A stretch of DNA of 64,000 nucleotides from Nitrospirota bacterium (GCA_020851375.1 JADZCV010000022.1:10814-74813), one strand, 5' to 3'. Positions 1 through 64,000 are shown, numbered from the stretch's first letter. Translations and numbers: made by a program. Notes: generated from the sequence alone by a model not told the origin.

Positions 1-1
1 T

Positions 2-751
2 ATCCTGGAATACTTAGCCTACGGGCCTTATGATCCAAAATCTAAGAAGCTGAGGCAATACATTGATTCAAAATCAAAATTCAATCTGATTCTTAATTTT
101 CATAAAGATAATTATATTGACGACATTTATAGGTCCATACACGTATTTTCTCTTTTCGGTGGAATAGGTTCACGAAGCAGAAACGGATTTGGGAGTTTTT
201 TTATTAGTAAAATAGAAGGTGGTGGGCGTGAATCTAACACCATAAGTTCTTCTACAAGCCAATATTCCACTGATTTTTTGAAGAAACTAATTCATGATAG
301 TGAAAAAGACGTTTCATATCCTTCTTTTTCTCATGAAACGAAAATCTTTCGCGCCAAACAACCAAAAGATACCTGGGACGAGGCATTGGCAGATGTGGGC
401 AAAACATATAGAGGTATAAGGGTTGGGGATAAGAAACTAAATGGTTTAGTGTTTGAAAGTAAACACAGTTATAATAAAAGAGAATTTCTAGGGGCTCCGC
501 TTGATCCATACAATGAGAATTTCCACTCCTTACTCGAACGAAGGGCAAAGCCATATTTTATTAAGATAGCTAAGGAGGGCAATCAATTCCGGTCATATAT
601 TCTTTACTTGCCATCCCTGTATTGTGAAGGGTTAGAAAATGACAGAAAAAGCAAAAGGATTAACAATCATCCTGATCTAAACAGAGAGTTTGCAAAAGTT
701 TGCAACGAGTTTAACAAATTTATTGGTGAACATATGGAAATAATTTTATAG
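2..751 (+). CDS. cmr1: Type III-B RAMP protein Cmr1, C-terminal part (gene begins left of the window)
   Basis: Frame 2 is open from nt 2 to TAG 749-751; track ORF 278..751 is only its tail. It has the glycine-rich RAMP loop FGGIGSRSRNGFGSF and lies directly upstream of cas10 in canonical cmr1-6 order. Confidence 0.6.
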   Translation: MLEYLAYGPYDPKSKKLRQYIDSKSKFNLILNFHKDNYIDDIYRSIHVFSLFGGIGSRSRNGFGSFFISKIEGGGRESNTISSSTSQYSTDFLKKLIHDSEKDVSYPSFSHETKIFRAKQPKDTWDEALADVGKTYRGIRVGDKKLNGLVFESKHSYNKREFLGAPLDPYNENFHSLLERRAKPYFIKIAKEGNQFRSYILYLPSLYCEGLENDRKSKRINNHPDLNREFAKVCNEFNKFIGEHMEIIL

Positions 752-773
752 ATCATGAAGGAGAGTGATATTA

Positions 774-3617
774 ATGAACAATGTTCTTCTGATCAGAAAA
801 ATCCAGGCACTTCTTCATGACCCTCCTGAGAAGCCCATAATTCTCGGTAGAATAGGCCATGAAGGCAGGGCTAAAGAGATAATGAGAGAGCTTATAGGCG
901 ATGCGGCCGCGATTCCCGAAGATATTAAAACTGCCGATCATATTGCCTCAGCTGCCGACCGTATCAATCTGCCGAGAGATGAGCGATTTATATCTGATTT
1001 TCTCAGGAACCCTGAGATAATTCACTCCCTGTCAGGAAAAGGGTTTAATCTTGGCAGTCTGGCGCAAATAAACATAGATCACATAACTGATGATGTGGAC
1101 AGGGCAGTGGGAGAGCTTGCTGATAAATACAGGGGGGACTCAGAGAAGATTTATTTATCCCTGTGGAGAAGCCTCGTTGATATGTTGATTGAAGATGGTC
1201 AATCAAATTTAGGTCAACTCTGGGAGCTTCTTCCGGCAGATACGAGGATCCCTGATCATTCTATATGGGAGCATAAACGCGTCACATCAGCAATTGCCGG
1301 GGCATTGCCTAAACCTGCATTCCTCTTATTTGCTATTGGGCCTGTTCAGGAGTTCATTGCGACCGCACGAAAGACTCAAGACCTGTGGGCCGGCAGTTAT
1401 CTTCTGTCGTATCTTTCCTGGAGCGCGATGAAGGTGGTCGCAGAGGAATTTGGCCCAGACTGCCTTATATTCCCTGATCTCCACAGACAGCCATTTGTTG
1501 ATAAGTGGCTTATTGAAAAAGGCCTTGAAATTGATGCACTGGGAAATGAACTGCTGTCTTCCCCCACTCTTCCGAATCGTTTCCTGGCGGTCATTCCGGC
1601 AGAGTCAGTGAAGGATATTGCTGAGAAGGCAAAGAAACATGTACAGGAGACCTTTGCTTCTGCGTGTCGTGCGGTAAAAGAAAAGATGTCAGAGAAATGC
1701 GGCATACACCCATCGGCTGAATGGGATGAAATATGGCAGAGACAGACGGATGATTTTATAGAGACCTACTGGTCTGCGACTGTCATTGATGAAGTAGAAG
1801 ATATTGATGGCTTTATCGCTGAATATAAACGGTTGATGGGAACCTCAAGTGAATGGCCGTTTGATAACCTGCTCAGGGCTTACGAGAGGGGTTTTAAGCC
1901 CAATATAGGCACTGTGTATGCTCAGATTTACAGGCTTACTGAAAAAACGCTTGGCAGCAGAAAAGCCATCAGGGATTTTAAACAACAGGACGAGCCGAAT
2001 CACAAATGCACGTTGTGTGGCTTAAGGGAGCCTGTGCATCCCGGGATGTTTAACAATCAGACTTGCAGGGAAGAATTCGGGGCGTTAACAGGGTTCTGGC
2101 GGGAAAACGTGATGCCAGCTTTCCCGCAGATCAGGCGAACTGAGAGGTTATGCGGTATTTGTGTAACGAAACGGCTTGCGGCATCGTCTTTTTTCAGAGA
2201 GCAGATGGGACTTGATATCTCCAACTCATTCCCATCCGTCAGCATGGTAGCAACAGCTTCATTTAAAGAAAAGGTTATAAAAAATATTTCTCATCCGGAA
2301 ATCAATACAAGAGCAAACGAATTTATTTTCATTTTAAACACCTTATTTGAAGGTAAGAAGGAACGTATGAACGGCGAACCACTTCCGATGGTGCGACGCA
2401 TGTGCAATAATCCTGGAACAGTTGCGTTGGAAAATAAAGATATCGCTCATAAGTTTGCGTCTATAGAGGGCGATTGGCTCTACGAAGATTCTTTCAGAGA
2501 GTCGCTTAAAGATGATATCCCTAATTACTCAGAAGAACTGTGCAATGCAGCTCAAGCAGCGCTAAAAAAACTCCTTCAGGCGGCAAAGAAAATTGATATT
2601 GATCAACCATCAAAATATTATGCAGTGTTTCTCATGGACGGCGACAACATGGGCAAGTGGCTGTCAGGAGAGAATGCCCCAACGATTGGGGAAATTATGC
2701 ATCCCATTGTCAGAGACGGCCTTGAACCCAAAGAGTGGGATACTCTTCTTACGATGAAACGGCCTCTCAACCCCTCCCTTCACCTTGCCACCAGCAAGGC
2801 ACTGAGAGACTTCTCCCTTCATGTTGCAAGGGAGATTGTAGAAAAAGATCATCTCGGTAAACTGGTCTATGCCGGCGGAGATGATGTTCTGGCGTTTGTG
2901 AATCTCAAGGATTTACCAGAGGTAATGAGAAAGTTGCGGGCCTGTTTTTCAGGGAGTTTGATCGTGAATGAAGAAACCAGCAAGGTTGATATTGATTTTA
3001 AAGAAGGGCGGGGATTTATTCCTGTTGATGGGGAGGGTGTGCCGCTTAACATTGAGAATAATAAAAATAAAATTAACGGCTTCAGACTCTCAATGGGGAC
3101 AAAGGCAACGGCAAGCATGGGGGTTGTAATTGCTCATCATAATTCCAACCTTGCAAAAGTGCTTGATGATGTAAGACGTTGTGAAAAGGAAGCTAAGAAC
3201 TTGAAAGACAAAAACGCTTTTTGTATCTCCCTTGCCAAACGCTCAGGCGGCACAGAATCTGTCAGTGCAAAGTGGTATTATGATTCCGAAAAAGAGGGGA
3301 TTTTTGAGCCAATTCCTCTCCTCAGGGAATGGGCGGATGCTTTTTATAATGATCACATGTCACCAAAGATGGTCTACACCTTTAGAACAGAGACGACGGG
3401 ATTGGAAGGGAAAGATTTGCCTCGTGGGGCTGTTAGGCATGAACTCCTTCGTATAGCCGACAGACAGCGGATTAAAAAAAACAAAGGCTTCAATAAAGAG
3501 ACAATGGAGAAAATGGTTGTACGAATCATAAAGTTTCACGAATCAGGGCTTAGCCTGGAGAAGGTTAGCGTATTTCTTTCTGTAGCTGCATTTCTCGGAC
3601 GGGAGGGGAACAGGTGA
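774..3617 (+). CDS. cas10: Cas10/Cmr2, type III large subunit
   Basis: 947 aa from ATG 774, with AAGGAG 8 nt upstream (track ORF starts at GTG 765). N-terminal LLHDPPEKP and ADHIASAADR are HD-like, CTLCG...CGICVTKR is a zinc finger, and YAGGDDVLAF is the Palm/cyclase motif. Confidence 0.93.
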   Translation: MNNVLLIRKIQALLHDPPEKPIILGRIGHEGRAKEIMRELIGDAAAIPEDIKTADHIASAADRINLPRDERFISDFLRNPEIIHSLSGKGFNLGSLAQINIDHITDDVDRAVGELADKYRGDSEKIYLSLWRSLVDMLIEDGQSNLGQLWELLPADTRIPDHSIWEHKRVTSAIAGALPKPAFLLFAIGPVQEFIATARKTQDLWAGSYLLSYLSWSAMKVVAEEFGPDCLIFPDLHRQPFVDKWLIEKGLEIDALGNELLSSPTLPNRFLAVIPAESVKDIAEKAKKHVQETFASACRAVKEKMSEKCGIHPSAEWDEIWQRQTDDFIETYWSATVIDEVEDIDGFIAEYKRLMGTSSEWPFDNLLRAYERGFKPNIGTVYAQIYRLTEKTLGSRKAIRDFKQQDEPNHKCTLCGLREPVHPGMFNNQTCREEFGALTGFWRENVMPAFPQIRRTERLCGICVTKRLAASSFFREQMGLDISNSFPSVSMVATASFKEKVIKNISHPEINTRANEFIFILNTLFEGKKERMNGEPLPMVRRMCNNPGTVALENKDIAHKFASIEGDWLYEDSFRESLKDDIPNYSEELCNAAQAALKKLLQAAKKIDIDQPSKYYAVFLMDGDNMGKWLSGENAPTIGEIMHPIVRDGLEPKEWDTLLTMKRPLNPSLHLATSKALRDFSLHVAREIVEKDHLGKLVYAGGDDVLAFVNLKDLPEVMRKLRACFSGSLIVNEETSKVDIDFKEGRGFIPVDGEGVPLNIENNKNKINGFRLSMGTKATASMGVVIAHHNSNLAKVLDDVRRCEKEAKNLKDKNAFCISLAKRSGGTESVSAKWYYDSEKEGIFEPIPLLREWADAFYNDHMSPKMVYTFRTETTGLEGKDLPRGAVRHELLRIADRQRIKKNKGFNKETMEKMVVRIIKFHESGLSLEKVSVFLSVAAFLGREGNR

Positions 3618-4744
3618 AGTTATTCATAGAGCCGAATGATGTCCTCATGTTCAGGGATGGAAGGCCGTTTGCGGGTGGAGATGACCATTTTGCTCGTGGA
3701 GTATTCCCCCCATCGCCGGCCACGTTCTATGGGGCATTCCGCTCCCATATCCTGAGCCATAACTGGCCTGAGTTTAACAGGTTTAAGTCTGAGCCGGAAC
3801 AAATCCCGGAGAATGTGCGGACTGAAATAGGAACACCAAATGAATTAGGTATACTTTATATATGTCAGTTTACGCTAGCGAAAAGAAACGCCAGTGGCAT
3901 TAAACAGTTCTTCCCCATGCCAAAAGATGTTGTGAAGGAGAAGGGCAGGGAGGAAAGTAAATTGAACCTGTTAATGCCTAAGGACTTATCAGGGAGTAAA
4001 ACGTTGACAGATATGCCGTATGGATTGAATAATATGTGGCTTCCTGTAGAGACCCCGAGGGAAGCTGTTTCAGGATATTTGTCGTCAGAAGATATGAGTA
4101 AATATCTGTTTGGGGAACCGCCCTTCAAATGTATAAATCAGGATGAGTTATTTAAGAATGAAGAACGAACAGGTATCCAAAAAAGCAGAATGACACGAAG
4201 TGTTGAAACAGGACGGCTTTACAGTGTTGAGTATTTCAGGTTGAATGAGGATGTTGGTTTTGCGATTGACTTTGGGAATGCATCTCTGATTCCGTCTAAC
4301 GGTATTCTTCGGCTTGGGGGCGACAACCGTTCAGCCCGATATTTAGTAACATCATGGGATGAGCTTTCTACAGACCGCATAAGGAAGAAGATTGCCGACA
4401 CCAAACGTTTCAAGCTGGTGTTAACTACTCCCGCCATATTTAATAAAGGCTGGTTGCCTGGCTGGATAAATGGTGATACCAGGCAAGGTCAGATTGAAGG
4501 TGCCATTGTGAAGTTGGTCACCGCATGTGTTGGAAAACCAATAGGCATCGGTGGTTATGATTTTGCTAACAATAGGTCAAAGGTGATGAAGAAGGCCGCA
4601 CCAGCCGGCAGCGTGTATTATTTTGAATTTGTTAATGGCAGTGTTGATGCTCTCTTCGAAAAGATGTGGCTTAAATCAATAAGCGATGAACGGGCAAAGG
4701 AAGGATTTGGGATAACATTGATAGGAGGTTTTGACTATGTTTAA
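3614..4744 (+). CDS. cmr3: Cmr3 (Cas5-family RAMP)
   Basis: N-terminus MKLFIEPNDVLMFRDGRPF and C-terminal GFGITLIGG are typical of Cmr3. It has a 4-nt overlap with cas10. Confidence 0.85.
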   Translation: MKLFIEPNDVLMFRDGRPFAGGDDHFARGVFPPSPATFYGAFRSHILSHNWPEFNRFKSEPEQIPENVRTEIGTPNELGILYICQFTLAKRNASGIKQFFPMPKDVVKEKGREESKLNLLMPKDLSGSKTLTDMPYGLNNMWLPVETPREAVSGYLSSEDMSKYLFGEPPFKCINQDELFKNEERTGIQKSRMTRSVETGRLYSVEYFRLNEDVGFAIDFGNASLIPSNGILRLGGDNRSARYLVTSWDELSTDRIRKKIADTKRFKLVLTTPAIFNKGWLPGWINGDTRQGQIEGAIVKLVTACVGKPIGIGGYDFANNRSKVMKKAAPAGSVYYFEFVNGSVDALFEKMWLKSISDERAKEGFGITLIGGFDYV

Positions 4745-5654
4745 AGAGGCAAAGGTGATGTTTATTTATACGGAAACGTCGCTCCATTGTGGAAGCGGTA
4801 CAAGTCTCGGCGTCATTGACCTGCCGATACAACGGGAGAAATATACGGATTACCCTGTCTGCCAGGCATCAGGAATAAAGGGTGTGGTTAGGGAATGGTT
4901 TGATAATAAGTATGGCGAAAGGGACTCCAAAATCAAATATACCTTTGGCCCGGACTTCGGCAGAGGGGACAGTGAGGCACATGCAGGAGCTGCTACCTTT
5001 ACTGACGGACGTCTTCTGTTATTTCCTGTCCGTTCCCTGAACAGTGTCTTTGCCTATACTACATCTGTCTTTGCATTAAGCAGGCTCAGGAGAGATTTAG
5101 AAATGGCAGGGGAAAGTGTTGGGTGGAAAGTTCCGGCAGAGTCTGACAAGATATTGGGTGTTTCGGAGAGCAAGGTTAAGACAGGGGACAACAAAGTGGT
5201 GCTTGAGGAATACACCTTTGATTTTCAGCTGGATGAAGGTGTTAAAGCAATAGCTGAATGGATTGCATCCAATGCCATCCCGCAAGGAGATGAGTATAAC
5301 TTCTGGCGTCAAAAGGTAAAGACAGATTTAATAATACTGCCGGAAGATGCATTCGGGGACTTTGTAAAACTTTCAACTGAGGTTCAGGCAAGGATAAGGA
5401 TTAACAATGATACAAAGACCGTGGACAAAGGCGCATTATTTTATGAAGAGGCATTGCCGTGTGATTCACTGCTTTACTCTGTGGTAATGGCGCATGATCC
5501 TGCTTGTGATAATGCAAAAAGGCCGACTGACCTTCAGGACTCGACGGATGTAATGAAATTTGTAAGCGAAATAAAAAGCAAACGCCTGCAATTTGGTGGA
5601 GATGCTACAATCGGCAAGGGCATCGTGAATGTCAATTTCCTGAATGGGAGGTAA
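4737..5654 (+). CDS. cmr4: Cmr4 (Cas7-family backbone/target RNase subunit)
   Basis: ETSLHCGSG...GVIDLPIQRE and the C-terminal GGDATIGKGIV glycine loop. AGGAGG lies 7 nt upstream of ATG 4737. Confidence 0.9.
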   Translation: MFKEAKVMFIYTETSLHCGSGTSLGVIDLPIQREKYTDYPVCQASGIKGVVREWFDNKYGERDSKIKYTFGPDFGRGDSEAHAGAATFTDGRLLLFPVRSLNSVFAYTTSVFALSRLRRDLEMAGESVGWKVPAESDKILGVSESKVKTGDNKVVLEEYTFDFQLDEGVKAIAEWIASNAIPQGDEYNFWRQKVKTDLIILPEDAFGDFVKLSTEVQARIRINNDTKTVDKGALFYEEALPCDSLLYSVVMAHDPACDNAKRPTDLQDSTDVMKFVSEIKSKRLQFGGDATIGKGIVNVNFLNGR

Positions 5655-5659
5655 TAGCT

Positions 5660-6052
5660 ATGATAAAGTCAAAAGAACAAGAAAGGGCAAAGAAGGCATG
5701 GGAATTGGCGAATTCAGTTTCTGTCGGCATAATAGATAAATATTCATCATTAGCCAAAAGCGCACCGGTTATGATACTTACAAATGGGCTGGGGCAGACA
5801 CTTGCTTTTTTCATCTCAAAATCCAACGGCAAAAATGAATACACTCTCCTTTATCGACATATTAACGAATGGCTTGATGATAACATCTCGTGGACGCCAA
5901 ATAATGAAATTGGTAATGATTTGATTGAAAAAGTGATTAATGAAAAATCTCAGATTTATAGAATGGTTACAGAAGAGACATTAGCTTTTCTCTCATGGAT
6001 TAAGAGATTTGCAACAGCCTTAACGCCTGATACAAAGGAGGCAGCAGAATGA
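5660..6052 (+). CDS. cmr5: Cmr5 (Cas11 small subunit)
   Basis: 130-aa helical protein with the SAPVMILTNGLGQTLAF motif, positioned between cmr4 and cmr6. Confidence 0.8.
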   Translation: MIKSKEQERAKKAWELANSVSVGIIDKYSSLAKSAPVMILTNGLGQTLAFFISKSNGKNEYTLLYRHINEWLDDNISWTPNNEIGNDLIEKVINEKSQIYRMVTEETLAFLSWIKRFATALTPDTKEAAE

Positions 6053-7107
6053 AGCTTCCACTACCTGGGGATACACGGTCAGTGTTTAAAGATAATAATG
6101 TTCTTTTCAAGACAAGCAATCTCGGTTTGTTGTTCAATAAGTATGTTAACTCATGGCAAAACGGTTGGCAGATGACGGAGGAGGATTCTAAGAAATTCCG
6201 TCAGTCTGTGTCGGATATTAAATTTTCGAAGGAATATATTGAAAATGTGTTAAAGCGCCAGCAGATGATGATTAATAACTTAAAAGATTCCGGCTGGCAT
6301 GTTGAATTCTTCACAGCAAAAACCGACAGCCGTCTTATCATTGGCCTTGGCGGCACAAGTGTGATTGAAACAGGAATGACACTACACCCGTTATACGGCT
6401 TTCCATATTTGCCCGGCAGCGGACTGAAGGGACTGGCAAGGGGATATGCTGAAATAGGAGTTGAGTCTAAGCCGTCAGCCGATGAATTGAGGGAAGTGTT
6501 TGGTTCTGAAAAGAAAGACGCTCCTGCTGTCAACAACATACAGGGAAAAGTATTCTTCATGGACGGATTACCAGCAACCTTTCCAAAACTTGATCTTGAT
6601 ATTATGAACCCGCACTATGGCGAATATTATCGGGGAGGAAAACCCCCGGCAGATTATCTGAACCCTGTACCTGTAACATTTCTAACTGTTGCATCTGAGC
6701 AGCCCTTTTTATTTGCCGTATTTTCAAGGGATAAAGCCCTTTCAGAAAAAGCAAAACAATGGCTCACCGGCGGTCTGACCGATCTCGGGGCTGGTGGTAA
6801 GACAAATGTAGGTTACGGTTATTTTAAGATAGACGTCACATTGCAAACACAGTCTCAGCCAGGTATAGCAAAGGTAACCAAAGCCTCTCCAATGGATGCC
6901 TTATTGGAAAGGGTTAAACAGTGTCGTCAACCAGGCGATAAGCACATTCTTCAAAAGGTATTTGATGATGCATGGAAGATAGAAGGTTTAGACAGGAAAG
7001 AATTATTAGGACAGATAAGACTACAACTCCCTGATACGATGAAGAAAAACGATAAAATAATATCGTTTCTGAAGGAAAAAGAAAAAGAGTCAGGAATAAC
7101 TAATTAA
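6049..7107 (+). CDS. cmr6: Cmr6 (Cas7-family RAMP) with a ~90-aa C-terminal tail
   Basis: GLGGTSVIETGMTLHPLYGFPYLPGSGLKGLARG and the G-rich loop GAGGKTNVGYGYF. About 90 further residues follow that loop. Confidence 0.88.
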   Translation: MKLPLPGDTRSVFKDNNVLFKTSNLGLLFNKYVNSWQNGWQMTEEDSKKFRQSVSDIKFSKEYIENVLKRQQMMINNLKDSGWHVEFFTAKTDSRLIIGLGGTSVIETGMTLHPLYGFPYLPGSGLKGLARGYAEIGVESKPSADELREVFGSEKKDAPAVNNIQGKVFFMDGLPATFPKLDLDIMNPHYGEYYRGGKPPADYLNPVPVTFLTVASEQPFLFAVFSRDKALSEKAKQWLTGGLTDLGAGGKTNVGYGYFKIDVTLQTQSQPGIAKVTKASPMDALLERVKQCRQPGDKHILQKVFDDAWKIEGLDRKELLGQIRLQLPDTMKKNDKIISFLKEKEKESGITN

Positions 7108-7117
7108 TAACCAGTCT

Positions 7118-8248
7118 ATGAAAATACACGTTTGCCTTGTATCAGCTCAGCCCATACCAAATCTTATCCCTCTCAGGATGGATGAGTTGAGCCCTGAGAA
7201 GGTGATTTTGCTTGAAAGCAAGGACGTTAAAGCTCAGGCACAAAGAATAGAACAGGTTATAAAAACCTGGGGAATTAAAGTGGTCAGATGCCCGATAGAA
7301 CCTTATGATCTTGAATCTGCACGTGAGACATGCCTTAACATCCTCGCCGAGATAGATAAGGATGAAGTTACACTCAATGTAACTGGTGGTACAAAGATTA
7401 TGGCATTAGCGGCTTTTGAAGTCTTCAGGGAAATGAAAAGACCAATCATATATGTGGATACCCAGAACAGGAATATACAAACTCTATCTCCTGCACAAAA
7501 GGAGTTAAAATTCAAAGGGGTTATTAAAGTTAAGCCCTATCTTGCAGTTTATGGGCAGGACATTGTGGGAGAAAATACATTTCTTGATATTGTTAAGAAG
7601 CACAGGCCAATGATGCAAAGGCTGATAAAAGATATAGCCATTTTTGAACCTGTCATAAGCGTATGGAACACAGTTTATGCTGTCCCTGCCAGGAATACAA
7701 AAAGATATCCTTTCCATATTGATATAGAAAGCGGACACACGTCCTGGAAAGCCTTTGGAAAACTGACTGATTTATTTGAGACTGGTGGTATTGTACAACT
7801 TGCTGATGGGAAATTGATATTTCCAACCGAAGTGGATACCATGTTTGCCTCCGGAGACTGGCTTTCAGAGTTTGTCTTCGATACCGTATTGAACCTTTCT
7901 GTGACAGATGTCCATATGGAAGTAGATGTCAAATGGGACAGAAAGGGACATGAACCGACAACAAATAACTACGATGTAGTATTTACCTGTAATAATCAAT
8001 TATATCTTATTGAATGTAAGACCAAACACTTTGAGGGTAAAGAGAAGGAAGGTAGTAATACCGATCTAATATATAAATTGGACAGTCTTAAAGAAGCTAC
8101 CGGCGGATTATATGGTAAGGGGATGCTTGTCTCTTACAGAAAACTGACCAACGCTCAGATTTCCCGTCTTGAAGCCAATGGACTTAAATACTGCCATGGA
8201 GTTGGCCTTAAGAATTTAGCAGACAAAATAAAAGAGTGGATAAGGTAA
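7118..8248 (+). CDS. card1: Card1/Can2-type cOA-activated effector (N-terminal CARF, DUF1887-like, plus C-terminal PD-(D/E)xK nuclease)
   Basis: MKIHVCLVSAQPIPNLIPL...LNVTGGTK is a CARF-type Rossmann N-terminus. C-terminal GDWLSEFVFD...YDVVFTCNNQLYLIECKTK fits a D...ExK nuclease core. It lies immediately downstream of cmr6. Confidence 0.8.
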   Translation: MKIHVCLVSAQPIPNLIPLRMDELSPEKVILLESKDVKAQAQRIEQVIKTWGIKVVRCPIEPYDLESARETCLNILAEIDKDEVTLNVTGGTKIMALAAFEVFREMKRPIIYVDTQNRNIQTLSPAQKELKFKGVIKVKPYLAVYGQDIVGENTFLDIVKKHRPMMQRLIKDIAIFEPVISVWNTVYAVPARNTKRYPFHIDIESGHTSWKAFGKLTDLFETGGIVQLADGKLIFPTEVDTMFASGDWLSEFVFDTVLNLSVTDVHMEVDVKWDRKGHEPTTNNYDVVFTCNNQLYLIECKTKHFEGKEKEGSNTDLIYKLDSLKEATGGLYGKGMLVSYRKLTNAQISRLEANGLKYCHGVGLKNLADKIKEWIR

Positions 8249-8598
8249 TAGCTTGTGGGTGTGCTATGCCCATGATAACCACTACTGCTATCCCTATACA
8301 GACGTTAATTGAGATGAAAGATAACTCAAACAGGCCGCAAGATATTGCTGATGTGTTCTATAAACCACTATTTTATTACCGCCCAGCTGGAGTTTTTTTA
8401 CAAGGCGATGCCGAAGAAGGCCAGGGCGATAAGGGAAGGGTTGAAAAGAGGAGAGTTGTGAAATATAAACACCTGAAACTGGATCAGAATAAGATTGATT
8501 TTGCTATGAGATACTTTGGTGTTGACACAGAGCAGAAGGCTGTTGACATGGCGCTTTCTGTGTTAATGGAAGAGGAACAGATTGTGAAAGTCATGTAG
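8236..8598 (+). pseudogene. Composite/degenerate ORF with a nucleotidyltransferase C-terminal fragment followed by a VapB (DUF2191-like) antitoxin segment
   Basis: IPIQTLIEMKDNSNRPQDIADV resembles the C-terminal motif of small nucleotidyltransferases. KHLKLDQNKIDFAMRYFGVDTEQKAVDMALSVLMEEE resembles VapB, with a possible GTG start at 8458. The expected VapB tail (LLKGALKGDD) continues in another frame after the stop. Confidence 0.35.
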
Positions 8599-8645
8599 CT
8601 ATTAAAAGGCGCTCTGAAGGGTGATGATAGAAAATGGCCGTACCT

Positions 8646-8693
8646 ATGACAGAAAAAGTAATTATTGATACGTCATGCAAAAAGGGTATTTGA
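8646..8693 (+). pseudogene. Truncated PIN/VapC remnant (15 codons)
   Basis: MTEKVIIDTSCKKGI then a stop. VIIDTS is the typical PIN N-terminal strand with the first catalytic Asp, and it sits just downstream of the VapB-like segment. Confidence 0.3.
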
Positions 8694-8771
8694 AAGCAGC
8701 ATCAGATATGTCCTTGTCTGAGTTGGCGATTAAGTTGGAGATTAATTGACAATTCAGATAAAGAATCTTCC

Positions 8772-8951
8772 ATGAAACCAATTTCTGATGCAGAGGCGGA
8801 AACAAGAATAAGGGCATGGGCTGATGTGACAATGCTGTCCATTGAGTTAAAGCGGGCTGTTCTAAAGCAGCGAAATCCTGAATGCAGTGAAGATGAAATC
8901 AGGGAACTTCTGCGCAAAGAGCTTTCACGTGCGAAGGATGATTATAAGTGA
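8772..8951 (+). CDS. Small 59-aa hypothetical protein (paralogue of the interrupted ORF at 9454-9705)
   Basis: ATG 8772 to TGA 8949-8951: MKPISDAEAETRIRAWADVTMLSIELKRAVLKQRNPECSEDEIRELL... It is below the track's length cut-off and has a 4-nt overlap with the next ORF. Confidence 0.4.
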   Translation: MKPISDAEAETRIRAWADVTMLSIELKRAVLKQRNPECSEDEIRELLRKELSRAKDDYK

Positions 8952-9148
8952 ATGATAATCCACTCCTGCAATATCTGAGAGAGTTATGCAGTTTTTTAGA
9001 GACCTCCAATATTGAATATATACTCGAAGGATGGAAAATTGAGGCAGTTTGTTCAGGCAAGGGCAGAGAGCAATTCAACACAGAGGTGATTCCTCCTGCT
9101 GATGTAATAAAGTTTGGTGAAATAATTAAATCAAAGTTGAAGTTATAA
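8948..9148 (+). pseudogene. Probable N-terminal fragment of a small nucleotidyltransferase
   Basis: LLQYLRELCSFLETSNIEYILEG resembles the N-terminus of MNT/DUF-type nucleotidyltransferases, but the GG/S...D.D core is missing and the ORF is only 66 aa. Confidence 0.3.
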
Positions 9149-9169
9149 TAGCGTGAGATAATATACATT

Positions 9170-9424
9170 GTGGCTGAACTAATAATCATTGAACTGAGTT
9201 CATTTTATTCTGGGACCGGCACCGCCAAACTCTCCTCCATTCATGCCTATGTCAATAAAGCTCAGGAACTGGCAGGCGAGGGGAACGACGTAGTCCTCAC
9301 CGGCCCGGCTCCGGTCTGGCTCTATCTCAAAATAGCCCATGCCCTTCACGGCAAGGCACGGAAGCTGGTATATCGCTCTCCGGTGACGGGGGATGTTACC
9401 ATATTCGACCACTCGCCTTCTTGA
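9170..9424 (+). CDS. csx3: Csx3-like protein (Crn3 ring-nuclease family), 84 aa
   Basis: DVVLTGPAPVWLYLKIAHALHGKARKLVYRSPVTGDVTIFDHS parallels my recollection of the archaeal Csx3 core (VVISGRGPIWLH..LAH.YHH....VYDPRLG.VVV.SHS). It has a GTG start and lies inside a type III locus. Confidence 0.6.
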   Translation: MAELIIIELSSFYSGTGTAKLSSIHAYVNKAQELAGEGNDVVLTGPAPVWLYLKIAHALHGKARKLVYRSPVTGDVTIFDHSPS

Positions 9425-9453
9425 TTGTAAAGAGACTATTATATATTATATAT

Positions 9454-9705
9454 ATGAATGATACAGCACCGGATATTGAGTTGAGATTTATTCAGATGAT
9501 AATGAAAAAGAGCGGCCAGGAAAGGTTGATGATGGGGTTTTCCATGTTCGATTCGGCCCGTTAACAGGTTGAGACAGCAATAAGATTAAATATGCCAAAT
9601 GCCGACAGTCAGGATATCCGAAAAGAGATATTCCTGCGATTCTATGGACATGAGTTTTCCCCTCAGGAGCAGGAAGAAATCCTGAAGCGGATTCTCAGCT
9701 TTTGA
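9454..9705 (+). pseudogene. Small ORF interrupted by an in-frame TAA (paralogue of 8772-8951)
   Basis: MNDTAPDIELRFIQMIMKKSGQERLMMGFSMFDSAR, then TAA at 9562-9564, then QVETAIRLNMPNADSQDIRKEIFLRFYGHEFSPQEQEEILKRILSF in the same frame. Confidence 0.45.
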
Positions 9706-9740
9706 TTTTATAACTCCCTTCCTATATCATATTAAATCAT

Positions 9741-10040
9741 ATGGAACATCAGGATATGAGAATATTAAGTAAAGAAGAGAAACGGATACTTTCCCAGGCA
9801 CTATGGGATTTAAAACTTACGCCGGAGGAGTTTCTTGAAATAGTAGAAGGGAAAAGTTCGCGAGAATGGCCTGAGAGGGGTTTTTGTGTTGCAAGAATGC
9901 TTGAATACATTAACTGGTTTGACATTGTCAGGATTATAAAACCACGAGAGATATGTAAGCTATGGGATGGTGCGAGGAAATTTGTGCGGAGCAAGTCAAT
10001 AATAGAAGGGATGGATTTTGCCTGCAGAATACTACGATAA
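9741..10040 (+). CDS. Small partner protein of the AbiEii-type nucleotidyltransferase (putative antitoxin)
   Basis: 99 aa, overlapping the start of the downstream AbiEii-like gene. The ALWDLKLTPEEFLEIVEG...MLEYINWFDIV pattern resembles domains I recall upstream of AbiEii toxins. Confidence 0.5.
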   Translation: MEHQDMRILSKEEKRILSQALWDLKLTPEEFLEIVEGKSSREWPERGFCVARMLEYINWFDIVRIIKPREICKLWDGARKFVRSKSIIEGMDFACRILR

Positions 10041-10668
10041 AATACTTTATCCTTTACAGGATAAGGTGATTCCTGCATTTAAAGACTCTCCATTTTACCT
10101 GACTGGTGGAACAGCCCTTTCGAGAGGTTACTATAACCACAGATATTCTGATGATCTGGATTATTTCGTTAATGATCATGATGATTTCCACAGGATTGCA
10201 GAAAGACAGATTGAGAAATTAAGAGGCATATTTACTGACGTTACGATTGCGGTTAAAGATGTAAGCTATTACAGGATTTTTGTCGGCAGAGAAAGCTTAA
10301 AGGTGGAGTTGATAAATGATGTGCCGTCCCATATTGGCGGTAAGGTTGAACATCCTCTGCTCGGCATTATAGATTCAAAGGAAAATATACTTGCCAATAA
10401 GATTACCGCTGTCGTTGACCGGGCTCTGCCCAAGGATATAGTTGATGTGTTCTACCTGCTGAAAGATGGTTTAAGCCTGAAAAAGGCATTGTGCGATGCT
10501 GAGAGTAAGGCAGCGGGTATCTCACCGCTCTTAATTGCAAAGATATTTGCTGAATTTAACTATGCCATCTTAGGTACGGAAATAAAGTGGATAGACCCTG
10601 TATCCATTGAAGCTATTAAGCAGTACCTCAATGACATTTCCCTTTCCATCGTCGAAGGTACTATTTAA
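10018..10668 (+). CDS. Nucleotidyltransferase AbiEii/AbiGii toxin family protein
   Basis: FYLTGGTALSRGYYNHRYSDDLDYF is the GGTAL...R.S.DLD motif of DUF1814/AbiEii. It has a TTG start and overlaps the upstream ORF. Confidence 0.78.
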   Translation: MPAEYYDKILYPLQDKVIPAFKDSPFYLTGGTALSRGYYNHRYSDDLDYFVNDHDDFHRIAERQIEKLRGIFTDVTIAVKDVSYYRIFVGRESLKVELINDVPSHIGGKVEHPLLGIIDSKENILANKITAVVDRALPKDIVDVFYLLKDGLSLKKALCDAESKAAGISPLLIAKIFAEFNYAILGTEIKWIDPVSIEAIKQYLNDISLSIVEGTI

Positions 10669-10738
10669 ATGTAAACAGAAACATTTCTGAAACATTTCTT
10701 TTGCTGACACACCCCTTCATTCCAATTATCCTGTTTAC

Positions 10739-11020
10739 ATGAACAGGACTCTCTATCTTATTGCCTATGACATTACCGATAGCAGGCGTCTTAACAATGT
10801 GCGGTATTTCCTAAAAGGATACAGCACTGGCGGGCAGAAGTCTGTGTATGAGTGTTTCCTGACGGATGGCGAGCTTCGCTATGTGGTTAGAAAGATTGAA
10901 GGCATTATAAGAAGGGAAGAGGACAGGGTTCATGTCTTTACAATGGAAGGTCGCAGCAGGACTCATGCGCTGGGAATAGCAGTTCAGCCAAGGGATCCGG
11001 CATATTTCTACATAGGATAA
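10739..11020 (+). CDS. cas2: Cas2 (copy a)
   Basis: 93 aa with MNRTLYLIAYDITDSRRLNNVRYFLKGY...VYECFL, a ferredoxin-fold Cas2 signature with the conserved Asp in YDIT. Confidence 0.87.
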   Translation: MNRTLYLIAYDITDSRRLNNVRYFLKGYSTGGQKSVYECFLTDGELRYVVRKIEGIIRREEDRVHVFTMEGRSRTHALGIAVQPRDPAYFYIG

Positions 11021-11024
11021 TCTG

Positions 11025-12005
11025 ATGGGTACTCTGTATATTGACAGAAAAGGCTCTCACATAAAGCTTGACGGCAATGCCCTTGCCTTCTACTCAAACG
11101 GAGAAAGGGAAGGCATTGTGCCGGTTAAGCCGCTGAAAAGGGTTGTGGTTATCGGCAGTATGACGATTGATACACCGGTGCTGCACAGGTTCTCTGATGA
11201 GGGGGTAAGCGTGATCTTCCTGTCAGGGAAAAGGGCGAGGTTCTGCGGGATGATGCACGGCAGGCTGCACAATAATGGCATTCTGAGGGTAAGGCAGTAT
11301 GAGAAGTCGGGTGATTCTACTTTTAATCTTGAATTATCCTCTGACATTGTTCGCAGGAAAATACTGGCCCAGTCTGGTTTTTTTAAGGAGGCACTTAAGG
11401 AGCGTGATGACTTGAGATTAGCGCTGAAAACAGCGTTGGATACCCTGGAGAAGGTGCTGGGGAGTGTTAATGCGGCAGGCAACAATCTCGATTCGCTCAG
11501 AGGTTATGAAGGCGGGGCATCAGCAGCATATTTTTCTGCCTTCACCAAACTATTCCCTGACTCCCTCAATTTTACCAAAAGGACAAGGCGTCCGCCGGAG
11601 GATCCTGTCAATGCAATCCTGTCCCTCTGCTATACCCTTCTCCACTATGAAATGGTGCGGGAGATCGAGGTCATCGGGCTTGACCCGACTATAGGGTTTT
11701 ATCATCAGTTTGAATATGGCAGGGAGTCGCTTGCATGTGATCTTGTGGAGGCGTACAGACCTTCTGTTGATGCGTTTGTCTGGAAGATATTCAGGGAGAG
11801 GATATTTGCCGCAAGGGATTTTTCGCATGAAGATGAGAGACCGGGATGTTATCTAAAGAAAAACAGCAGGAGTCGTTTTTATCCTTTGTATGAGGAGTGG
11901 GCGCAGGAGATGAGGCCTAAATATGTCGAAGAAGTTCAGGCCCTTGCACGCAGGATTATGGATGGAGAGGATACATTCTATGGACCGGACACTGTATTTA
12001 AATGA
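11025..12005 (+). CDS. cas1: Cas1 (copy a, canonical motifs)
   Basis: 326 aa. TLYIDRKG...RVVVIG N-domain, plus GYEGGASAAYF, DPVNAILSLCY and GFYHQFEYGRESLACDLVEAYRPSVD. Confidence 0.92.
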   Translation: MGTLYIDRKGSHIKLDGNALAFYSNGEREGIVPVKPLKRVVVIGSMTIDTPVLHRFSDEGVSVIFLSGKRARFCGMMHGRLHNNGILRVRQYEKSGDSTFNLELSSDIVRRKILAQSGFFKEALKERDDLRLALKTALDTLEKVLGSVNAAGNNLDSLRGYEGGASAAYFSAFTKLFPDSLNFTKRTRRPPEDPVNAILSLCYTLLHYEMVREIEVIGLDPTIGFYHQFEYGRESLACDLVEAYRPSVDAFVWKIFRERIFAARDFSHEDERPGCYLKKNSRSRFYPLYEEWAQEMRPKYVEEVQALARRIMDGEDTFYGPDTVFK

Positions 12006-12816
12006 GAATAAGGGATTAGAGGTGACAAGAGACGGCCCTTCTGTCTGGATTAAAGAAGATGGAAAGGCCGGCAGGCGCATCCCGGTGCGTTTGGTCGGAC
12101 GTGTCGTCGTAATTGGCAACCTCAGGATGGATGCTGGTGTGATTACCCTGTTCACTGAAAATGACATACCCGTAACATTCATGAACAGGAAAGGCAAAGA
12201 GGTTGCTGTAACAATCCCATATAATCACAACCTGCCCCGTCATTATGAGGAGCAGAGGGTATTGCTTGATACTGAGGCGAATGAAAACAGGGTCAGGGCA
12301 TGGATATATTCGAGGCGGAGAGGGTTTCATTTAAGCACTGTGAAAAGGCTGTCTCCTGTTGTGGCCGCAGATTTTGTGTCAAAGGGATTCAGGGAGGCTG
12401 ATTACGGAGACTTCATAAAGAAATTAAGGCCGAGGAGTGAGGAGCAATGGGTGGTTGTCTGCGGGTTAATTGGCAACCTTTTTAAGGAGATCATAATCGG
12501 GGGCCTCATGAAAAGCGACCTTGATCCGCATATGGGAATTCTATACAGAAGGCACAACTTCGGTCTTGCCCTTGACATCTGCCACATCATTGGGCCTGAG
12601 ATAGACCTACACGCGGTACAGTTTTTCAGGCGAAACATGGATAATAACCTGATGCAGAAGGGGAATAATGGCTGGATTGTCTCACAGGAAGGGATGAAGG
12701 ATATAATACACCGTTTTGAGAACAGGAGGAAAGCGCTCCATGAAAAGATCGGGAATATTATTGATGACATATTCCGTCTCATGAGGGAATTGATGGTGGG
12801 TGTGGGGGTTGAGTAA
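11980..12816 (+). CDS. Divergent Cas1 paralogue (Cas1'), probably catalytically inactive
   Basis: 278 aa from ATG 11980, overlapping cas1a by 26 nt. The N-domain is clearly Cas1-like (MDRTLYLNENKG...GRVVVIGNLRMD...IPVTFM). The helical domain reads GILYRRHNFGLALDICHIIGPEID where Cas1a has GFYH...ACDLVEAYRPSVD. Confidence 0.75.
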   Translation: MDRTLYLNENKGLEVTRDGPSVWIKEDGKAGRRIPVRLVGRVVVIGNLRMDAGVITLFTENDIPVTFMNRKGKEVAVTIPYNHNLPRHYEEQRVLLDTEANENRVRAWIYSRRRGFHLSTVKRLSPVVAADFVSKGFREADYGDFIKKLRPRSEEQWVVVCGLIGNLFKEIIIGGLMKSDLDPHMGILYRRHNFGLALDICHIIGPEIDLHAVQFFRRNMDNNLMQKGNNGWIVSQEGMKDIIHRFENRRKALHEKIGNIIDDIFRLMRELMVGVGVE

Positions 12817-12828
12817 GGGAATCCAAAC

Positions 12829-13107
12829 ATGACAGCAAACTATCTGGTATGCTATGACATTACAAATGAGAGACGCCTCTCGCGTGTCTTCAGATTGATG
12901 AAACAAAGGGGTATTCATATCCAGTACTCTGTTTTTTACTGTAGATTAACATGGCAGAATCTTGTAGAATTGAAGGGCAAATTAAACGGGATTATCAATC
13001 CACGGGAAGATGATGTACGGATTTATCCGCTGCCGGGTGAGATGAAAGTCGTGGTGATGGGGCTTGGCGACAGGATACCGGAAGGAGTCAGTATATTCCT
13101 GCAATGA
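12829..13107 (+). CDS. cas2: Cas2 (copy b)
   Basis: 92 aa with MTANYLVCYDITNERRLSRVFRLMKQRGIHIQYSVFYC. It has an ATGA overlap with cas6. Confidence 0.87.
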   Translation: MTANYLVCYDITNERRLSRVFRLMKQRGIHIQYSVFYCRLTWQNLVELKGKLNGIINPREDDVRIYPLPGEMKVVVMGLGDRIPEGVSIFLQ

Positions 13108-14060
13108 TTATCAGATACCAGAAATATACCTTTACCATTGAGGCATCTGAACCACTCACCCTGCCACCCTATAAGGGGGCAACCTTCAGGGGGGCCTTTG
13201 GAAGTGCATTCAGGAGGATTGTCTGTGCACTGAAGAAAAATGACTGCTCGGAATGTCTTCTGAAGACAAGGTGCGTCTATGTCTATGTGTTCGAGACATT
13301 GCCTCCGGATGGTGCAGAGATGATGGGTATGAATAAGTATGAGGCGGTGCCACACCCCTTTATAATTGAACCACCCCTGGACAGCCGCTGCAACTTCAAG
13401 AGTGGTGAGAACCTTCAATTTAACCTGATACTGACAGGGAGGGGTATAGACTATCTGCCGTATTTTATATGCACATTCGAAGAACTCGGGTGCATTGGCA
13501 TTGGTAAGGGTAGAGGTAAGTATAAATTGCAGGGTGTAGAGGACGGTGTTGAGCAGGTGTATTCCATTGATAGTAAAGTTTTCAGAAATACCGGATCAAG
13601 AGAGCTGCTTATTCCTGAGGAGTTTGAGTCTTGTCATGATGCCGAAAGTAGTTCAGGTGTTGCTGAAGACAGGATTACCCTGCGATTTTTAACGCCGGCG
13701 AGGATTAAACATCAGAGAAGTCTTACCACGGAGCTTGAATTTCATGTGCTGATCAGAAACCTTCTGAGAAGGCTTGGCCTGATGTATTATTTCCACTGTG
13801 GAGGAGCGGAACCTTCATGGGACTACAGGGGCTTAATAAAAGAGGCGGAACAGGTTACCATTGAGAAGGAATCCCTGCGGTGGCAGGACTGGGAGAGGTA
13901 TTCGTCAAGACAGGATGTAAGGATGAAGATGGGTGGTGTTACAGGGGAAGTGACTTACCGGGGGAATTTAAAACCATTTTATGCTATTCTAAAGGCAGGT
14001 GAGATGTTACATGTTGGAAAGGGAACAAGCTTTGGACTCGGCAAATATGAGATTCAATAG
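13104..14060 (+). CDS. cas6: Cas6 crRNA endoribonuclease
   Basis: 318 aa with LPPYKGATFRGAFG near the N-terminus and the C-terminal glycine-rich loop HVGKGTSFGLGKYE. It lies immediately upstream of the array. Confidence 0.85.
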   Translation: MIIRYQKYTFTIEASEPLTLPPYKGATFRGAFGSAFRRIVCALKKNDCSECLLKTRCVYVYVFETLPPDGAEMMGMNKYEAVPHPFIIEPPLDSRCNFKSGENLQFNLILTGRGIDYLPYFICTFEELGCIGIGKGRGKYKLQGVEDGVEQVYSIDSKVFRNTGSRELLIPEEFESCHDAESSSGVAEDRITLRFLTPARIKHQRSLTTELEFHVLIRNLLRRLGLMYYFHCGGAEPSWDYRGLIKEAEQVTIEKESLRWQDWERYSSRQDVRMKMGGVTGEVTYRGNLKPFYAILKAGEMLHVGKGTSFGLGKYEIQ

Positions 14061-14161
14061 GCTCTTTGACAACTTAATACTGGTTTGTAGACAAAGTCGC
14101 GAAATTCTGTATATGCAACCTTGCAATAATTTGATAATAAGGGATATTTTGCAATGGGGCT
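14061..14161 (+). promoter_or_regulatory. CRISPR leader (A/T-rich, between cas6 stop and first repeat)
   Basis: Its position next to the non-degenerate end of the array. The degenerate repeat is at the far (3') end. Confidence 0.5.
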
Positions 14162-15818
14162 ATAAGAATGCAGACCTCAGATAGAAGGGATTGCGACCCC
14201 CACGAAGAGCCCCCTACACCTGGCCCTCCTCCATAAGAATGCAGACCTCAGATAGAAGGGATTGCGACTGGGGAATGGAGCCAGGTCCAAGTAGGCCACA
14301 TCATAAGAATGCAGACCTCAGATAGAAGGGATTGCGACACAACACACCTCTACAGGAATCAGATACTATAGGATAAGAATGCAGACCTCAGATAGAAGGG
14401 ATTGCGACACCATCCCCCCCAGCAAACCCAAACCCGCTCTTCTATAAGAATGCAGACCTCAGATAGAAGGGATTGCGACTCTCTGTCTTATCCTTCACCA
14501 ATTCCACTTCTTCATAAGAATGCAGACCTCAGATAGAAGGGATTGCGACGGAGTGGGGGGAGGGCGCTGAAGTTTTATGCCTCTCATGATAAGAATGCAG
14601 ACCTCAGATAGAAGGGATTGCGACCTATATAATAACATATTACGTTGTGGGTATCAAATAAGAATGCAGACCTCAGATAGAAGGGATTGCGACCCCGGAG
14701 CCAAAGGACCAACTCCTGTTCCACCATCCCATAAGAATGCAGACCTCAGATAGAAGGGATTGCGACGTGCCATTGATAATGTATTCTGGCACACTACCCT
14801 ATAAGAATGCAGACCTCAGATAGAAGGGATTGCGACATTATCCCTCATTATGAAGTGCTTGTTCAATAATCATAAGAATGCAGACCTCAGATAGAAGGGA
14901 TTGCGACACTCCCAGGGTGTATGGAAGCCCTTGCATATAGTCATAAGAATGCAGACCTCAGATAGAAGGGATTGCGACTGTTCAAATGCTTTTTCCTTCC
15001 TCTGAGCTCTTATAAGAATGCAGACCTCAGATAGAAGGGATTGCGACCACACGTGCTATATTATATCCATTTTCAGAATCATATAAGAATGCAGACCTCA
15101 GATAGAAGGGATTGCGACTATCCAATGCCTTAGCATGTGCTTCTAAGTGGGAATAAGAATGCAGACCTCAGATAGAAGGGATTGCGACTTTTCTTATTCA
15201 TTATACTTCCTTTCTCACTCGTATTATAAGAATGCAGACCTCAGATAGAAGGGATTGCGACCTACCATACTTTATTCCTCCTTTGTTGGATTGAATATAA
15301 GAATGCAGACCTCAGATAGAAGGGATTGCGACGATTATAATTTCAGCATCCCCTGAAATACAACCCATAAGAATGCAGACCTCAGATAGAAGGGATTGCG
15401 ACCGTTTCTCTTTCTATATGAAAGCCATCCCAAAACTATAAGAATGCAGACCTCAGATAGAAGGGATTGCGACGCTGATATAGGCGCATATGTCACGCTT
15501 GTGCTTGATAAGAATGCAGACCTCAGATAGAAGGGATTGCGACGGCGCCTGTGGCCTTCATTACGCCGTCCAGGTATAAGAATGCAGACCTCAGATAGAA
15601 GGGATTGCGACTGCATACCGGACAATGTCCTCTGTAGCTTTGCAATAAGAATGCAGACCTCAGATAGAAGGGATTGCGACTTACTCTGTAATACCCTTTG
15701 CGACAAGGATTAATAAGAATGCAGACCTCAGATAGAAGGGATTGCGACTTCTTACCTTCTACCTTCTTACCTTCTACCTTCTATAAGAATGCAGACCTCA
15801 CATAGCAGGGATTGCGAC
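14162..15818 (+). CRISPR. CRISPR array of 24 repeats of 36 nt (ATAAGAATGCAGACCTCAGATAGAAGGGATTGCGAC) and 23 spacers of 32-39 nt
   Basis: Repeats counted one by one (starts 14162, 14233, 14303 ... 15713, 15783). The last repeat has 2 mismatches (CACATAGCAGGG). The repeat 3' end ATTGCGAC matches the 8-nt 5' crRNA tag type known for Cas6-processed type III crRNAs, so transcription is on the + strand. Confidence 0.98.
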
Positions 15819-15961
15819 ATCTGTGACACTGCCATATCCAACTTATTTATATACAAGTATACATGCATCGTTGCTTTGTCTTGTTTAATAAGTAGACTTA
15901 TTCACCAGTGTTATGTATACTTGCCTCCGGGATAATCAATCGCCCTCATGCGCTCACTGAT

Positions 15962-18718
15962 ATGTTACCTAAAAAACTCATTACATACCTCCTCTACTTT
16001 GTAGTACTTCTGGTTGTTTTTATAGTACCCAACTTACTGGGTCTGCTTATTGACTGGTATTGGTTTCAGGAAATAGGCTATACCAATATCTTCAGTACCA
16101 TTCTTATTACGAAGATTTTTCTTGGATTGGGAGTTGGAATTCTCAGTTTTGTAATCATCTACCTCAATTTCTGGCTGGCTCAGCGACTCGTCGTGTCGAG
16201 GCCATTGATCGTCCGGCTTCCGGAAGGTGTCGGGACGCAGACTGACATGATGCGAACGCTGGATCTGACGAGGTATATTAACGCATTCGCCATGCCGGTC
16301 TCGCTTTTATTCGGATTTTTCACGGGTCTGGCCGGGGCCGGCAATTGGGATACAGCACTTAAGTATTTTAACGCAACGCCATTTGGCGTGAAGGACCCCA
16401 TATTTGGCCGGGACATTGCTTTTTACTTCTTTAACCTGCCGCTTATTCAGGCATTGGCAGGTTTGGGTTTCTGGCTTATTATTGTATCTCTGCTCGGTGC
16501 AGCTGCAAGCTATGTTCTGCGTGGCGCCATTGCGTTTAACTACCCTGGGCCGGCTGCCGGAATTATGAGGTCCCTCTTCCTGGACAAACCGGCAAAGGTT
16601 CACCTTTCGATCCTCATAGCCATGTTCTTCGTCTTAACGGCCTTTAAGATTTATTCCGTCAGGATCCCCGATTTATTATACAGCTCGGCAGGACCATTTA
16701 CAGGCGCCAGGTTTACTGACATTCACGCCATGCTGCCATTCCTGAAGTTACTTATTTTTGTTTCGCTTGTCGCTGCTGTCCTGGTAATAATAAACATCTA
16801 TAAATCCGGCAACCAACTGATTGTCCTTGCCATTGCCCTGTATGCCCTTACCTCTATTCTGGGCGGGTGGGTCTATCCGGCCCTCCTGCAGAAATTTGTT
16901 ATTGCGCCTAATGAGCTCATCAAGGAAACTCCTTTTATTAAACACAATATTGATGCCACACAAAAGGCCTATGCATTGGATAAGATAGAAGAGCGCAATC
17001 TTACCGGCGAATCTGTCCTTACCATGGCAGACATCAATAACAATCGCTCTACAATAAAGAATGTCCGGTTATGGGATCGGGAACCCCTGCTCGACACTTT
17101 TGGCCAGTTGCAGGAGATACGCACATACTATGACTTTATATCAATTGATAATGACCGCTACCGTTTTAACGGCGACTACCGTCAGGTACTGCTTTCTCCC
17201 AGAGAGCTTAATCCTGTAAGTCTTCCTCAGCGCACCTTTATCAATGAGCACCTGACGTTTACGCATGGATTCGGTCTCACCTTAAGTCCGGTCAATGAGG
17301 TTACACCAGAGGGCCTGCCGGTGCTGTTTTTAAAAGACCTTCCCCCATCGTCCGGCATAGCCTCGCTAACAGTAAGCCGTCCGGAGATATACTATGGAGA
17401 ACTTGCCGGCAACTGGGTAGTTGTCAATACCAGGACAAAAGAATTTGACTATCCTTCAGGTGAGGAAAATGTCTTTGCTGACTATCAAGGAAGCGGGGGA
17501 GTCAGAATCGGATCAGTATTCAGAAAGGCCCTGTTTGCATTACGGTTCGGCTCTATGAAGATATTACTGTCCAATGATATAACACCGGACTCAAGGATAA
17601 TGTATTACCGCACTATTCAGGAAAGGGTCAGACGTGTCCTTCCCTTCCTGAGTATGGACCACGACCCTTATATGGTGGTTACAAAAAATGGGGAGCTTAA
17701 ATGGATATATGACGCATATACTACCTCCAACCGCTATCCATATGCGGAAATGGTCAATGATGCATTTGGTTCTGTATCTGGTCGCCGCCTCAATTACATA
17801 AGAAATTCGGTGAAGGTGGTGATTGATGCCTATGACGGCAAGATGACATTTTATATTGCAGATAATGAAGATCCGGTTATTAAGACATATGCCGGTATTT
17901 TTAAAGGTTCGTTTGTTCCGCTTAATGAGATGGATGAAGAACTGAGGACTCATATACGGTATCCGGAAGATTTATTTGTCTATCAGACAGCACTGTACAC
18001 GGTGTATCACATGGATGAGGCACAGATTTTCTACAACAAGGAAGACCAGTGGCAGATTCCGGTTATTGCCAGCGGGAAACAGACTGATTCAATGATGCGG
18101 CATATGATTATGAAACTCCCTGGAGAGAGACAGGAAGAGTTCATTTTAATGATACCATTTACCCCCCGCGGCAAGGACAATCTATCTGCCTGGATGGTGG
18201 CGCGAAATGACGGGGAATATTATGGACAACTGGTAGTGTATCGCTTTCCCAAACAGAAACTTGTTTATGGGCCGATGCAGATTACCAACCGCATAAATCA
18301 GGACGCAGACATCGCCCGTCAGATTTCTCTATGGGATCAGAGAGGATCTGAAGTTATCAGGGGCAATCTTCTGGTAATACCTATTGAGGAGGCTCTTATT
18401 TATATACAGCCGATCTATCTGCGTGCCGCGGGTGGTAAGATTCCCGAGCTAAAACGTGTTATTGTTGCGTATGAAAACCGCATTGCCATGGAAGAGACCC
18501 TTGAGGCGGCCCTGTCAGGAGTATTTGGCGGAAGGGTAGTCCAGGACAGGGAAGTTTCCAGGGCTCTTGCTACAACAACACCGGAAACAGGTGAGGTTTT
18601 ATTCCGCCAGGCCAGAGATCACTACAACCGCGCCATCGAGGCGCAGCGCCGCGGTGACTGGGCGCTTTACGGTGAAGAGATAAGAAAGCTCGGGGAAGCG
18701 CTTAAAAAAGCAAAATAA
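15962..18718 (+). CDS. UPF0182 family membrane protein
   Basis: About 919 aa with several N-terminal TM helices, the DIAFYFFNLPL motif and a large C-terminal soluble part. This overall architecture is typical of UPF0182. Start taken at ATG 15962. Confidence 0.7.
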   Translation: MLPKKLITYLLYFVVLLVVFIVPNLLGLLIDWYWFQEIGYTNIFSTILITKIFLGLGVGILSFVIIYLNFWLAQRLVVSRPLIVRLPEGVGTQTDMMRTLDLTRYINAFAMPVSLLFGFFTGLAGAGNWDTALKYFNATPFGVKDPIFGRDIAFYFFNLPLIQALAGLGFWLIIVSLLGAAASYVLRGAIAFNYPGPAAGIMRSLFLDKPAKVHLSILIAMFFVLTAFKIYSVRIPDLLYSSAGPFTGARFTDIHAMLPFLKLLIFVSLVAAVLVIINIYKSGNQLIVLAIALYALTSILGGWVYPALLQKFVIAPNELIKETPFIKHNIDATQKAYALDKIEERNLTGESVLTMADINNNRSTIKNVRLWDREPLLDTFGQLQEIRTYYDFISIDNDRYRFNGDYRQVLLSPRELNPVSLPQRTFINEHLTFTHGFGLTLSPVNEVTPEGLPVLFLKDLPPSSGIASLTVSRPEIYYGELAGNWVVVNTRTKEFDYPSGEENVFADYQGSGGVRIGSVFRKALFALRFGSMKILLSNDITPDSRIMYYRTIQERVRRVLPFLSMDHDPYMVVTKNGELKWIYDAYTTSNRYPYAEMVNDAFGSVSGRRLNYIRNSVKVVIDAYDGKMTFYIADNEDPVIKTYAGIFKGSFVPLNEMDEELRTHIRYPEDLFVYQTALYTVYHMDEAQIFYNKEDQWQIPVIASGKQTDSMMRHMIMKLPGERQEEFILMIPFTPRGKDNLSAWMVARNDGEYYGQLVVYRFPKQKLVYGPMQITNRINQDADIARQISLWDQRGSEVIRGNLLVIPIEEALIYIQPIYLRAAGGKIPELKRVIVAYENRIAMEETLEAALSGVFGGRVVQDREVSRALATTTPETGEVLFRQARDHYNRAIEAQRRGDWALYGEEIRKLGEALKKAK

Positions 18719-18794
18719 GTTATCATGTAAGTGTCTATAGAGTATCCCGGGTCAATTCCGACAGCTACCTAAAAAATAATCTGAAAAATAATGC

Positions 18795-18823
18795 TTGACA
18801 AAAAAAATCAAATAGGGGATTAT
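18795..18823 (+). promoter_or_regulatory. Candidate sigma70 promoter of the iron-uptake operon (TTGACA-17-GATTAT)
   Basis: TTGACA at 18795-18800 and GATTAT at 18818-18823. Confidence 0.4.
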
Positions 18824-18832
18824 TGCTGAACT

Positions 18833-18851
18833 GATAATGAGAATCAGTGTC
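18833..18851 (+). promoter_or_regulatory. Fur box candidate
   Basis: GATAATGAGAATCAGTGTC matches the 19-bp Fur consensus GATAATGATAATCATTATC at 16/19. It lies just downstream of the candidate -10 and 40 nt upstream of the FTR1 gene. Confidence 0.6.
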
Positions 18852-18890
18852 AACATCAATAAGAAGTAAAATATGAGGCTGAGGTAATGG

Positions 18891-20153
18891 ATGTTTAAGA
18901 TATTTAAGAAGATGCATATGAAGGTTTTTGCTCCTGCGATTGTATTGTTTATATTCCTTATTTTCCTGCCTGCCCATGCTGCAGAAAAGAGTTGGAATGT
19001 AGTGGTCGATGAGATCGAGGAACTATTGAAGGACGGAAAGGAGGCGTATGCCCACGGCAGGAGCGATGAGGCGAAGCGCTTCGTGTCAGATGCCTATTTT
19101 ACGGCCTTTGAAGGGGAGGGGATGGAGACGGCCATCAATATCTACATTTCCGGGGAGAGGGTCTATAAGCTCGAAACGATGTTTGGAGGCATTCGAAAGA
19201 CGATCAGCGTGAGGGCTCCTCTGCCGGTGGTTGTGGGAGAGATGGATTCATTGATCAGTGCCCTGAGGGAGGATGCAGTGCGGCTTCCTGAACGTGGTGG
19301 AGCCGAGGGGAGGCAGAATGAATCCCATTATGTTAGTTTCATCAACTCCTTTGTCATCATTCTGAGAGAAGGATTCGAGGCTATCCTCGTGATTTCGGCC
19401 CTGACTGCCTATCTTGCAAAGACAGGTCAGAAGGACAATATCCGGACGGTCTATCTTGGAGGGGCAGCGGCGCTGGTTGCCAGTCTCTTGACGGCCGTCC
19501 TGCTGCAGACGGTAATCAAAATCAGCGGGGCCGGCAAGGAGGCGATGGAAGGGGTGACGATGCTCTTTGCGACGGCGATACTCTTTTATGTGAGCTACTG
19601 GCTCATCAGCAAGATGGAGGCGGCCAGGTGGCAACGCTATATCCAATCGAAGGTGAGCGGCTCTATCAGCCGGGGGAATGTTATCGCCCTCGGCTTCGCG
19701 GCCTTTCTTGCTGTCTACCGTGAAGGGGCAGAGACGATCCTCTTCTATCAGGCCTTATATTCTTCAACCGCCGCAAGCGGTGCGGTGACACTTGGGCTTG
19801 CTGCAGGCATTCTGCCTCTCATAGCGATCTTCTTTTTGATCAAATACGGGAGTGTCCGGATCCCTGTTGCTCCGTTCTTTGCCGTCACCTCTGCACTTCT
19901 CTATTATCTCGCCTTCTCCTTTGCCGGGAAGGGTGTCTTCGAATTGCAGGCAGCGGAATGGATCTCCGCGACTCATATTAAGGGGTTCCCGACGATCAGC
20001 CCGCTGGGAATCTTTCCAAGTTGGGAGGGAATAGCGCTTCAGTCAATTCTCGTGATAGCACTGGGGGCGGCGCTCCTATACACCTTTGTTTTAAGGCCTG
20101 ACCCGGAGAGAAGGGGCGTATCAAAAGATTTCAAAAGGGGGATAGGATCATGA
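18891..20153 (+). CDS. FTR1/EfeU-family high-affinity iron permease with an N-terminal periplasmic helical domain
   Basis: Two REXXE motifs (REGFEAILV, REGAETILF) in a polytopic membrane domain. A signal/anchor and a ~130-aa extra N-terminal domain are also present. Confidence 0.85.
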   Translation: MFKIFKKMHMKVFAPAIVLFIFLIFLPAHAAEKSWNVVVDEIEELLKDGKEAYAHGRSDEAKRFVSDAYFTAFEGEGMETAINIYISGERVYKLETMFGGIRKTISVRAPLPVVVGEMDSLISALREDAVRLPERGGAEGRQNESHYVSFINSFVIILREGFEAILVISALTAYLAKTGQKDNIRTVYLGGAAALVASLLTAVLLQTVIKISGAGKEAMEGVTMLFATAILFYVSYWLISKMEAARWQRYIQSKVSGSISRGNVIALGFAAFLAVYREGAETILFYQALYSSTAASGAVTLGLAAGILPLIAIFFLIKYGSVRIPVAPFFAVTSALLYYLAFSFAGKGVFELQAAEWISATHIKGFPTISPLGIFPSWEGIALQSILVIALGAALLYTFVLRPDPERRGVSKDFKRGIGS

Positions 20154-21544
20154 AGGATGTCCTTAAGGTCACAGGGGAAAATCTCCAAATAAAGAAACCG
20201 GATATTAAGAAAGGCAAACCCCGAAAGGATATTGTCGGAATTATCGAAGCATTTTTCGTGCGAAACAGGCGGAGGTTTGTTTATTTCCACACAGGGATGT
20301 TTATAGCCCTCGCCCTGCTTCTCATAGTTCCCGCGCTGCTGCCTCTCCCGGCTGATGACACGACCGTTCTAAATAACTTTACCCGTTTTGCGGGGTTTCT
20401 GATCTGGGGGCTCTGGTTTCCACTGGTGCTCCTATCTGTCGTCTTTTTCGGGAGGCTCTGGTGTGGTCTCCTATGTCCCCATGGGGCGCTCTCTGAGTAT
20501 GCCAGTAAGAAGGGGTTTGGCAGGCCGGTCCCGAAGTGGCTGCGCTGGGGAGGTGTGCCAATAGCGAGCTTTGTCCTGGTCACAACGTTCGGCCAGGTCG
20601 TTGGCATCAGGGAATATCCCATGGCGGCGTTGGAGGTACTTGGCGGGACTCTGATCATAGCTGCCCTTGTGGGTCTTATCTACGCTAACGGGAAGAGGAC
20701 CTTCTGCAGGTCCCTCTGCCCACTGGGGCCTCTCCTCGGCATCCTGTCGAGGCTTGGCGCCGTCAGCTTTGAGAGAGTGGGTAGAGAGAGTAAAGGCTAT
20801 CCCTGTCCGACCTTCATCAATACTGCGAAGAAGGTGGCGAGTTCGAACTGCATCGAGTGTTTCAAATGCGTGAATCCCGGTGTGCCTGGTTCCCTTCATC
20901 TTCAGATCAGGAGGCCTGGAAAAGAGATTGAAGAGATCGAAAAGAGAAAACCGGACTCCTGGGAGGTGATCTATCTCTTTTCAGCAACTGGCCTTGCCCT
21001 GGGCGCCTTTTACTGGCTGGTGAATCCTCTCTACGTACACTATAAACAGGTACTGGGCGGAATCCTTTTGGGTGCCGGGCTTGGCGACTGGATCGGATGG
21101 AGCGGCCCCTGGTGGCTGATGGTAAATTATCCGGCAGCAGGGGATGTGTTCATGCTTATAGACTTGATCTCTGTCACAAGTTTCATGTTTCTCTGCATGG
21201 CAGGGGTTGCTGCAGTACTCTTTTTTCTGACAGCCCTTTCAGCCCTGCTCCTGAGGAAACAGGCCCCCCTAATGACGACCATCACAAAGTTGGGTTATCT
21301 CTACGCGCCGCTCGTACTCGTATCCCTCGTGATAGGGCTTGGTCTGATCCTGTTTCAATCCCTCGGCGCCTTTGGATTGAGCAGGGCGACGATCCGGATG
21401 ATCCAGGGAGGTCTGTTCGCGACCGGCGGCATCTGGAGCCTGTATCTTGCAGTCAGACTTCAGGACGGTTTAAACCGGGCCATTGTTCCCAGCATTATTG
21501 GGATTGGATTTTTGGGTTATGCATGGTATCAGGCGCTTTTTTAA
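20150..21544 (+). CDS. Membrane polyferredoxin (NapH/FtrD-like 4Fe-4S binding protein)
   Basis: CGLLCPHGALSE, CRSLCPLGPLLG and CIECFKCV cysteine clusters within a multi-TM protein. It overlaps the permease gene by 4 nt. Confidence 0.75.
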   Translation: MKDVLKVTGENLQIKKPDIKKGKPRKDIVGIIEAFFVRNRRRFVYFHTGMFIALALLLIVPALLPLPADDTTVLNNFTRFAGFLIWGLWFPLVLLSVVFFGRLWCGLLCPHGALSEYASKKGFGRPVPKWLRWGGVPIASFVLVTTFGQVVGIREYPMAALEVLGGTLIIAALVGLIYANGKRTFCRSLCPLGPLLGILSRLGAVSFERVGRESKGYPCPTFINTAKKVASSNCIECFKCVNPGVPGSLHLQIRRPGKEIEEIEKRKPDSWEVIYLFSATGLALGAFYWLVNPLYVHYKQVLGGILLGAGLGDWIGWSGPWWLMVNYPAAGDVFMLIDLISVTSFMFLCMAGVAAVLFFLTALSALLLRKQAPLMTTITKLGYLYAPLVLVSLVIGLGLILFQSLGAFGLSRATIRMIQGGLFATGGIWSLYLAVRLQDGLNRAIVPSIIGIGFLGYAWYQALF

Positions 21545-21557
21545 AGGAGGTAACGAC

Positions 21558-21968
21558 ATGCGCACTCTTGTCATTCTGTTTGTCTTCGTTCTCCTGAATT
21601 CGGTTTACGCCGGTGCTGCTTCAGGTAAATGGATAAAGATGGCCGGTGAGATCGAGAGGACCCTCGAGGACGCTATGAGGGATTACAAGGATGGAAAGGT
21701 AAACGAGGCAGTAGAGAAGGTGGCGGATGCCTACTTCGGTATTTTTGAAGGTGAGGAGGCCAATATGGAGATAGCCGTACGGCGGTATCTGTCGCTGAAA
21801 AAGGTGACCGTCCTTGAAAAGGGGTTTGGTGACCTGCGGAAGGGGATGTCCGAGAAGCGGCCACTTCCGGAACTCAGGAAAGAGATGAACCGTTTGATCG
21901 GCGCTATAAAAGATACGGCCGGAGAACTGGACAGAAAGGGGGTGGGGCTCGATGTTGCATATCAGTAA
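21558..21968 (+). CDS. Secreted 136-aa protein paralogous to the N-terminal domain of the FTR1 permease
   Basis: AAGGAGG RBS before ATG 21558 and signal peptide MRTLVILFVFVLLNSVYAGA. It aligns by eye with permease residues ~30-130 (W..V..EIE..L.D....Y..G...EA...V.DAYF..FEGE..ME.A ... PLP....EM..LI.A). Confidence 0.7.
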   Translation: MRTLVILFVFVLLNSVYAGAASGKWIKMAGEIERTLEDAMRDYKDGKVNEAVEKVADAYFGIFEGEEANMEIAVRRYLSLKKVTVLEKGFGDLRKGMSEKRPLPELRKEMNRLIGAIKDTAGELDRKGVGLDVAYQ

Positions 21969-22123
21969 GCCGGCAGGGCGGAAGCAGCCACGGACTAAAG
22001 CCCGGCACCCCGCGTTTCGTCCGGATGCCGGGCCTTGCTCAGGACTATCACGATAGTCGGGACATTCCAGTAGACAAACACAGGTTATGCTTGTTCAGTG
22101 AACAGAGGAAAGGAGAATGAGTA

Positions 22124-22669
22124 ATGAAAATCGCAGTAAAGATATTTGCAGCATTGTCAGTTTTATTTGTATCCTATTTGCCGGCCATGGCGCTTGAAAC
22201 CCCTATCGGACTTTCCAGGACCCAGAACGGCATGGAGATAGCGGCTGTCTATCTGCAGGCCATTGAGATGGAGCCGAAGGATGGACCACATGCAATGCGT
22301 GCCAGAGAGAAATCAGACATACATCTCGAGGCTGACATCCGGGCAGAAGAGAATAATCCGAATGGTTTTGCTGCCGGAGAGTGGGTCCCTAACCTGACGG
22401 TCCACTATACGCTGATCAAACTCGATACCAACGAGAAGGTCGAGGGTCACATGATGCCAATGGTTGCCAACGACGGCCCTCACTATGGTGATAATGTCAA
22501 GATGCCTGGGGTGGGGAAATACAAGTTGATATACAGGATTGACAACCCTCTGAAACAGGGCTTTGGGAGACATGTGGATAAAGAAACCGGTGTGGGACCG
22601 TGGTTCAAGGCCTTTGAGGTTGAGTGGGAGTTCAAATACTTCGGAGCCGGCAAAAAGGGCGGGTATTAA
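22124..22669 (+). CDS. P19/FtrA-type periplasmic iron (Cu-dependent) binding protein
   Basis: NGMEIAAVYLQAIEMEP...DIHLEADIRAEENNPNGF...MPMVANDGPHYGDNV...QGFGRHVDKETGVGPWF closely follows the Campylobacter P19 sequence pattern as I recall it. Confidence 0.88.
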   Translation: MKIAVKIFAALSVLFVSYLPAMALETPIGLSRTQNGMEIAAVYLQAIEMEPKDGPHAMRAREKSDIHLEADIRAEENNPNGFAAGEWVPNLTVHYTLIKLDTNEKVEGHMMPMVANDGPHYGDNVKMPGVGKYKLIYRIDNPLKQGFGRHVDKETGVGPWFKAFEVEWEFKYFGAGKKGGY

Positions 22670-22685
22670 AACCCTCTCAAATAAT

Positions 22686-23408
22686 TTACGCAGAGTTGAT
22701 GAATGCCCTTAATAGCATTTTGGTATACGCGCTGTCTGGCTCCATCTCAGGGTGCCATTGGACGCCGATCAAAAATGGGTAGTCAGGCAGCTCGATTGCC
22801 TCAATTACCCCGTCAGTTGAAGCGGCGCTTACTACAAGTCCCTTTCCAGACGACCTGACTGACTGGTGGTGTGTGCTGAAGATGGAGATATCGTTGGTCA
22901 GGGGGACAGAATTTAATTTTGTCCCCGACCTGGCTGAGAGTATATCATAAAGCATCGTCCCTTCTACAACGGTTATGTTATGCTGACCTCTGTGGTTTAG
23001 AGGGTTCCGGATTTGTGATGGTATGTCCTGAAACAGGCTTCCTCCAAGCGCAATATTAATGAGCTGAGCGCCGAGACAGATGCCGAGGGCCGGCTTTCGA
23101 AGATGCACCACCTCTTTAAACAGCTCTAACTCAAACTGAGTCCTCTTATCAGGGGATAATGCCATGTCGTAAAGAGGCTCTTCCCCATAGTATCGGGGAT
23201 GGATATCATCGCCGCCGCTGAACAGAAAGGCGTCTGCAATCCCGGCGATCCGAGCGACATGCTCTTTCTTATCTGTAATCGGGATTATTAATGGAATGCC
23301 ACCTGCGTCTTCTATAACCCTGGCGTATGTATTGGGTAAAGTGGTCTGCGGCCTGTCACGCAGTTCCTCTGTCCTTGCCGTGATTGCAATAACCGGTTGC
23401 CGGTTCAC
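22686..23408 (-). CDS. Class I glutamine amidotransferase, peptidase C26 (gamma-glutamyl-GABA hydrolase-like)
   Basis: GICLGAQLINIALGGSL (nucleophile Cys) and GVQWHPE motifs. Confidence 0.8.
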   Translation of the reverse strand: MNRQPVIAITARTEELRDRPQTTLPNTYARVIEDAGGIPLIIPITDKKEHVARIAGIADAFLFSGGDDIHPRYYGEEPLYDMALSPDKRTQFELELFKEVVHLRKPALGICLGAQLINIALGGSLFQDIPSQIRNPLNHRGQHNITVVEGTMLYDILSARSGTKLNSVPLTNDISIFSTHHQSVRSSGKGLVVSAASTDGVIEAIELPDYPFLIGVQWHPEMEPDSAYTKMLLRAFINSA

Positions 23409-23430
23409 TCGAAAATACTCCTAAGTACCT

Positions 23431-23499
23431 GTCATTCTCACGTAAGTGGGAATCCAGAATCAGGCAATCGGTCTGGATTCCCGCTTACGCGGGAATGAC
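23431..23499. repeat. REP-like element with two inverted units of the GTCATTCCCGCG-N-AAGCGGGAATCCAG family
   Basis: gtcattctcacgtaagtgggaatccaga ... tctggattcccgcttacgcgggaatgac. It is intergenic between the amidotransferase start and the clpB stop. Confidence 0.85.
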
Positions 23500-23538
23500 G
23501 TTTTCATGAACCTTGGTGAGCCTGAGGCTCATGCCGGT

Positions 23539-26121
23539 TCACCTGAAAATAATCTCCCCGTCCTTGACGTCAACTGTCACGGTCTGTCCCTCTCTTATCG
23601 TGCCATCTAAGATCATCATGGCAAGCGGGTTCTGGAGTTTTCGCTGTATCACCCTTTTGAGCGGCCTTGCTCCAAAGACAGGGTCATATCCCTCTACTGC
23701 AAGGGATGACTTAGCCGCGTCTGTCAGCTTAAGCTGAATCTGCTTTTCTTCCAGGAGCTTTAAGAGACGCGTCAATTGAATATCAACGATCCTTTTCAGG
23801 TGCTCCATGTCAAGCGTGTGGAATATTATGACATCATCGACCCTGTTTAAGAACTCGGGTCTGAAATAAGAGCGCATCGCCTCTGTAACCCTTTTTCTCA
23901 TCTCTTCTTCATTCCTTCCGCCCAGTTCCTGGATAAACTGGCTTCCAATGTTTGAGGTCATAATAACGACAGTATTCTTGAAATCAACTGTGCGGCCATG
24001 ACTGTCAGTCAGTCTCCCGTCATCCAATAATTGAAGGAGTATGTTGAATACGTCAGGATGTGCCTTTTCGATCTCGTCAAACAATAATACGGAGTAAGGT
24101 TTTCTCCTGACTGCCTCTGTAAGATGGCCCCCTTCTTCATAGCCGACATAGCCCGGAGGTGCGCCTATCAGTTTTGCCACTGTATGTTTTTCCATGAATT
24201 CAGACATGTCTATGCGTATCATTGCCTGCTCATTATCAAAGAGGAACTCTGCGAGAGCCTTTGCGAGTTCAGTCTTTCCAACACCGGTCGGTCCCATGAA
24301 GATGAAGGAGCCGAGCGGTCTGTTGGGGTCCTGGATGCCTGCGCGGGCCCTGCGTACTGCATTCGCAACTGCAGAAATGGCCTCATCCTGTCCCACAACG
24401 CGGCGCCTCAGGTTATCTTCAATTTGAAGCAACTTTTGCACCTCTCCTTCCAGCATCTTTGCTACAGGTATCCCTGTCCACTTCGATACTATCTCTGCTA
24501 TGTCTTCCTCGTCCACCTCTTCCTTCAGGAGCTTTACAGTGTCGTGAGACTCAGTCAGCCGCCTGTTTTCCTCCTCGAGCTGTTTCTGCAGTTCCGGAAG
24601 CCTTCCGTATCTCAACTCAGCCGCCTTTTCAAGGTCACCGCCCCTCTCAGCCTGTTCTGACTGTATGCGTGTGGCTTCAATCTGCTCCTTGAGGCTCCTG
24701 ATCTTCCCTATTGTCCCCTTCTCACTCTGCCACTGCGCCCGCAATGTTGAGCCGCTCTCCTTCAGGTCTGCCAGTTCCTTTTCTATCTTCCCCAGACGCT
24801 CGATAGAAGCCGGGTCCCGCTCCTTCTTTACAGCCTGACGCTCTATCTCGAGCTGGCGTATCCGGCGTTCGATCTCATCAAGCTCTGAAGGCATACTGTC
24901 TATCTCTATGCGAAGGCGTGAGGCCGACTCATCAATAAGGTCAATAGCCTTATCAGGAAGGAACCTGTCAGTGATGTATCTGTTGGACAGAACGGCGGCA
25001 GCCACAATGGCAGAGTCTTTAATCCGTACTCCATGATGCACTTCATAGCGTTCTTTAAGGCCTCTGAGAATGGATATCGTATCCTCCACAGAAGGTTCTG
25101 TGACTGTGATAGGCTGAAACCGTCTTTCGAGTGCCGCATCCTTTTCTATATGCTTTCTGTATTCGTCAATTGTAGTGGCGCCGACACATCTTAGTTCGCC
25201 TCTGGCAAGCGCTGGTTTCAGCATGTTGGATGCGTCTATTGCGCCCTCTGCAGCCCCGGCGCCTACAAGGGTGTGAAGCTCGTCAATGAAAAGTATAATC
25301 TGGCCCTCTGACTGCTCTATCTCTTTAATGACCGCCTTGAGCCGGTCTTCAAACTCTCCGCGGTATTTCGAACCCGCAATAAGAGCCCCCATGTCAAGTG
25401 ACACGACACGCTTCTTTTTCAGACCTTCAGGCACATCACCTGCAACTACACGCTGTGCCAGACCTTCTGCAATAGCCGTCTTGCCGACACCAGGTTCTCC
25501 TATCAGCACAGGATTGTTCTTGGTCCTTCTCGATAGCACCTGAATAACTCGCCTGATCTCATCATCCCTGCCAATTACAGGATCGAGCTTCCCTTTTCTC
25601 GCAAGTTCCGTTAGGTCCCTGCTGTATCTTGTCAGCGCCTGATACTTGTCTTCCGGATTCTGGTCAGTAACTGTCTGAGCTCCGCGAATCTCAACCAGCA
25701 CTTTCAGGATATTCTCTTTCGATATTCCGGTATTCTTCAGTATTCTGGAGACCGGGCTATCAATTTCAATCATTGCTATCAGAATGTGTTCGGTGCTGAC
25801 ATATTCGTCATGAAGCTGGTCTGCCTCTTTCTCTGCTGCCCCGAATACGTCATTGAGTTTCTGGGTTATATAAATTTGTCCAATTTTCCCAGGGCCGGAG
25901 ACCTTCGGCATCTTCTCAAGTTCCCTGTACAATTCCTTTTCAATTAAGGTTATGTCTGCGCCAAGTTTCTTAAGGATTTGCGGGACTATCCCGTCCTTTT
26001 GCCTGATCAGCGAGAGCATGAGATGGGCAGTATCAACCTGCTGATGAGCGTAGCCTTCAGCAGCCTTCTGTGCCTCAGCCACAGCCTCCTGAGCCTTGTA
26101 TGTCAATTTATTTATCTGCAT
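23539..26121 (-). CDS. clpB: ClpB disaggregase (AAA+ chaperone)
   Basis: 860 aa with two Walker A boxes ([16 protein letters not shown]), a long coiled-coil middle domain and a Clp N-domain. Confidence 0.97.
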
Positions 26122-26129
26122 ATGATATT

Positions 26130-26540
26130 TTACCTGCCTTTCCCCACCTTGACCCTTATTACCTTACGGGTCTTTCTTCCGGGATAATTTTCTCCGGATA
26201 TATCCTGTTTGTGACTAAACTTTGTTAACTCCTTCCTGAGCTCCTCCTTAAGATAGGTCATCAGGTCCCCCATCTCCCTCTGCATCTGGTCCACCTGATC
26301 CCTCATCCTGAGGATAATTTCAATTCCTGCCAGGTTTACACCCATGTCGCGGGTAAGATGCAGAATGAACTTTAACCGTTCAACATCCCTCCCTGAGTAC
26401 AGTCTCGTGTTGCCGTGTGACCTCCCGGGTACTACAAGCCCCTCTCTTTCATAGAGACGCAGGGTTTGAGGATGGATTTCAAGCATCTGCGCAACTATAC
26501 CTATCATATAAAGCGGGGTGTCCATATCATCCTTCAGCAC
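26130..26540 (-). CDS. hspR: HspR-type MerR-family heat-shock repressor
   Basis: [39 protein letters not shown] is a MerR HTH. It sits between dnaJ and clpB. Confidence 0.8.
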
Positions 26541-26541
26541 C

Positions 26542-27657
26542 TTACTTCCTCCTCAGTATCTTTTCCCGTGGATTTTCTGCATATAGCTCAGAAATTTTCC
26601 TGAACAGCTCCTTGTCAGCATCCGCAATGTTCCTGGGGATAGTTATTATCACCTTTACATACTGGTCCCCGCTGCCTCCACCTTTAAGAAGAGGCATCCC
26701 TTTTCCCTTAAGCCTGAACAACTGACCGCCCTGTGTGCCGGCTGGTATGGTCATAGAGGCAGTTCCATCCATAGTGGGCACCTCTATCCGGGCGCCGAGG
26801 GCTGCCTCGCTCACTGTGACAGGAACATCACAATAGAGGTCGTTTTCCTTCCGTTCATAGAATCTGTCAGGGCGGATTGATGTTATTATGAAGAGGTCTC
26901 CGCTCCTGCCTCCCCTTAATCCTGTCCCGCCCTTTCCTGCAACCCGAACCTTTGTCCCGTTATCAACACCCGGAGGTATCTTAACCATTATTTGTTCTGA
27001 TTTTGGTTTTATACCCCGGCCGCCGCACACCGGGCATGGAGGCGAAGTGCGCCCCAGGCCGTTGCATTGAGGACAGGTGGAAGAAACGCGCATAAACCCG
27101 GTTCCGCTGTCTACTTTACCTTTTCCATTGCAGGTCTTGCAGGTGGTCTTTTTTGCCCCAGGGTCTTCTCCGCTGCCGTTACATCGTTCACATGGTGTTT
27201 CTTTCTGGATTGTTATATAGGTAGATGTGCCGTGATACGCATCTATGAGGTCAATCTCAAGGTTATAATGCAAATCCCTGCCTGGTTCAGGGGCCGGCTT
27301 TGACTCCCTGCGCCCTCCGAATACATCTCCAAATACATCTTCAAAGATGGAGCCAAAGCCCCTGTCCTGAGCGGTTCTCTGATCAAACCCGCCGGACCAT
27401 GCCCTGAACCCGTCGTTTGCCTGGGCGCCGGTCTCAAACGCTGCATGCCCAAAGGAGTCATACTGCTTTCGCTTTGCCGGGTCGCCAAGCACCTCATAAG
27501 CCTCATTCAACTCCTTGAAATGCTGCTCAGCCGCTTTATTGTTGGGATTGAGGTCAGGATGGTATTTGCGGGCAAGTTTTCTGAATGCCTTCTTAAGCTG
27601 CTTCTCGTCAGCATCCCTGCTGACCCCAAGTATTTCGTAGTAATCCTTTTTGGCCAT
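26542..27657 (-). CDS. dnaJ: DnaJ co-chaperone
   Basis: J-domain (DYYEILGV...HPD), G/F region and four CxxCxGxG zinc-finger repeats. Confidence 0.95.
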
Positions 27658-27695
27658 GTATCAAGTCCTCTGGATGAAAATATAACAACAATTAT

Positions 27696-27725
27696 ATAAT
27701 AAGACTTGAGTGCGGCATCGTCAAG
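27696..27725 (-). promoter_or_regulatory. dnaJ-hspR-clpB promoter (TTGACG-17-TATTAT on the minus strand) overlapped by a HAIR-like HspR operator
   Basis: Plus strand 27705-27725 reads CTTGAGT-gcggcat-CGTCAAG against the HAIR consensus CTTGAGT-N7-ACTCAAG (one half perfect, the other 5/7). The -35 lies inside the right half. Confidence 0.6.
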
Positions 27726-27736
27726 GTTGCAAATGC

Positions 27737-28765
27737 CTACGGCGCCAGGTTATGGATGTCCTGAGGTTTGAATGCGCCCTTTTCAGTGATAATTGCAGCT
27801 ATATATTTTGCAGGCGTGACATCAAATGCCGGGTTTGCGATATTGACCTTTGCAGGCGCTATCCGGACTTTGCCAAATACGTTTGAGACCTCTGAGGCAT
27901 CCCTCTCTTCGATCGGGATATGATCACCGGATGGTATGCTGAAGTCTATGGTTGACACAGGGGCCGCTACATAAAATGGTATGCCATGCTCTTTGGCCAG
28001 GACTGCCACGCTGTAAGTCCCGATCTTGTTCGCAGCATCTCCGTTTCGTGCAATGCGGTCAGCGCCGACTACGCACAGGTTAATCATTCCCTTTTTCATG
28101 AAATATCCTGCCATGTTATCAGTAATAAGTGTGACATGAATCCCGTCTTCCATTAGTTCCCATGCGGTAAGCCTGGCACCCTGAAGCACCGGCCGCGTTT
28201 CATCTGCAAAGACTTTTATCTCCTTGCCTTCCTCTTTGGCTGCCCGGATTACTCCAAGCGCTGTCCCGTATCCTGCAGTAGCAAGTGCGCCTGCATTACA
28301 ATGGGTCAGTATAGTATCCCCGCTCCTGATAAATTGAGAGCCATGCCTCCCCATTGCCTTGTTTGCAGCTATGTCCTCTGTCAGTATCAGGTTTGATTCT
28401 TCGAACAATATGTCTTTAATGATATTTACTGGTTTTTCCTTGTTTGTGATGGCAACCTTCTTCATGCGCTCGATTGCCCAGAAGAGGTTGACGGCAGTAG
28501 GCCTTGTTGATCCAATGTGACTGCAGATCTTCTCCATTTCACTGTAAAATCCTGCAAAGTCAATTGCCCTTACTTCCCTGACTCCCAGTGCAATCCCCAT
28601 TGCAGCAGCAACACCTATGGCCGGAGCCCCGCGGATGATAAGCTCTTTTATCCCTTTGGCAACGTCCTGGTAAGTCTTGCAGTCAAAGTATATAACCTCG
28701 ACAGGCAGTTTCGTCTGGTTCAGCATGCTTACAATGCCATTCTTCCATTCAATTGTTGGTACCAT
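27737..28765 (-). CDS. mtnA: S-methyl-5-thioribose-1-phosphate isomerase (eIF-2B alpha/beta/delta family)
   Basis: 342 aa with [21 protein letters not shown] and [19 protein letters not shown] motifs. Confidence 0.88.
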
Positions 28766-28844
28766 GAGTTCTCCCTGCTGTTAATTTACTTAAGTTTTAA
28801 ACAATCCAGGGGTATTTGTCAATCAACAAAAAACATGACAGAAT

Positions 28845-29621
28845 ATGGGCGTTATAATGAAAAGGGTTATATACATAATTCTATTATCACTTGCCGCCGT
28901 GTCCCTGGTCTGTCTTTTCTTCTTTCCAAATGTCTCCGGCTATAAAATGAAAAACCCGAAACGGACATCCATGATGGAGTTCAAGATGGCTCAGTGGAAG
29001 AAGAGCGGGGAAAATAGGAACATTTTTCAGGTCTGGGTGCCTCTATCAAAGATATCACCGTACCTCCTGAAGGCTGTGTTGATTGCTGAAGATGACAAGT
29101 TCTGGACCCATGAGGGATTCGACTACGAGGCCATACAAAAGGCGGCTGAAAAAAATATAAAGGCAGGGAAGTTCAGGGCAGGGGGCTCTACAATAAGCCA
29201 GCAGCTTGCCAAGAACCTGTTTCTTACGCCTGAAAAGTCTATCATAAGAAAGGTACGAGAGGCCATAATAACGTGGCGGATCGAGCGGGCATTGTCAAAA
29301 AGGAGGATACTTGAGCTTTATCTCAATGTTGTAGAGTGGGGCGATGGCGTATATGGCGCAGAGGCTGCAGCAAGGCATTATTTTGGAAAGAGTGCGCTGG
29401 AACTTGACCCGTTTGAGGCAGCGAGGCTTGCCGTAGTGCTGCCAAATCCTGTCAGATATAACCCTGCGGGTGAACAGAAGTATGTAATAAACCGTTCAAA
29501 TATAATCTACAATATAATGGTACGGCGGGGTATTGTTATACCTGTATATGACGAGATTCAGGAGGAGAAGGCTATTGATGAAGGCCAACCTGCTGATATT
29601 CAGTCTGACGCTATACAGTAA
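28845..29621 (+). CDS. mtgA: Monofunctional peptidoglycan glycosyltransferase
   Basis: EDDKFWTHEGFD, GGSTISQQLAKN and RKVREAIITWRIE motifs of the GT51 family. It has a single N-terminal TM (alternative start 28857). Confidence 0.88.
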   Translation: MGVIMKRVIYIILLSLAAVSLVCLFFFPNVSGYKMKNPKRTSMMEFKMAQWKKSGENRNIFQVWVPLSKISPYLLKAVLIAEDDKFWTHEGFDYEAIQKAAEKNIKAGKFRAGGSTISQQLAKNLFLTPEKSIIRKVREAIITWRIERALSKRRILELYLNVVEWGDGVYGAEAAARHYFGKSALELDPFEAARLAVVLPNPVRYNPAGEQKYVINRSNIIYNIMVRRGIVIPVYDEIQEEKAIDEGQPADIQSDAIQ

Positions 29622-29760
29622 ATCTTGCAATCTTCCCTGTTTTTATTTAACATGGCTTCAGGATGAAAAAGGTAATTTCATATTATACCTATTATTTAGC
29701 CGGTTTCTCCTGAGAGAAAAGTGATTGTCCGAAACCCGAATCCATGCAGGAATAGATGTC

Positions 29761-29988
29761 ATGACAGCGGATAGCAGCGAGTCCAATGAACCTGATGCGT
29801 TAGAAACAAAGTTTCGTAAATGGCGGGCTCAGCACAAAACACCGGGCACGGTAGTCGCTGCCCATAGGGAAGTCCTGCTGGAACGGGTGGCCCAATCAAT
29901 GACATTCGAAGGCGAACCTATTACGGTGGATCGTCTTAAAATCCTGTTAGATCAACTAGACCAATGGACGAAGAAGAAGAAAAGTTAG
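29761..29988 (+). CDS. Fic antitoxin (class I, VbhA/FicA-like)
   Basis: 75 aa from ATG 29761. It contains SMTFEG, which fits the inhibitory motif (S/T)xxxE(G/N), and overlaps the fic gene by 25 nt. Confidence 0.65.
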   Translation: MTADSSESNEPDALETKFRKWRAQHKTPGTVVAAHREVLLERVAQSMTFEGEPITVDRLKILLDQLDQWTKKKKS

Positions 29989-30566
29989 GATCAACCCGGT
30001 CGTTTGAGACAAATGAAGGCGAGCTTACCTATACGGAAGTCTCAGAAAGGCTTGCCGTCTCGCTTGCCAGGATGCTCTCTCAGCTTTTACAGAATCCACC
30101 CCACGAGATCGTTGTCACGCCCGATTGGCTCTGTCAGAGACACCAGGAACTCGCCGGGCACCTGTTTCCTGAATGGGCTGGACGGTTTCGTACAACTGAT
30201 GTGAAAGTGGGTACACTGGAGCCGCCGGCTTATTACAAAGTACCGGTTCTCGTGCGGTCTTTCTGTGACGATTTGGCCGAGAGGCTGTGGCATGTGGACG
30301 ATGATAATCTGCACGATATCGCTGCTTTCCTCGCCTGGGTGGACTGGCGGTTTCAGTGGATACATCCCTTCAAAGATTTTAACGGCCGCATTGGCCGCCT
30401 GACGCTGGCAGCGCTTCTTTACAAGCTTGCCCTGCCCCCTGTCGAAACTGCACCCACGAGCCCGGAGGGGCGTCGTGAATATCTCGAAGCCCTGCGAGCC
30501 GGTGATGCAGGCAATCTCGCTCCGCTTCAAAAATTATGGATCCGGCGGCTCGGAGAGGCAATCTAA
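29964..30566 (+). CDS. fic: Fic-domain protein (AMPylase-type toxin)
   Basis: HPFKDFNGRIGR fits the core HxFx(D/E)GNGRxxR, with Phe in place of the first Gly. Confidence 0.8.
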   Translation: MDEEEEKLGSTRSFETNEGELTYTEVSERLAVSLARMLSQLLQNPPHEIVVTPDWLCQRHQELAGHLFPEWAGRFRTTDVKVGTLEPPAYYKVPVLVRSFCDDLAERLWHVDDDNLHDIAAFLAWVDWRFQWIHPFKDFNGRIGRLTLAALLYKLALPPVETAPTSPEGRREYLEALRAGDAGNLAPLQKLWIRRLGEAI

Positions 30567-30671
30567 CCGCTGGTGTTGACTGGATCATGCAAACGTGTAA
30601 TCATTGTCAGGATTGAAAAGATCCCGGCACTTGTTAAGTTCTGACGCTGGCACTCATGATGGGAGGCATTC

Positions 30672-31088
30672 ATGGCAAAAAGAAAGTTGTTTATTACTGA
30701 GTATGACAAATCGAGACTCGAGGAACTCATTGCGGTGGCCGAGGAGTTTGGCCGCCATGACAGGAAGGATCTGGAGTCTCTGTCAGAAGAATTGGATAAG
30801 GCAGTAGTAGTGTCTCCCAAAGATGTGCCTCCAGATGTGGTAACAATGAACTCAAAGGTCGTCCTGCGTGATCTGGATACTTCTGATGAAATGACCTATG
30901 TCCTTGTTTTTCCAAGAGATGCAAACATCAGTTTGGGGGCTATCTCGGTTCTCGCCCCTGTGGGCACGGCGATCCTTGGATACGCTAAAGGTGATGTTGT
31001 GAAATGGTCTGTTCCGTCTGGAGTGCGCCGAATCCGCATCGAGAAAATTCTTTACCAGCCCGAAGCGGCCGGAGATTATCATCTATAA
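30672..31088 (+). CDS. rnk: GreA/GreB-family regulator, Rnk-like
   Basis: 138 aa with a short N-terminal coiled segment and a GreA C-terminal-like domain (MNSKVVLRDLDTSDEMTYVLVFP...APVGTAILGYAKGDVV). Confidence 0.75.
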   Translation: MAKRKLFITEYDKSRLEELIAVAEEFGRHDRKDLESLSEELDKAVVVSPKDVPPDVVTMNSKVVLRDLDTSDEMTYVLVFPRDANISLGAISVLAPVGTAILGYAKGDVVKWSVPSGVRRIRIEKILYQPEAAGDYHL

Positions 31089-31326
31089 TGTAAGCGTGCG
31101 GCTGCACCTGATGCGGCTATAATGCCAGTTAAAGAGTTGGCTGGAGTTGTCGCCAGGCTCTGTAGCGGAGCATCCCCCCTTGCCCCGGCGGCATCGCTGG
31201 TGAGCCGTCACACTCAATGGATATACACCCTAATAAAGTAACTTGACGTCCTTCTCCCTATTTTGATAACATCACATAACATTTTTTAAGGGAATCCTTT
31301 GTAAATTAAGGTAGCGGAGGTAGTTT

Positions 31327-32799
31327 ATGCTAAATCATGACATGGAAGAGGCGGTTACTTTCGATGATGTCGTATTAGTGCCGTCAAGGGCAGATATTCA
31401 TCCAAAGGATGTTGATACCAGCTCACGGCTGACAAAAAATATCAGGCTTAATATACCTATTGTGAGCGCTGCAATGGATACTGTAACCGAGGCCCGGTTG
31501 GCTATAGCTATTGCAAGGGCCGGTGGCATAGGGATTATGCACAGGGCAATGGCCCCGGAGAAACAGGCCGCTGAGGTGGAGATGGTCAAGAAGTCCGAGA
31601 GCGGGATGATTATGCGGCCTGTAACAATCTCTCCCCATCAGAAGATATTTGATGCACTTGAGATTATGAAGAGGTACAGGATATCAGGCATTCCTGTGAC
31701 TGAGAACGAAAAGCTGGTAGGCATACTTACGAACAGGGACCTGAGGTTTGAGAAGAGGCTTGACCTTGCTGTCGCCGATATCATGACAAAGGACAACCTT
31801 ATTACCGCACCCGTTGGCACTACACTCGAAGATGCGAAGGAGATTCTGCAAACCAACAGGATTGAGAAACTGCCAGTTGTAGATGAGGCATTCAACCTCA
31901 AGGGTCTTATTACAATCAAGGACATTGAGAAGAGGATACAACACCCTAATGCGTGCAAAGACCAGATGGGGAGGCTAAGGGTAGGCGCTGCAGTTGGTGT
32001 CGGTGAAGACGAGAAGAAGAGGGTGGAACTCCTTATTGGCGCTGGTGTGGATGTTGTCGTGGTTGACACTGCGCATGGTCATTCCATAAGGGTGATCGAG
32101 ATGGTCGGGTATATAAGGAAGAGGTTCCCTGACCTGGGCATCATGGCAGGGAATATAGCCACTGCAGAGGGTGCAAAGGACCTTATAAATGCAGGCGTGG
32201 ATTCGGTCAAGGTTGGCGTAGGCCCGGGATCCATTTGCACTACGAGGGTCGTGTCAGGGGCTGGTATGCCCCAACTGACGGCCATATCAAAATGCTCTGA
32301 TATTGCAAAGGCCCATGGCATCCCTGTTATTGCTGACGGCGGCATTAAATATTCGGGAGATATAGTCAAGGCCATAGCAGCAGGTGCAGATGCAGTGATG
32401 ATCGGCGGACTTTTTGCAGGGACAGAGGAGAGCCCGGGAGAGGTCGTGCTGCTGCAGGGCAGGAGCTACAAGGTCTATCGCGGCATGGGTTCCCTTGGGG
32501 CAATGGAGAGGGGCGGCAGGGACAGATACTTCCAGGAAGGTGAGACGAGTGAGAAAAAGCTCGTACCTGAGGGCATAGAGGGCAGGGTACCATATAAGGG
32601 AACGCTCTCAGCAGTAATATATCAACTCGTTGGCGGATTGAGATCCGGCATGGGTTACTGCGGCTGCGGTTCCATTGAAGAGTTAAAGGCAAAGGCAAGG
32701 TTTGTGCGTGTTACTTCAGCAGGTTTCAGGGAAGGGCACGTCCATGACGTGATAATAACAAAAGAGGCCCCGAATTATCATTTGGAAGGTGAAGTGTGA
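31327..32799 (+). CDS. guaB: IMP dehydrogenase
   Basis: 490 aa with tandem CBS inserts, the catalytic loop [11 protein letters not shown], and GGIKYSGD. Confidence 0.96.
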
Positions 32800-34343
32800 A
32801 AGATATACATACAGACAAGATTCTCGTACTTGACTTTGGCTCTCAGTACACACAGCTTATTGCGAGGCGTGTGAGAGAGGCCAGGGTCTATTCCGAGATA
32901 ATGCCCTATAATGTCCCGTTTTCCAAAATCAGGAAATTCAATCCCAAAGGGATCATACTCTCCGGAGGCCCATCGAGCGTCTATCAGAAGGGCGCGCCGC
33001 TTTGCTCGCGCGAGGTGTTCAGGTTGAATGTCCCTGTGCTTGGCATTTGCTACGGCATGCAGCTCATGACGCACCTCTTTGAAGGTAAGGTTGGAAAGGC
33101 CCAAAAGAGGGAATACGGCAAGGCAGAGCTGTATATTGATGATGATACAAGTATCCTTGAGGGTATAGGCAATGGTTCGGTCGTGTGGATGAGCCATGGG
33201 GACAAGATAGATGCAATGCCGGAAGGTTTTTCAGCTATAGGACATACTGCAAATTCCCCTATCGCTGCGATGGGTGATGACAGGAGGAGGTTTTACGGAC
33301 TTCAATTTCACCCTGAGGTAGTACACACGCAGTTTGGGACGAGGATCCTCCACAATTTTGTTTACAATATATGCGGCTGTTCTGCCACATGGACGATGAA
33401 GTCATTTCTTGAATATTCCATTGAAAATATAAAAAAGAAGGTGGGCCGCAAACACGTCATATGCGCACTCAGCGGCGGGGTTGATTCCACAGTAGTTGCA
33501 ACCCTTGTCAGCCGTGCAGTCGGCGGACAGCTTACCAGCATTTTTGTCAATAATGGCCTGCTTCGAAAGGATGAGGCAGAGAAGGTCCAGCAGATGTTCA
33601 GCGAGACACTGCACCTGAACCTAAGATATGTTGATGCATCTGAATCATTCCTCGAAAAACTCGAAGGTATTACAGACCCTGAGAAGAAGAGGAAGATTAT
33701 TGGAAGAGAGTTTATAAGGGTATTTGAAAAAGAGGCCAAAAAGACCGGAAAGGCAGAGTTCCTTGCACAGGGGACCCTCTATCCGGATGTGATAGAGAGT
33801 GTATCGTTCAAGGGGCCGTCTGCAACTATCAAGACCCACCACAATGTTGGGGGGCTTCCGACTAAGATGCAGTTTGCCCTTATCGAGCCGTTGAGGGAGT
33901 TATTTAAGGACGAGGTGCGGGTTCTTGGTAAAGAGCTTGGCATACCTGACGAGATCCTCTGGAGGCAGCCATTCCCAGGTCCAGGTCTTGCGATACGGGT
34001 CCTTGGAGACGTAACTGAAGAGCGGTTGAGCATCCTAAGAGAGGCAGATGCGATAGTGATTGAAGAGATAAAGAGAGAAGGGCTTTACAAAGATATATGG
34101 CAGTCGTTTGCAGTGCTCCTTCCTGTCAAGACAGTAGGTGTGATGGGTGATGAGAGGACTTATGAGAACGTCGTTGCTCTCAGGGCAGTGACAAGCATGG
34201 ACGGGATGACAGCAGACTGGGTGAAACTGCCGTATGAACTCCTTGGCAGGATATCCAACAGGATTATTAATGAGGTTAAAGGGGTGAACAGGGTAGTTTA
34301 CGACATTAGTTCGAAGCCGCCAAGCACTATAGAGTGGGAATAG
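32796..34343 (+). CDS. guaA: GMP synthase (glutamine-hydrolysing)
   Basis: GATase domain ([14 protein letters not shown]), ATP-PPase SGGVDS motif and the C-terminal dimerisation domain ending IEWE. Confidence 0.96.
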
Positions 34344-34355
34344 TTGTTGGAAGTC

Positions 34356-34441
34356 GTCATTCCCGCGCAAGCGGGAATCCAGTGACAGGTAATAGTTGTC
34401 GTGATGATGCGACCGTCATTCCCGCGTAAGCTGGAATCCAG
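34356..34441. repeat. Two direct REP units (GTCATTCCCGCGCAAGCGGGAATCCAG / GTCATTCCCGCGTAAGCTGGAATCCAG)
   Basis: Units at 34356-34382 and 34415-34441, between guaA and rluB. Confidence 0.85.
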
Positions 34442-34446
34442 TTTGA

Positions 34447-35211
34447 TTGGAGATAAATTTGCAGGAGAGGTTGCAGAAGATCATATCAGCGGCAGGTGTA
34501 GCGTCAAGGCGGAAGGCTGAAGAGCTTATAGTGGAAGGGTGTGTCACTGTCAATGGCCGTATTGTAAGCGAACTTGGCGCCAAGGCTGACCCGGAAAAGG
34601 ATGCAATAAAGGTCAGCGGCAAGCTTATCCATCTTCCCCAGAGTAAGACCTACATCGTCCTGAACAAACCAAGGGGATACATTACCTCTATGAAGGACCC
34701 TGAGGGGAGGCCTGTCGTAACGGAGCTTCTTAAAGGCGTCAAGGCAAGGGTGGTCCCGGTAGGACGGCTTGATTACGATACTGAAGGCCTCCTTATCCTG
34801 ACAAATGACGGAGACCTTGCGCACTCCCTTATGCACCCCTCGCATGAGATAACCAAGACATATCTGGCCAAGGTCAAGGGGGTCATTGAGGATAGCGCTA
34901 TTGAAAAATTGAGAAAAGGTGTAAAACTGAGAGAAGGCCTGACCGCTCCTGCGACGGTAAACAAGTTGAAAAAGACTGATGCCAACTGCTGGGTTGAGAT
35001 TACTGTTCACGAAGGGAGATACCGCCAGGTCAGGAGGATGCTGGAGGAAGTAGGGTATCCGGTCATAAAGCTCATCCGCGTAACTTACGGCCCGTTGGCC
35101 CTCGGGAATGTTCCTCTGGGCAAATACAGGCATCTGACGCCGGATGAGGTAAAACTCCTGAAGGATGAGTCAACAGGAGTTATCAGGAAAAGGACAGCAA
35201 CAGGCAGGTAG
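34447..35211 (+). CDS. rluB: Pseudouridine synthase, RsuA/RluB family
   Basis: S4 domain (RLQKIISAAGVASRRKAEELIVEGCVTVNG) and the catalytic VGRLDYDTEGLLILTNDG motif. Start uncertain (TTG 34447 or 34459). Confidence 0.88.
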   Translation: MEINLQERLQKIISAAGVASRRKAEELIVEGCVTVNGRIVSELGAKADPEKDAIKVSGKLIHLPQSKTYIVLNKPRGYITSMKDPEGRPVVTELLKGVKARVVPVGRLDYDTEGLLILTNDGDLAHSLMHPSHEITKTYLAKVKGVIEDSAIEKLRKGVKLREGLTAPATVNKLKKTDANCWVEITVHEGRYRQVRRMLEEVGYPVIKLIRVTYGPLALGNVPLGKYRHLTPDEVKLLKDESTGVIRKRTATGR

Positions 35212-35213
35212 GC

Positions 35214-35277
35214 AATTCCGGGGACACCATACTTAATTCTGTAATTTTACAGAATTAAGTATGGTGTCCCCGGAATT
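35214..35277. repeat. 64-bp near-perfect palindrome (two 31-nt arms, 2-nt centre), a possible terminator or REP
   Basis: AATTCCGGGGACACCATACTTAATTCTGTAA-tt-TTACAGAATTAAGTATGGTGTCCCCGGAATT, starting 3 nt after the rluB stop. Confidence 0.8.
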
Positions 35278-35282
35278 AAAGA

Positions 35283-35357
35283 AAAATCCCCCTTAGTCCC
35301 CCTTTTCAAAGGGGGAAATTAGTTCCCCCCTTTAATAAAGGGGGGATGGGGGGATTT
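35283..35357. repeat. Two-unit copy of the C-tract/G-tract hairpin element (same family as 53331-53529)
   Basis: aaaatccccc...tcccccttttcaaaggggga...ccccccTTTAATAAAgggggg...gggggattt. Confidence 0.8.
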
Positions 35358-35373
35358 GGTTGGGGATTTTCAC

Positions 35374-37128
35374 GTGAAACGTACACACTACTGTGGTGAA
35401 TTGAGAAAGAGCGATATTGGCAGGAAGATATCTCTAAACGGCTGGGTCAACAGGCGGAGAGACCATGGGGGCCTTATCTTCATTGATCTGCGCGACCGAG
35501 AGGGGCTTGTGCAGGTCGTGTTTAATCCTGAACGAGACAGCAATGTCCATAAGACAGCCCATGAACTGCGAAGCGAGTATGTCATCTCTATAGATGGCGA
35601 GGTTGCAGCAAGACCGCAGGGCACGGAGAACAGCAAACTTCCAACTGGCGACGTAGAGATATTAGCCAATAGCCTTACCATACTGAATACATCGAAGACT
35701 GTCCCCTTCCCGATAGATGAAGAGACAGAGGTAGCAGAAAATCTGAGGTTCAAATACAGGTATCTCGATTTAAGAAGGGAGACGCTCAGGAATAATCTCC
35801 TATTCCGCTACAGGTTTTTAAACTCAGTAAGGGCATTCCTTCATGAGAAGGGCTTTATTGACGTAGAAACCCCGTTTCTCACCAAGAGCACGCCTGAGGG
35901 TGCAAGGGACTATTTAGTACCGAGCAGGCTCAATCCGCAGACCTTCTATGCGCTGCCCCAGTCTCCCCAGCTCTTCAAACAGATACTCATGGTGGCAGGC
36001 TTTGACCGCTACTACCAGGTAGTTAAGTGTTTCAGGGATGAAGACTTGAGGGCAGACAGGCAGCCGGAGTTCACCCAGATTGATCTTGAGATGTCCTTTG
36101 TTGACCGCGAGGATGTCATTTCACTGATGGAGGAGATGCTCGTCAGGGTGATAAAAGAGACCAAAGGGATTGATGTAGCGACCCCATTCCCGAGGATGTC
36201 TTATAAAGAGGTAATGGACAGATTTGGGATTGACAAGCCTGACCTCAGGTTCGGGCTTGAATTAAAGGACATATCGGACATTGCATCTCAGGTTGATTTC
36301 AAGGTCTTCAAACAGACGATCGAGCAGAAGGGTATTGTAAAGGGGATTTCACTGCCGGGTCTTGCCGCCTCCTCGCGAAAGGAGCTTGACGACCTGACAG
36401 AGTTTGCAAAAGGTTATGGGGCCAAAGGGCTTGCATGGGTGAAGGTTACAGAGAATGGCTTCGAGGCGCCAATAACCAAGTTCTTCTCACAGGATCAGTT
36501 AAAGGGCATTGCAGAGAGATTGGGCGCTGGAAGCGGCGACTTGATGATCTTTGTCGCTGATAAGCCAAAGGTGGTCAATGATACACTGGCCCAGATAAGA
36601 CTGCAAATGGGGGATCGCCTGAATCTGATAAATAAGGATGAGTACTGCTTCCTATGGGTTATGGATTTTCCTCTCCTCGAATATGATGATGAAGAGAAGA
36701 GGTATGTTGCCATGCACCACCCCTTTACCTCACCGATGCCCGAAGATGTCCCGAACCTCGACACCGACCCTTTGTCTGTGAGGGCAAGGGCCTATGACAT
36801 AGTAATGAACGGTTCAGAGATCGGCGGCGGCAGTATTCGTATACACACAAGGGAATTACAGAAGAAGATGTTTGAGAAGCTCGGTATCAAAGAAGAAGAG
36901 GCAGAGGCAAAATTCGGCTTCCTCCTTGAGGCCCTTGATTATGGCGCACCTCCTCATGGCGGGATTGCCTTTGGAGTTGACAGGATAATAATGCTGTTGA
37001 CCGGTGCAGAGTCCATACGCGATGTGATAGCATTCCCAAAGACACAGAAAGGAATCTGCCCCATGACAGACGCCCCATCGCCGGTAGAGCAGAAGCAATT
37101 GAAAGAGTTGCACATTAAACTCGATTAG
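35374..37128 (+). CDS. aspS: Aspartate--tRNA ligase
   Basis: VKRTHYCGELR start is typical. Class II motifs FRDEDLRADRQPEFTQID and GGGSIRIH...GIAFGVDR are present. The track's TTG 35356 start lies inside the repeat element, so GTG 35374 is preferred. Confidence 0.95.
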   Translation: MKRTHYCGELRKSDIGRKISLNGWVNRRRDHGGLIFIDLRDREGLVQVVFNPERDSNVHKTAHELRSEYVISIDGEVAARPQGTENSKLPTGDVEILANSLTILNTSKTVPFPIDEETEVAENLRFKYRYLDLRRETLRNNLLFRYRFLNSVRAFLHEKGFIDVETPFLTKSTPEGARDYLVPSRLNPQTFYALPQSPQLFKQILMVAGFDRYYQVVKCFRDEDLRADRQPEFTQIDLEMSFVDREDVISLMEEMLVRVIKETKGIDVATPFPRMSYKEVMDRFGIDKPDLRFGLELKDISDIASQVDFKVFKQTIEQKGIVKGISLPGLAASSRKELDDLTEFAKGYGAKGLAWVKVTENGFEAPITKFFSQDQLKGIAERLGAGSGDLMIFVADKPKVVNDTLAQIRLQMGDRLNLINKDEYCFLWVMDFPLLEYDDEEKRYVAMHHPFTSPMPEDVPNLDTDPLSVRARAYDIVMNGSEIGGGSIRIHTRELQKKMFEKLGIKEEEAEAKFGFLLEALDYGAPPHGGIAFGVDRIIMLLTGAESIRDVIAFPKTQKGICPMTDAPSPVEQKQLKELHIKLD

Positions 37129-37143
37129 TAATTCTGAGTAATT

Positions 37144-37193
37144 GTCATTCCCGCGTAAGCGGGAATCCAGAATCAGGGTGGGCATTGCCCACC
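37144..37193. repeat. REP unit plus adjacent GGTGGGC-att-GCCCACC hairpin
   Basis: gtcattcccgcgtaagcgggaatccag at 37144-37170, with a second hairpin at 37177-37193. Confidence 0.8.
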
Positions 37194-37279
37194 TTAACAA
37201 GTTGCAGGATAGTCGGGACATTCATGTCCCGCTATTTTAAAAGCGCCGGCCTTCATGGTCGGCGATGAGCTGACTTAAC

Positions 37280-38320
37280 ATGACAGACCACCTTACCTAC
37301 AAACAGGCCGGTGTAGACATAGACGCAGGCAACGAATTTGTCCGCCTCATCAAACCCCTCACAGAGGCCACGAAGAGACCAGGCGTCCTCGGCGGCATCG
37401 GCGGATTTGGCGGTCTGTTCCAATTAGACACGAAAAAATATAAAGACCCCGTGCTTGTCTCAGGCACAGATGGAGTTGGCACCAAACTGAAGCTGGCCTT
37501 CATGATGAATAAGCACGACACCATCGGGATAGACCTCGTGGCCATGTGCGTCAACGACATAATAGTCTGCGGCGCTGAACCGCTGTTCTTCCTCGATTAT
37601 CTCGCCACTGGGAAACTCGTGCCTTCCATGATGGTGGACGTAATGAAAGGCATCAGCGAGGGATGCAGAAGTGCAGGATGCGCCCTGATCGGCGGAGAGA
37701 CCGCTGAGATGCCTGCCATGTACCATGATTCAGAGTACGACCTCGCAGGGTTTGCAGTTGGTGTAGTGGAGCGGGAAGGTATCATTGATGGCAGTAAGAT
37801 AAAGCCTGGAGATAAGATCATCGGCCTCGCATCTTCCGGACTCCACAGCAACGGCTATTCCCTTGCAAGAAAGGTCGTGTTCGACAAGATGGGCTTCAAG
37901 CCGTCAGACAGTGTGGATATACTGAGCAGGCCAATTGGTGAAGAACTACTGACGCCTACGAAGATATACGTTAAGACAGTACTCCATTTGATGAAGCATT
38001 TTGATGTAAAGGGAGTGGCACACATCACAGGCGGCGGCCTTACAGAGAATATACCAAGGGTTCTGCCTGAAGGGACAGATGCAGTCCTCTATCCAGGGAG
38101 ATGGAATGCCCACGCCATATTCTATCTTATCGAGAAATGGGGCAATATCGAAAGGGATGAGATGTACAGGGATTTTAACATGGGTATCGGAATGGTGCTG
38201 ATACTGCCTGAGGAACAGGCAGAAGAAGCCTTCAAAGAGCTCGAAAAATGCGGAGAGCAGCCATACATAATAGGTGAGATAGCCGAAGGCAGCAGGACAG
38301 TAGTTTACGAAAAGGGATAA
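37280..38320 (+). CDS. purM: Phosphoribosylformylglycinamidine cyclo-ligase (AIR synthetase)
   Basis: 346 aa with [27 protein letters not shown] and [11 protein letters not shown] motifs. Confidence 0.95.
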
Positions 38321-38335
38321 GGCAGCTAAATAGGC

Positions 38336-38678
38336 GCATTTTCGGATGAGCCGTCATGAGACTGCGCTCACAAGGTATCGTAAAAACGTCATTCCCGCGG
38401 AAGCGGGAATCCAGACCGAAGCCTGATTCTGGATTTCCACCTCCGCGGGAATGACGGGTAGATGTGTCCTCTGTGTCTTTGTGGTAAATAACGGGTTTTT
38501 CGGATGAACCGTCATGAGCCCTTCGACAAGCTCAGGGCTCACAATGGATCGTGAAAACGTCATTCCCGCGGAAGCGGGAATCCAGACCGAGGCCTGGTTC
38601 TGGATTCCCACTCCCCGCTTAAATCCTGCGGGGACAGGTTCCGTGGGAATGACAGGTACTAAGGAGCATTTTCAGGTG
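38336..38678. repeat. Two tandem copies of a ~170-nt composite REP element (third copy at 48007-48177)
   Basis: Each copy starts ..CCGTCATGAG.., contains GTCATTCCCGCGGAAGCGGGAATCCAG and its partial inverse (TCTGGATT.CC...GGGAATGAC), and ends ..TTTTC(A/G)G(G/A)TG. Confidence 0.85.
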
Positions 38679-39290
38679 AACCAGCATAAACTCAGGATCG
38701 GCGTCCTCGCCTCTGGCAGGGGCTCAAACCTCCAGGCTATCATAGATGCATCAGAACAAGGCAAGATCAATGTCCAGGTCGTTGTCGTAATCAGTGATGT
38801 GGCCGGTGCCTATGCCCTTGAGCGGGCAAAGAAGCACAACATCCCCGGCGTCCATGTCAATCCGAAGGCCTTCAAGACAAAAAAAGAATACGAACAGGCG
38901 ATAGTAAACAGATTGAGAGAACATGATATAAGGCTTGTAGCATTGGCCGGATACATGAGACTCGTAACAGACGTACTTATTGACGCATTTGACGGGAATG
39001 TAATGAACATCCACCCCGCGCTACTTCCATCATTTAAGGGTTTACATGCACAGCAACAAGCGTTAGAATACGGGGTGAGGTACTCAGGCTGTACAGTCCA
39101 TTTCGTAACGATTGACGTTGATGGCGGACCAGTCATCCTCCAGGCAGTAGTGCCTGTCCTTGCCAATGATACTGAGGAGACATTATCGGCCCGGATACTT
39201 GAGAAAGAACACATAATCTATCCGGAGGCGGTCCAGCTTTTTGCAGAAGGAAGGTTGAAGAGAGACGGGAACAAGGTGTTCATTATTTGA
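38676..39290 (+). CDS. purN: Phosphoribosylglycinamide formyltransferase
   Basis: GTG 38676 preceded by AAGGAG. LRIGVLASGRGSNLQAII, NIHPALLPSFKG and the C-terminal region are typical. The upstream part of track ORF 38514.. is repeat-encoded. Confidence 0.92.
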   Translation: MNQHKLRIGVLASGRGSNLQAIIDASEQGKINVQVVVVISDVAGAYALERAKKHNIPGVHVNPKAFKTKKEYEQAIVNRLREHDIRLVALAGYMRLVTDVLIDAFDGNVMNIHPALLPSFKGLHAQQQALEYGVRYSGCTVHFVTIDVDGGPVILQAVVPVLANDTEETLSARILEKEHIIYPEAVQLFAEGRLKRDGNKVFII

Positions 39291-39317
39291 CAACCCAGCA
39301 AGAAGTCTTTGCAACGT

Positions 39318-39440
39318 ACGAATTCGTAAAAAGTCCATATGCAAGGCGCGCAAATCCTGAGGAATGAGGCGTACTTTTTGGTACGCCGCAGTGACGAAGG
39401 ATGCAGCGCAACGCCGCAGATGGATTTTTTACGAATTCGT
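39318..39440. repeat. MITE-like element with 20-bp terminal inverted repeats (1 mismatch) flanking 83 bp
   Basis: ACGAATTCGTAAAAAGTCCA at 39318-39337 and TGGATTTTTTACGAATTCGT at 39421-39440. An inner hairpin GGCGTAC-tttttg-GTACGCC lies at 39368-39387. Confidence 0.7.
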
Positions 39441-39460
39441 CACATGACCGGAGGTGCTAT

Positions 39461-39796
39461 ATGGAAGACAGGAGAAGAAACAGAAGGATCAGAATGGTCT
39501 CGCATCTCGAAGTAATGGTAAAGGGCAACGGCACCCACATCAACGCCTTCTCGACAAACCTCAGCCGCAACGGAGTCGGTTTCTGCACCGGAAAAGAAAT
39601 AATGGCGAATCAGGAAGTGGAAATAAAGATGTATTTCGAAAACCCATCGAAGCAAAAGACTATGGAGACCATCCCCTGCAGGATACAATGGGTAAAGCAG
39701 ATAAGCCGCATATACGAGGCAGGCGCCCAGTTCATCACTGCCGACCTGAAGGACTACCCAGTCCTGTCCCAGCATGTCAACCACTTAGAGCCGTAA
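39461..39796 (+). CDS. PilZ-domain protein
   Basis: RRNRRIR (RxxxR) and NLSRNGVGF (D/NxSxxG) motifs, 111 aa, with a GGAGGTG RBS. Confidence 0.75.
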   Translation: MEDRRRNRRIRMVSHLEVMVKGNGTHINAFSTNLSRNGVGFCTGKEIMANQEVEIKMYFENPSKQKTMETIPCRIQWVKQISRIYEAGAQFITADLKDYPVLSQHVNHLEP

Positions 39797-39824
39797 TCAG
39801 ACTTCCCTGCCATTTCTTTACCAT

Positions 39825-39900
39825 GGGGGGTTAGCTCAGTTGGGAGAGCGTGGCGTTCGCAACGCCAAGGTCGCCGGTTCGATCCCGGTACCCTCCACCA
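39825..39900 (+). tRNA. tRNA-Ala (anticodon CGC), CCA encoded
   Basis: The cloverleaf folds by hand: acceptor GGGGGGT/ACCCTCC with G3:U70, D arm GCTC/GAGC, anticodon arm TGGCG-TTCGCAA-CGCCA, and T arm GCCGG-TTCGATC-CCGGT. Confidence 0.95.
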
Positions 39901-39953
39901 AAGTTTTCAAGGGGTTGCGGCGCTTGCGAAAACATCTTTTCCCTTCACTGTAA
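39855..39953 (+). repeat. Direct repeat copy A (3' 46 nt of tRNA-Ala plus 53 nt downstream), attL-like
   Basis: Repeated at 44219-44317 with only 3 mismatches in 99 nt. Confidence 0.9.
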
Positions 39954-40209
39954 GAAAGATATCACCACCAACCTATGATATTAACCTATGTGTTACCTAT
40001 TTGGAGAGGGTAATCGACGCGTCCATTTTCAACAGAATATTCTGGCGTTACTTCCGAAACATTGAAAATGTCCCAGTACGGCTCCAAGGTAATGCAAAAT
40101 AGGAAGTATAATAGCCTGCTTAGTCTTTGCCTCATCATACTCAGAAAATTGAGGATTCTCTTTTAGACTTTTAACAAAGCGTCTTAGTTCTTACGAAGCC
40201 CGGCATCAG

Positions 40210-40350
40210 ATGGGTTCAGAAGAGTTTTTTAACAAATACACCCGGGGAATGTTGTCGGATGATGCGGAGTTTATTGAGTGGGCCAATGACTACCGTCACT
40301 ATTTGCACCTTCATCAGGAAGTGGTAAGAAGGCTGCAGAATGTTGCATGA
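40210..40350 (+). pseudogene. 46-codon fragment resembling the C-terminus of a small antitoxin-like protein
   Basis: MGSEEFFNKYTRGMLSDDAEFIEWANDYRHYLHLHQE... This pattern (EEF...G.L.DD.DFIEWA..Y) recurs in small TA-associated proteins as far as I recall. Confidence 0.3.
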
Positions 40351-40402
40351 GGTTCTGGCTGGCAAATAGAGCTGGTTCTGCATCCTGGGTCAAGAAGTTG
40401 CA

Positions 40403-40588
40403 ATGGTCCATATGAAAACAATCTCGGGTGGACAGACAGGGGCTGACAGGGCGGCCCTGGATGTGGCAATAGAGGTGGACATGGACTACGCCGGCGCTGT
40501 ACCAAAGGGCAGGATGGCAGAAGACGGGTCCCTTTCTCCTGAAAATAGTTCTGTCATAAGGGAGGGGTCATTACTGTTATTTGACTGA
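40403..40588 (+). pseudogene. Truncated YpsA/SLOG-type (molybdenum-carrier-like) domain fragment
   Basis: ISGGQTGADRAALDVAIE...AVPKGRMAEDG is the N-terminal signature of that family, but the ORF ends after 61 aa. Confidence 0.4.
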
Positions 40589-40591
40589 ATA

Positions 40592-41992
40592 TCAAAAAGG
40601 GTTGTTGCGTTCTCTTTCTAGCCCCAATTCCTTCCACAGCCATCCGAAATCATACGGGATCTTTCCTCGGCGGGCTGCATGGGCCTCCATATTCTCCATC
40701 TCCTTGAGCAGATTGATGACTTTGGGCCGGAATGTCTTGAGCTTTACAGCGTGACGGGGTGTCCGATTCGATAACGCGGGAATCTCCTCTTCCAGCCAGT
40801 CCCTGTAGCGCTTATCAAGAAAGGTCTTCATGATTGATGCCTGAACCTCCTCCGGGATCTCCTCCTTTTTCTTTGACTCCTTACGGGGAGGATATTTTAT
40901 CGCCTGGGACGGTTCCTGGTGTTCCGATAACCGGTAGGCGATGCTATCCCCGGCGATCTCTTCCAATATCTTTCTGCATCGCTCACTCCGTTCATTGGAG
41001 AGGGTTTCTATGACCACCCGGTCCTTCCGGAAGGTCAGTGCGGCAAGAGATCGATAGCCTTCGGAGGTCTTTTCCCGCCAGGTGTAGTGGTCTGCCTCGA
41101 TCCGTTCCATATCGGGATGTTGTTCGATGGCGGATCTCAGTTGGGCCGGATCCCTCACAGTAAAGACCGCTTTTGTGAAGAGAACGGGGTCTCCATCATG
41201 GGTCACCATCGTTGGCAGCGGCGGAAAGACCACCCAGTCGATCCACCAGTGATTGAACATCATGCCGGTCCGTTTGAAGAACGCCGTATCGTCCTTTCCC
41301 GGGAATTGCCGTTGAAATAGCTTATATTCTGATTTTAGTTCCTTTAAGAGAAAGGTCTTTGCCCTGGCCGGGAAGTTAAAGGCGGCCCCCTCGAGCACCC
41401 AGATATCATCCTTTTCGTTCATGAGACGGGTGGCCATCAGATCCCACTGAGCGAAGCAGTGAGTTGCTGATTTCTCCTGTACCTGATAGGACTCTCCGGT
41501 CCAGAGGTCTTTCAACAGGAAACCCCGGTCCATGTCGACCTGCAGCACTTCATATAACCTGAGATGGGTTTTCATCACCTTCTTTAAATGAGACAGCTCA
41601 TAAGGGGGCAGGCGGGATCTCTCCCTCTCAAGGAAGATATCAGCGACTGTCTTTCCATCTTCAACGTCCATATCAAATAAGAACCAGGTGTTAAAGTTGA
41701 TCTCACACTGTTCTCCCACTTCTTCCACCCTGCGAATCTCATCATCAGACCGGTTCGCCAACCTTCCTCCCCAGAACAAGGTCATGCCGATATCCTTGTC
41801 CATGGCGAATTCCTCAGTAGACGCAAATTGCAGGAGTTTCCGGATCACCGAAACCGATTCAGACCCTGCAGATGGTTCCGGCTGGTTGTTTGTTCCGGTA
41901 AAAAGGGGGGTGACATCCCTTTCCAGGCAGCACTTCTTATACTTCTTCCCGCTGCCACAGGGGCAGGGATCATTACGGCCTATCTTTCCCAT
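40592..41992 (-). CDS. SEC-C motif protein, 466 aa, function unknown
   Basis: N-terminal GRNDPCPCGSGKKYKKCC zinc-binding SEC-C motif. The rest has no motif I can name, apart from a C-terminal IPALSNRTPRHAVK... helical segment. Confidence 0.7.
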   Translation of the reverse strand: MGKIGRNDPCPCGSGKKYKKCCLERDVTPLFTGTNNQPEPSAGSESVSVIRKLLQFASTEEFAMDKDIGMTLFWGGRLANRSDDEIRRVEEVGEQCEINFNTWFLFDMDVEDGKTVADIFLERERSRLPPYELSHLKKVMKTHLRLYEVLQVDMDRGFLLKDLWTGESYQVQEKSATHCFAQWDLMATRLMNEKDDIWVLEGAAFNFPARAKTFLLKELKSEYKLFQRQFPGKDDTAFFKRTGMMFNHWWIDWVVFPPLPTMVTHDGDPVLFTKAVFTVRDPAQLRSAIEQHPDMERIEADHYTWREKTSEGYRSLAALTFRKDRVVIETLSNERSERCRKILEEIAGDSIAYRLSEHQEPSQAIKYPPRKESKKKEEIPEEVQASIMKTFLDKRYRDWLEEEIPALSNRTPRHAVKLKTFRPKVINLLKEMENMEAHAARRGKIPYDFGWLWKELGLERERNNPF

Positions 41993-42323
41993 TTCGCCGT
42001 ATTCTACACCAAAATAGTTGCTATATCTATAGATATAGAATCCGTTGAACCCAATAATCGGGGAGGGGATAGGTCATCTCCCCTTTTTAAGCGGTTTATA
42101 CGATGTTTTCTCTTTATCCCTCCAATGGTTCTATGATAGAATTATCATGCTCAATAATATTGTAACAGCCTATGTTCCTTCTCTGGATAAATGGGAAGAG
42201 GGTTTTAAGGTAAGGAGGAAACGGTTATTAAATGCATGTTTTGTAATGTTCTTAATGAAAAAGGTATGGTATTCTGATTTTGTCCTGAGGATAATGTAGT
42301 GTAGTGCAAGGCAGGGAGAACGC

Positions 42324-42785
42324 ATGAAACTCATGATATTTTATGAATATGCCGGCAGCACGGAGTTGGTCTATAAGTGTCTGGACATCGAAAATGACGA
42401 TGAGCCGGCTAAGGCAGTTGATGATTTTATAAAATGCCTTCGCGGGTGGGGCAAGGCAAAAAGGTTTTCACTCAGTAAAGACCCTCAGATGCCGGAGCCG
42501 GGTTTTGTCGCATGCTACATGAAGGATGAAAAAGGCGGCAATCGCGCTGGATCTGCCCGGAAAAAGCTCACGGTGAGTTTCCATGTCCGGGAGGAGAAGA
42601 AGGCCGCTCCCTTGAGGGAAGAGTTCTGCTCCTTTGTCGACGCGCTTCAGAATGATTCCCCAGAGGGCCGTAAGACCTTTAAGGAAGCGGCAAATAGCCC
42701 TGAGGTCCATGATTTTGAAGTGGAGTATCTAACGGAGTTTCTTCTGATGCATGTTCGCAGGGGCAGAAATAACTTACTTCAATAG
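42324..42785 (+). CDS. Hypothetical protein, 153 aa
   Basis: An ORF with an upstream GGGAGAA RBS-like sequence and no recognisable motif. Confidence 0.45.
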   Translation: MKLMIFYEYAGSTELVYKCLDIENDDEPAKAVDDFIKCLRGWGKAKRFSLSKDPQMPEPGFVACYMKDEKGGNRAGSARKKLTVSFHVREEKKAAPLREEFCSFVDALQNDSPEGRKTFKEAANSPEVHDFEVEYLTEFLLMHVRRGRNNLLQ

Positions 42786-42810
42786 AGTTGGTTGCGTATA
42801 ATACAAGTAT

Positions 42811-42996
42811 ATGGTGACAAATAATATCGTTTTGAAAACAGGAGATATCACGGATTCGGTTGTGGACGCTATTGTCAATGCCGGGAATACATGGCTCAAA
42901 CTGGGAAGCGGGGTGTCAGGCCCCATCAATCAAAAAGGAGGGATATCCCGTATCGTAAAATCTGAGATGATGGCTGATCCTAAAAAAGAACAATAA
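42811..42996 (+). pseudogene. Truncated macro-domain fragment
   Basis: [38 protein letters not shown] fits the macro-domain N-terminal signature (GDIT..vDAIVNaaN...GgGV.gAI). The ORF ends after 61 aa. Confidence 0.5.
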
Positions 42997-43343
42997 AAAA
43001 TATCCATAGAAATATAATTTGCAGCTGGGAGACAGGGTTGCATTTAGATTGAACGGCGAGACCTATAACGGAGTGCTGGCACGGATAACCAAGCGTGCAA
43101 CCGTCATGGTCAATAACTCAGGTGGGCCTATTATGGATTCCAGCGGCAATCGTTATGTCAAGTGGTATGTGCCTGTACATTATTTGGAAAAACGATAACT
43201 GCTCTGCTGGCGCCATTCCTGATGATCCGGTAGGGGAGTCTGAGGATATAATCCTTGGAGGGAGGATTAAGAGGATGTTGCTCAGGGGATAGTCTTAAAT
43301 TCAAACGAGGGAATCCTTAGTTTACAGCCAAGATCGTTGTTTC

Positions 43344-43703
43344 TTATGGAAACTGTAGTCCCAGTTTTAAAGAAACCTCATTCAATTTTTTGTCGAGTGT
43401 CCAAATTCTAACTTGATTCAATAAACCAGCGGTGAGCAGATGCATATCAATGTAACCAAGCCCCTTCCCCATAAGTCTATAATTCTCTATGAAATGCATC
43501 ACTTCTTCATGCTCTGCCGGCGGGGCAATGGGAAGTGCGTTGAGTAGCGAGAGGATTTCTGTCCTATTTTTCAGATTTCCACAAGCCAACTCTCCAATAA
43601 TAAAAGAATGACAAACGACGTCCCCATAATTCAATAGTCTTTCAAGTTCAGGGTTTTCATCCCGCAGGTGTGATACCCATACTGAGGTGTCAACAAGAAC
43701 CAT
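43344..43703 (-). CDS. vapC: VapC PIN-domain toxin
   Basis: MVLVDTSVWVSHL..., 119 aa, directly downstream of vapB. Confidence 0.85.
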   Translation of the reverse strand: MVLVDTSVWVSHLRDENPELERLLNYGDVVCHSFIIGELACGNLKNRTEILSLLNALPIAPPAEHEEVMHFIENYRLMGKGLGYIDMHLLTAGLLNQVRIWTLDKKLNEVSLKLGLQFP

Positions 43704-43706
43704 CGG

Positions 43707-43916
43707 TCACCTTACGGTTCTCCTGCGGGGTATCATCTTTAGCCCCTTCTCGGTCCCCCCCAAAATGGCAAGTCTTTTTCCGCTCTCCCTTGCAATAAGC
43801 GCCTCCAGACCAAGTTTTATAAGGGAAGTTTTTTCCTTAATTCCTGTCAACTTTGATGCCCTGTTGAGCAATTCATCTTCTATGTTTACCGTTGTTCTCA
43901 CAGAACCTCCTTTCAT
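43707..43916 (-). CDS. vapB: VapB antitoxin (DUF2191-type)
   Basis: MKGGSVRTTVNIEDELLNRASKLTGIKEKTSLIKLGLEALI, 69 aa from the internal ATG at 43916. Confidence 0.8.
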   Translation of the reverse strand: MKGGSVRTTVNIEDELLNRASKLTGIKEKTSLIKLGLEALIARESGKRLAILGGTEKGLKMIPRRRTVR

Positions 43917-44145
43917 GATATGCGCTATAATATGCATAAGTATGCATATGTAATATGCAATTGTCAATAGCGATTCTACCTGCTGGACAGACTGCAAGTC
44001 AACCGATGGAGTCCATAATTTGCTCTAACATCAAACTTAAGGTGGCATTGAGGGATTCACCCCAAAACACTGTGATAAAAATGTGATAAAATCCTTCAAA
44101 AAGGGCATAAAATATAAAAATAGATAGAATCAATAGAGGGTGGAG

Positions 44146-44198
44146 AACCCCTTGATTTCTATGTCAAAATGGGAGACCAGACCAGAAATCAAGGGGTT
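44146..44198. repeat. Perfect 15-bp inverted repeat with a 23-nt spacer
   Basis: AACCCCTTGATTTCT (44146-44160) and AGAAATCAAGGGGTT (44184-44198), 20 nt left of the attR-like repeat. Confidence 0.8.
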
Positions 44199-44218
44199 AT
44201 GATTTTTGCTCTTTTAGT

Positions 44219-44317
44219 GTTAGCAACGCCAAGGTCGCCGGTTCGATCCCGGTACCCTCCACCAATGTTTTCAAGAGGTTGCGGCGCTTGCGAAAACATC
44301 TTTTCCCTTCACTGTAA
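44219..44317 (+). repeat. Direct repeat copy B (orphan 3' fragment of tRNA-Ala plus 53 nt), attR-like
   Basis: gttaGCAACGCCAAGGTCGCCGGTTCGATCCCGGTACCCTCCACCA... with no tRNA 5' half upstream. Confidence 0.9.
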
Positions 44318-44478
44318 CCAAAATGTCACCGGCCCGATCCAGGATGTTGACGCCATGCCTCAGGGGACACGCGCCAAACAATGGTTGACAGATTACCCTG
44401 GAATTTGTAGATTACAGACAGTAATTATATGAGACAAATGACAATGGGATTTGCAGTCAATAAATCAAGAGTTCATTC

Positions 44479-44829
44479 ATGCTTATAGAAGAAAAAGAAA
44501 TCTTCATACGCCAGAAGGCTAATGGACATATCCCTGAAACTAATGAGAAGATTTTATGGTCATTACATGCTGTTAAAAAGCTTAGAGTAGAAGATTTAAG
44601 GAAAGCAGAGGTAGAAGATTCCTTAAAAGAGTGTATAATAATTGAGGACTATACTATGGAAGGGAGACCGCTGCCTGGTTGTATGGTTTTGGGATTTACA
44701 GGCACTACCCCTATTCACTCAGTAATAGCGATTGACAAGGATTTTGATAGGATATTTGTTATAACTGTTTATAAACCTTCTGCGGAGAGGTGGGAAGATG
44801 ATTGGAAAAGAAGAAAAGCAAAAGATTAA
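44479..44829 (+). CDS. DUF4258-family protein (putative toxin)
   Basis: WSLHAVKKLRVEDL...IIEDY...PIHSVIAIDKDFDRIFVITVYKPSAERW fits the pattern of DUF4258. Confidence 0.65.
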   Translation: MLIEEKEIFIRQKANGHIPETNEKILWSLHAVKKLRVEDLRKAEVEDSLKECIIIEDYTMEGRPLPGCMVLGFTGTTPIHSVIAIDKDFDRIFVITVYKPSAERWEDDWKRRKAKD

Positions 44830-45052
44830 ACAGTGCCCTCTATGTGGAGGAAAGATGCATGACGGTATCACTGCAGCACCATTTATTATAGAGAATAAAA
44901 TTATTGTTATTAAAGATGTTCCTGCTGAAATCTGTTCAGATTGCGGAGAATCGTATATGAAAAGTAGCGTGGTTGATAGGATTGAAAACCTGCTGGACAG
45001 GCTTGAGGATCTCGACTCTGAAATGTCAGTCGTTCACTATAAGGTTGCATGA
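44798..45052 (+). CDS. YgiT/MqsA-type zinc-finger antitoxin-like protein
   Basis: CPLCGG...CSDCGESYM forms two CxxC pairs in 84 aa. It overlaps the DUF4258 gene by 32 nt. Confidence 0.7.
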   Translation: MIGKEEKQKIKQCPLCGGKMHDGITAAPFIIENKIIVIKDVPAEICSDCGESYMKSSVVDRIENLLDRLEDLDSEMSVVHYKVA

Positions 45053-45072
45053 CTCAATGATGTACGGCAATA

Positions 45073-45202
45073 GGGGTCAGGTCTTGCAATCAAGCATGAA
45101 TTAAGATGTTGTTCATTCTTAAGGCCTGTGTATATTGCCACGGATTTATGTAATGAGGTATTCCTTCCTGGAGTCATAAGCTCGTTTGCAAGACCTGCCC
45201 CC
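45073..45202. repeat. MITE-like element with 17-bp inverted repeats (1 mismatch) flanking 96 bp
   Basis: GGGGTCAGGTCTTGCAA (45073-45089) and TTGCAAGACCTGCCCCC (45186-45202). Confidence 0.65.
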
Positions 45203-45293
45203 CATTTCTCTTAAGCGCCACTTGATTCGCGCTCCCTTTTCCTGTAAACTTCAAAACGGTTTTTTAAACCAACCAAAACAAGGAGGAGTCCCG

Positions 45294-45581
45294 ATGGCCA
45301 AAGCAAAGACGAAGTCGCAGATTGTGGAACACCTTTCCCAAAAGACCAGCCTTCCCAAGAAGAGCGTAACCGAGTTTCTGGATGAACTGATGTCCCTGGC
45401 CTACAAGGAAGCGAAGAACGGATTTACCCTGCCCGGATTGGGAAAGCTCGTGGTGGTAAACCGCAAGGCCAGGATGGGACGGAATCCACAGACCGGTGAG
45501 GCGATCAAGATCCCTGCAAAGCGGGTACTTAAGTTCCGTGTGGCCAAGGCTGCCAAGGATGCTGTCATGGGTGTCAAATAG
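45294..45581 (+). CDS. HU/IHF-family DNA-binding protein
   Basis: 95 aa from ATG 45294 (AGGAGGAG RBS). GFTLPGLGKLVVVNRKARMGRNPQTGEAIKIPAKRVLKFRVAK is the typical beta-arm region. Confidence 0.88.
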   Translation: MAKAKTKSQIVEHLSQKTSLPKKSVTEFLDELMSLAYKEAKNGFTLPGLGKLVVVNRKARMGRNPQTGEAIKIPAKRVLKFRVAKAAKDAVMGVK

Positions 45582-45614
45582 ATCCGATCTTGTGTCTTGA
45601 ATAAGTAGAATGCG

Positions 45615-45632
45615 AGAGGGGGGCACCCCTCT
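45615..45632 (+). terminator. Possible terminator hairpin after the HU gene
   Basis: AGAGGGG-ggca-CCCCTCT with no clear U-tract. Confidence 0.3.
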
Positions 45633-45829
45633 AAATTGTGATAATTTTATGGCCCCATTCCGCTGACATCAGACCTCATTAAGATCTTTAGTTGGCAGGC
45701 GGCGCTATTGGTTTGATCTTGTATCTGTTTTGCGCCATGCTGCGATTCATGATAGAGTGAATGAGAGAGTTGCAAAAGCCGGGAAGAGACGGGTTCATGA
45801 AGACGTGGATTTTGTAAAGAGGTGCCAGA

Positions 45830-47962
45830 ATGACCAATCCAAAGCACATGCCTTATTTTGCAATCATCATTATAGCAGCCTTGACTGCTGCACTGCTTAC
45901 GGCATGTGGCGGAGGTGCTGCCGGAGTCGATGAGGATAACATCCCTCCTGACAGCGGAACAGGTGCCGATGGAGTGACCATTTATTGGAAGCATTACGGG
46001 ACTGGCTTTGGCGCAGGTTGGTCGGTACAGGAGACACTCGATGGTGGTTATATCGCAGCTGGTTACGAGACGACTGGTCAGTCGGATAAGGCGGACGTCT
46101 ATGTAGTGAAGACTGATGCGCATGGCGATGTGCAGTGGCAGGGGTGGTTCGGCGGGACAGGCTGGGACGAGGGTCATTCGGTCCAGCAGACAGCGGACAA
46201 CGGCTTCATCGTAGCGGCCTGCATGGACTGCGATTCTGATTCCAGAAACTTCTATTTTCTCAAACTTGACGAAGGCGGCAAAAAAGTATGGGAAAAGGAC
46301 ATTTCGGGATCGTCGCTAAGCGGTGCATATGGGGCGCTTGAAAGCAGTTCCGGTCCGAACCCGGATGGGTACGTTCTTGTGGGATCAGACCTTAACCAGG
46401 GGGTTGCCCTGATAAAGACAAATCCTGCAGGCGATGTTATATGGCAAAAATCCTTTGCGAGTCACGCTGGCTGGGATGTGGGTTTTGCCGTTGAGCAGGC
46501 GGCCGATGAGGGGTTTGTCATCACCGGAACCTACGGGGGAGGAATCGGCCTGATCAAGACCGGGCCGGATGGTGCCGTGCAGTGGAGCAAGACATACGGC
46601 CCGGGCGAAGGATGGTCAGTCAGGCAGACCTCCGATGGCGGTTACGTGATCGCGGGACGCACGACTCAGAGTCCCTGGTTTGGCGGAACCGATTCCGGAG
46701 ACGCTATCGTCATCAAGACGGATAAGGATGGCAACCAGGTCTGGAGCAAGACCTTCGGCGGGGCCGAGGATGACGAGGCGCGTTCGGTCGCCAGGACACT
46801 TGACGGCGGGTACATCATCGCCGGAAAGACCAAGTCTTATGGTCCGGGACCGGTTGATCCTGACCAGCCCTGGCAGTGGGAAGATGTGCTCCTAATCAAG
46901 CTCGACTCGAACGGCAACCCTATCTGGCAGAAGGTGAAGGGGCATCGCCCTAACAGCAGTGATGGGGCCGCTTCTGTTTATCCGGTGTCTGATGGCGGCT
47001 ACATCGTTGCCGGCAACAGTAATGCTTACCCAAACGGCACCGTGCTGATTGCCAAGACTGATAAAAACGGCGATACCGTGAATTTGGGTGATGAGGACCT
47101 TACCATTACCGTGCCTGGTGTTCAAGGCATGATCAACTTTACCAATGCGATTGATGTTGCATCCGCGGGGGCCCGGGGGATAACGTTGCCGTACGATGTT
47201 GGGACCATTGCGCTCGCCGTTCTGTCCGATGTGGCTAACGGCAGACCAGCGGGCGATCTCTGCAACGGCGACAACAACGGGTACAATGCGGCGCTCGTGC
47301 CATCGCTGCCGATTGCAACAGGAAGCACGCTTACCGTAACATTCAAGGATTGTGTCAACGGGCCGGGTGGCAGCGAACGCACGCTGAACGGAGGTTTTGT
47401 GCTCACGGTTGATAGCTTCACCGGAAGCTTATCGTCGAACTATACAGTACAGACCACGATCAGTCCGATAAATGTCACAAGCGCCGAGTCAGGCGGATCG
47501 CTGTCGAACTCGATAACAGGCGGTATCAGGTTCTCCAGGGATGCGGTAGGCGGTAACTTTACGGAGCTGTCACAGTCAATTGACTTGCCGTTGCCTGTTT
47601 TGCTTACCTACAGCGAGACTGAGGACAGCGTCAATGTAACCCGTGTCATCGGGCCCTTCGGGATCCACGACAGCGTGGCTGCATCAGGAGCCGGGGCCTA
47701 TGCGATAGGTCTTGCCGGAGATGCTGCGACAGTCGAAATTCCAGGTTCGACCGCTGGTACGCTCTCTGTGACGGTGCTCCAGACGGTTCAGGGTGCAGGG
47801 CCAGGAGCTGCTCCGGGCAGCGGGAGCTTCAAGATTATTGCACAGGACGAAAGCAGCATGACTGTGACTATGGCTGGTGCCGGGATCACGCTTTCAATAG
47901 ACACGAACGCCGACGATACCATTGACGGGACTATCTCGACCACATGGGATTTCCTGTATTAG
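45830..47962 (+). CDS. Lipoprotein with ~7 tandem ~50-60-aa repeats (beta-propeller-like) and a ~290-aa C-terminal region
   Basis: Lipobox LLTACGG. The recurring unit is G..G.D.G.SV.QT.DGGY(I/V)(I/V)AG......D..(L/V)IKTD..G...W.K.FGG. Confidence 0.75.
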   Translation: MTNPKHMPYFAIIIIAALTAALLTACGGGAAGVDEDNIPPDSGTGADGVTIYWKHYGTGFGAGWSVQETLDGGYIAAGYETTGQSDKADVYVVKTDAHGDVQWQGWFGGTGWDEGHSVQQTADNGFIVAACMDCDSDSRNFYFLKLDEGGKKVWEKDISGSSLSGAYGALESSSGPNPDGYVLVGSDLNQGVALIKTNPAGDVIWQKSFASHAGWDVGFAVEQAADEGFVITGTYGGGIGLIKTGPDGAVQWSKTYGPGEGWSVRQTSDGGYVIAGRTTQSPWFGGTDSGDAIVIKTDKDGNQVWSKTFGGAEDDEARSVARTLDGGYIIAGKTKSYGPGPVDPDQPWQWEDVLLIKLDSNGNPIWQKVKGHRPNSSDGAASVYPVSDGGYIVAGNSNAYPNGTVLIAKTDKNGDTVNLGDEDLTITVPGVQGMINFTNAIDVASAGARGITLPYDVGTIALAVLSDVANGRPAGDLCNGDNNGYNAALVPSLPIATGSTLTVTFKDCVNGPGGSERTLNGGFVLTVDSFTGSLSSNYTVQTTISPINVTSAESGGSLSNSITGGIRFSRDAVGGNFTELSQSIDLPLPVLLTYSETEDSVNVTRVIGPFGIHDSVAASGAGAYAIGLAGDAATVEIPGSTAGTLSVTVLQTVQGAGPGAAPGSGSFKIIAQDESSMTVTMAGAGITLSIDTNADDTIDGTISTTWDFLY

Positions 47963-48006
47963 TCTCCAGTCCACGAAATTATGAAAGGCATCACCAATTT
48001 CAGGAG

Positions 48007-48177
48007 AACCGTCATGAGCCCTTCGACCAGCTCAGTCTCACCAAGGTTCATGAAAACGTCATTCCCGCGTAAGCGGGAATCCAGCCCGAGGCCTGGTTCT
48101 GGATTCCCACTCCCAGCTTAAATCCTGCTGGGACAGGTTCCGTGAAAATGGCAAATACACAGGAACACTTTCAGGTG
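48007..48177. repeat. Third copy of the ~170-nt composite REP element
   Basis: Co-linear with 38507-38678 (AACCGTCATGAGCCCTTCGAC.AGCTCAG..CTCAC...GAAAACGTCATTCCCGCG.AAGCGGGAATCCAG.CCGAGGCCTGGTTCTGGATTCCCACTCCC.GCTTAAATCCTGC.GGGACAGGTTCCGTG..AATG.CA...TTTCAGGTG). Confidence 0.88.
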
Positions 48178-48260
48178 CTCCTTAATGTTCATGGAATCTG
48201 AAACCCCGCGTGGCGAGGGCAGCTATAGATGGCCAATAGACCCGGCTGTGTATACCAGCC

Positions 48261-48659
48261 TCACTCGGTCGTAGTGCCGTCGAATTCGGCCTCCTGAGCC
48301 TCGGCATCTTTCTTTGTCGCCCTGATGATGCCGTCCTTGTGGTGCGGCGGAGAATAGATGGTATAGAGTCTCAGTGCTTCACTCGTCGAGGTGTTCACAA
48401 CGTTGTGTTTTGCCCCTGCCGGAACGACGACCGCCGTGCCATCACCCACTTCATATTGATTGCCGTCTATTATGACCATTCCCCGGCCTTTCTCAAACCG
48501 GAAAAACTGGTCAGTATCATCGTGCACTTCCATGCCTATTTCCTCACCCGGGGCGAGGCTCATCAGCACCAACTGGCTGTATTTGCCGGTGTAGAGCACC
48601 TTGCGAAAATTGTTGTTTCCTGTCGTTAGTCTTTCGATGTTATCACGATAGCCTTTCAT
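48261..48659 (-). CDS. Cupin-domain protein
   Basis: 132 aa with GEEIGMEVHDDTDQFF...VVVPAGAKHNVVN, the two cupin His/Glu motifs. Confidence 0.8.
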   Translation of the reverse strand: MKGYRDNIERLTTGNNNFRKVLYTGKYSQLVLMSLAPGEEIGMEVHDDTDQFFRFEKGRGMVIIDGNQYEVGDGTAVVVPAGAKHNVVNTSTSEALRLYTIYSPPHHKDGIIRATKKDAEAQEAEFDGTTTE

Positions 48660-48891
48660 TTTTTGTCCCCCCCTTATCCATTCTCAGTTTAACAAAGTTC
48701 CGGCCTATAATAAAGGAGAGAAATGAAACTTACATTAAAATACCTGTTATTTCTATAGCTGTTGGTTCTATGATGAAATTATAATGCCATTGAGATATAA
48801 TGGCGTTCCAGTAGCAGCGGGTGGAAGTGGGGTAAACCTCATGAGGGTTTACAGTAAGAAATACTGATTCATTAAACGATTGGAGATGCTC

Positions 48892-49467
48892 ATGACCATG
48901 CTTAAAGAATTAACAGACCTTATTCTTGAGAAGTCACTTAAAGTGGCGGATGAACCTGTATTTGAGCTTTCCTCAGGCAGGAAGAGCAATCTCTACATTG
49001 ACTGCAGAAAGACCACGAAGAATGCGAGAGGCGCCTATCTGATAGGTAACATCATTTACGAAAAGATATCAGGTCTTGATGTGGATGCGATTGGGGGGCT
49101 TACCATGGGGGCTGATCCAGTGGCTGATGCAGTAGCATATACGAGCGTGCTCAAGGGTAAATTGATAAACTCTTTTTCTGTGAGAAAGAAGGCTAAGGAG
49201 CACGGACTCAAGAGGGTTATTGAGGGTGATGTCAAAAGCGGGGACAGGGTTGTTATTGTTGATGATGTTGCGACGACAGGACAGTCCACTATTGAGGCGA
49301 TAGAAAATGCAAGGGCCGGAGGTCTCACTGTCGTTAAGGTTATTATTCTGGTAGACAGGCAGGAAGGTGGAAGGGAAAACATCCTGAAGCATGATGTTGA
49401 TTTTGAAGCGGTACTGACGAAAGAGGACCTGCTGAAAGAATATTACAAAAAACAGAGGAATTCATAA
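48892..49467 (+). CDS. pyrE: Orotate phosphoribosyltransferase
   Basis: PRPP-binding motif VVIVDDVATTGQS. Start taken at ATG 48892 after GGAG (the track start TTG 48880 is also possible). Confidence 0.88.
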   Translation: MTMLKELTDLILEKSLKVADEPVFELSSGRKSNLYIDCRKTTKNARGAYLIGNIIYEKISGLDVDAIGGLTMGADPVADAVAYTSVLKGKLINSFSVRKKAKEHGLKRVIEGDVKSGDRVVIVDDVATTGQSTIEAIENARAGGLTVVKVIILVDRQEGGRENILKHDVDFEAVLTKEDLLKEYYKKQRNS

Positions 49468-49472
49468 TATCA

Positions 49473-50459
49473 TTACGGACCTGACATGGCCGTTCTCTCT
49501 TCAGCCTTTTCAAATGTTGCGGTTACTGTCCTGGACGAGTTCATGGTGACTTTACATGGCCTTTTCCCGGTGCATGCCCCGCTCCAGCCGGTGAAATAGG
49601 AACCAGTGTCTGGCCTGGCCTTGAGTGTCACACGGGCGTTTTTGCCGGCGCTGGTTGGGATATACATAATACCGGAGCAGTCATCAAAATCCCCATCCCC
49701 TGCAATTGCCGGTACACCCTGACAGATTACATTGCCGGTGCCGGTCCCTGATTTAGTAACCTCTACAGGCTGGAACCCGTTGAGAAATTTTCCCCAATCC
49801 CTGTCTGTCCACCCATAAGGGTCCATATGATCTCCGACATACGCCCTGCAATCTCCTCTATAACTCTCCGGGATGGTGGTGCAGTCTACGAGGGGTGAAT
49901 AGTCTGCGTGTCTGAACACCCTGTCTGTATTGATTCTGTAGGTATTCATCAATTGAGCTGTAAGCCGCGCCAGCGCCTTTTGTTGTTTATGTGTGAAGGG
50001 TTTGCCTGACCTCTCCTGAACAGTGGTCGAATATAGTTCTATGCCTATCGAAGATAGATTAACGACGTTATCTGTAGAGCGGGTGTGGCGGGCCGCCCGC
50101 AGATCATCAAACCTCCGGATGACGGTCCCATCGCGGTCAATATAATAATGGGCGAAGGCACAGGTACTGAGGGAGTGTGCGACCACCTCGTTAAAGGACA
50201 TTGATGGACTTACGTGGGTGGAGTGTATAATGATCTGGGTGATCTGATCGCTGCCCCTGTCCGGTGTATCACAATCTGCCGGCCTGCTTGTCAGGTCGCC
50301 GTATTGTCCTGTTGCCCTGGCCTGCTTTATTTCCTTCAGCACGCCCTTGTCAATGTTGTGCCTGTGCGGCCTCGCTGCCGTTGGGGTGACAACTGCTATG
50401 GAGACTATCATGACCAGCATGCATGACAGAAGATATCTCATACAGCAATTTAATACCAT
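49473..50459 (-). CDS. N-acetylmuramoyl-L-alanine amidase (Amidase_2/PGRP fold) with a C-terminal bacterial repeat domain
   Basis: Signal peptide plus IIIHSTH...IGIELY amidase motifs. The C-terminal YFTGWSGACTGKRPCKVTMNSSRTVTATF is a divergent InlB B-repeat type. Confidence 0.75.
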   Translation of the reverse strand: MVLNCCMRYLLSCMLVMIVSIAVVTPTAARPHRHNIDKGVLKEIKQARATGQYGDLTSRPADCDTPDRGSDQITQIIIHSTHVSPSMSFNEVVAHSLSTCAFAHYYIDRDGTVIRRFDDLRAARHTRSTDNVVNLSSIGIELYSTTVQERSGKPFTHKQQKALARLTAQLMNTYRINTDRVFRHADYSPLVDCTTIPESYRGDCRAYVGDHMDPYGWTDRDWGKFLNGFQPVEVTKSGTGTGNVICQGVPAIAGDGDFDDCSGIMYIPTSAGKNARVTLKARPDTGSYFTGWSGACTGKRPCKVTMNSSRTVTATFEKAEERTAMSGP

Positions 50460-50558
50460 TGCAAAGGCCGGCTGTCAATAGAGGTTATAAGATTTGACAC
50501 CTATAAACAATTTGCAAAACCCGGTGGTTGTATATAGAATAAATAAGGGAGGTATCCT

Positions 50559-51047
50559 ATGAGTGCCAGGAAATCTGCTGTTGGAATAAAAGAAGGTGAC
50601 AAGGCGCCTGACTTTGTGCTGTCGGATTATGAGGGTAGGGACGTGTCGCTCTCCGGCTTCAGGGGTAAGAAGGTAGTCCTCTATTTCTATCCTAAGGATA
50701 ACACACCGGGATGTACGAAAGAGGCCTGTTCATTTCGTGATGGTTATGGAGAGATTAATAAGCTGGGCGGTGTTGTGCTCGGGGTGAGTGCTGACTCAGT
50801 GGCATCTCACATAAAATTCAGGGATAAATTTGAGCTTAACTTCCCGCTCCTCAGTGATGCAAATAAAGAGGTGGTACAGGCCTATGGCGTATGGAAGGAG
50901 AAATCCCTGTATGGCCGTAAGTTCATGGGCATTGAGCGCACGACATTTATTATAGATGAAGAGGGTAAGATTGCCAGGATCTTCCCGAAGGTCAGGATAG
51001 ATGACCATCTTGATGAGGTTCTTGAGGCGCTTAAAACTGCCCCTTGA
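50559..51047 (+). CDS. bcp: Thiol peroxidase Bcp (peroxiredoxin)
   Basis: [19 protein letters not shown] active-site motif. Confidence 0.92.
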
Positions 51048-51678
51048 ATTCTGTAAATGCCCGCTTTAAATCCTCCAACTCCTGGCGAAGCCGTAATAAC
51101 TCTTCCTCAAGTCTCATGATGTGTTCATCTTCCGGATAATTAGTCTGTACGGGTGATGGTGCCTGACCTGTAATTTCTGTATCTGTCTTTTCCTGTACAT
51201 CAGTCAACAGGTGTGTGTATCGTGGCTCTTTCAGCCCATGCTGACGGGGGAGCAGCTTTACATAGCCCATTTCCTCAAGGCTCAGGAGTATCTCTTTAAC
51301 CTCTTCTACGTTGTTAAATTGGTAGAGGCGGTCTGTACGCTCCCGTATCTCGGCTGCTGTCTGCTGGCCGCGCAGGAACAGGACGCAGATTATGGCAGCC
51401 TCCTTATTGACAAGATTGCGGGCCTTGAGAAAGTCGTGTGCGTATTTTGAAACCCGGCTCAAATCACTCTGCCATACCAGGCCCTTTCCTTTAAGACTGT
51501 CAATGGCGCTTAAAACTGTCTCTTCATCATACGATACAACCGGTTCCCTGCTCGATTTCTGATTGCACGCATTGACGAGTGCGTTTAATGAAAGGGGATA
51601 GTAATCAGGGGTGGTCATCTCCTTTTCGATTAGACAACCAAGGACACGCACTTCCGGTTCAGTAAGCTTTAACTCCAT
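51031..51678 (-). CDS. YceH/DUF480 (UPF0502) family protein
   Basis: [44 protein letters not shown] is the family's N-terminal signature. Confidence 0.8.
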
Positions 51679-51761
51679 AATAGTAAACCCTCCGTTGAAT
51701 GAGATATTATCAGAATTGTCGCAGTAATGTCATCATAATTTGAACTGTTTATATATTTCCC

Positions 51762-51790
51762 TTGCAATTGCCATCTTCATGTGTTAGGAT
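51762..51790 (+). promoter_or_regulatory. Candidate promoter (TTGCAA-17-TAGGAT) giving a ~300-nt 5' UTR for the DEAD-box helicase
   Basis: Hexamers at 51762-51767 and 51785-51790, based on sequence match only. Confidence 0.3.
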
Positions 51791-52094
51791 GTCTTTCAAT
51801 TGACGAATCGCGAGGCGGATGTAGCATACCCCTTATTATCAAAACATCACTCCTCAAAAGCAGGGCCATCAGAAACTAAAGAAAGAGTTTTGGGCTGGAA
51901 ACTTCTTCAGCAGTTAATCAGTGTGACTGATTCCGGATTACCCTTCTGACAGATTCTTCAGGCAATATGGAAAGAATGATATGGTTTCAGGATTTATGTA
52001 TTTAGCTGGGGAGACGTATGTCCCGGACCAGGGTATCTTTCCGTTTTAACAATATGGGACTTTAGTCCCGGAATTTAATCAGGAGAAAAAGAAT

Positions 52095-53324
52095 ATGTCG
52101 TTTGAAAAAATGGGGCTCAGCCCCGAAATCCTCAAGGCTTTAAAGAGTAAGAATTATGTGGACCCTACACCCATTCAGTCTAAGGCCATCCCTGTCATTA
52201 TGCAGGGAAAGGACCTGATCGGTTGTGCACAGACCGGTACCGGAAAGACCGCAGGATTCACCCTTCCAGTACTTAACAGGCTTCAGAAGGGGAAGTCGCC
52301 ATCGCTTAGGGCGCTGGTACTTGTTCCGACCCGTGAACTTGCCATGCAGGTGCATGATAGTGTGAAAACTTACGGTAGTAACCTCCGTCTGCGTACGGCC
52401 CTTGTCTATGGAGGTGTCGGCATATATCCACAGAAAGAGGCGTTGAGACGAGGGGTGGACATACTTATCGCAACACCAGGCAGGTTGATGGACCACATGC
52501 GCCAGAGGACCGTTTCGTTTAAGAATCTGGAAGTACTTGTGATTGATGAGGCAGACCGTATGCTTGACATGGGATTCATTGCCGATATACGGACCATTAT
52601 TAAGAGTATCCCCCAGCAGCGCCAGACACTTCTGTTCTCCGCCACTATGCCAGCTGAGATACAGAGGCTTGCTAACGAGATTTTAAAGCAACCTGAGGTT
52701 GTTGAAGTAGCACGTCAGGGTACTCCTGCATCAGGTGTCAGACAGGTTGTCTATCCTGTGGATGTAACACGCAAATCCGATTTGTTGGTTCATCTGATTG
52801 AAAAAGAGCAGATGTCGAGGGTGCTTGTCTTCACGAGGACTAAAAATCGTGCGGAAAAGCTGGCAACACATCTTAACCGCAAAGGGAGTATGGCAGAGGC
52901 TATCCATGGTGACAAGAGCCAGCGGGAACGTACTCAGGCACTTCAGGCCTTCAAAAATGGAGACGTACAGGTGCTGGTTGCAACGAATGTGGCTGCCCGC
53001 GGACTTGATGTCAAAGAAATTTCTCACGTGGTGAACTATGAAATGCCTGACGCCCCTGAGGATTATGTCCACAGGATTGGGCGGACTGCACGTGCAGAGA
53101 AAACAGGCGATGCAATTTCACTGGTTTCTTCATGTGAGCGTGAAAGCCTTCGCAACATTGAAAAGTATATTGGAACAAAGATTCGTCAGGTCGTGATGGA
53201 TGGTTTTGCAAACAGTGATTTAGGACAGAAGCTGGCTGCCAGGGCTGAGCCTTCTTTTAAGACAAGGGCCAGGCGACCAGGTCGTTCAAGACGTCCATCA
53301 TATAGCGGTTATACCAAAGGTTAA
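52095..53324 (+). CDS. rhlE: DEAD-box ATP-dependent RNA helicase (RhlE-like)
   Basis: Q motif, AQTGTGKT, DEAD, SAT, HRIGRTAR and a basic C-terminal tail. Confidence 0.93.
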   Translation: MSFEKMGLSPEILKALKSKNYVDPTPIQSKAIPVIMQGKDLIGCAQTGTGKTAGFTLPVLNRLQKGKSPSLRALVLVPTRELAMQVHDSVKTYGSNLRLRTALVYGGVGIYPQKEALRRGVDILIATPGRLMDHMRQRTVSFKNLEVLVIDEADRMLDMGFIADIRTIIKSIPQQRQTLLFSATMPAEIQRLANEILKQPEVVEVARQGTPASGVRQVVYPVDVTRKSDLLVHLIEKEQMSRVLVFTRTKNRAEKLATHLNRKGSMAEAIHGDKSQRERTQALQAFKNGDVQVLVATNVAARGLDVKEISHVVNYEMPDAPEDYVHRIGRTARAEKTGDAISLVSSCERESLRNIEKYIGTKIRQVVMDGFANSDLGQKLAARAEPSFKTRARRPGRSRRPSYSGYTKG

Positions 53325-53330
53325 CTTTTC

Positions 53331-53529
53331 AAATCCCCCCAGCCCCCCTTTTCTAAAGGGGGGAACTAATTTCCCTTTTAAAAGGAGAGCTAATTTTCCC
53401 CTTGAAAGGAGAACTAATTTCCCCCCTTGAAAGGAGAGCTAATTTTCCCCTTTGAAAGGGGAACTAATTTCCCCCCTTGAAAGGGGAACTAATTTCCCCC
53501 TTTGAAAAAGGGGGATTGAGGGGGATTTT
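53331..53529. repeat. Tandem array of ~7 short C-tract/G-tract hairpins (24-28-nt period) enclosed by AAATCCCCC...GGGGGATTT
   Basis: ccccccttttctaaagggggg-aactaatt-tcccttttaaaaggaga-gctaatt-ttccccttgaaaggaga-actaatt-... ending gggggattgagggggatttt. It starts 7 nt after the rhlE stop. Confidence 0.9.
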
Positions 53530-53605
53530 CCACGTTGCGGCTTTCCTTGCTATTCTCCCTGAGAAGTGGTAGTTATTTATCTGTAACCACTTTCATGAAA
53601 AGGAG

Positions 53606-53932
53606 ATGGCCATGTCTAAATTACCTTCTCAGTATGTCAGTATAAAAAAGAGGTTCAGAGACTATTTCGATGCTGTTGATAATCTCGGCAAGTCCACAAA
53701 GGGAATGGGGCCGCTCGATGAGAGGACTTCTCAGCTTGTACAGCTTGCAGCCGCTGCAGCCTTAAGATCAGAAGGAGCTGTTCATTCACATACAAAAAGG
53801 GCGCTTGAGGCAGGGGCAAGCCGGGAGGAGGTATACCATGCGCTGATACTCCTGACGAGCACACTGGGATTCCCTACTGTATCTGCAGCACTTAGCTGGG
53901 CCGATGATGTATTGCCTAAACGAAAGAAATAG
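53606..53932 (+). CDS. Carboxymuconolactone decarboxylase (CMD/AhpD-like) family protein
   Basis: 108 aa with LDERTSQLVQLAAAAALRSEGAVHSHTKRALEAGASREEVYHAL, typical of the CMD family. Confidence 0.75.
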   Translation: MAMSKLPSQYVSIKKRFRDYFDAVDNLGKSTKGMGPLDERTSQLVQLAAAAALRSEGAVHSHTKRALEAGASREEVYHALILLTSTLGFPTVSAALSWADDVLPKRKK

Positions 53933-54032
53933 CAAATAGAATGGGGGCAGGTTTTCAATTATGACACCAGACCTCAGTAGCGATCGGGCCATATGACTGC
54001 TTTCGCTGCCACTCCAAATAGATGCGTTTGTA

Positions 54033-54533
54033 TTAGCGCCTGCCTTTGTCGTGCTTATTGTGTCCCTTGCCTGGATGTCCTTTGTACTTGTTGTTTTTGT
54101 AGTGCTCATCCGCAACGAAATGTCTTCCCTTGTACTCAGTGCCGTGATTTCTGTAGGCCGCAAACTCCCGGTCACGGTATGTATGCAATTGATTTATCGT
54201 AAATCTCCGCAGCCCCGGTGGCAGAGATTTGTGTTTAATGTGAACCCATGGATCTCCGTATCCATGTGACCAGTACCAGTGATCATTATTGTAATAGTAG
54301 TAGCGTCCGCTTATAAAGAAGATAGAATAAGGGATGCCTACTGCCACGTAGACCCCTGGCCTGGACAGGAAAATCATCATTGGTGGTTCCTCAACCACTA
54401 CCGCCTGTGGTACAGGTACACCGATGTTGACATTGACATTAACCTCGCCCCTTGCCTGAGTTCCTGTAATGACTGCAAACAGTATTAATATGGTTAAGCA
54501 AGCTGTTAATAACTTAACTGCATACTTCATCAA
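54033..54533 (-). CDS. Secreted hypothetical protein, aromatic- and basic-rich
   Basis: Signal peptide MMKYAVKLLTACLTILILFAVITG, a YYYYNNDHWYWSHGYGDPW segment and a Lys/His-rich tail. Confidence 0.5.
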   Translation of the reverse strand: MMKYAVKLLTACLTILILFAVITGTQARGEVNVNVNIGVPVPQAVVVEEPPMMIFLSRPGVYVAVGIPYSIFFISGRYYYYNNDHWYWSHGYGDPWVHIKHKSLPPGLRRFTINQLHTYRDREFAAYRNHGTEYKGRHFVADEHYKNNKYKGHPGKGHNKHDKGRR

Positions 54534-54652
54534 TATCCTCCTATGGTTTGGCGCTGGATTACTGCTTTTTCGGAAATGCCACTTATATTTATTAGCAGAT
54601 AAAGTGACTTTCTGTCAAGGTGCACCTGTTATTACAAAACTCTTTGAATTCC

Positions 54653-54681
54653 TTGACTATCAAGGCCTTTATATGATAATT
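54653..54681 (+). promoter_or_regulatory. Candidate trp operon promoter (TTGACT-16/17-GATAAT/ATAATT)
   Basis: TTGACT at 54653-54658 and tatGATAATt at 54672-54681, 14 nt upstream of the trpE ATG. Confidence 0.4.
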
Positions 54682-54694
54682 TTGTAAGTCTATC

Positions 54695-56176
54695 ATGTAT
54701 CATCCAACCTTTGAAGAATTCTGCAAAAAGGCGGAGCAGGGGAACCTTATCCCTGTTTATAAAGAGATCCTAGCCGACCTTGAAACACCTGTCTCTGCGT
54801 TTCTCAAGATAGATAAGGGTGATTACTCATTCCTGCTTGAAAGCGTCGAGGGAAAAGAGAAATGGGCCAGGTATACTTTTCTTGGAAGTAAACCAAGGGT
54901 GATTATAAGGGCGGATCAGAGGGGAGTAACAAGGGTAAGGGATGGTGTCGTGACAACAAAGTCCTATGAAAATCCCCTTGATGCAGTCAAGGAGGAGATG
55001 TCCCTTTATAAACCTGTCCTTGATGAAAACCTTCCGAGATTTTTTGGCGGCGCTGTGGGTTATATGACCTATGACATGATCAGGCATTTTGAAGAAGTAG
55101 AAATAGAAAAACGGGGTGAGTTTACCCACATCCCTGACCTTTTTTTTGTTATTACTGATACCCTTCTGATCTTTGACAATCATCTTCATACTATAAAAGC
55201 AGTTCACAATGCCCATATCAAGGATAACGATCTGAAGGCTGCATATGAGAAGGCCATAGAAAAAATAGACGAAGTTGTGGAAGAGCTGTGGGGTCCTCTA
55301 AAGCATAGCCACTATTCAAGAGGTGGTGACCATGTCAATCTCCAATGGTCATCTAATGTGACTAAAGATGAATTCATGGAGAAGGTTGACAGGGCTAAAG
55401 AGTATATAGCTGCCGGAGATATATTCCAGGTTCAGATATCCCAGCGGTTCAGCCTTGATACCACTTCGAATCCCCTTGATATCTACAGGGCACTCAGGAG
55501 GATTAATCCATCTCCCTATATGTTTTATCTCAGGTATGGAGACCTGCATGTTGTAGGCAGCTCACCTGAGGTTTTGGTCAGGCTGGAAGGAAGCCGTGTT
55601 GAGACAAGGCCGATAGCCGGTACGAGGAGGAGGGGCAGGAGTCCTGAGGATGATATGCGCATGGAGAAGGAACTCATATCTGATCCCAAGGAGCGGGCTG
55701 AACATATTATGCTGGTGGACCTTGGACGGAACGACATTGGCAGGGTTTGCAGGAAAGGGAGTGTATCGGTTAATGAATTGATGGTCATTGAGAGATATTC
55801 ACATGTTATGCACCTCGTATCCAACGTCATTGGCGAGATTGACCCTCAGTATGATGGTTTTGATCTCCTTGAGGCCTGTTTCCCTGCAGGAACAGTCACA
55901 GGCGCTCCAAAGATACGTTCAATGGAGATAATAGAGGAACTGGAATCATCCAACAGGGGGCTCTATGCAGGTTCTGTGGGGTACTTCAGTTTTCAGGGTA
56001 ATATGGATGCATGCATAACCATCAGGACTGTTGTGATAAAAGGAAATAAGGCATACCTCCAGGCCGCAGCAGGTATTGTGGCAGATTCAGAACCTGAGAA
56101 AGAGTATCTTGAGACAACCAATAAGATGAAGGGAATGGTCAAAGCGATTGAGATGGCGGAGAGAGGATTGGAGTAA
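54695..56176 (+). CDS. trpE: Anthranilate synthase component I
   Basis: 493 aa with [25 protein letters not shown] and [15 protein letters not shown] motifs. Confidence 0.95.
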
Positions 56177-56739
56177 TGCTGCTCATAATAGATAACTATG
56201 ATTCATTTACATATAATCTGGTACAGTATCTTGGCGAGCTGGGACAGGAGATGGAGGTGTACCGTAACGACAAGATCGGTATTGAGGAGATAGAATATCT
56301 GTCTCCTGAAAGGATAGTGATCTCTCCCGGCCCATGTACGCCTAAGGAGGCTGGAATATCTGTGGAATTGATCAAAGCATTTGCCGGCAAGATACCCATC
56401 CTCGGCGTCTGTCTTGGTCACCAGTCAATTGCAGAGGCATTCGGCGGAGAAGTGATCAGAAACTACAGGCTGATGCACGGCAAGACGTCAATGATACGTC
56501 ACGACGGCAGGACGATATTTGCCGGACTCCCCAATCCATTTGAGGCAACGAGGTATCATTCACTGGTAGTAAAAAAAGAGACACTTCCTTCCTGTCTTGA
56601 GATAAGCGCTGAGACTGATGAAGGTGAGATTATGGGTATAAGGCACAGGGAGTATAAGGTCGAAGGAGTACAGTTTCATCCTGAGTCTATATTGACCACA
56701 GCAGGAAAGGACCTGCTGTGGAATTTTGTTAATTTATAG
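56176..56739 (+). CDS. trpG: Anthranilate synthase component II (glutamine amidotransferase)
   Basis: [18 protein letters not shown]. Confidence 0.95.
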
Positions 56740-56751
56740 GTTTACGGGGTT

Positions 56752-57765
56752 ATGATTAAAGAAGCCATTGCCAAACTTGCAGACAGGTTAAACCTGACAG
56801 AGGCTGAGTCTGAGGCTGTTATGGAGGAGATCATGACAGGCCAGGCGACTCCTGCACAGGTTGCATCATATCTCACTGCCCTCAGGATGAAAGGGGAGAC
56901 GGTTGAGGAGATCACAGGCGCCGCAATAGTGATGCGTAATAAGGCAGCGAGAATAAGGGTAAATGACCCTGATGCTATAGATACATGCGGCACCGGCGGC
57001 GACCGCCTTCATACGTTTAATATTTCCACGACAGCTGCCTTTATAGTTGCAGGTGCAGGGGTAACTGTGGCAAAGCACGGCAACCGCTCTGTATCAAGCA
57101 TGTGCGGCAGTGCAGATGTGCTGAGGGCCCTTGGTGTGAACATAGATATAAAACCTGAGAAGGTTGAGAGGTGTATCAATGAGGCAGGAATAGGTTTTTT
57201 GTTTGCGCCCCTGTATCATCCTGCGATGAAGCATGCAGTTGTGCCAAGGCAGGAGATAGGGATCAGGACTATGTTTAATATACTTGGTCCGCTGACTAAT
57301 CCGGCGGGCGCTGCGCGTCAGGTGGTTGGTGTGTATTCGCCGCACCTCACGGAGATCCTTGCACGCGTGTTGTTGAATATTGGGGCAAAGCACTGCCTTG
57401 TGGTTCATGGAAGTGACGGTCTTGATGAAATTACAATAACAGGTGAGACGGCCGTTAGCGAGGGGAGGGGCGGAGAGGTCAGGACCTATACAATCAGGCC
57501 TTCTGATTTCGGGATGCGTGCAGCGTCTATAGAAGACATAAGAGGCGGCAGTCCAGAGGAAAACGCCCGCATCGTTTTGCAGATACTGGAGGGCGAGAAA
57601 GGGCCAAAACGGGATGTAGTCCTGTTGAATGCGGCAGCAGGTATCCTTGTGTCAGGCAGGGCGGCTGATTTCAGCCACGCCATTATAGAGGCTGAAAAGT
57701 CTATAGTTGCAGGGGCTGCCCTTGCTAAACTTGAATCGTTGAAAAGGATGACTAACCAGGGGTAG
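56752..57765 (+). CDS. trpD: Anthranilate phosphoribosyltransferase
   Basis: [30 protein letters not shown]. Confidence 0.95.
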
Positions 57766-57849
57766 GACAGGCATAACCACGGAAAGGATGCAGGAGGGGG
57801 ATGGCGGTCAACCCTGCGGTAGATGTGCATATAGTAAGGGTTTTTTAGA

Positions 57850-58644
57850 ATGATAATGGAAGGTTTACTGGCAAAAATTGTTGAGCGAAAGAGAGAAGAC
57901 CTCGCCCGGGTTAAGGCTGGGCTGTCTCTTAGGGAGTTGAAATCCCGTCTTAGGGATAGAGAGCCGCCGCGTGATTTTGTCAAGGCTATTTCAGGCAGAG
58001 AGAAGCGACGCGTAAATCTGATTGCTGAGATTAAGAAGAAGTCACCTGTAAAGGGGATGCTGGTAGATGATTTGGTGGTTGATAAACTTGCACGGCAGTA
58101 TGAAGAGGCCGGGGCTTCTGCAATTTCAGTGATTACAGAAGAACACTATTTCTGCGGCAATCCGGCCTATCTCGGAGAGGCAAAAAAGGCGGCAAAGATA
58201 CCTGTGCTGAGAAAGGATTTTCTGCTTGATGAGTATCATATTTATGAGGCGAGATATATAGGGGCGGATGCCATCCTGCTTATTGCAGCGATATTGGATA
58301 CTGCCCAGCTGTCTGACTTTATCGCGATCTCATCAGAACTTGGCATGGCAGCGCTTGCTGAAGTTCACGATGAGACAGAGCTTGAAAAGGCGCTCAGGGC
58401 CGGGGCAGAGATAATCGGAATAAATAACAGGGACCTGACAACTTTTAATGTTGACATTAAAACTACAATGAGAATCATTAAAGAAGTGCCGGCTGAGAAG
58501 GTGATAGTAAGTGAGAGTGGAATAAATTGCAGTAATGATATAAGGATGCTGGGAGATGCAGGTGTTCACGCAGTCCTTGTCGGAGAGTCTATTGTCACAT
58601 CCGGCGATGTTGTGAAGAAGATAAAGGAACTCATAGGGGAATAA
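57850..58644 (+). CDS. trpC: Indole-3-glycerol phosphate synthase
   Basis: LIAEIKKKSPVKG, LRKDFLLDEYHIYEAR, IGINNRDL. Confidence 0.93.
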   Translation: MIMEGLLAKIVERKREDLARVKAGLSLRELKSRLRDREPPRDFVKAISGREKRRVNLIAEIKKKSPVKGMLVDDLVVDKLARQYEEAGASAISVITEEHYFCGNPAYLGEAKKAAKIPVLRKDFLLDEYHIYEARYIGADAILLIAAILDTAQLSDFIAISSELGMAALAEVHDETELEKALRAGAEIIGINNRDLTTFNVDIKTTMRIIKEVPAEKVIVSESGINCSNDIRMLGDAGVHAVLVGESIVTSGDVVKKIKELIGE

Positions 58645-58650
58645 GACCGA

Positions 58651-59271
58651 ATGGTTAAGGTGAAAATATGCGGTATAACCAACATAGAAGACGCACTGGC
58701 AGCGGCTGAGGCAGGCGCTGATGCACTGGGTTTTGTATTCTATCCTGAAAGCCCCAGATTTATTGACCCGGGCAAGGCTCGTGCTATAATAGCCAGGCTG
58801 CCGGTATTTATTACATCTGTAGGGGTCTTTGTAGATGAGACCGAGGACCTTATAAGGCGTATCATCCGTGAAGGGGGCATTCAGGTATTGCAGTTTCATG
58901 GGGCTGAATCCCCGGTTTTATGTAACCGTTTCAGGGAGAAGGCGATCAAGGCTATCAGGATTAAGGATGAGCAAAGCATCAGGGATATGAAGATGTATGA
59001 TGTTGACACCTTTCTTCTTGATACTATGGCAGATGGGGCTAAAGGGGGGACAGGAAAGACCTTCAACTGGAAATATGCTGAAATGGCCAAAGAACATGGC
59101 AGGATTATCCTGTCAGGCGGGCTCAACCCGGCCAATGTGGGAGAGGCAGTCAGGCAGATCAGGCCTTACGGTGTTGATGTCTCGAGCGGCGTTGAGATAA
59201 GCCCCGGGAAGAAAGACCATATAAAAATAATGGAGTTTATAAGAGAGGCGAAAAAACAACATGCTCCCTGA
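58651..59271 (+). CDS. trpF: Phosphoribosylanthranilate isomerase
   Basis: [33 protein letters not shown]. Confidence 0.93.
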
Positions 59272-60445
59272 TGATAGCGGTCACTTTGGAATATATGGCG
59301 GCAAGTTTGTGCCTGAGACACTCATGCCGGCCTTACAGGAACTGGAGGATGTTTATTTAAAGGCAAAGGACGACCCTGCCTTTAAAAATGAACTCGACTA
59401 CTATCTCAGCAAGTTTGTCGGCCGGCCGACATCACTCTTTTTGGCAGACAGACTGACCAGGCATTTAAAGGGGGCCAGGATATACCTCAAGCGTGAGGAC
59501 CTATGCCATACAGGCGCTCATAAGATAAACAATACGATTGGACAGGCCTTGTTGACAAGGCGTATGGGAAAACGGCGAATCATTGCCGAGACCGGGGCAG
59601 GTCAGCATGGTGTTGCAACGGCTACAGTTGCTGCCATGTTCGGGCTTGAATGCGAGATATACATGGGGACGGAAGACATGGCACGGCAGTCTCTCAATGT
59701 ATTCAGGATGAGGCTTCTTGGGGCAAAGGTGAGACCGGTTGACAGCGGCAGCAGGACTCTCAAAGATGCGATAAGTGAGGCCATGAGGGATTGGACAACC
59801 AATGTGCGAACGACCCATTATATACTCGGGTCGGTGCTTGGCGCCCATCCATTCCCGATGATGATCAGGGATTTTCAGTCTGTAATAGGGAAAGAGGCCC
59901 GGGAGCAGATTATCGCGGCTGAAGGTAGGCTGCCTGATCATCTTGTGGCATGCGTGGGAGGCGGGAGTAATGCGATAGGACTTTTTTATTCGTTTATTGA
60001 TGATTCATCTGTAAAGATGACGGGAGTTGAGGCAGGCGGGCTTGGCATCAGGACAGGAAAACATGCAGCTAGATTTGCTACAGGTTCTGTTGGAGCGTTT
60101 CAAGGCACTATGACTTATCTCCTTCAGGATAAGAATGGCCAGATCAGGGTTACTCATTCAGTGTCAGCAGGCCTTGATTATTCGGCGGTCGGGCCTGAGC
60201 ACAGTTATTACAAGGATGCAGGCAGGATTAATTATACATACGTCACAGACAGGGAGGCACTTGCGGCATTCTCCCTCCTGAGTGAGATAGAGGGCATTAT
60301 GCCGGCGCTGGAAAGCGCGCATGCAATAGCATATGTAACAAAGCTTGCGCCGGCATTGCCGGCGGACAATGTCATTATTGTAAATCTCTCCGGCCGCGGT
60401 GATAAAGATGTTCAGCAGGTGGCGGAGATATTGGGCAGCAGGTAA
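59261..60445 (+). CDS. trpB: Tryptophan synthase beta chain
   Basis: [16 protein letters not shown] (PLP lysine), GGGSNAIG. Confidence 0.96.
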
Positions 60446-60451
60446 CGTAAA

Positions 60452-61246
60452 ATGGGCAGAATCGAAGAGACATTTCAAAGACTGAAGTCTGACAATGACA
60501 AGGCGCTTATTACGTATATCATGGCCGGAGATCCGGACCTTGATACTACAGGATTCCTGATTGAGACCATTGTGAAGGCCGGCTCTGATATTATAGAACT
60601 TGGCGTTCCCTTCTCAGATCCGGTTGCAGATGGTCCCACTATACAGGCCGCATCTGCCCGTGCGCTTAAATCCGGGACCACACTGAAAGGCGTCCTTTCA
60701 CTCGTTAAAAAGGTCAGGAAAAAGGTTGATGTCCCGATTATCATCATGACGTATTACAATATAATATTTCAGTACGGGTTAAAGAAATTTACTGTTGATG
60801 CTGTAAGATCAGGAGTTGACGGCGCCATTATACCTGATCTCCCTCCTGAAGAGTCTTCAGAGTTTGTGGGTCATGCAAGGGAAGCCGGTCTTGCGACCGT
60901 TTTTTTGCTTGCACCAACGAGCACTGAAGAGCGGATAAAGAAGGTTACAGGCTCTGCCTCAGGTTTTGTGTATTATGTATCCATGACAGGTATTACCGGG
61001 GGAAGGCTTGCCAACATGCAGGAGATAAAGGAGAAGATCCCGCAGATTCAGATGCATACTGATCTTCCTGTTGCTGTGGGTTTTGGAATCTCAGGCCCGG
61101 AAGCGGCAAGGAAGATCTCCCGCTGGGCAGACGGCGTTATCGTTGGCAGCGCCGTTGTAAGGATTGTCGGGGATAACCGGGGCAGGAAACAGCTGCTGTC
61201 AAAAGTAGGCAAATTTGTAGGTTCATTGAAAGGCGCGCTGGTTTAA
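60452..61246 (+). CDS. trpA: Tryptophan synthase alpha chain
   Basis: [23 protein letters not shown]. Confidence 0.95.
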
Positions 61247-61248
61247 AT

Positions 61249-62073
61249 ATGGCATGGTTTAAGAAAGAAGACAAGAAGGTAAAGATTCCTGAAGGGCTCT
61301 GGATAAAGTGCAACTACTGCCGGGAGATTATCTACAGGAAAGAAGTAGAGAAAAGCTCCATGGTATGTCCCAAGTGCAAGTATCACTTCTATATATCAAT
61401 AGAGGACAGACTGGCCATTATGATAGATGACGGCACGTTCAGGGAGCTTGACAGCTCAATACACTCCCTCGATCCCCTGGAGTTCAAAGATTCTGCCAAA
61501 TATAAGGACAGGATCAGGAACTATCAGAAGTCTACCGGATATGCCGACGCCTTTGTATATGGCGAGGGTAAAATAAGTAATTCCCCTGTCATTGTCGGGA
61601 TATTCAATTTCAAGTTTATGGGCGGCAGCATGGGGTCTGTTGTCGGAGAAAAGATACTGCGTGCAGCAGAGACCGCCCTGAATATGAAGCTGCCGCTCAT
61701 TATAGTCTCTGCATCCGGCGGTGCGAGGATGCAGGAGGGGATCCTTTCCCTGATGCAGATGGCAAAGACCAGCGCCGCTGTATCGCGTTTATCTGAGATG
61801 GGAATTCCGTACATATCCATACTGACGGATCCTACATTCGGCGGCGTTACAGCAAGCTTTGCTATGCTTGGAGATATAATAATTGCCGAGCCAAAGGCCC
61901 TGATAGGTTTTGCCGGTCCGAGGGTAGTTGAACAGACTATCAAACAGCAGCTCCCTGATGGATTCCAGCGGGCAGAGTTCCTGCTCGAGCATGGCATGAT
62001 AGACATGATCGTAGAGAGGAAAAAGCTCAAAGAGACTCTATCCAAGGTTATAACCTTTTTCAGCCCTTCTTAA
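61249..62073 (+). CDS. accD: Acetyl-CoA carboxylase carboxyltransferase beta subunit
   Basis: N-terminal zinc ribbon CNYCREIIY...CPKCKYH, plus the GGSMG and SGGARMQEG motifs. Confidence 0.95.
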
Positions 62074-62082
62074 AAGCGAGAG

Positions 62083-63378
62083 ATGAACGAGCTATCTTAT
62101 TTATATTCTCTCCAGCAATTTGGAATAAAATTAGGACTCTCAAACATCAAAGAGTTATGCGCTGTTTCCGGCAACCCGCAGGATAAGGTCAGGACTGTAC
62201 ACATCGGCGGGACCAATGGAAAAGGGTCAACTGCCGCGATTATTTCCAATATCCTGCAGAAGGCAGGATACAGAACAGGTCTTTACACATCACCTCACCT
62301 CATAGATTTTACTGAACGGATCAGGATCAATAATGTCCCCATTTCTGAAGAAAGGGCATCCTCACTGATAAGGCATATAAGGGATAGAATTATTAATGGG
62401 GGCATAGCCCCAACCTTCTTTGAGTTTTCGACTGCCCTTTCGCTGCTGTATTTTGCAGAGGAATCTGTTGACATTGCTGTGATGGAAGTCGGCATGGGGG
62501 GGCGGCTGGATGCAACGAATATAATTAATCCGCTCGTATCAGTAATTACCAATATTGAATATGACCATACCGAGTATCTGGGCAGGTCACTGGAAGAGAT
62601 AGCAGTGGAAAAATGCGGGATTATAAAAATGGGAGTTCCGCTCGTTTCCTCAGAGAGGAGGCCTGATATATTTTCTGTATTGGAAAGGGCGGCTGAGGAA
62701 AAAGGAAGTCCTGCGTATTGGTACGGCAGGGACTTTGTCTGCGAGCCTGTGGAAATCGGCAGGTACAGAAGCAGATTCATCTATAGCGGCCGAAAGCATC
62801 AGCGCCTGCAGCTTGAGACCGGGCTTCTCGGAAGTCATCAGTTGCTTAACATGGGGACTGCCCTTTATGCAACGGAGCTCTTGTCTGAGAAAGGATTGGA
62901 TATGGCTGAGCAGGATCTTGTCAGCGGGGTGCTCGATGTGGCCTGGCCTGGAAGGCTTGAGACATGGGGGGACAACCGCCAGTTTCTGCTCGACGGCGCC
63001 CACAATCATGCTGCATCAGTTGTCCTGCGTGAGTTTATTGAGGACGTTCTGAAAAGAGACGGGGATAAAACCGGGATAGTCCTGATTTTCGGGGTGTTGC
63101 GCGACAAGGATGCCGGGTCTATGCTGAGAGAACTGATTCCCTCTGTGAAAGAAATAATACTGACCAGACCGGACACTGAGAGGGGACAGCCGCCGGAGGA
63201 CCTGCAGAAGATAGTTGAAATGTCCGGCAGAAACTCACATGCTGCCAGGACGCTGGCTGATGCAATTTCCATTGCCCATGATATCGCATCTCCTTCTGAT
63301 GTAATACTCATTGCCGGATCATTATATCTGGTAGGTGAGGCAAGGGCCATACTCTCCAGCGGACTGGTGAGTGGATGA
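62083..63378 (+). CDS. folC: Bifunctional folylpolyglutamate synthase/dihydrofolate synthase
   Basis: GGTNGKGST P-loop and the Mur-ligase fold motifs (EVGMGGRLDATN, DGAHN). Confidence 0.93.
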   Translation: MNELSYLYSLQQFGIKLGLSNIKELCAVSGNPQDKVRTVHIGGTNGKGSTAAIISNILQKAGYRTGLYTSPHLIDFTERIRINNVPISEERASSLIRHIRDRIINGGIAPTFFEFSTALSLLYFAEESVDIAVMEVGMGGRLDATNIINPLVSVITNIEYDHTEYLGRSLEEIAVEKCGIIKMGVPLVSSERRPDIFSVLERAAEEKGSPAYWYGRDFVCEPVEIGRYRSRFIYSGRKHQRLQLETGLLGSHQLLNMGTALYATELLSEKGLDMAEQDLVSGVLDVAWPGRLETWGDNRQFLLDGAHNHAASVVLREFIEDVLKRDGDKTGIVLIFGVLRDKDAGSMLRELIPSVKEIILTRPDTERGQPPEDLQKIVEMSGRNSHAARTLADAISIAHDIASPSDVILIAGSLYLVGEARAILSSGLVSG

Positions 63379-63382
63379 GCAG

Positions 63383-64000
63383 ATGAAAAAGCGGAACTCC
63401 TCCCTCTTCATGCTTGTCTGTTTCTTGTTTACAGCCGCATCATCTTCTTTTGCAGAAGCTCCCGTAACAAAGATCACTGCTGACATGCTTTCATATACCG
63501 GCGGCATATATTCTGCCAAAGGTAATGTGATAATCAATTATTCGGATAAGATACTCAGGTCTTCAGAAGTTGTCCTTGATAATAACAGCGGTGAGTTGAG
63601 GGCTTCAGGCGGGGTGGAGTTCCAGGATGGGGATAACCGGCTGTCATCAGAGAATCTCCTCGTAAATATGAAGACTTCATATGTAAGAATTGACAAAGGA
63701 AAAATGTTTATTAAAGAGGACAACTATCACATCGAGGGTGAAAAGATAGAACGGTTATCTGAAGACCGCTACCATATCAGGAGGGCGGTATTTACTACCT
63801 GTGATGGAGAGCCTCCGTGCTGGAGTTTTAAAGGCAGGAACATCAAAATTCACCTGAACCATTTTTTTACTGCGCAGCACGTTTCAATGGCTGTTAAGAA
63901 AGTCCCTGTATTCTATATCCCGTATATCGCCCTTCCTATAGTGCAGGAGAGACAGACAGGCTTGTTGATACCGAAGATAGGCTATAATACGGGCGATGGA
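63383..64000 (+). CDS. lptD: LPS-assembly protein LptD/OstA, N-terminal part (runs off the right edge)
   Basis: ATG 63383, open to nt 64000. Signal peptide MKKRNSSLFMLVCFLFTAASSSFA and an OstA-like N-terminal beta-jellyroll pattern (ITADML.Y....Y.A.GNV.I......L.S..V.LD....L.A.GGVEF). Confidence 0.7.
   Translation, partial: MKKRNSSLFMLVCFLFTAASSSFAEAPVTKITADMLSYTGGIYSAKGNVIINYSDKILRSSEVVLDNNSGELRASGGVEFQDGDNRLSSENLLVNMKTSYVRIDKGKMFIKEDNYHIEGEKIERLSEDRYHIRRAVFTTCDGEPPCWSFKGRNIKIHLNHFFTAQHVSMAVKKVPVFYIPYIALPIVQERQTGLLIPKIGYNTGDG

Follow-up and report, generated by a model that had tools for sequence, protein, structure and literature searches.

A second Cas1 without the canonical metal ligands in a conserved type III-B adaptation module: a candidate non-catalytic subunit of a heteromeric Cas1-Cas2 integrase

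Introduction

The CRISPR integrases whose structures have been characterised are, to our knowledge, assembled from identical Cas1 protomers, which take on catalytic or non-catalytic roles only upon assembly. In the solved Cas1-Cas2 complexes catalysis is performed by the two distal Cas1 protomers only, the other two being structural (PMC7969031). The locus analysed here, located on a 64-kb stretch of DNA from a Nitrospirota bacterium (the whole of which is referred to as the window), encodes two different Cas1 and two different Cas2 proteins, and raises the question of whether these roles may have been divided between separate genes, and in particular of what the second Cas1, designated Cas1b or Cas1', contributes to spacer acquisition.

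Organization of the locus

The features of the locus are as follows:

765-3617, + strand: cmr2/cas10 (Pfam Cmr2_N and Cas10 palm2)
3614-4744, + strand: cmr3 (Pfam Cas_Cmr3)
4731-5654, + strand: cmr4-like RAMP gene (Pfam RAMPs)
5660-6052, + strand: cmr5 (Pfam Cas_Cmr5)
6049-7107, + strand: cmr6-like RAMP gene (Pfam RAMPs)
7118-8248, + strand: card1 (Pfam CARF_Card1 and Card1_endonuc)
10739-11020, + strand: cas2a, 93 aa (Pfam Cas2, E 2e-16)
11025-12005, + strand: cas1a, 326 aa (Pfam Cas1, E 1e-79)
11980 (ATG) to 12816, + strand: cas1b (Cas1'), 278 aa, overlapping cas1a by 26 nt (Pfam Cas1, E 1e-15)
12829-13107, + strand: cas2b, 92 aa (Pfam Cas2, E 7e-20)
13104-14060, + strand: cas6, ATGA overlap with cas2b (Pfam CRISPR_Cas6, E 6e-20)
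14061-14161, + strand: putative leader, between the cas6 stop and repeat 1, expected integration side
14162-15818, + strand: CRISPR array, 24 repeats of 36 nt (ATAAGAATGCAGACCTCAGATAGAAGGGATTGCGAC) and 23 spacers

The adaptation genes cas2a-cas1a-cas1b-cas2b-cas6 are situated downstream of those for Cmr2-6 and Card1, and the arrangement reported by the first-pass annotation, i.e., four tightly packed ORFs joined to cas6 by an ATGA overlap and followed by the array, was recovered at the same positions. Pfam searches identified Cas10/Cmr2, Cmr3, Cmr5, two RAMP proteins and Cas6, which together with the array place the locus in type III-B, while Cmr1 was not identified by Pfam within the 64-kb window. 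The window holds one effector module and one array, past which housekeeping genes are found, and the Cmr/Card1 neighbourhood recurs in related loci. No match to Cas4 was obtained with Pfam or NCBIfam among the ORFs between 9741 and 14060; instead, cas2a is located directly upstream of cas1a. Promoter and terminator sites around the operon were no more numerous than in shuffled sequence. The array repeats comprise 23 exact copies and one with two mismatches, none being expected by chance. The degenerate copy is the last repeat of the array, at the far end from cas6, and for this reason we infer that the leader corresponds to positions 14061-14161.

Cas1a is a complete Cas1, while Cas1b lacks the canonical metal ligands

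The metal-binding catalytic residues of Cas1 are a Glu, a His and an Asp or Glu, corresponding to E141, H208 and D221 of the E. coli protein. Cas1a spans the whole Pfam Cas1 model (1-283 of 283, E 1e-79), scores 213 bits against TIGR00287 (cut-off 71.7), and retains the full catalytic set, namely E162, H227, D239 and E242, as the blocks previously noted by eye had suggested. Among 66 Cas1a proteins from different species, E162, N196, H227 and D239 are invariant (66/66), the Arg is essentially so, and the position of E242 is occupied by Glu in 65 and Asp in one. The nearest solved structures are the Cas1 proteins of types I-C (8d3l), I-G (7mi4) and I-D (7cr6), and the matching NCBIfam models are likewise those of types I-G, I-C and I-D. 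Cas1a is a complete Cas1 integrase of the canonical kind, and presumably the catalytic one.

Cas1b, for which an identical 278-aa protein exists in the public collection (P0001), passes the Pfam gathering score (58.2 versus 22.3) with a match mainly to the N-terminal domain (residues 11-110 to profile positions 6-106, E 1e-15), and falls below the TIGR00287 equivalog cut-off (52.1 versus 71.7 bits). Comparison of the Cas1a and Cas1b families by hhalign returned a probability of 98.1% (E 6.6e-14) over 246 columns that cover both domains, and a HMMER profile aligned Cas1b residues 28-249 to Thermotoga maritima Cas1 (4xtk). The AlphaFold2 model of Cas1b has a pLDDT of 79.5, exceeding 90 in the C-terminal domain, and its top Foldseek matches in the PDB are all Cas1 or casposase structures. 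Both the N-terminal beta-sandwich and the C-terminal alpha-helical domain of Cas1 are present, and the two proteins are true paralogues, as had been proposed from their N-terminal motifs.

The active site of Cas1b differs markedly from that of Cas1a. In the hhalign alignment N196, H227, E242 and R245 of Cas1a correspond to V160, Y189, H202 and G205 of Cas1b, respectively, which reproduces all four substitutions previously read by eye (Asn to Val, His to Tyr, the acidic residue of DLxE to His, and Arg to Gly), while D239 is retained as D199. E162 meets a 3-residue gap of Cas1b in the same alignment, and the HMMER/4xtk alignment places the catalytic Glu on the unconserved K135. The Cas1b of the window consequently lacks the metal-binding Glu/His/Asp-or-Glu set by hhalign, by HMMER/4xtk and by family alignment. 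In none of 59 Cas1b proteins from different species is the second acidic ligand position occupied by Asp or Glu; it is taken instead by Tyr, His, Phe, Arg or some other residue that is not acidic. At the His position, 29 of these proteins have His, 12 Asn, 11 Tyr and four Phe, while Val or Ala stands in place of the Asn, and Glu or Gly in place of the Arg. The loss of the active site suggested by the first-pass annotation therefore holds for the canonical ligands and must be qualified in two respects, i.e., D199, the first Asp of DLxE, is invariant in the Cas1b family, and the His is kept in half of it.

A residual or alternative metal site may in consequence persist in this Cas1b subfamily, and Cas1b could still be an enzyme in which a re-wired site (E139, H184 or H189, and D199) serves integration or prespacer trimming. 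In line with such a role, H184 is conserved in 56/59 proteins, E139, which follows the expected Glu site by 3-4 residues, is Glu or Asp in 52/59 (~88%), and R190, R191, N193 and F194 around the former active site are highly conserved, in addition to the invariant D199. However, no acidic residue ever occupies the position of the essential D221 of E. coli, and the window Cas1b itself has Tyr at the His position. Furthermore, many III-B/Card1 loci elsewhere, in Rhodoferax, Polaromonas and metagenomes, and Burkholderiales-type III-B loci among them, carry a much more divergent Cas1' (about 255-280 aa) in the slot of cas1b. This divergent subfamily keeps the motifs of the N-terminal domain, has a C-terminal domain without any conserved catalytic motif, and shows no conserved His or Glu at the candidate metal positions of Cas1b, and a function shared by all Cas1' proteins thus cannot depend on these residues. 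A re-wired enzyme is accordingly regarded as improbable. Cas1b has the two-domain fold of a Cas1 and an N-terminal domain that is well conserved, and its canonical metal ligands have been lost.

The module is conserved and under purifying selection

Cas1b is neither rare nor pseudogenised. Clustering at 90% identity gives 217 Cas1b clusters, and 71 loci remain at the species level; module holders include Nitrospirota, Syntrophorhabdaceae, Burkholderiales and other groups, amounting to hundreds of protein clusters. All four genes occur in the same order in 52 of the 58 species-level loci with enough flanking sequence, and gene order and overlaps are kept across phyla. The dN/dS values are 0.14 for Cas2a, 0.139 for Cas1a, 0.131 for Cas1b and 0.153 for Cas2b; both checks suggested at the outset, conserved synteny and purifying selection on Cas1', thus came out positive, the latter at a level equal to that of Cas1a. 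The cas1a/cas1b overlap is present in 58/63 loci, with the 26 nt first reported for this locus being the commonest length, and a 4-nt overlap joins cas1b to cas2b in 44/68 related loci, as compared to a 12-nt gap in the window. These conserved overlaps fit translational coupling. Pairwise identities are correlated among the module genes (r 0.77-0.91), and by the same measure cas6 co-evolves with the four adaptation genes (r 0.80-0.91). The genes cas2a-cas1a-cas1b-cas2b(-cas6) represent one co-inherited type III-B adaptation operon. The accessory family Cas_VVA1548, presumably named after a gene of Vibrio vulnificus YJ016, was also found in related four-gene loci.

Exceptions to the four-gene order exist. 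Five related Nitrospira loci are without cas2a and several loci consist of cas2a-cas1-cas2b without Cas1', indicating that neither extra subunit is indispensable in every lineage. The apparent absence of cas2a in the closest relative (L155-157) is a gene-caller miss, tblastn having located an intact copy with 91% identity. The 12 apparent matches of a 2168-aa protein (P0236) to the Cas1b N-terminus were treated as spurious, the protein being repetitive and with weak Pfam matches to Amphi-Trp and DUF4941. A tblastn search of a plasmid collection with Cas1b and with one divergent Cas1' returned no match.

The second cas1-cas2 pair might alternatively be a redundant or decaying duplicate, or a rearranged remnant of another locus. 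Rearrangements do happen, as is evident from a truncated cas1a at one related locus (L054) and from a database protein (P0152) that joins the N-terminal part of Cas1a to the C-terminal part of Cas1b. Nevertheless, a dN/dS of 0.13, equal to that of Cas1a, rules out Cas1b as a pseudogene or neutral copy, and the fusion of a second locus by rearrangement is ruled out by the single effector module and array, with housekeeping genes beyond, and by an order and overlaps that are conserved across phyla. This explanation is extremely improbable.

Two Cas2 proteins and the origin of the module

Cas2a and Cas2b are 36% identical and both score above the Cas2 (PF09827) profile cut-off (E 2e-16 and 7e-20, respectively). 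Both have the conserved Asp with which strand beta-1 ends, within the motifs LIAYDIT (Cas2a) and LVCYDIT (Cas2b), of which YDI is conserved in both families. Cas2a is the most conserved gene of the module, with a family mean pairwise identity of 0.70, and its family is marked by the motifs YSTGGQKSVYEC and a conserved C-terminal tail.

The nearest canonical relatives of Cas1a, found in metagenomes, are encoded in cas4-cas1-cas2 modules with cas4 directly upstream of cas1, Cas4 being present in, for example, L129 and L145. The Cas2 of these relatives scores higher against the Cas2b profile than against the Cas2a profile, and Cas2b appears to be orthologous to the Cas2 encoded after cas1 in these modules. 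Together with the three-gene modules, these relatives argue that cas2a occupies the slot of cas4 and that cas2b is the ancestral cas2, with cas1b seemingly inserted between cas1a and that cas2. An origin by mirror duplication of cas2-cas1, as originally envisaged, is not borne out, given that the relatives are cas4-cas1-cas2 with a Cas2b-type Cas2 and that three-gene cas2a-cas1-cas2b modules exist.

This orthology also bears on a different reading of the locus, according to which Cas1b, by itself or together with Cas2b, makes up a separate accessory complex that does not integrate, and replaces no protomer of the integrase. Possible roles of such a complex include prespacer capture or protection, IHF-like recognition of the leader or repeat, and regulation of Cas1a-Cas2a. 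Neighbouring genes indeed pair as cas2a-cas1a and cas1b-cas2b, the tightest junction being the 4-nt overlap of cas1b and cas2b; Cas1b is the fastest-evolving member of the module (mean pairwise identity 0.41, versus 0.59 for Cas1a); and the three-gene modules work without Cas1'. However, it is Cas2b, not Cas2a, that is orthologous to the Cas2 partnering a Cas1a-like Cas1 in canonical relatives, so the pairs seen in the gene order are not the ancestral pairs. The N-terminal domain, which in Cas1 generally is the domain of dimerisation and Cas2 contact, is the region best conserved across the two Cas1' subfamilies, and the cas1a/cas1b overlap suggests coupled synthesis of the two Cas1 proteins. 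An accessory complex is therefore considered unlikely, if still the most credible of the competing explanations.

A proposed heteromeric integrase

The reading that best accommodates these observations is that Cas1b serves permanently as the non-catalytic subunit in a heteromeric Cas1-Cas2 integrase, to which, working from sequence and predicted structure, we assign a probability of about 0.58. Cas1b would take the Cas2-proximal, non-catalytic position, as one protomer of each known Cas1 homodimer does, and the distal, catalytic position would be taken by Cas1a. The central bridge would consist of Cas2a and Cas2b, probably as a heterodimer, yielding an intrinsically asymmetric (Cas1a-Cas1b)2-Cas2a/Cas2b integrase that would insert spacers at the leader-proximal repeat, beside cas6. 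The module, which has no Cas4 and serves type III systems, would derive from a cas4-cas1-cas2 ancestor. Weighing against this reading are the loci that do without cas2a or without Cas1', and the acidic and His residues that Cas1b retains around the former active site.

A lobe-asymmetric assembly, Cas1a2-Cas2a/Cas2b-Cas1b2, can also be envisaged, in which a catalytic Cas1a dimer on the Cas2a side faces a dead Cas1b dimer on the Cas2b side, such that one prespacer end is joined and the second strand transfer requires a second complex or a host factor. We know of no precedent for such an integrase. The gene order mirrors this arrangement, the presence of two unlike Cas2 proteins would abolish the two-fold symmetry in precisely this way, and both pairs are kept in 52 of the 58 loci referred to above. 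Conversely, full-site integration uses one active site per lobe in all characterised systems (PMC7969031, and as is well established), and the arrays of these loci are long and regular (24 repeats in the window), which makes clear that complete integration occurs. This arrangement is viewed as a distinctly unlikely one.

Returning to the (Cas1a-Cas1b)2 assembly, type III systems as a class do not need a PAM. In view of the cas4-cas1-cas2 ancestry, the missing Cas4 and this PAM independence, the extra subunits may, speculatively, supply the end discrimination or orientation that is the task of Cas4 elsewhere. A more far-reaching proposal, put forward tentatively and with considerable doubt, is that these loci constitute an undescribed, large III-B class with an obligate asymmetric integrase of Cas1a, the pseudo-enzyme Cas1', Cas2a and Cas2b, descended from a cas4-cas1-cas2 ancestor. 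Its fixed asymmetry would replace Cas4/PAM recognition in choosing the prespacer end that is joined first, and so would set spacer orientation for transcript-targeting type III systems.

Comparison with known systems

The canonical (Cas1)4(Cas2)2 integrases, i.e., those of E. coli I-E, E. faecalis II-A and Synechocystis I-D, involve the same two protein families beside a leader and array; they share the full catalytic set with Cas1a, and the role of their structural protomers is the one proposed for Cas1b. In the present module, by contrast, the roles are apparently split over two genes, one of which encodes a protein without the metal ligands, and there are two distinct Cas2 paralogues, only 36% identical. 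The type V-C mini-integrase, which consists of Cas1 only, without Cas2, is likewise a natural departure from (Cas1)4(Cas2)2, albeit in the opposite direction, subunits having been lost there, and gained and specialised here. The Cas4-Cas1-Cas2 modules of types I-C, I-D and I-G possess the Cas1 proteins most similar to Cas1a (8d3l, 7cr6 and 7mi4, respectively), yet the present module has no Cas4, carries cas2a directly upstream of cas1 and cas1b between cas1 and cas2, and is attached to type III-B effectors with Card1.

A parallel for the paired Cas2 proteins is offered by the type III-D system of V. vulnificus YJ016, whose adaptation operon (RT-Cas1-Cas2A-Cas2B) likewise encodes two Cas2 proteins that differ from each other. 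Both are required for acquisition, and the authors raised the possibility of a Cas2A/Cas2B heterodimer (PMC6821258). The Vibrio pair is ~70% identical and both genes lie downstream of a single RT-Cas1 fusion (PMC6821258); a second Cas1 is found only in the present module, and a reverse transcriptase only in that of Vibrio.

In the full-text literature searched, neither a cas2-cas1-cas1'-cas2 module nor a Cas1 partner with a degenerate catalytic site was found to have been described, although CRISPR-Cas classification papers may mention one. The sole match was an incidental gene string, 'cas2-cas1-cas1-RT-...' (PMC11742911). Where the second genes have public names at all, these are 'CRISPR-associated endonuclease Cas1' or 'hypothetical protein', and current annotation labels hence hide what sets Cas1b apart in a module that is common. 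A defined heteromeric integrase could be useful in directional molecular recording. If the catalytic and structural roles do sit in separate genes, the module offers a test of which Cas1 functions, i.e., dimerisation, Cas2 docking and the handling of DNA ends, are separable from catalysis. Furthermore, with two distinct Cas2 proteins the complex would lose its two-fold symmetry, which bears on how spacers may be oriented in type III systems without a PAM or Cas4.

The adaptation operon and its surroundings

The five open reading frames proposed in the first-pass annotation all lie where it had placed them, and are followed by a CRISPR array.

Features of the adaptation operon and array
10739-11020, plus strand: cas2a, 93 aa
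11025-12005, plus strand: cas1a, 326 aa
11980 (ATG)-12816, plus strand: cas1b, 278 aa, overlapping cas1a by 26 nt
12829-13107, plus strand: cas2b, 92 aa
13104-14060, plus strand: cas6, with an ATGA overlap at its start
14162-15818: CRISPR array, 24 copies of a 36-nt repeat (0 expected by chance)

Degeneration is confined to the final repeat copy, which places the putative leader beside cas6. The genes for Cmr2/Cas10, Cmr3, a RAMP protein, Cmr5, a second RAMP protein and Card1 are located 5' of the adaptation genes, the system being of type III-B with a cyclic-oligoadenylate effector. Card1 and cas2a are separated by a fragment resembling Csx3 and a toxin gene of the AbiEii type, and the region 3' of the array holds housekeeping genes only (UPF0182, FTR1, ClpB, DnaJ, IMPDH and GMP synthase). 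From the gene content on either side of the array, the window therefore carries a single effector module with a single array and a single adaptation operon.

Smaller elements were also observed. A 120-aa ORF 3' of card1 (8236-8598) has a weak VapB-antitoxin-like match, and an 84-aa ORF (9170-9424) has a partial match to Csx3 (E 5e-6). Overlapping the 5' end of the AbiEii-type nucleotidyltransferase toxin gene (10018-10668) is a 99-aa ORF (9741-10040) which lacks any Pfam match and may encode the antitoxin; the two together (9741-10668) form an insertion that separates card1 from the adaptation genes. Just 5' of cas2a (10672-10705), a direct repeat, GAAACATTTCT GAAACATTTCT, followed by TTTGCTGAC, is also kept in the closest relative (locus L156, about 8650-8680) and may represent an operator or promoter element of the adaptation operon. 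Public gene calls for two loci of this relative, L155 and L156, overlook an intact cas2a (8707-8985, 91% identical to that of the window), calling instead a spurious antisense ORF (L155, 8566-9018, minus strand) and a 58-aa fragment (L156, 8812-8988). A single repeat copy follows cas6 in L155 compared to nine in the near-identical L156, which we read as an array collapsed in the former assembly. Elsewhere, the window contains an intergenic tandem repeat (53360-53507; about 5.9 copies of the 25-nt unit GAACTAATTTCCCCCCTTGAAAGGA) and a single tRNA gene (39825-39897), its sole Rfam match above gathering score.

Fold and active site of Cas1b

The Pfam Cas1 model is matched over its full length by Cas1a (E 1e-79), which also exceeds the TIGR00287 cut-off; closest to it among subtype models and solved structures are those of the Cas4-associated types I-G, I-C and I-D. 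Cas1b passes the Pfam gathering score, mostly through the match of its N-terminal domain (E 1e-15), and stays below the TIGR00287 cut-off. Cas1b nonetheless has both domains of Cas1: a profile of 31 homologues aligns its residues 28-249 to Thermotoga maritima Cas1 (4xtk), hhalign matches the Cas1b and Cas1a families with 98.1% probability over 246 columns, the helical domain of its AlphaFold2 model is confident, and the top 50 Foldseek matches of this model among PDB entries are without exception Cas1 or casposase.

The active-site substitutions which had been read by eye (Asn to Val, His to Tyr, the acidic residue of DLxE to His and the following Arg to Gly) proved correct by profile alignment and family counts: hhalign pairs Cas1a N196, H227, D239, E242 and R245 with Cas1b V160, Y189, D199, H202 and G205, respectively, while the catalytic E162 of Cas1a falls opposite a gap (hhalign) or the unconserved position 135 (HMMER alignment). 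Among 66 Cas1a sequences, each from a different species, E162, N196, H227, D239, E242 and R245 are essentially invariant. Among 59 Cas1b sequences, likewise from different species, the position of the second acidic ligand (equivalent to Escherichia coli D221) never holds an acidic residue but Tyr (30), His (18), Phe (3), Arg (2) or others, and the His position is occupied by His (29), Asn (12), Tyr (11) or Phe (4). The active site, which in the first-pass annotation seemed to be lost, is indeed degenerate, but the loss is not total, as all sequences retain the first Asp of DLxE (59/59) and a conserved Glu, E139, is found a single turn of helix away from where the Glu would be expected. Cas1b is a Cas1 at the level of the fold, but not by its catalytic residues or the curated equivalog cut-off. 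The name Cas1-like pseudo-enzyme (Cas1') suits it better than Cas1 integrase.

Conservation of the four-gene module

Cas1b homologues form 217 clusters at 90% identity, nearly all of 270-280 aa, and 72 clusters at 50% identity (E at or below 1e-30). Scanning a single genome for each species identified 71 loci, most of them in Nitrospirota or Thermodesulfovibrionia, followed by Syntrophorhabdaceae, including the cultured Syntrophorhabdus aromaticivorans UI, and by single MAGs of Archaeoglobi, Deferribacteres, Aminicenantes and others. The order cas2a-cas1a-cas1b-cas2b is present in 52 of the 58 loci with sufficient flanking sequence, usually with cas6 adjoining and often with Cmr genes and Card1 5'; the order is broken in five related Nitrospira loci, which lack cas2a, and in one further locus, where cas1a is truncated. 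In the former (L065, L067, L068, L070 and L071, MAGs of one Nitrospira sp. sublineage), the order is cas1a-cas1b-cas2b-cas6 with no cas2a ORF 5', and the latter (L054) retains cas1b-cas2b-cas6 with a 148-aa cas1a remnant and no cas2a.

The cas1a/cas1b overlap occurs in 58 of 63 loci, its commonest length being the 26 nt of the window, and a 4-nt cas1b/cas2b overlap in 44 of 68. For unsaturated pairs, dN/dS (Nei-Gojobori) is 0.14 for Cas2a, 0.139 for Cas1a, 0.131 for Cas1b, 0.153 for Cas2b and 0.165 for Cas6; Cas1b evolves fastest of the five genes and Cas2a slowest. Furthermore, pairwise identities of the five proteins correlate across loci (r 0.77-0.91). Gene order, the cas1a/cas1b overlap and the Cas1b dN/dS value bear out a single, conserved operon. 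Both the possibility that Cas1b is a pseudogene and the possibility that the second module stems from a fused, second CRISPR locus are refuted by abundance, gene order, dN/dS, co-evolution and the conserved junctions.

One 50% cluster representative, P0152 (272 aa), is a chimera of a Cas1a-type N-terminal domain (residues 1-125) and a Cas1b-type C-terminal domain, representing either a natural cas1a/cas1b recombination or deletion, or an assembly artefact.

Wider family and origin of the module

The loci recovered by a metagenome scan with the Cas1a profile form a graded series, designated groups A to D. Group A comprises close, window-like four-gene modules. Group B (about 28 loci, in Cmr/Cas6/Card1 settings) has the order cas2a-cas1a-X-cas2b, X denoting a 250-340-aa Cas1-like protein (usually 255-280 aa) which retains the N-terminal domain motifs and shows no conserved motif with acidic residues or His in its C-terminal domain; this family has at least 229 clusters, Rhodoferax and Polaromonas among them. 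The group B Cas1' aligns to Cas1a across both domains (96.7%) and has a predicted Cas1 fold. As the A- and B-type Cas1' profiles match each other far better than either matches Cas1a, they are treated as one Cas1' superfamily.

This group B Cas1' (about 255-280 aa), far more divergent than Cas1b, is encoded between cas1 and cas2b in III-B/Card1 loci of Rhodoferax, Polaromonas and metagenomes (L083-L127, about 28 loci; L152, L153 and L154); the Burkholderiales subgroup retains DLxE in the form of DLCE, but Trp takes the place of the His. In two of these loci (L153, 6917-7225; L154, 1347-1655), a gene of the Cas_VVA1548 family, which we take from its name to be called after a gene of the Vibrio vulnificus strain carrying two Cas2 proteins, adjoins Card1 and an NTP_transf_2/HEPN pair.

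Group C (about 10 loci) has the order cas2a-cas1a-cas2b, with no space for a second Cas1. In such three-gene metagenome modules (L082, L085, L086, L088, L094, L098, L107, L108, L122, L132 and L146), two different Cas2 genes flank a single canonical Cas1, and two of the loci adjoin Card1 or an NE0113-type CARF gene. Group D has canonical cas1-cas2, with cas4 directly 5' of cas1 in both loci examined (L129 and L145), whose Cas2 obtains a better score against the Cas2b profile than against that of Cas2a. In a rough neighbour-joining tree that carries no support values, group D falls outside a clade of all two-Cas2 modules; a three-gene group is basal, and a few three-gene loci are nested among four-gene loci. 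The most economical history is one in which cas4-cas1-cas2 gave rise to cas2a-cas1-cas2b, into which cas1' was inserted, with occasional losses. The term ‘mirror-duplicated’, applied to the module in the first-pass annotation, therefore fits its gene order, but probably not its origin, in view of the cas4-cas1-cas2 order and Cas2b-type Cas2 of group D and the three-gene modules.

Possible role of Cas1b and significance

Cas1-Cas2 integrases consist of two Cas1 dimers bridged by a Cas2 dimer, the 3' ends of the prespacer entering the two distal Cas1 protomers and the other two being non-catalytic (PMC7969031). The module combines an overlapping operon under purifying selection with a Cas1b that has retained its fold and N-terminal domain and lost the canonical metal ligands. 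The most likely, though unproven, reading is that Cas1b acts in a hetero-oligomer, where it would permanently supply the non-catalytic protomer as the partner of catalytic Cas1a, and Cas2a and Cas2b would form the bridge. A partial precedent for such a bridge is the V. vulnificus RT-Cas1 system, where two Cas2 paralogues are both required (PMC6821258). A separate accessory complex, a complex with one dead lobe or a re-wired active site in Cas1b is possible but less likely. The added asymmetry of a Cas1a-Cas1b hetero-oligomer might replace Cas4-dependent end discrimination and help to orient spacers in PAM-less type III systems; this is speculation, the one feature that suggests it being that cas2a occupies the cas4 slot.

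No description of the module was found in the full-text literature searched, which did not extend to the main classification papers, where it may be mentioned; the sole sign of it was a string of gene names given in passing in a metagenome study of Antarctic soil. The four-gene module is common, conserved and mechanistically suggestive.
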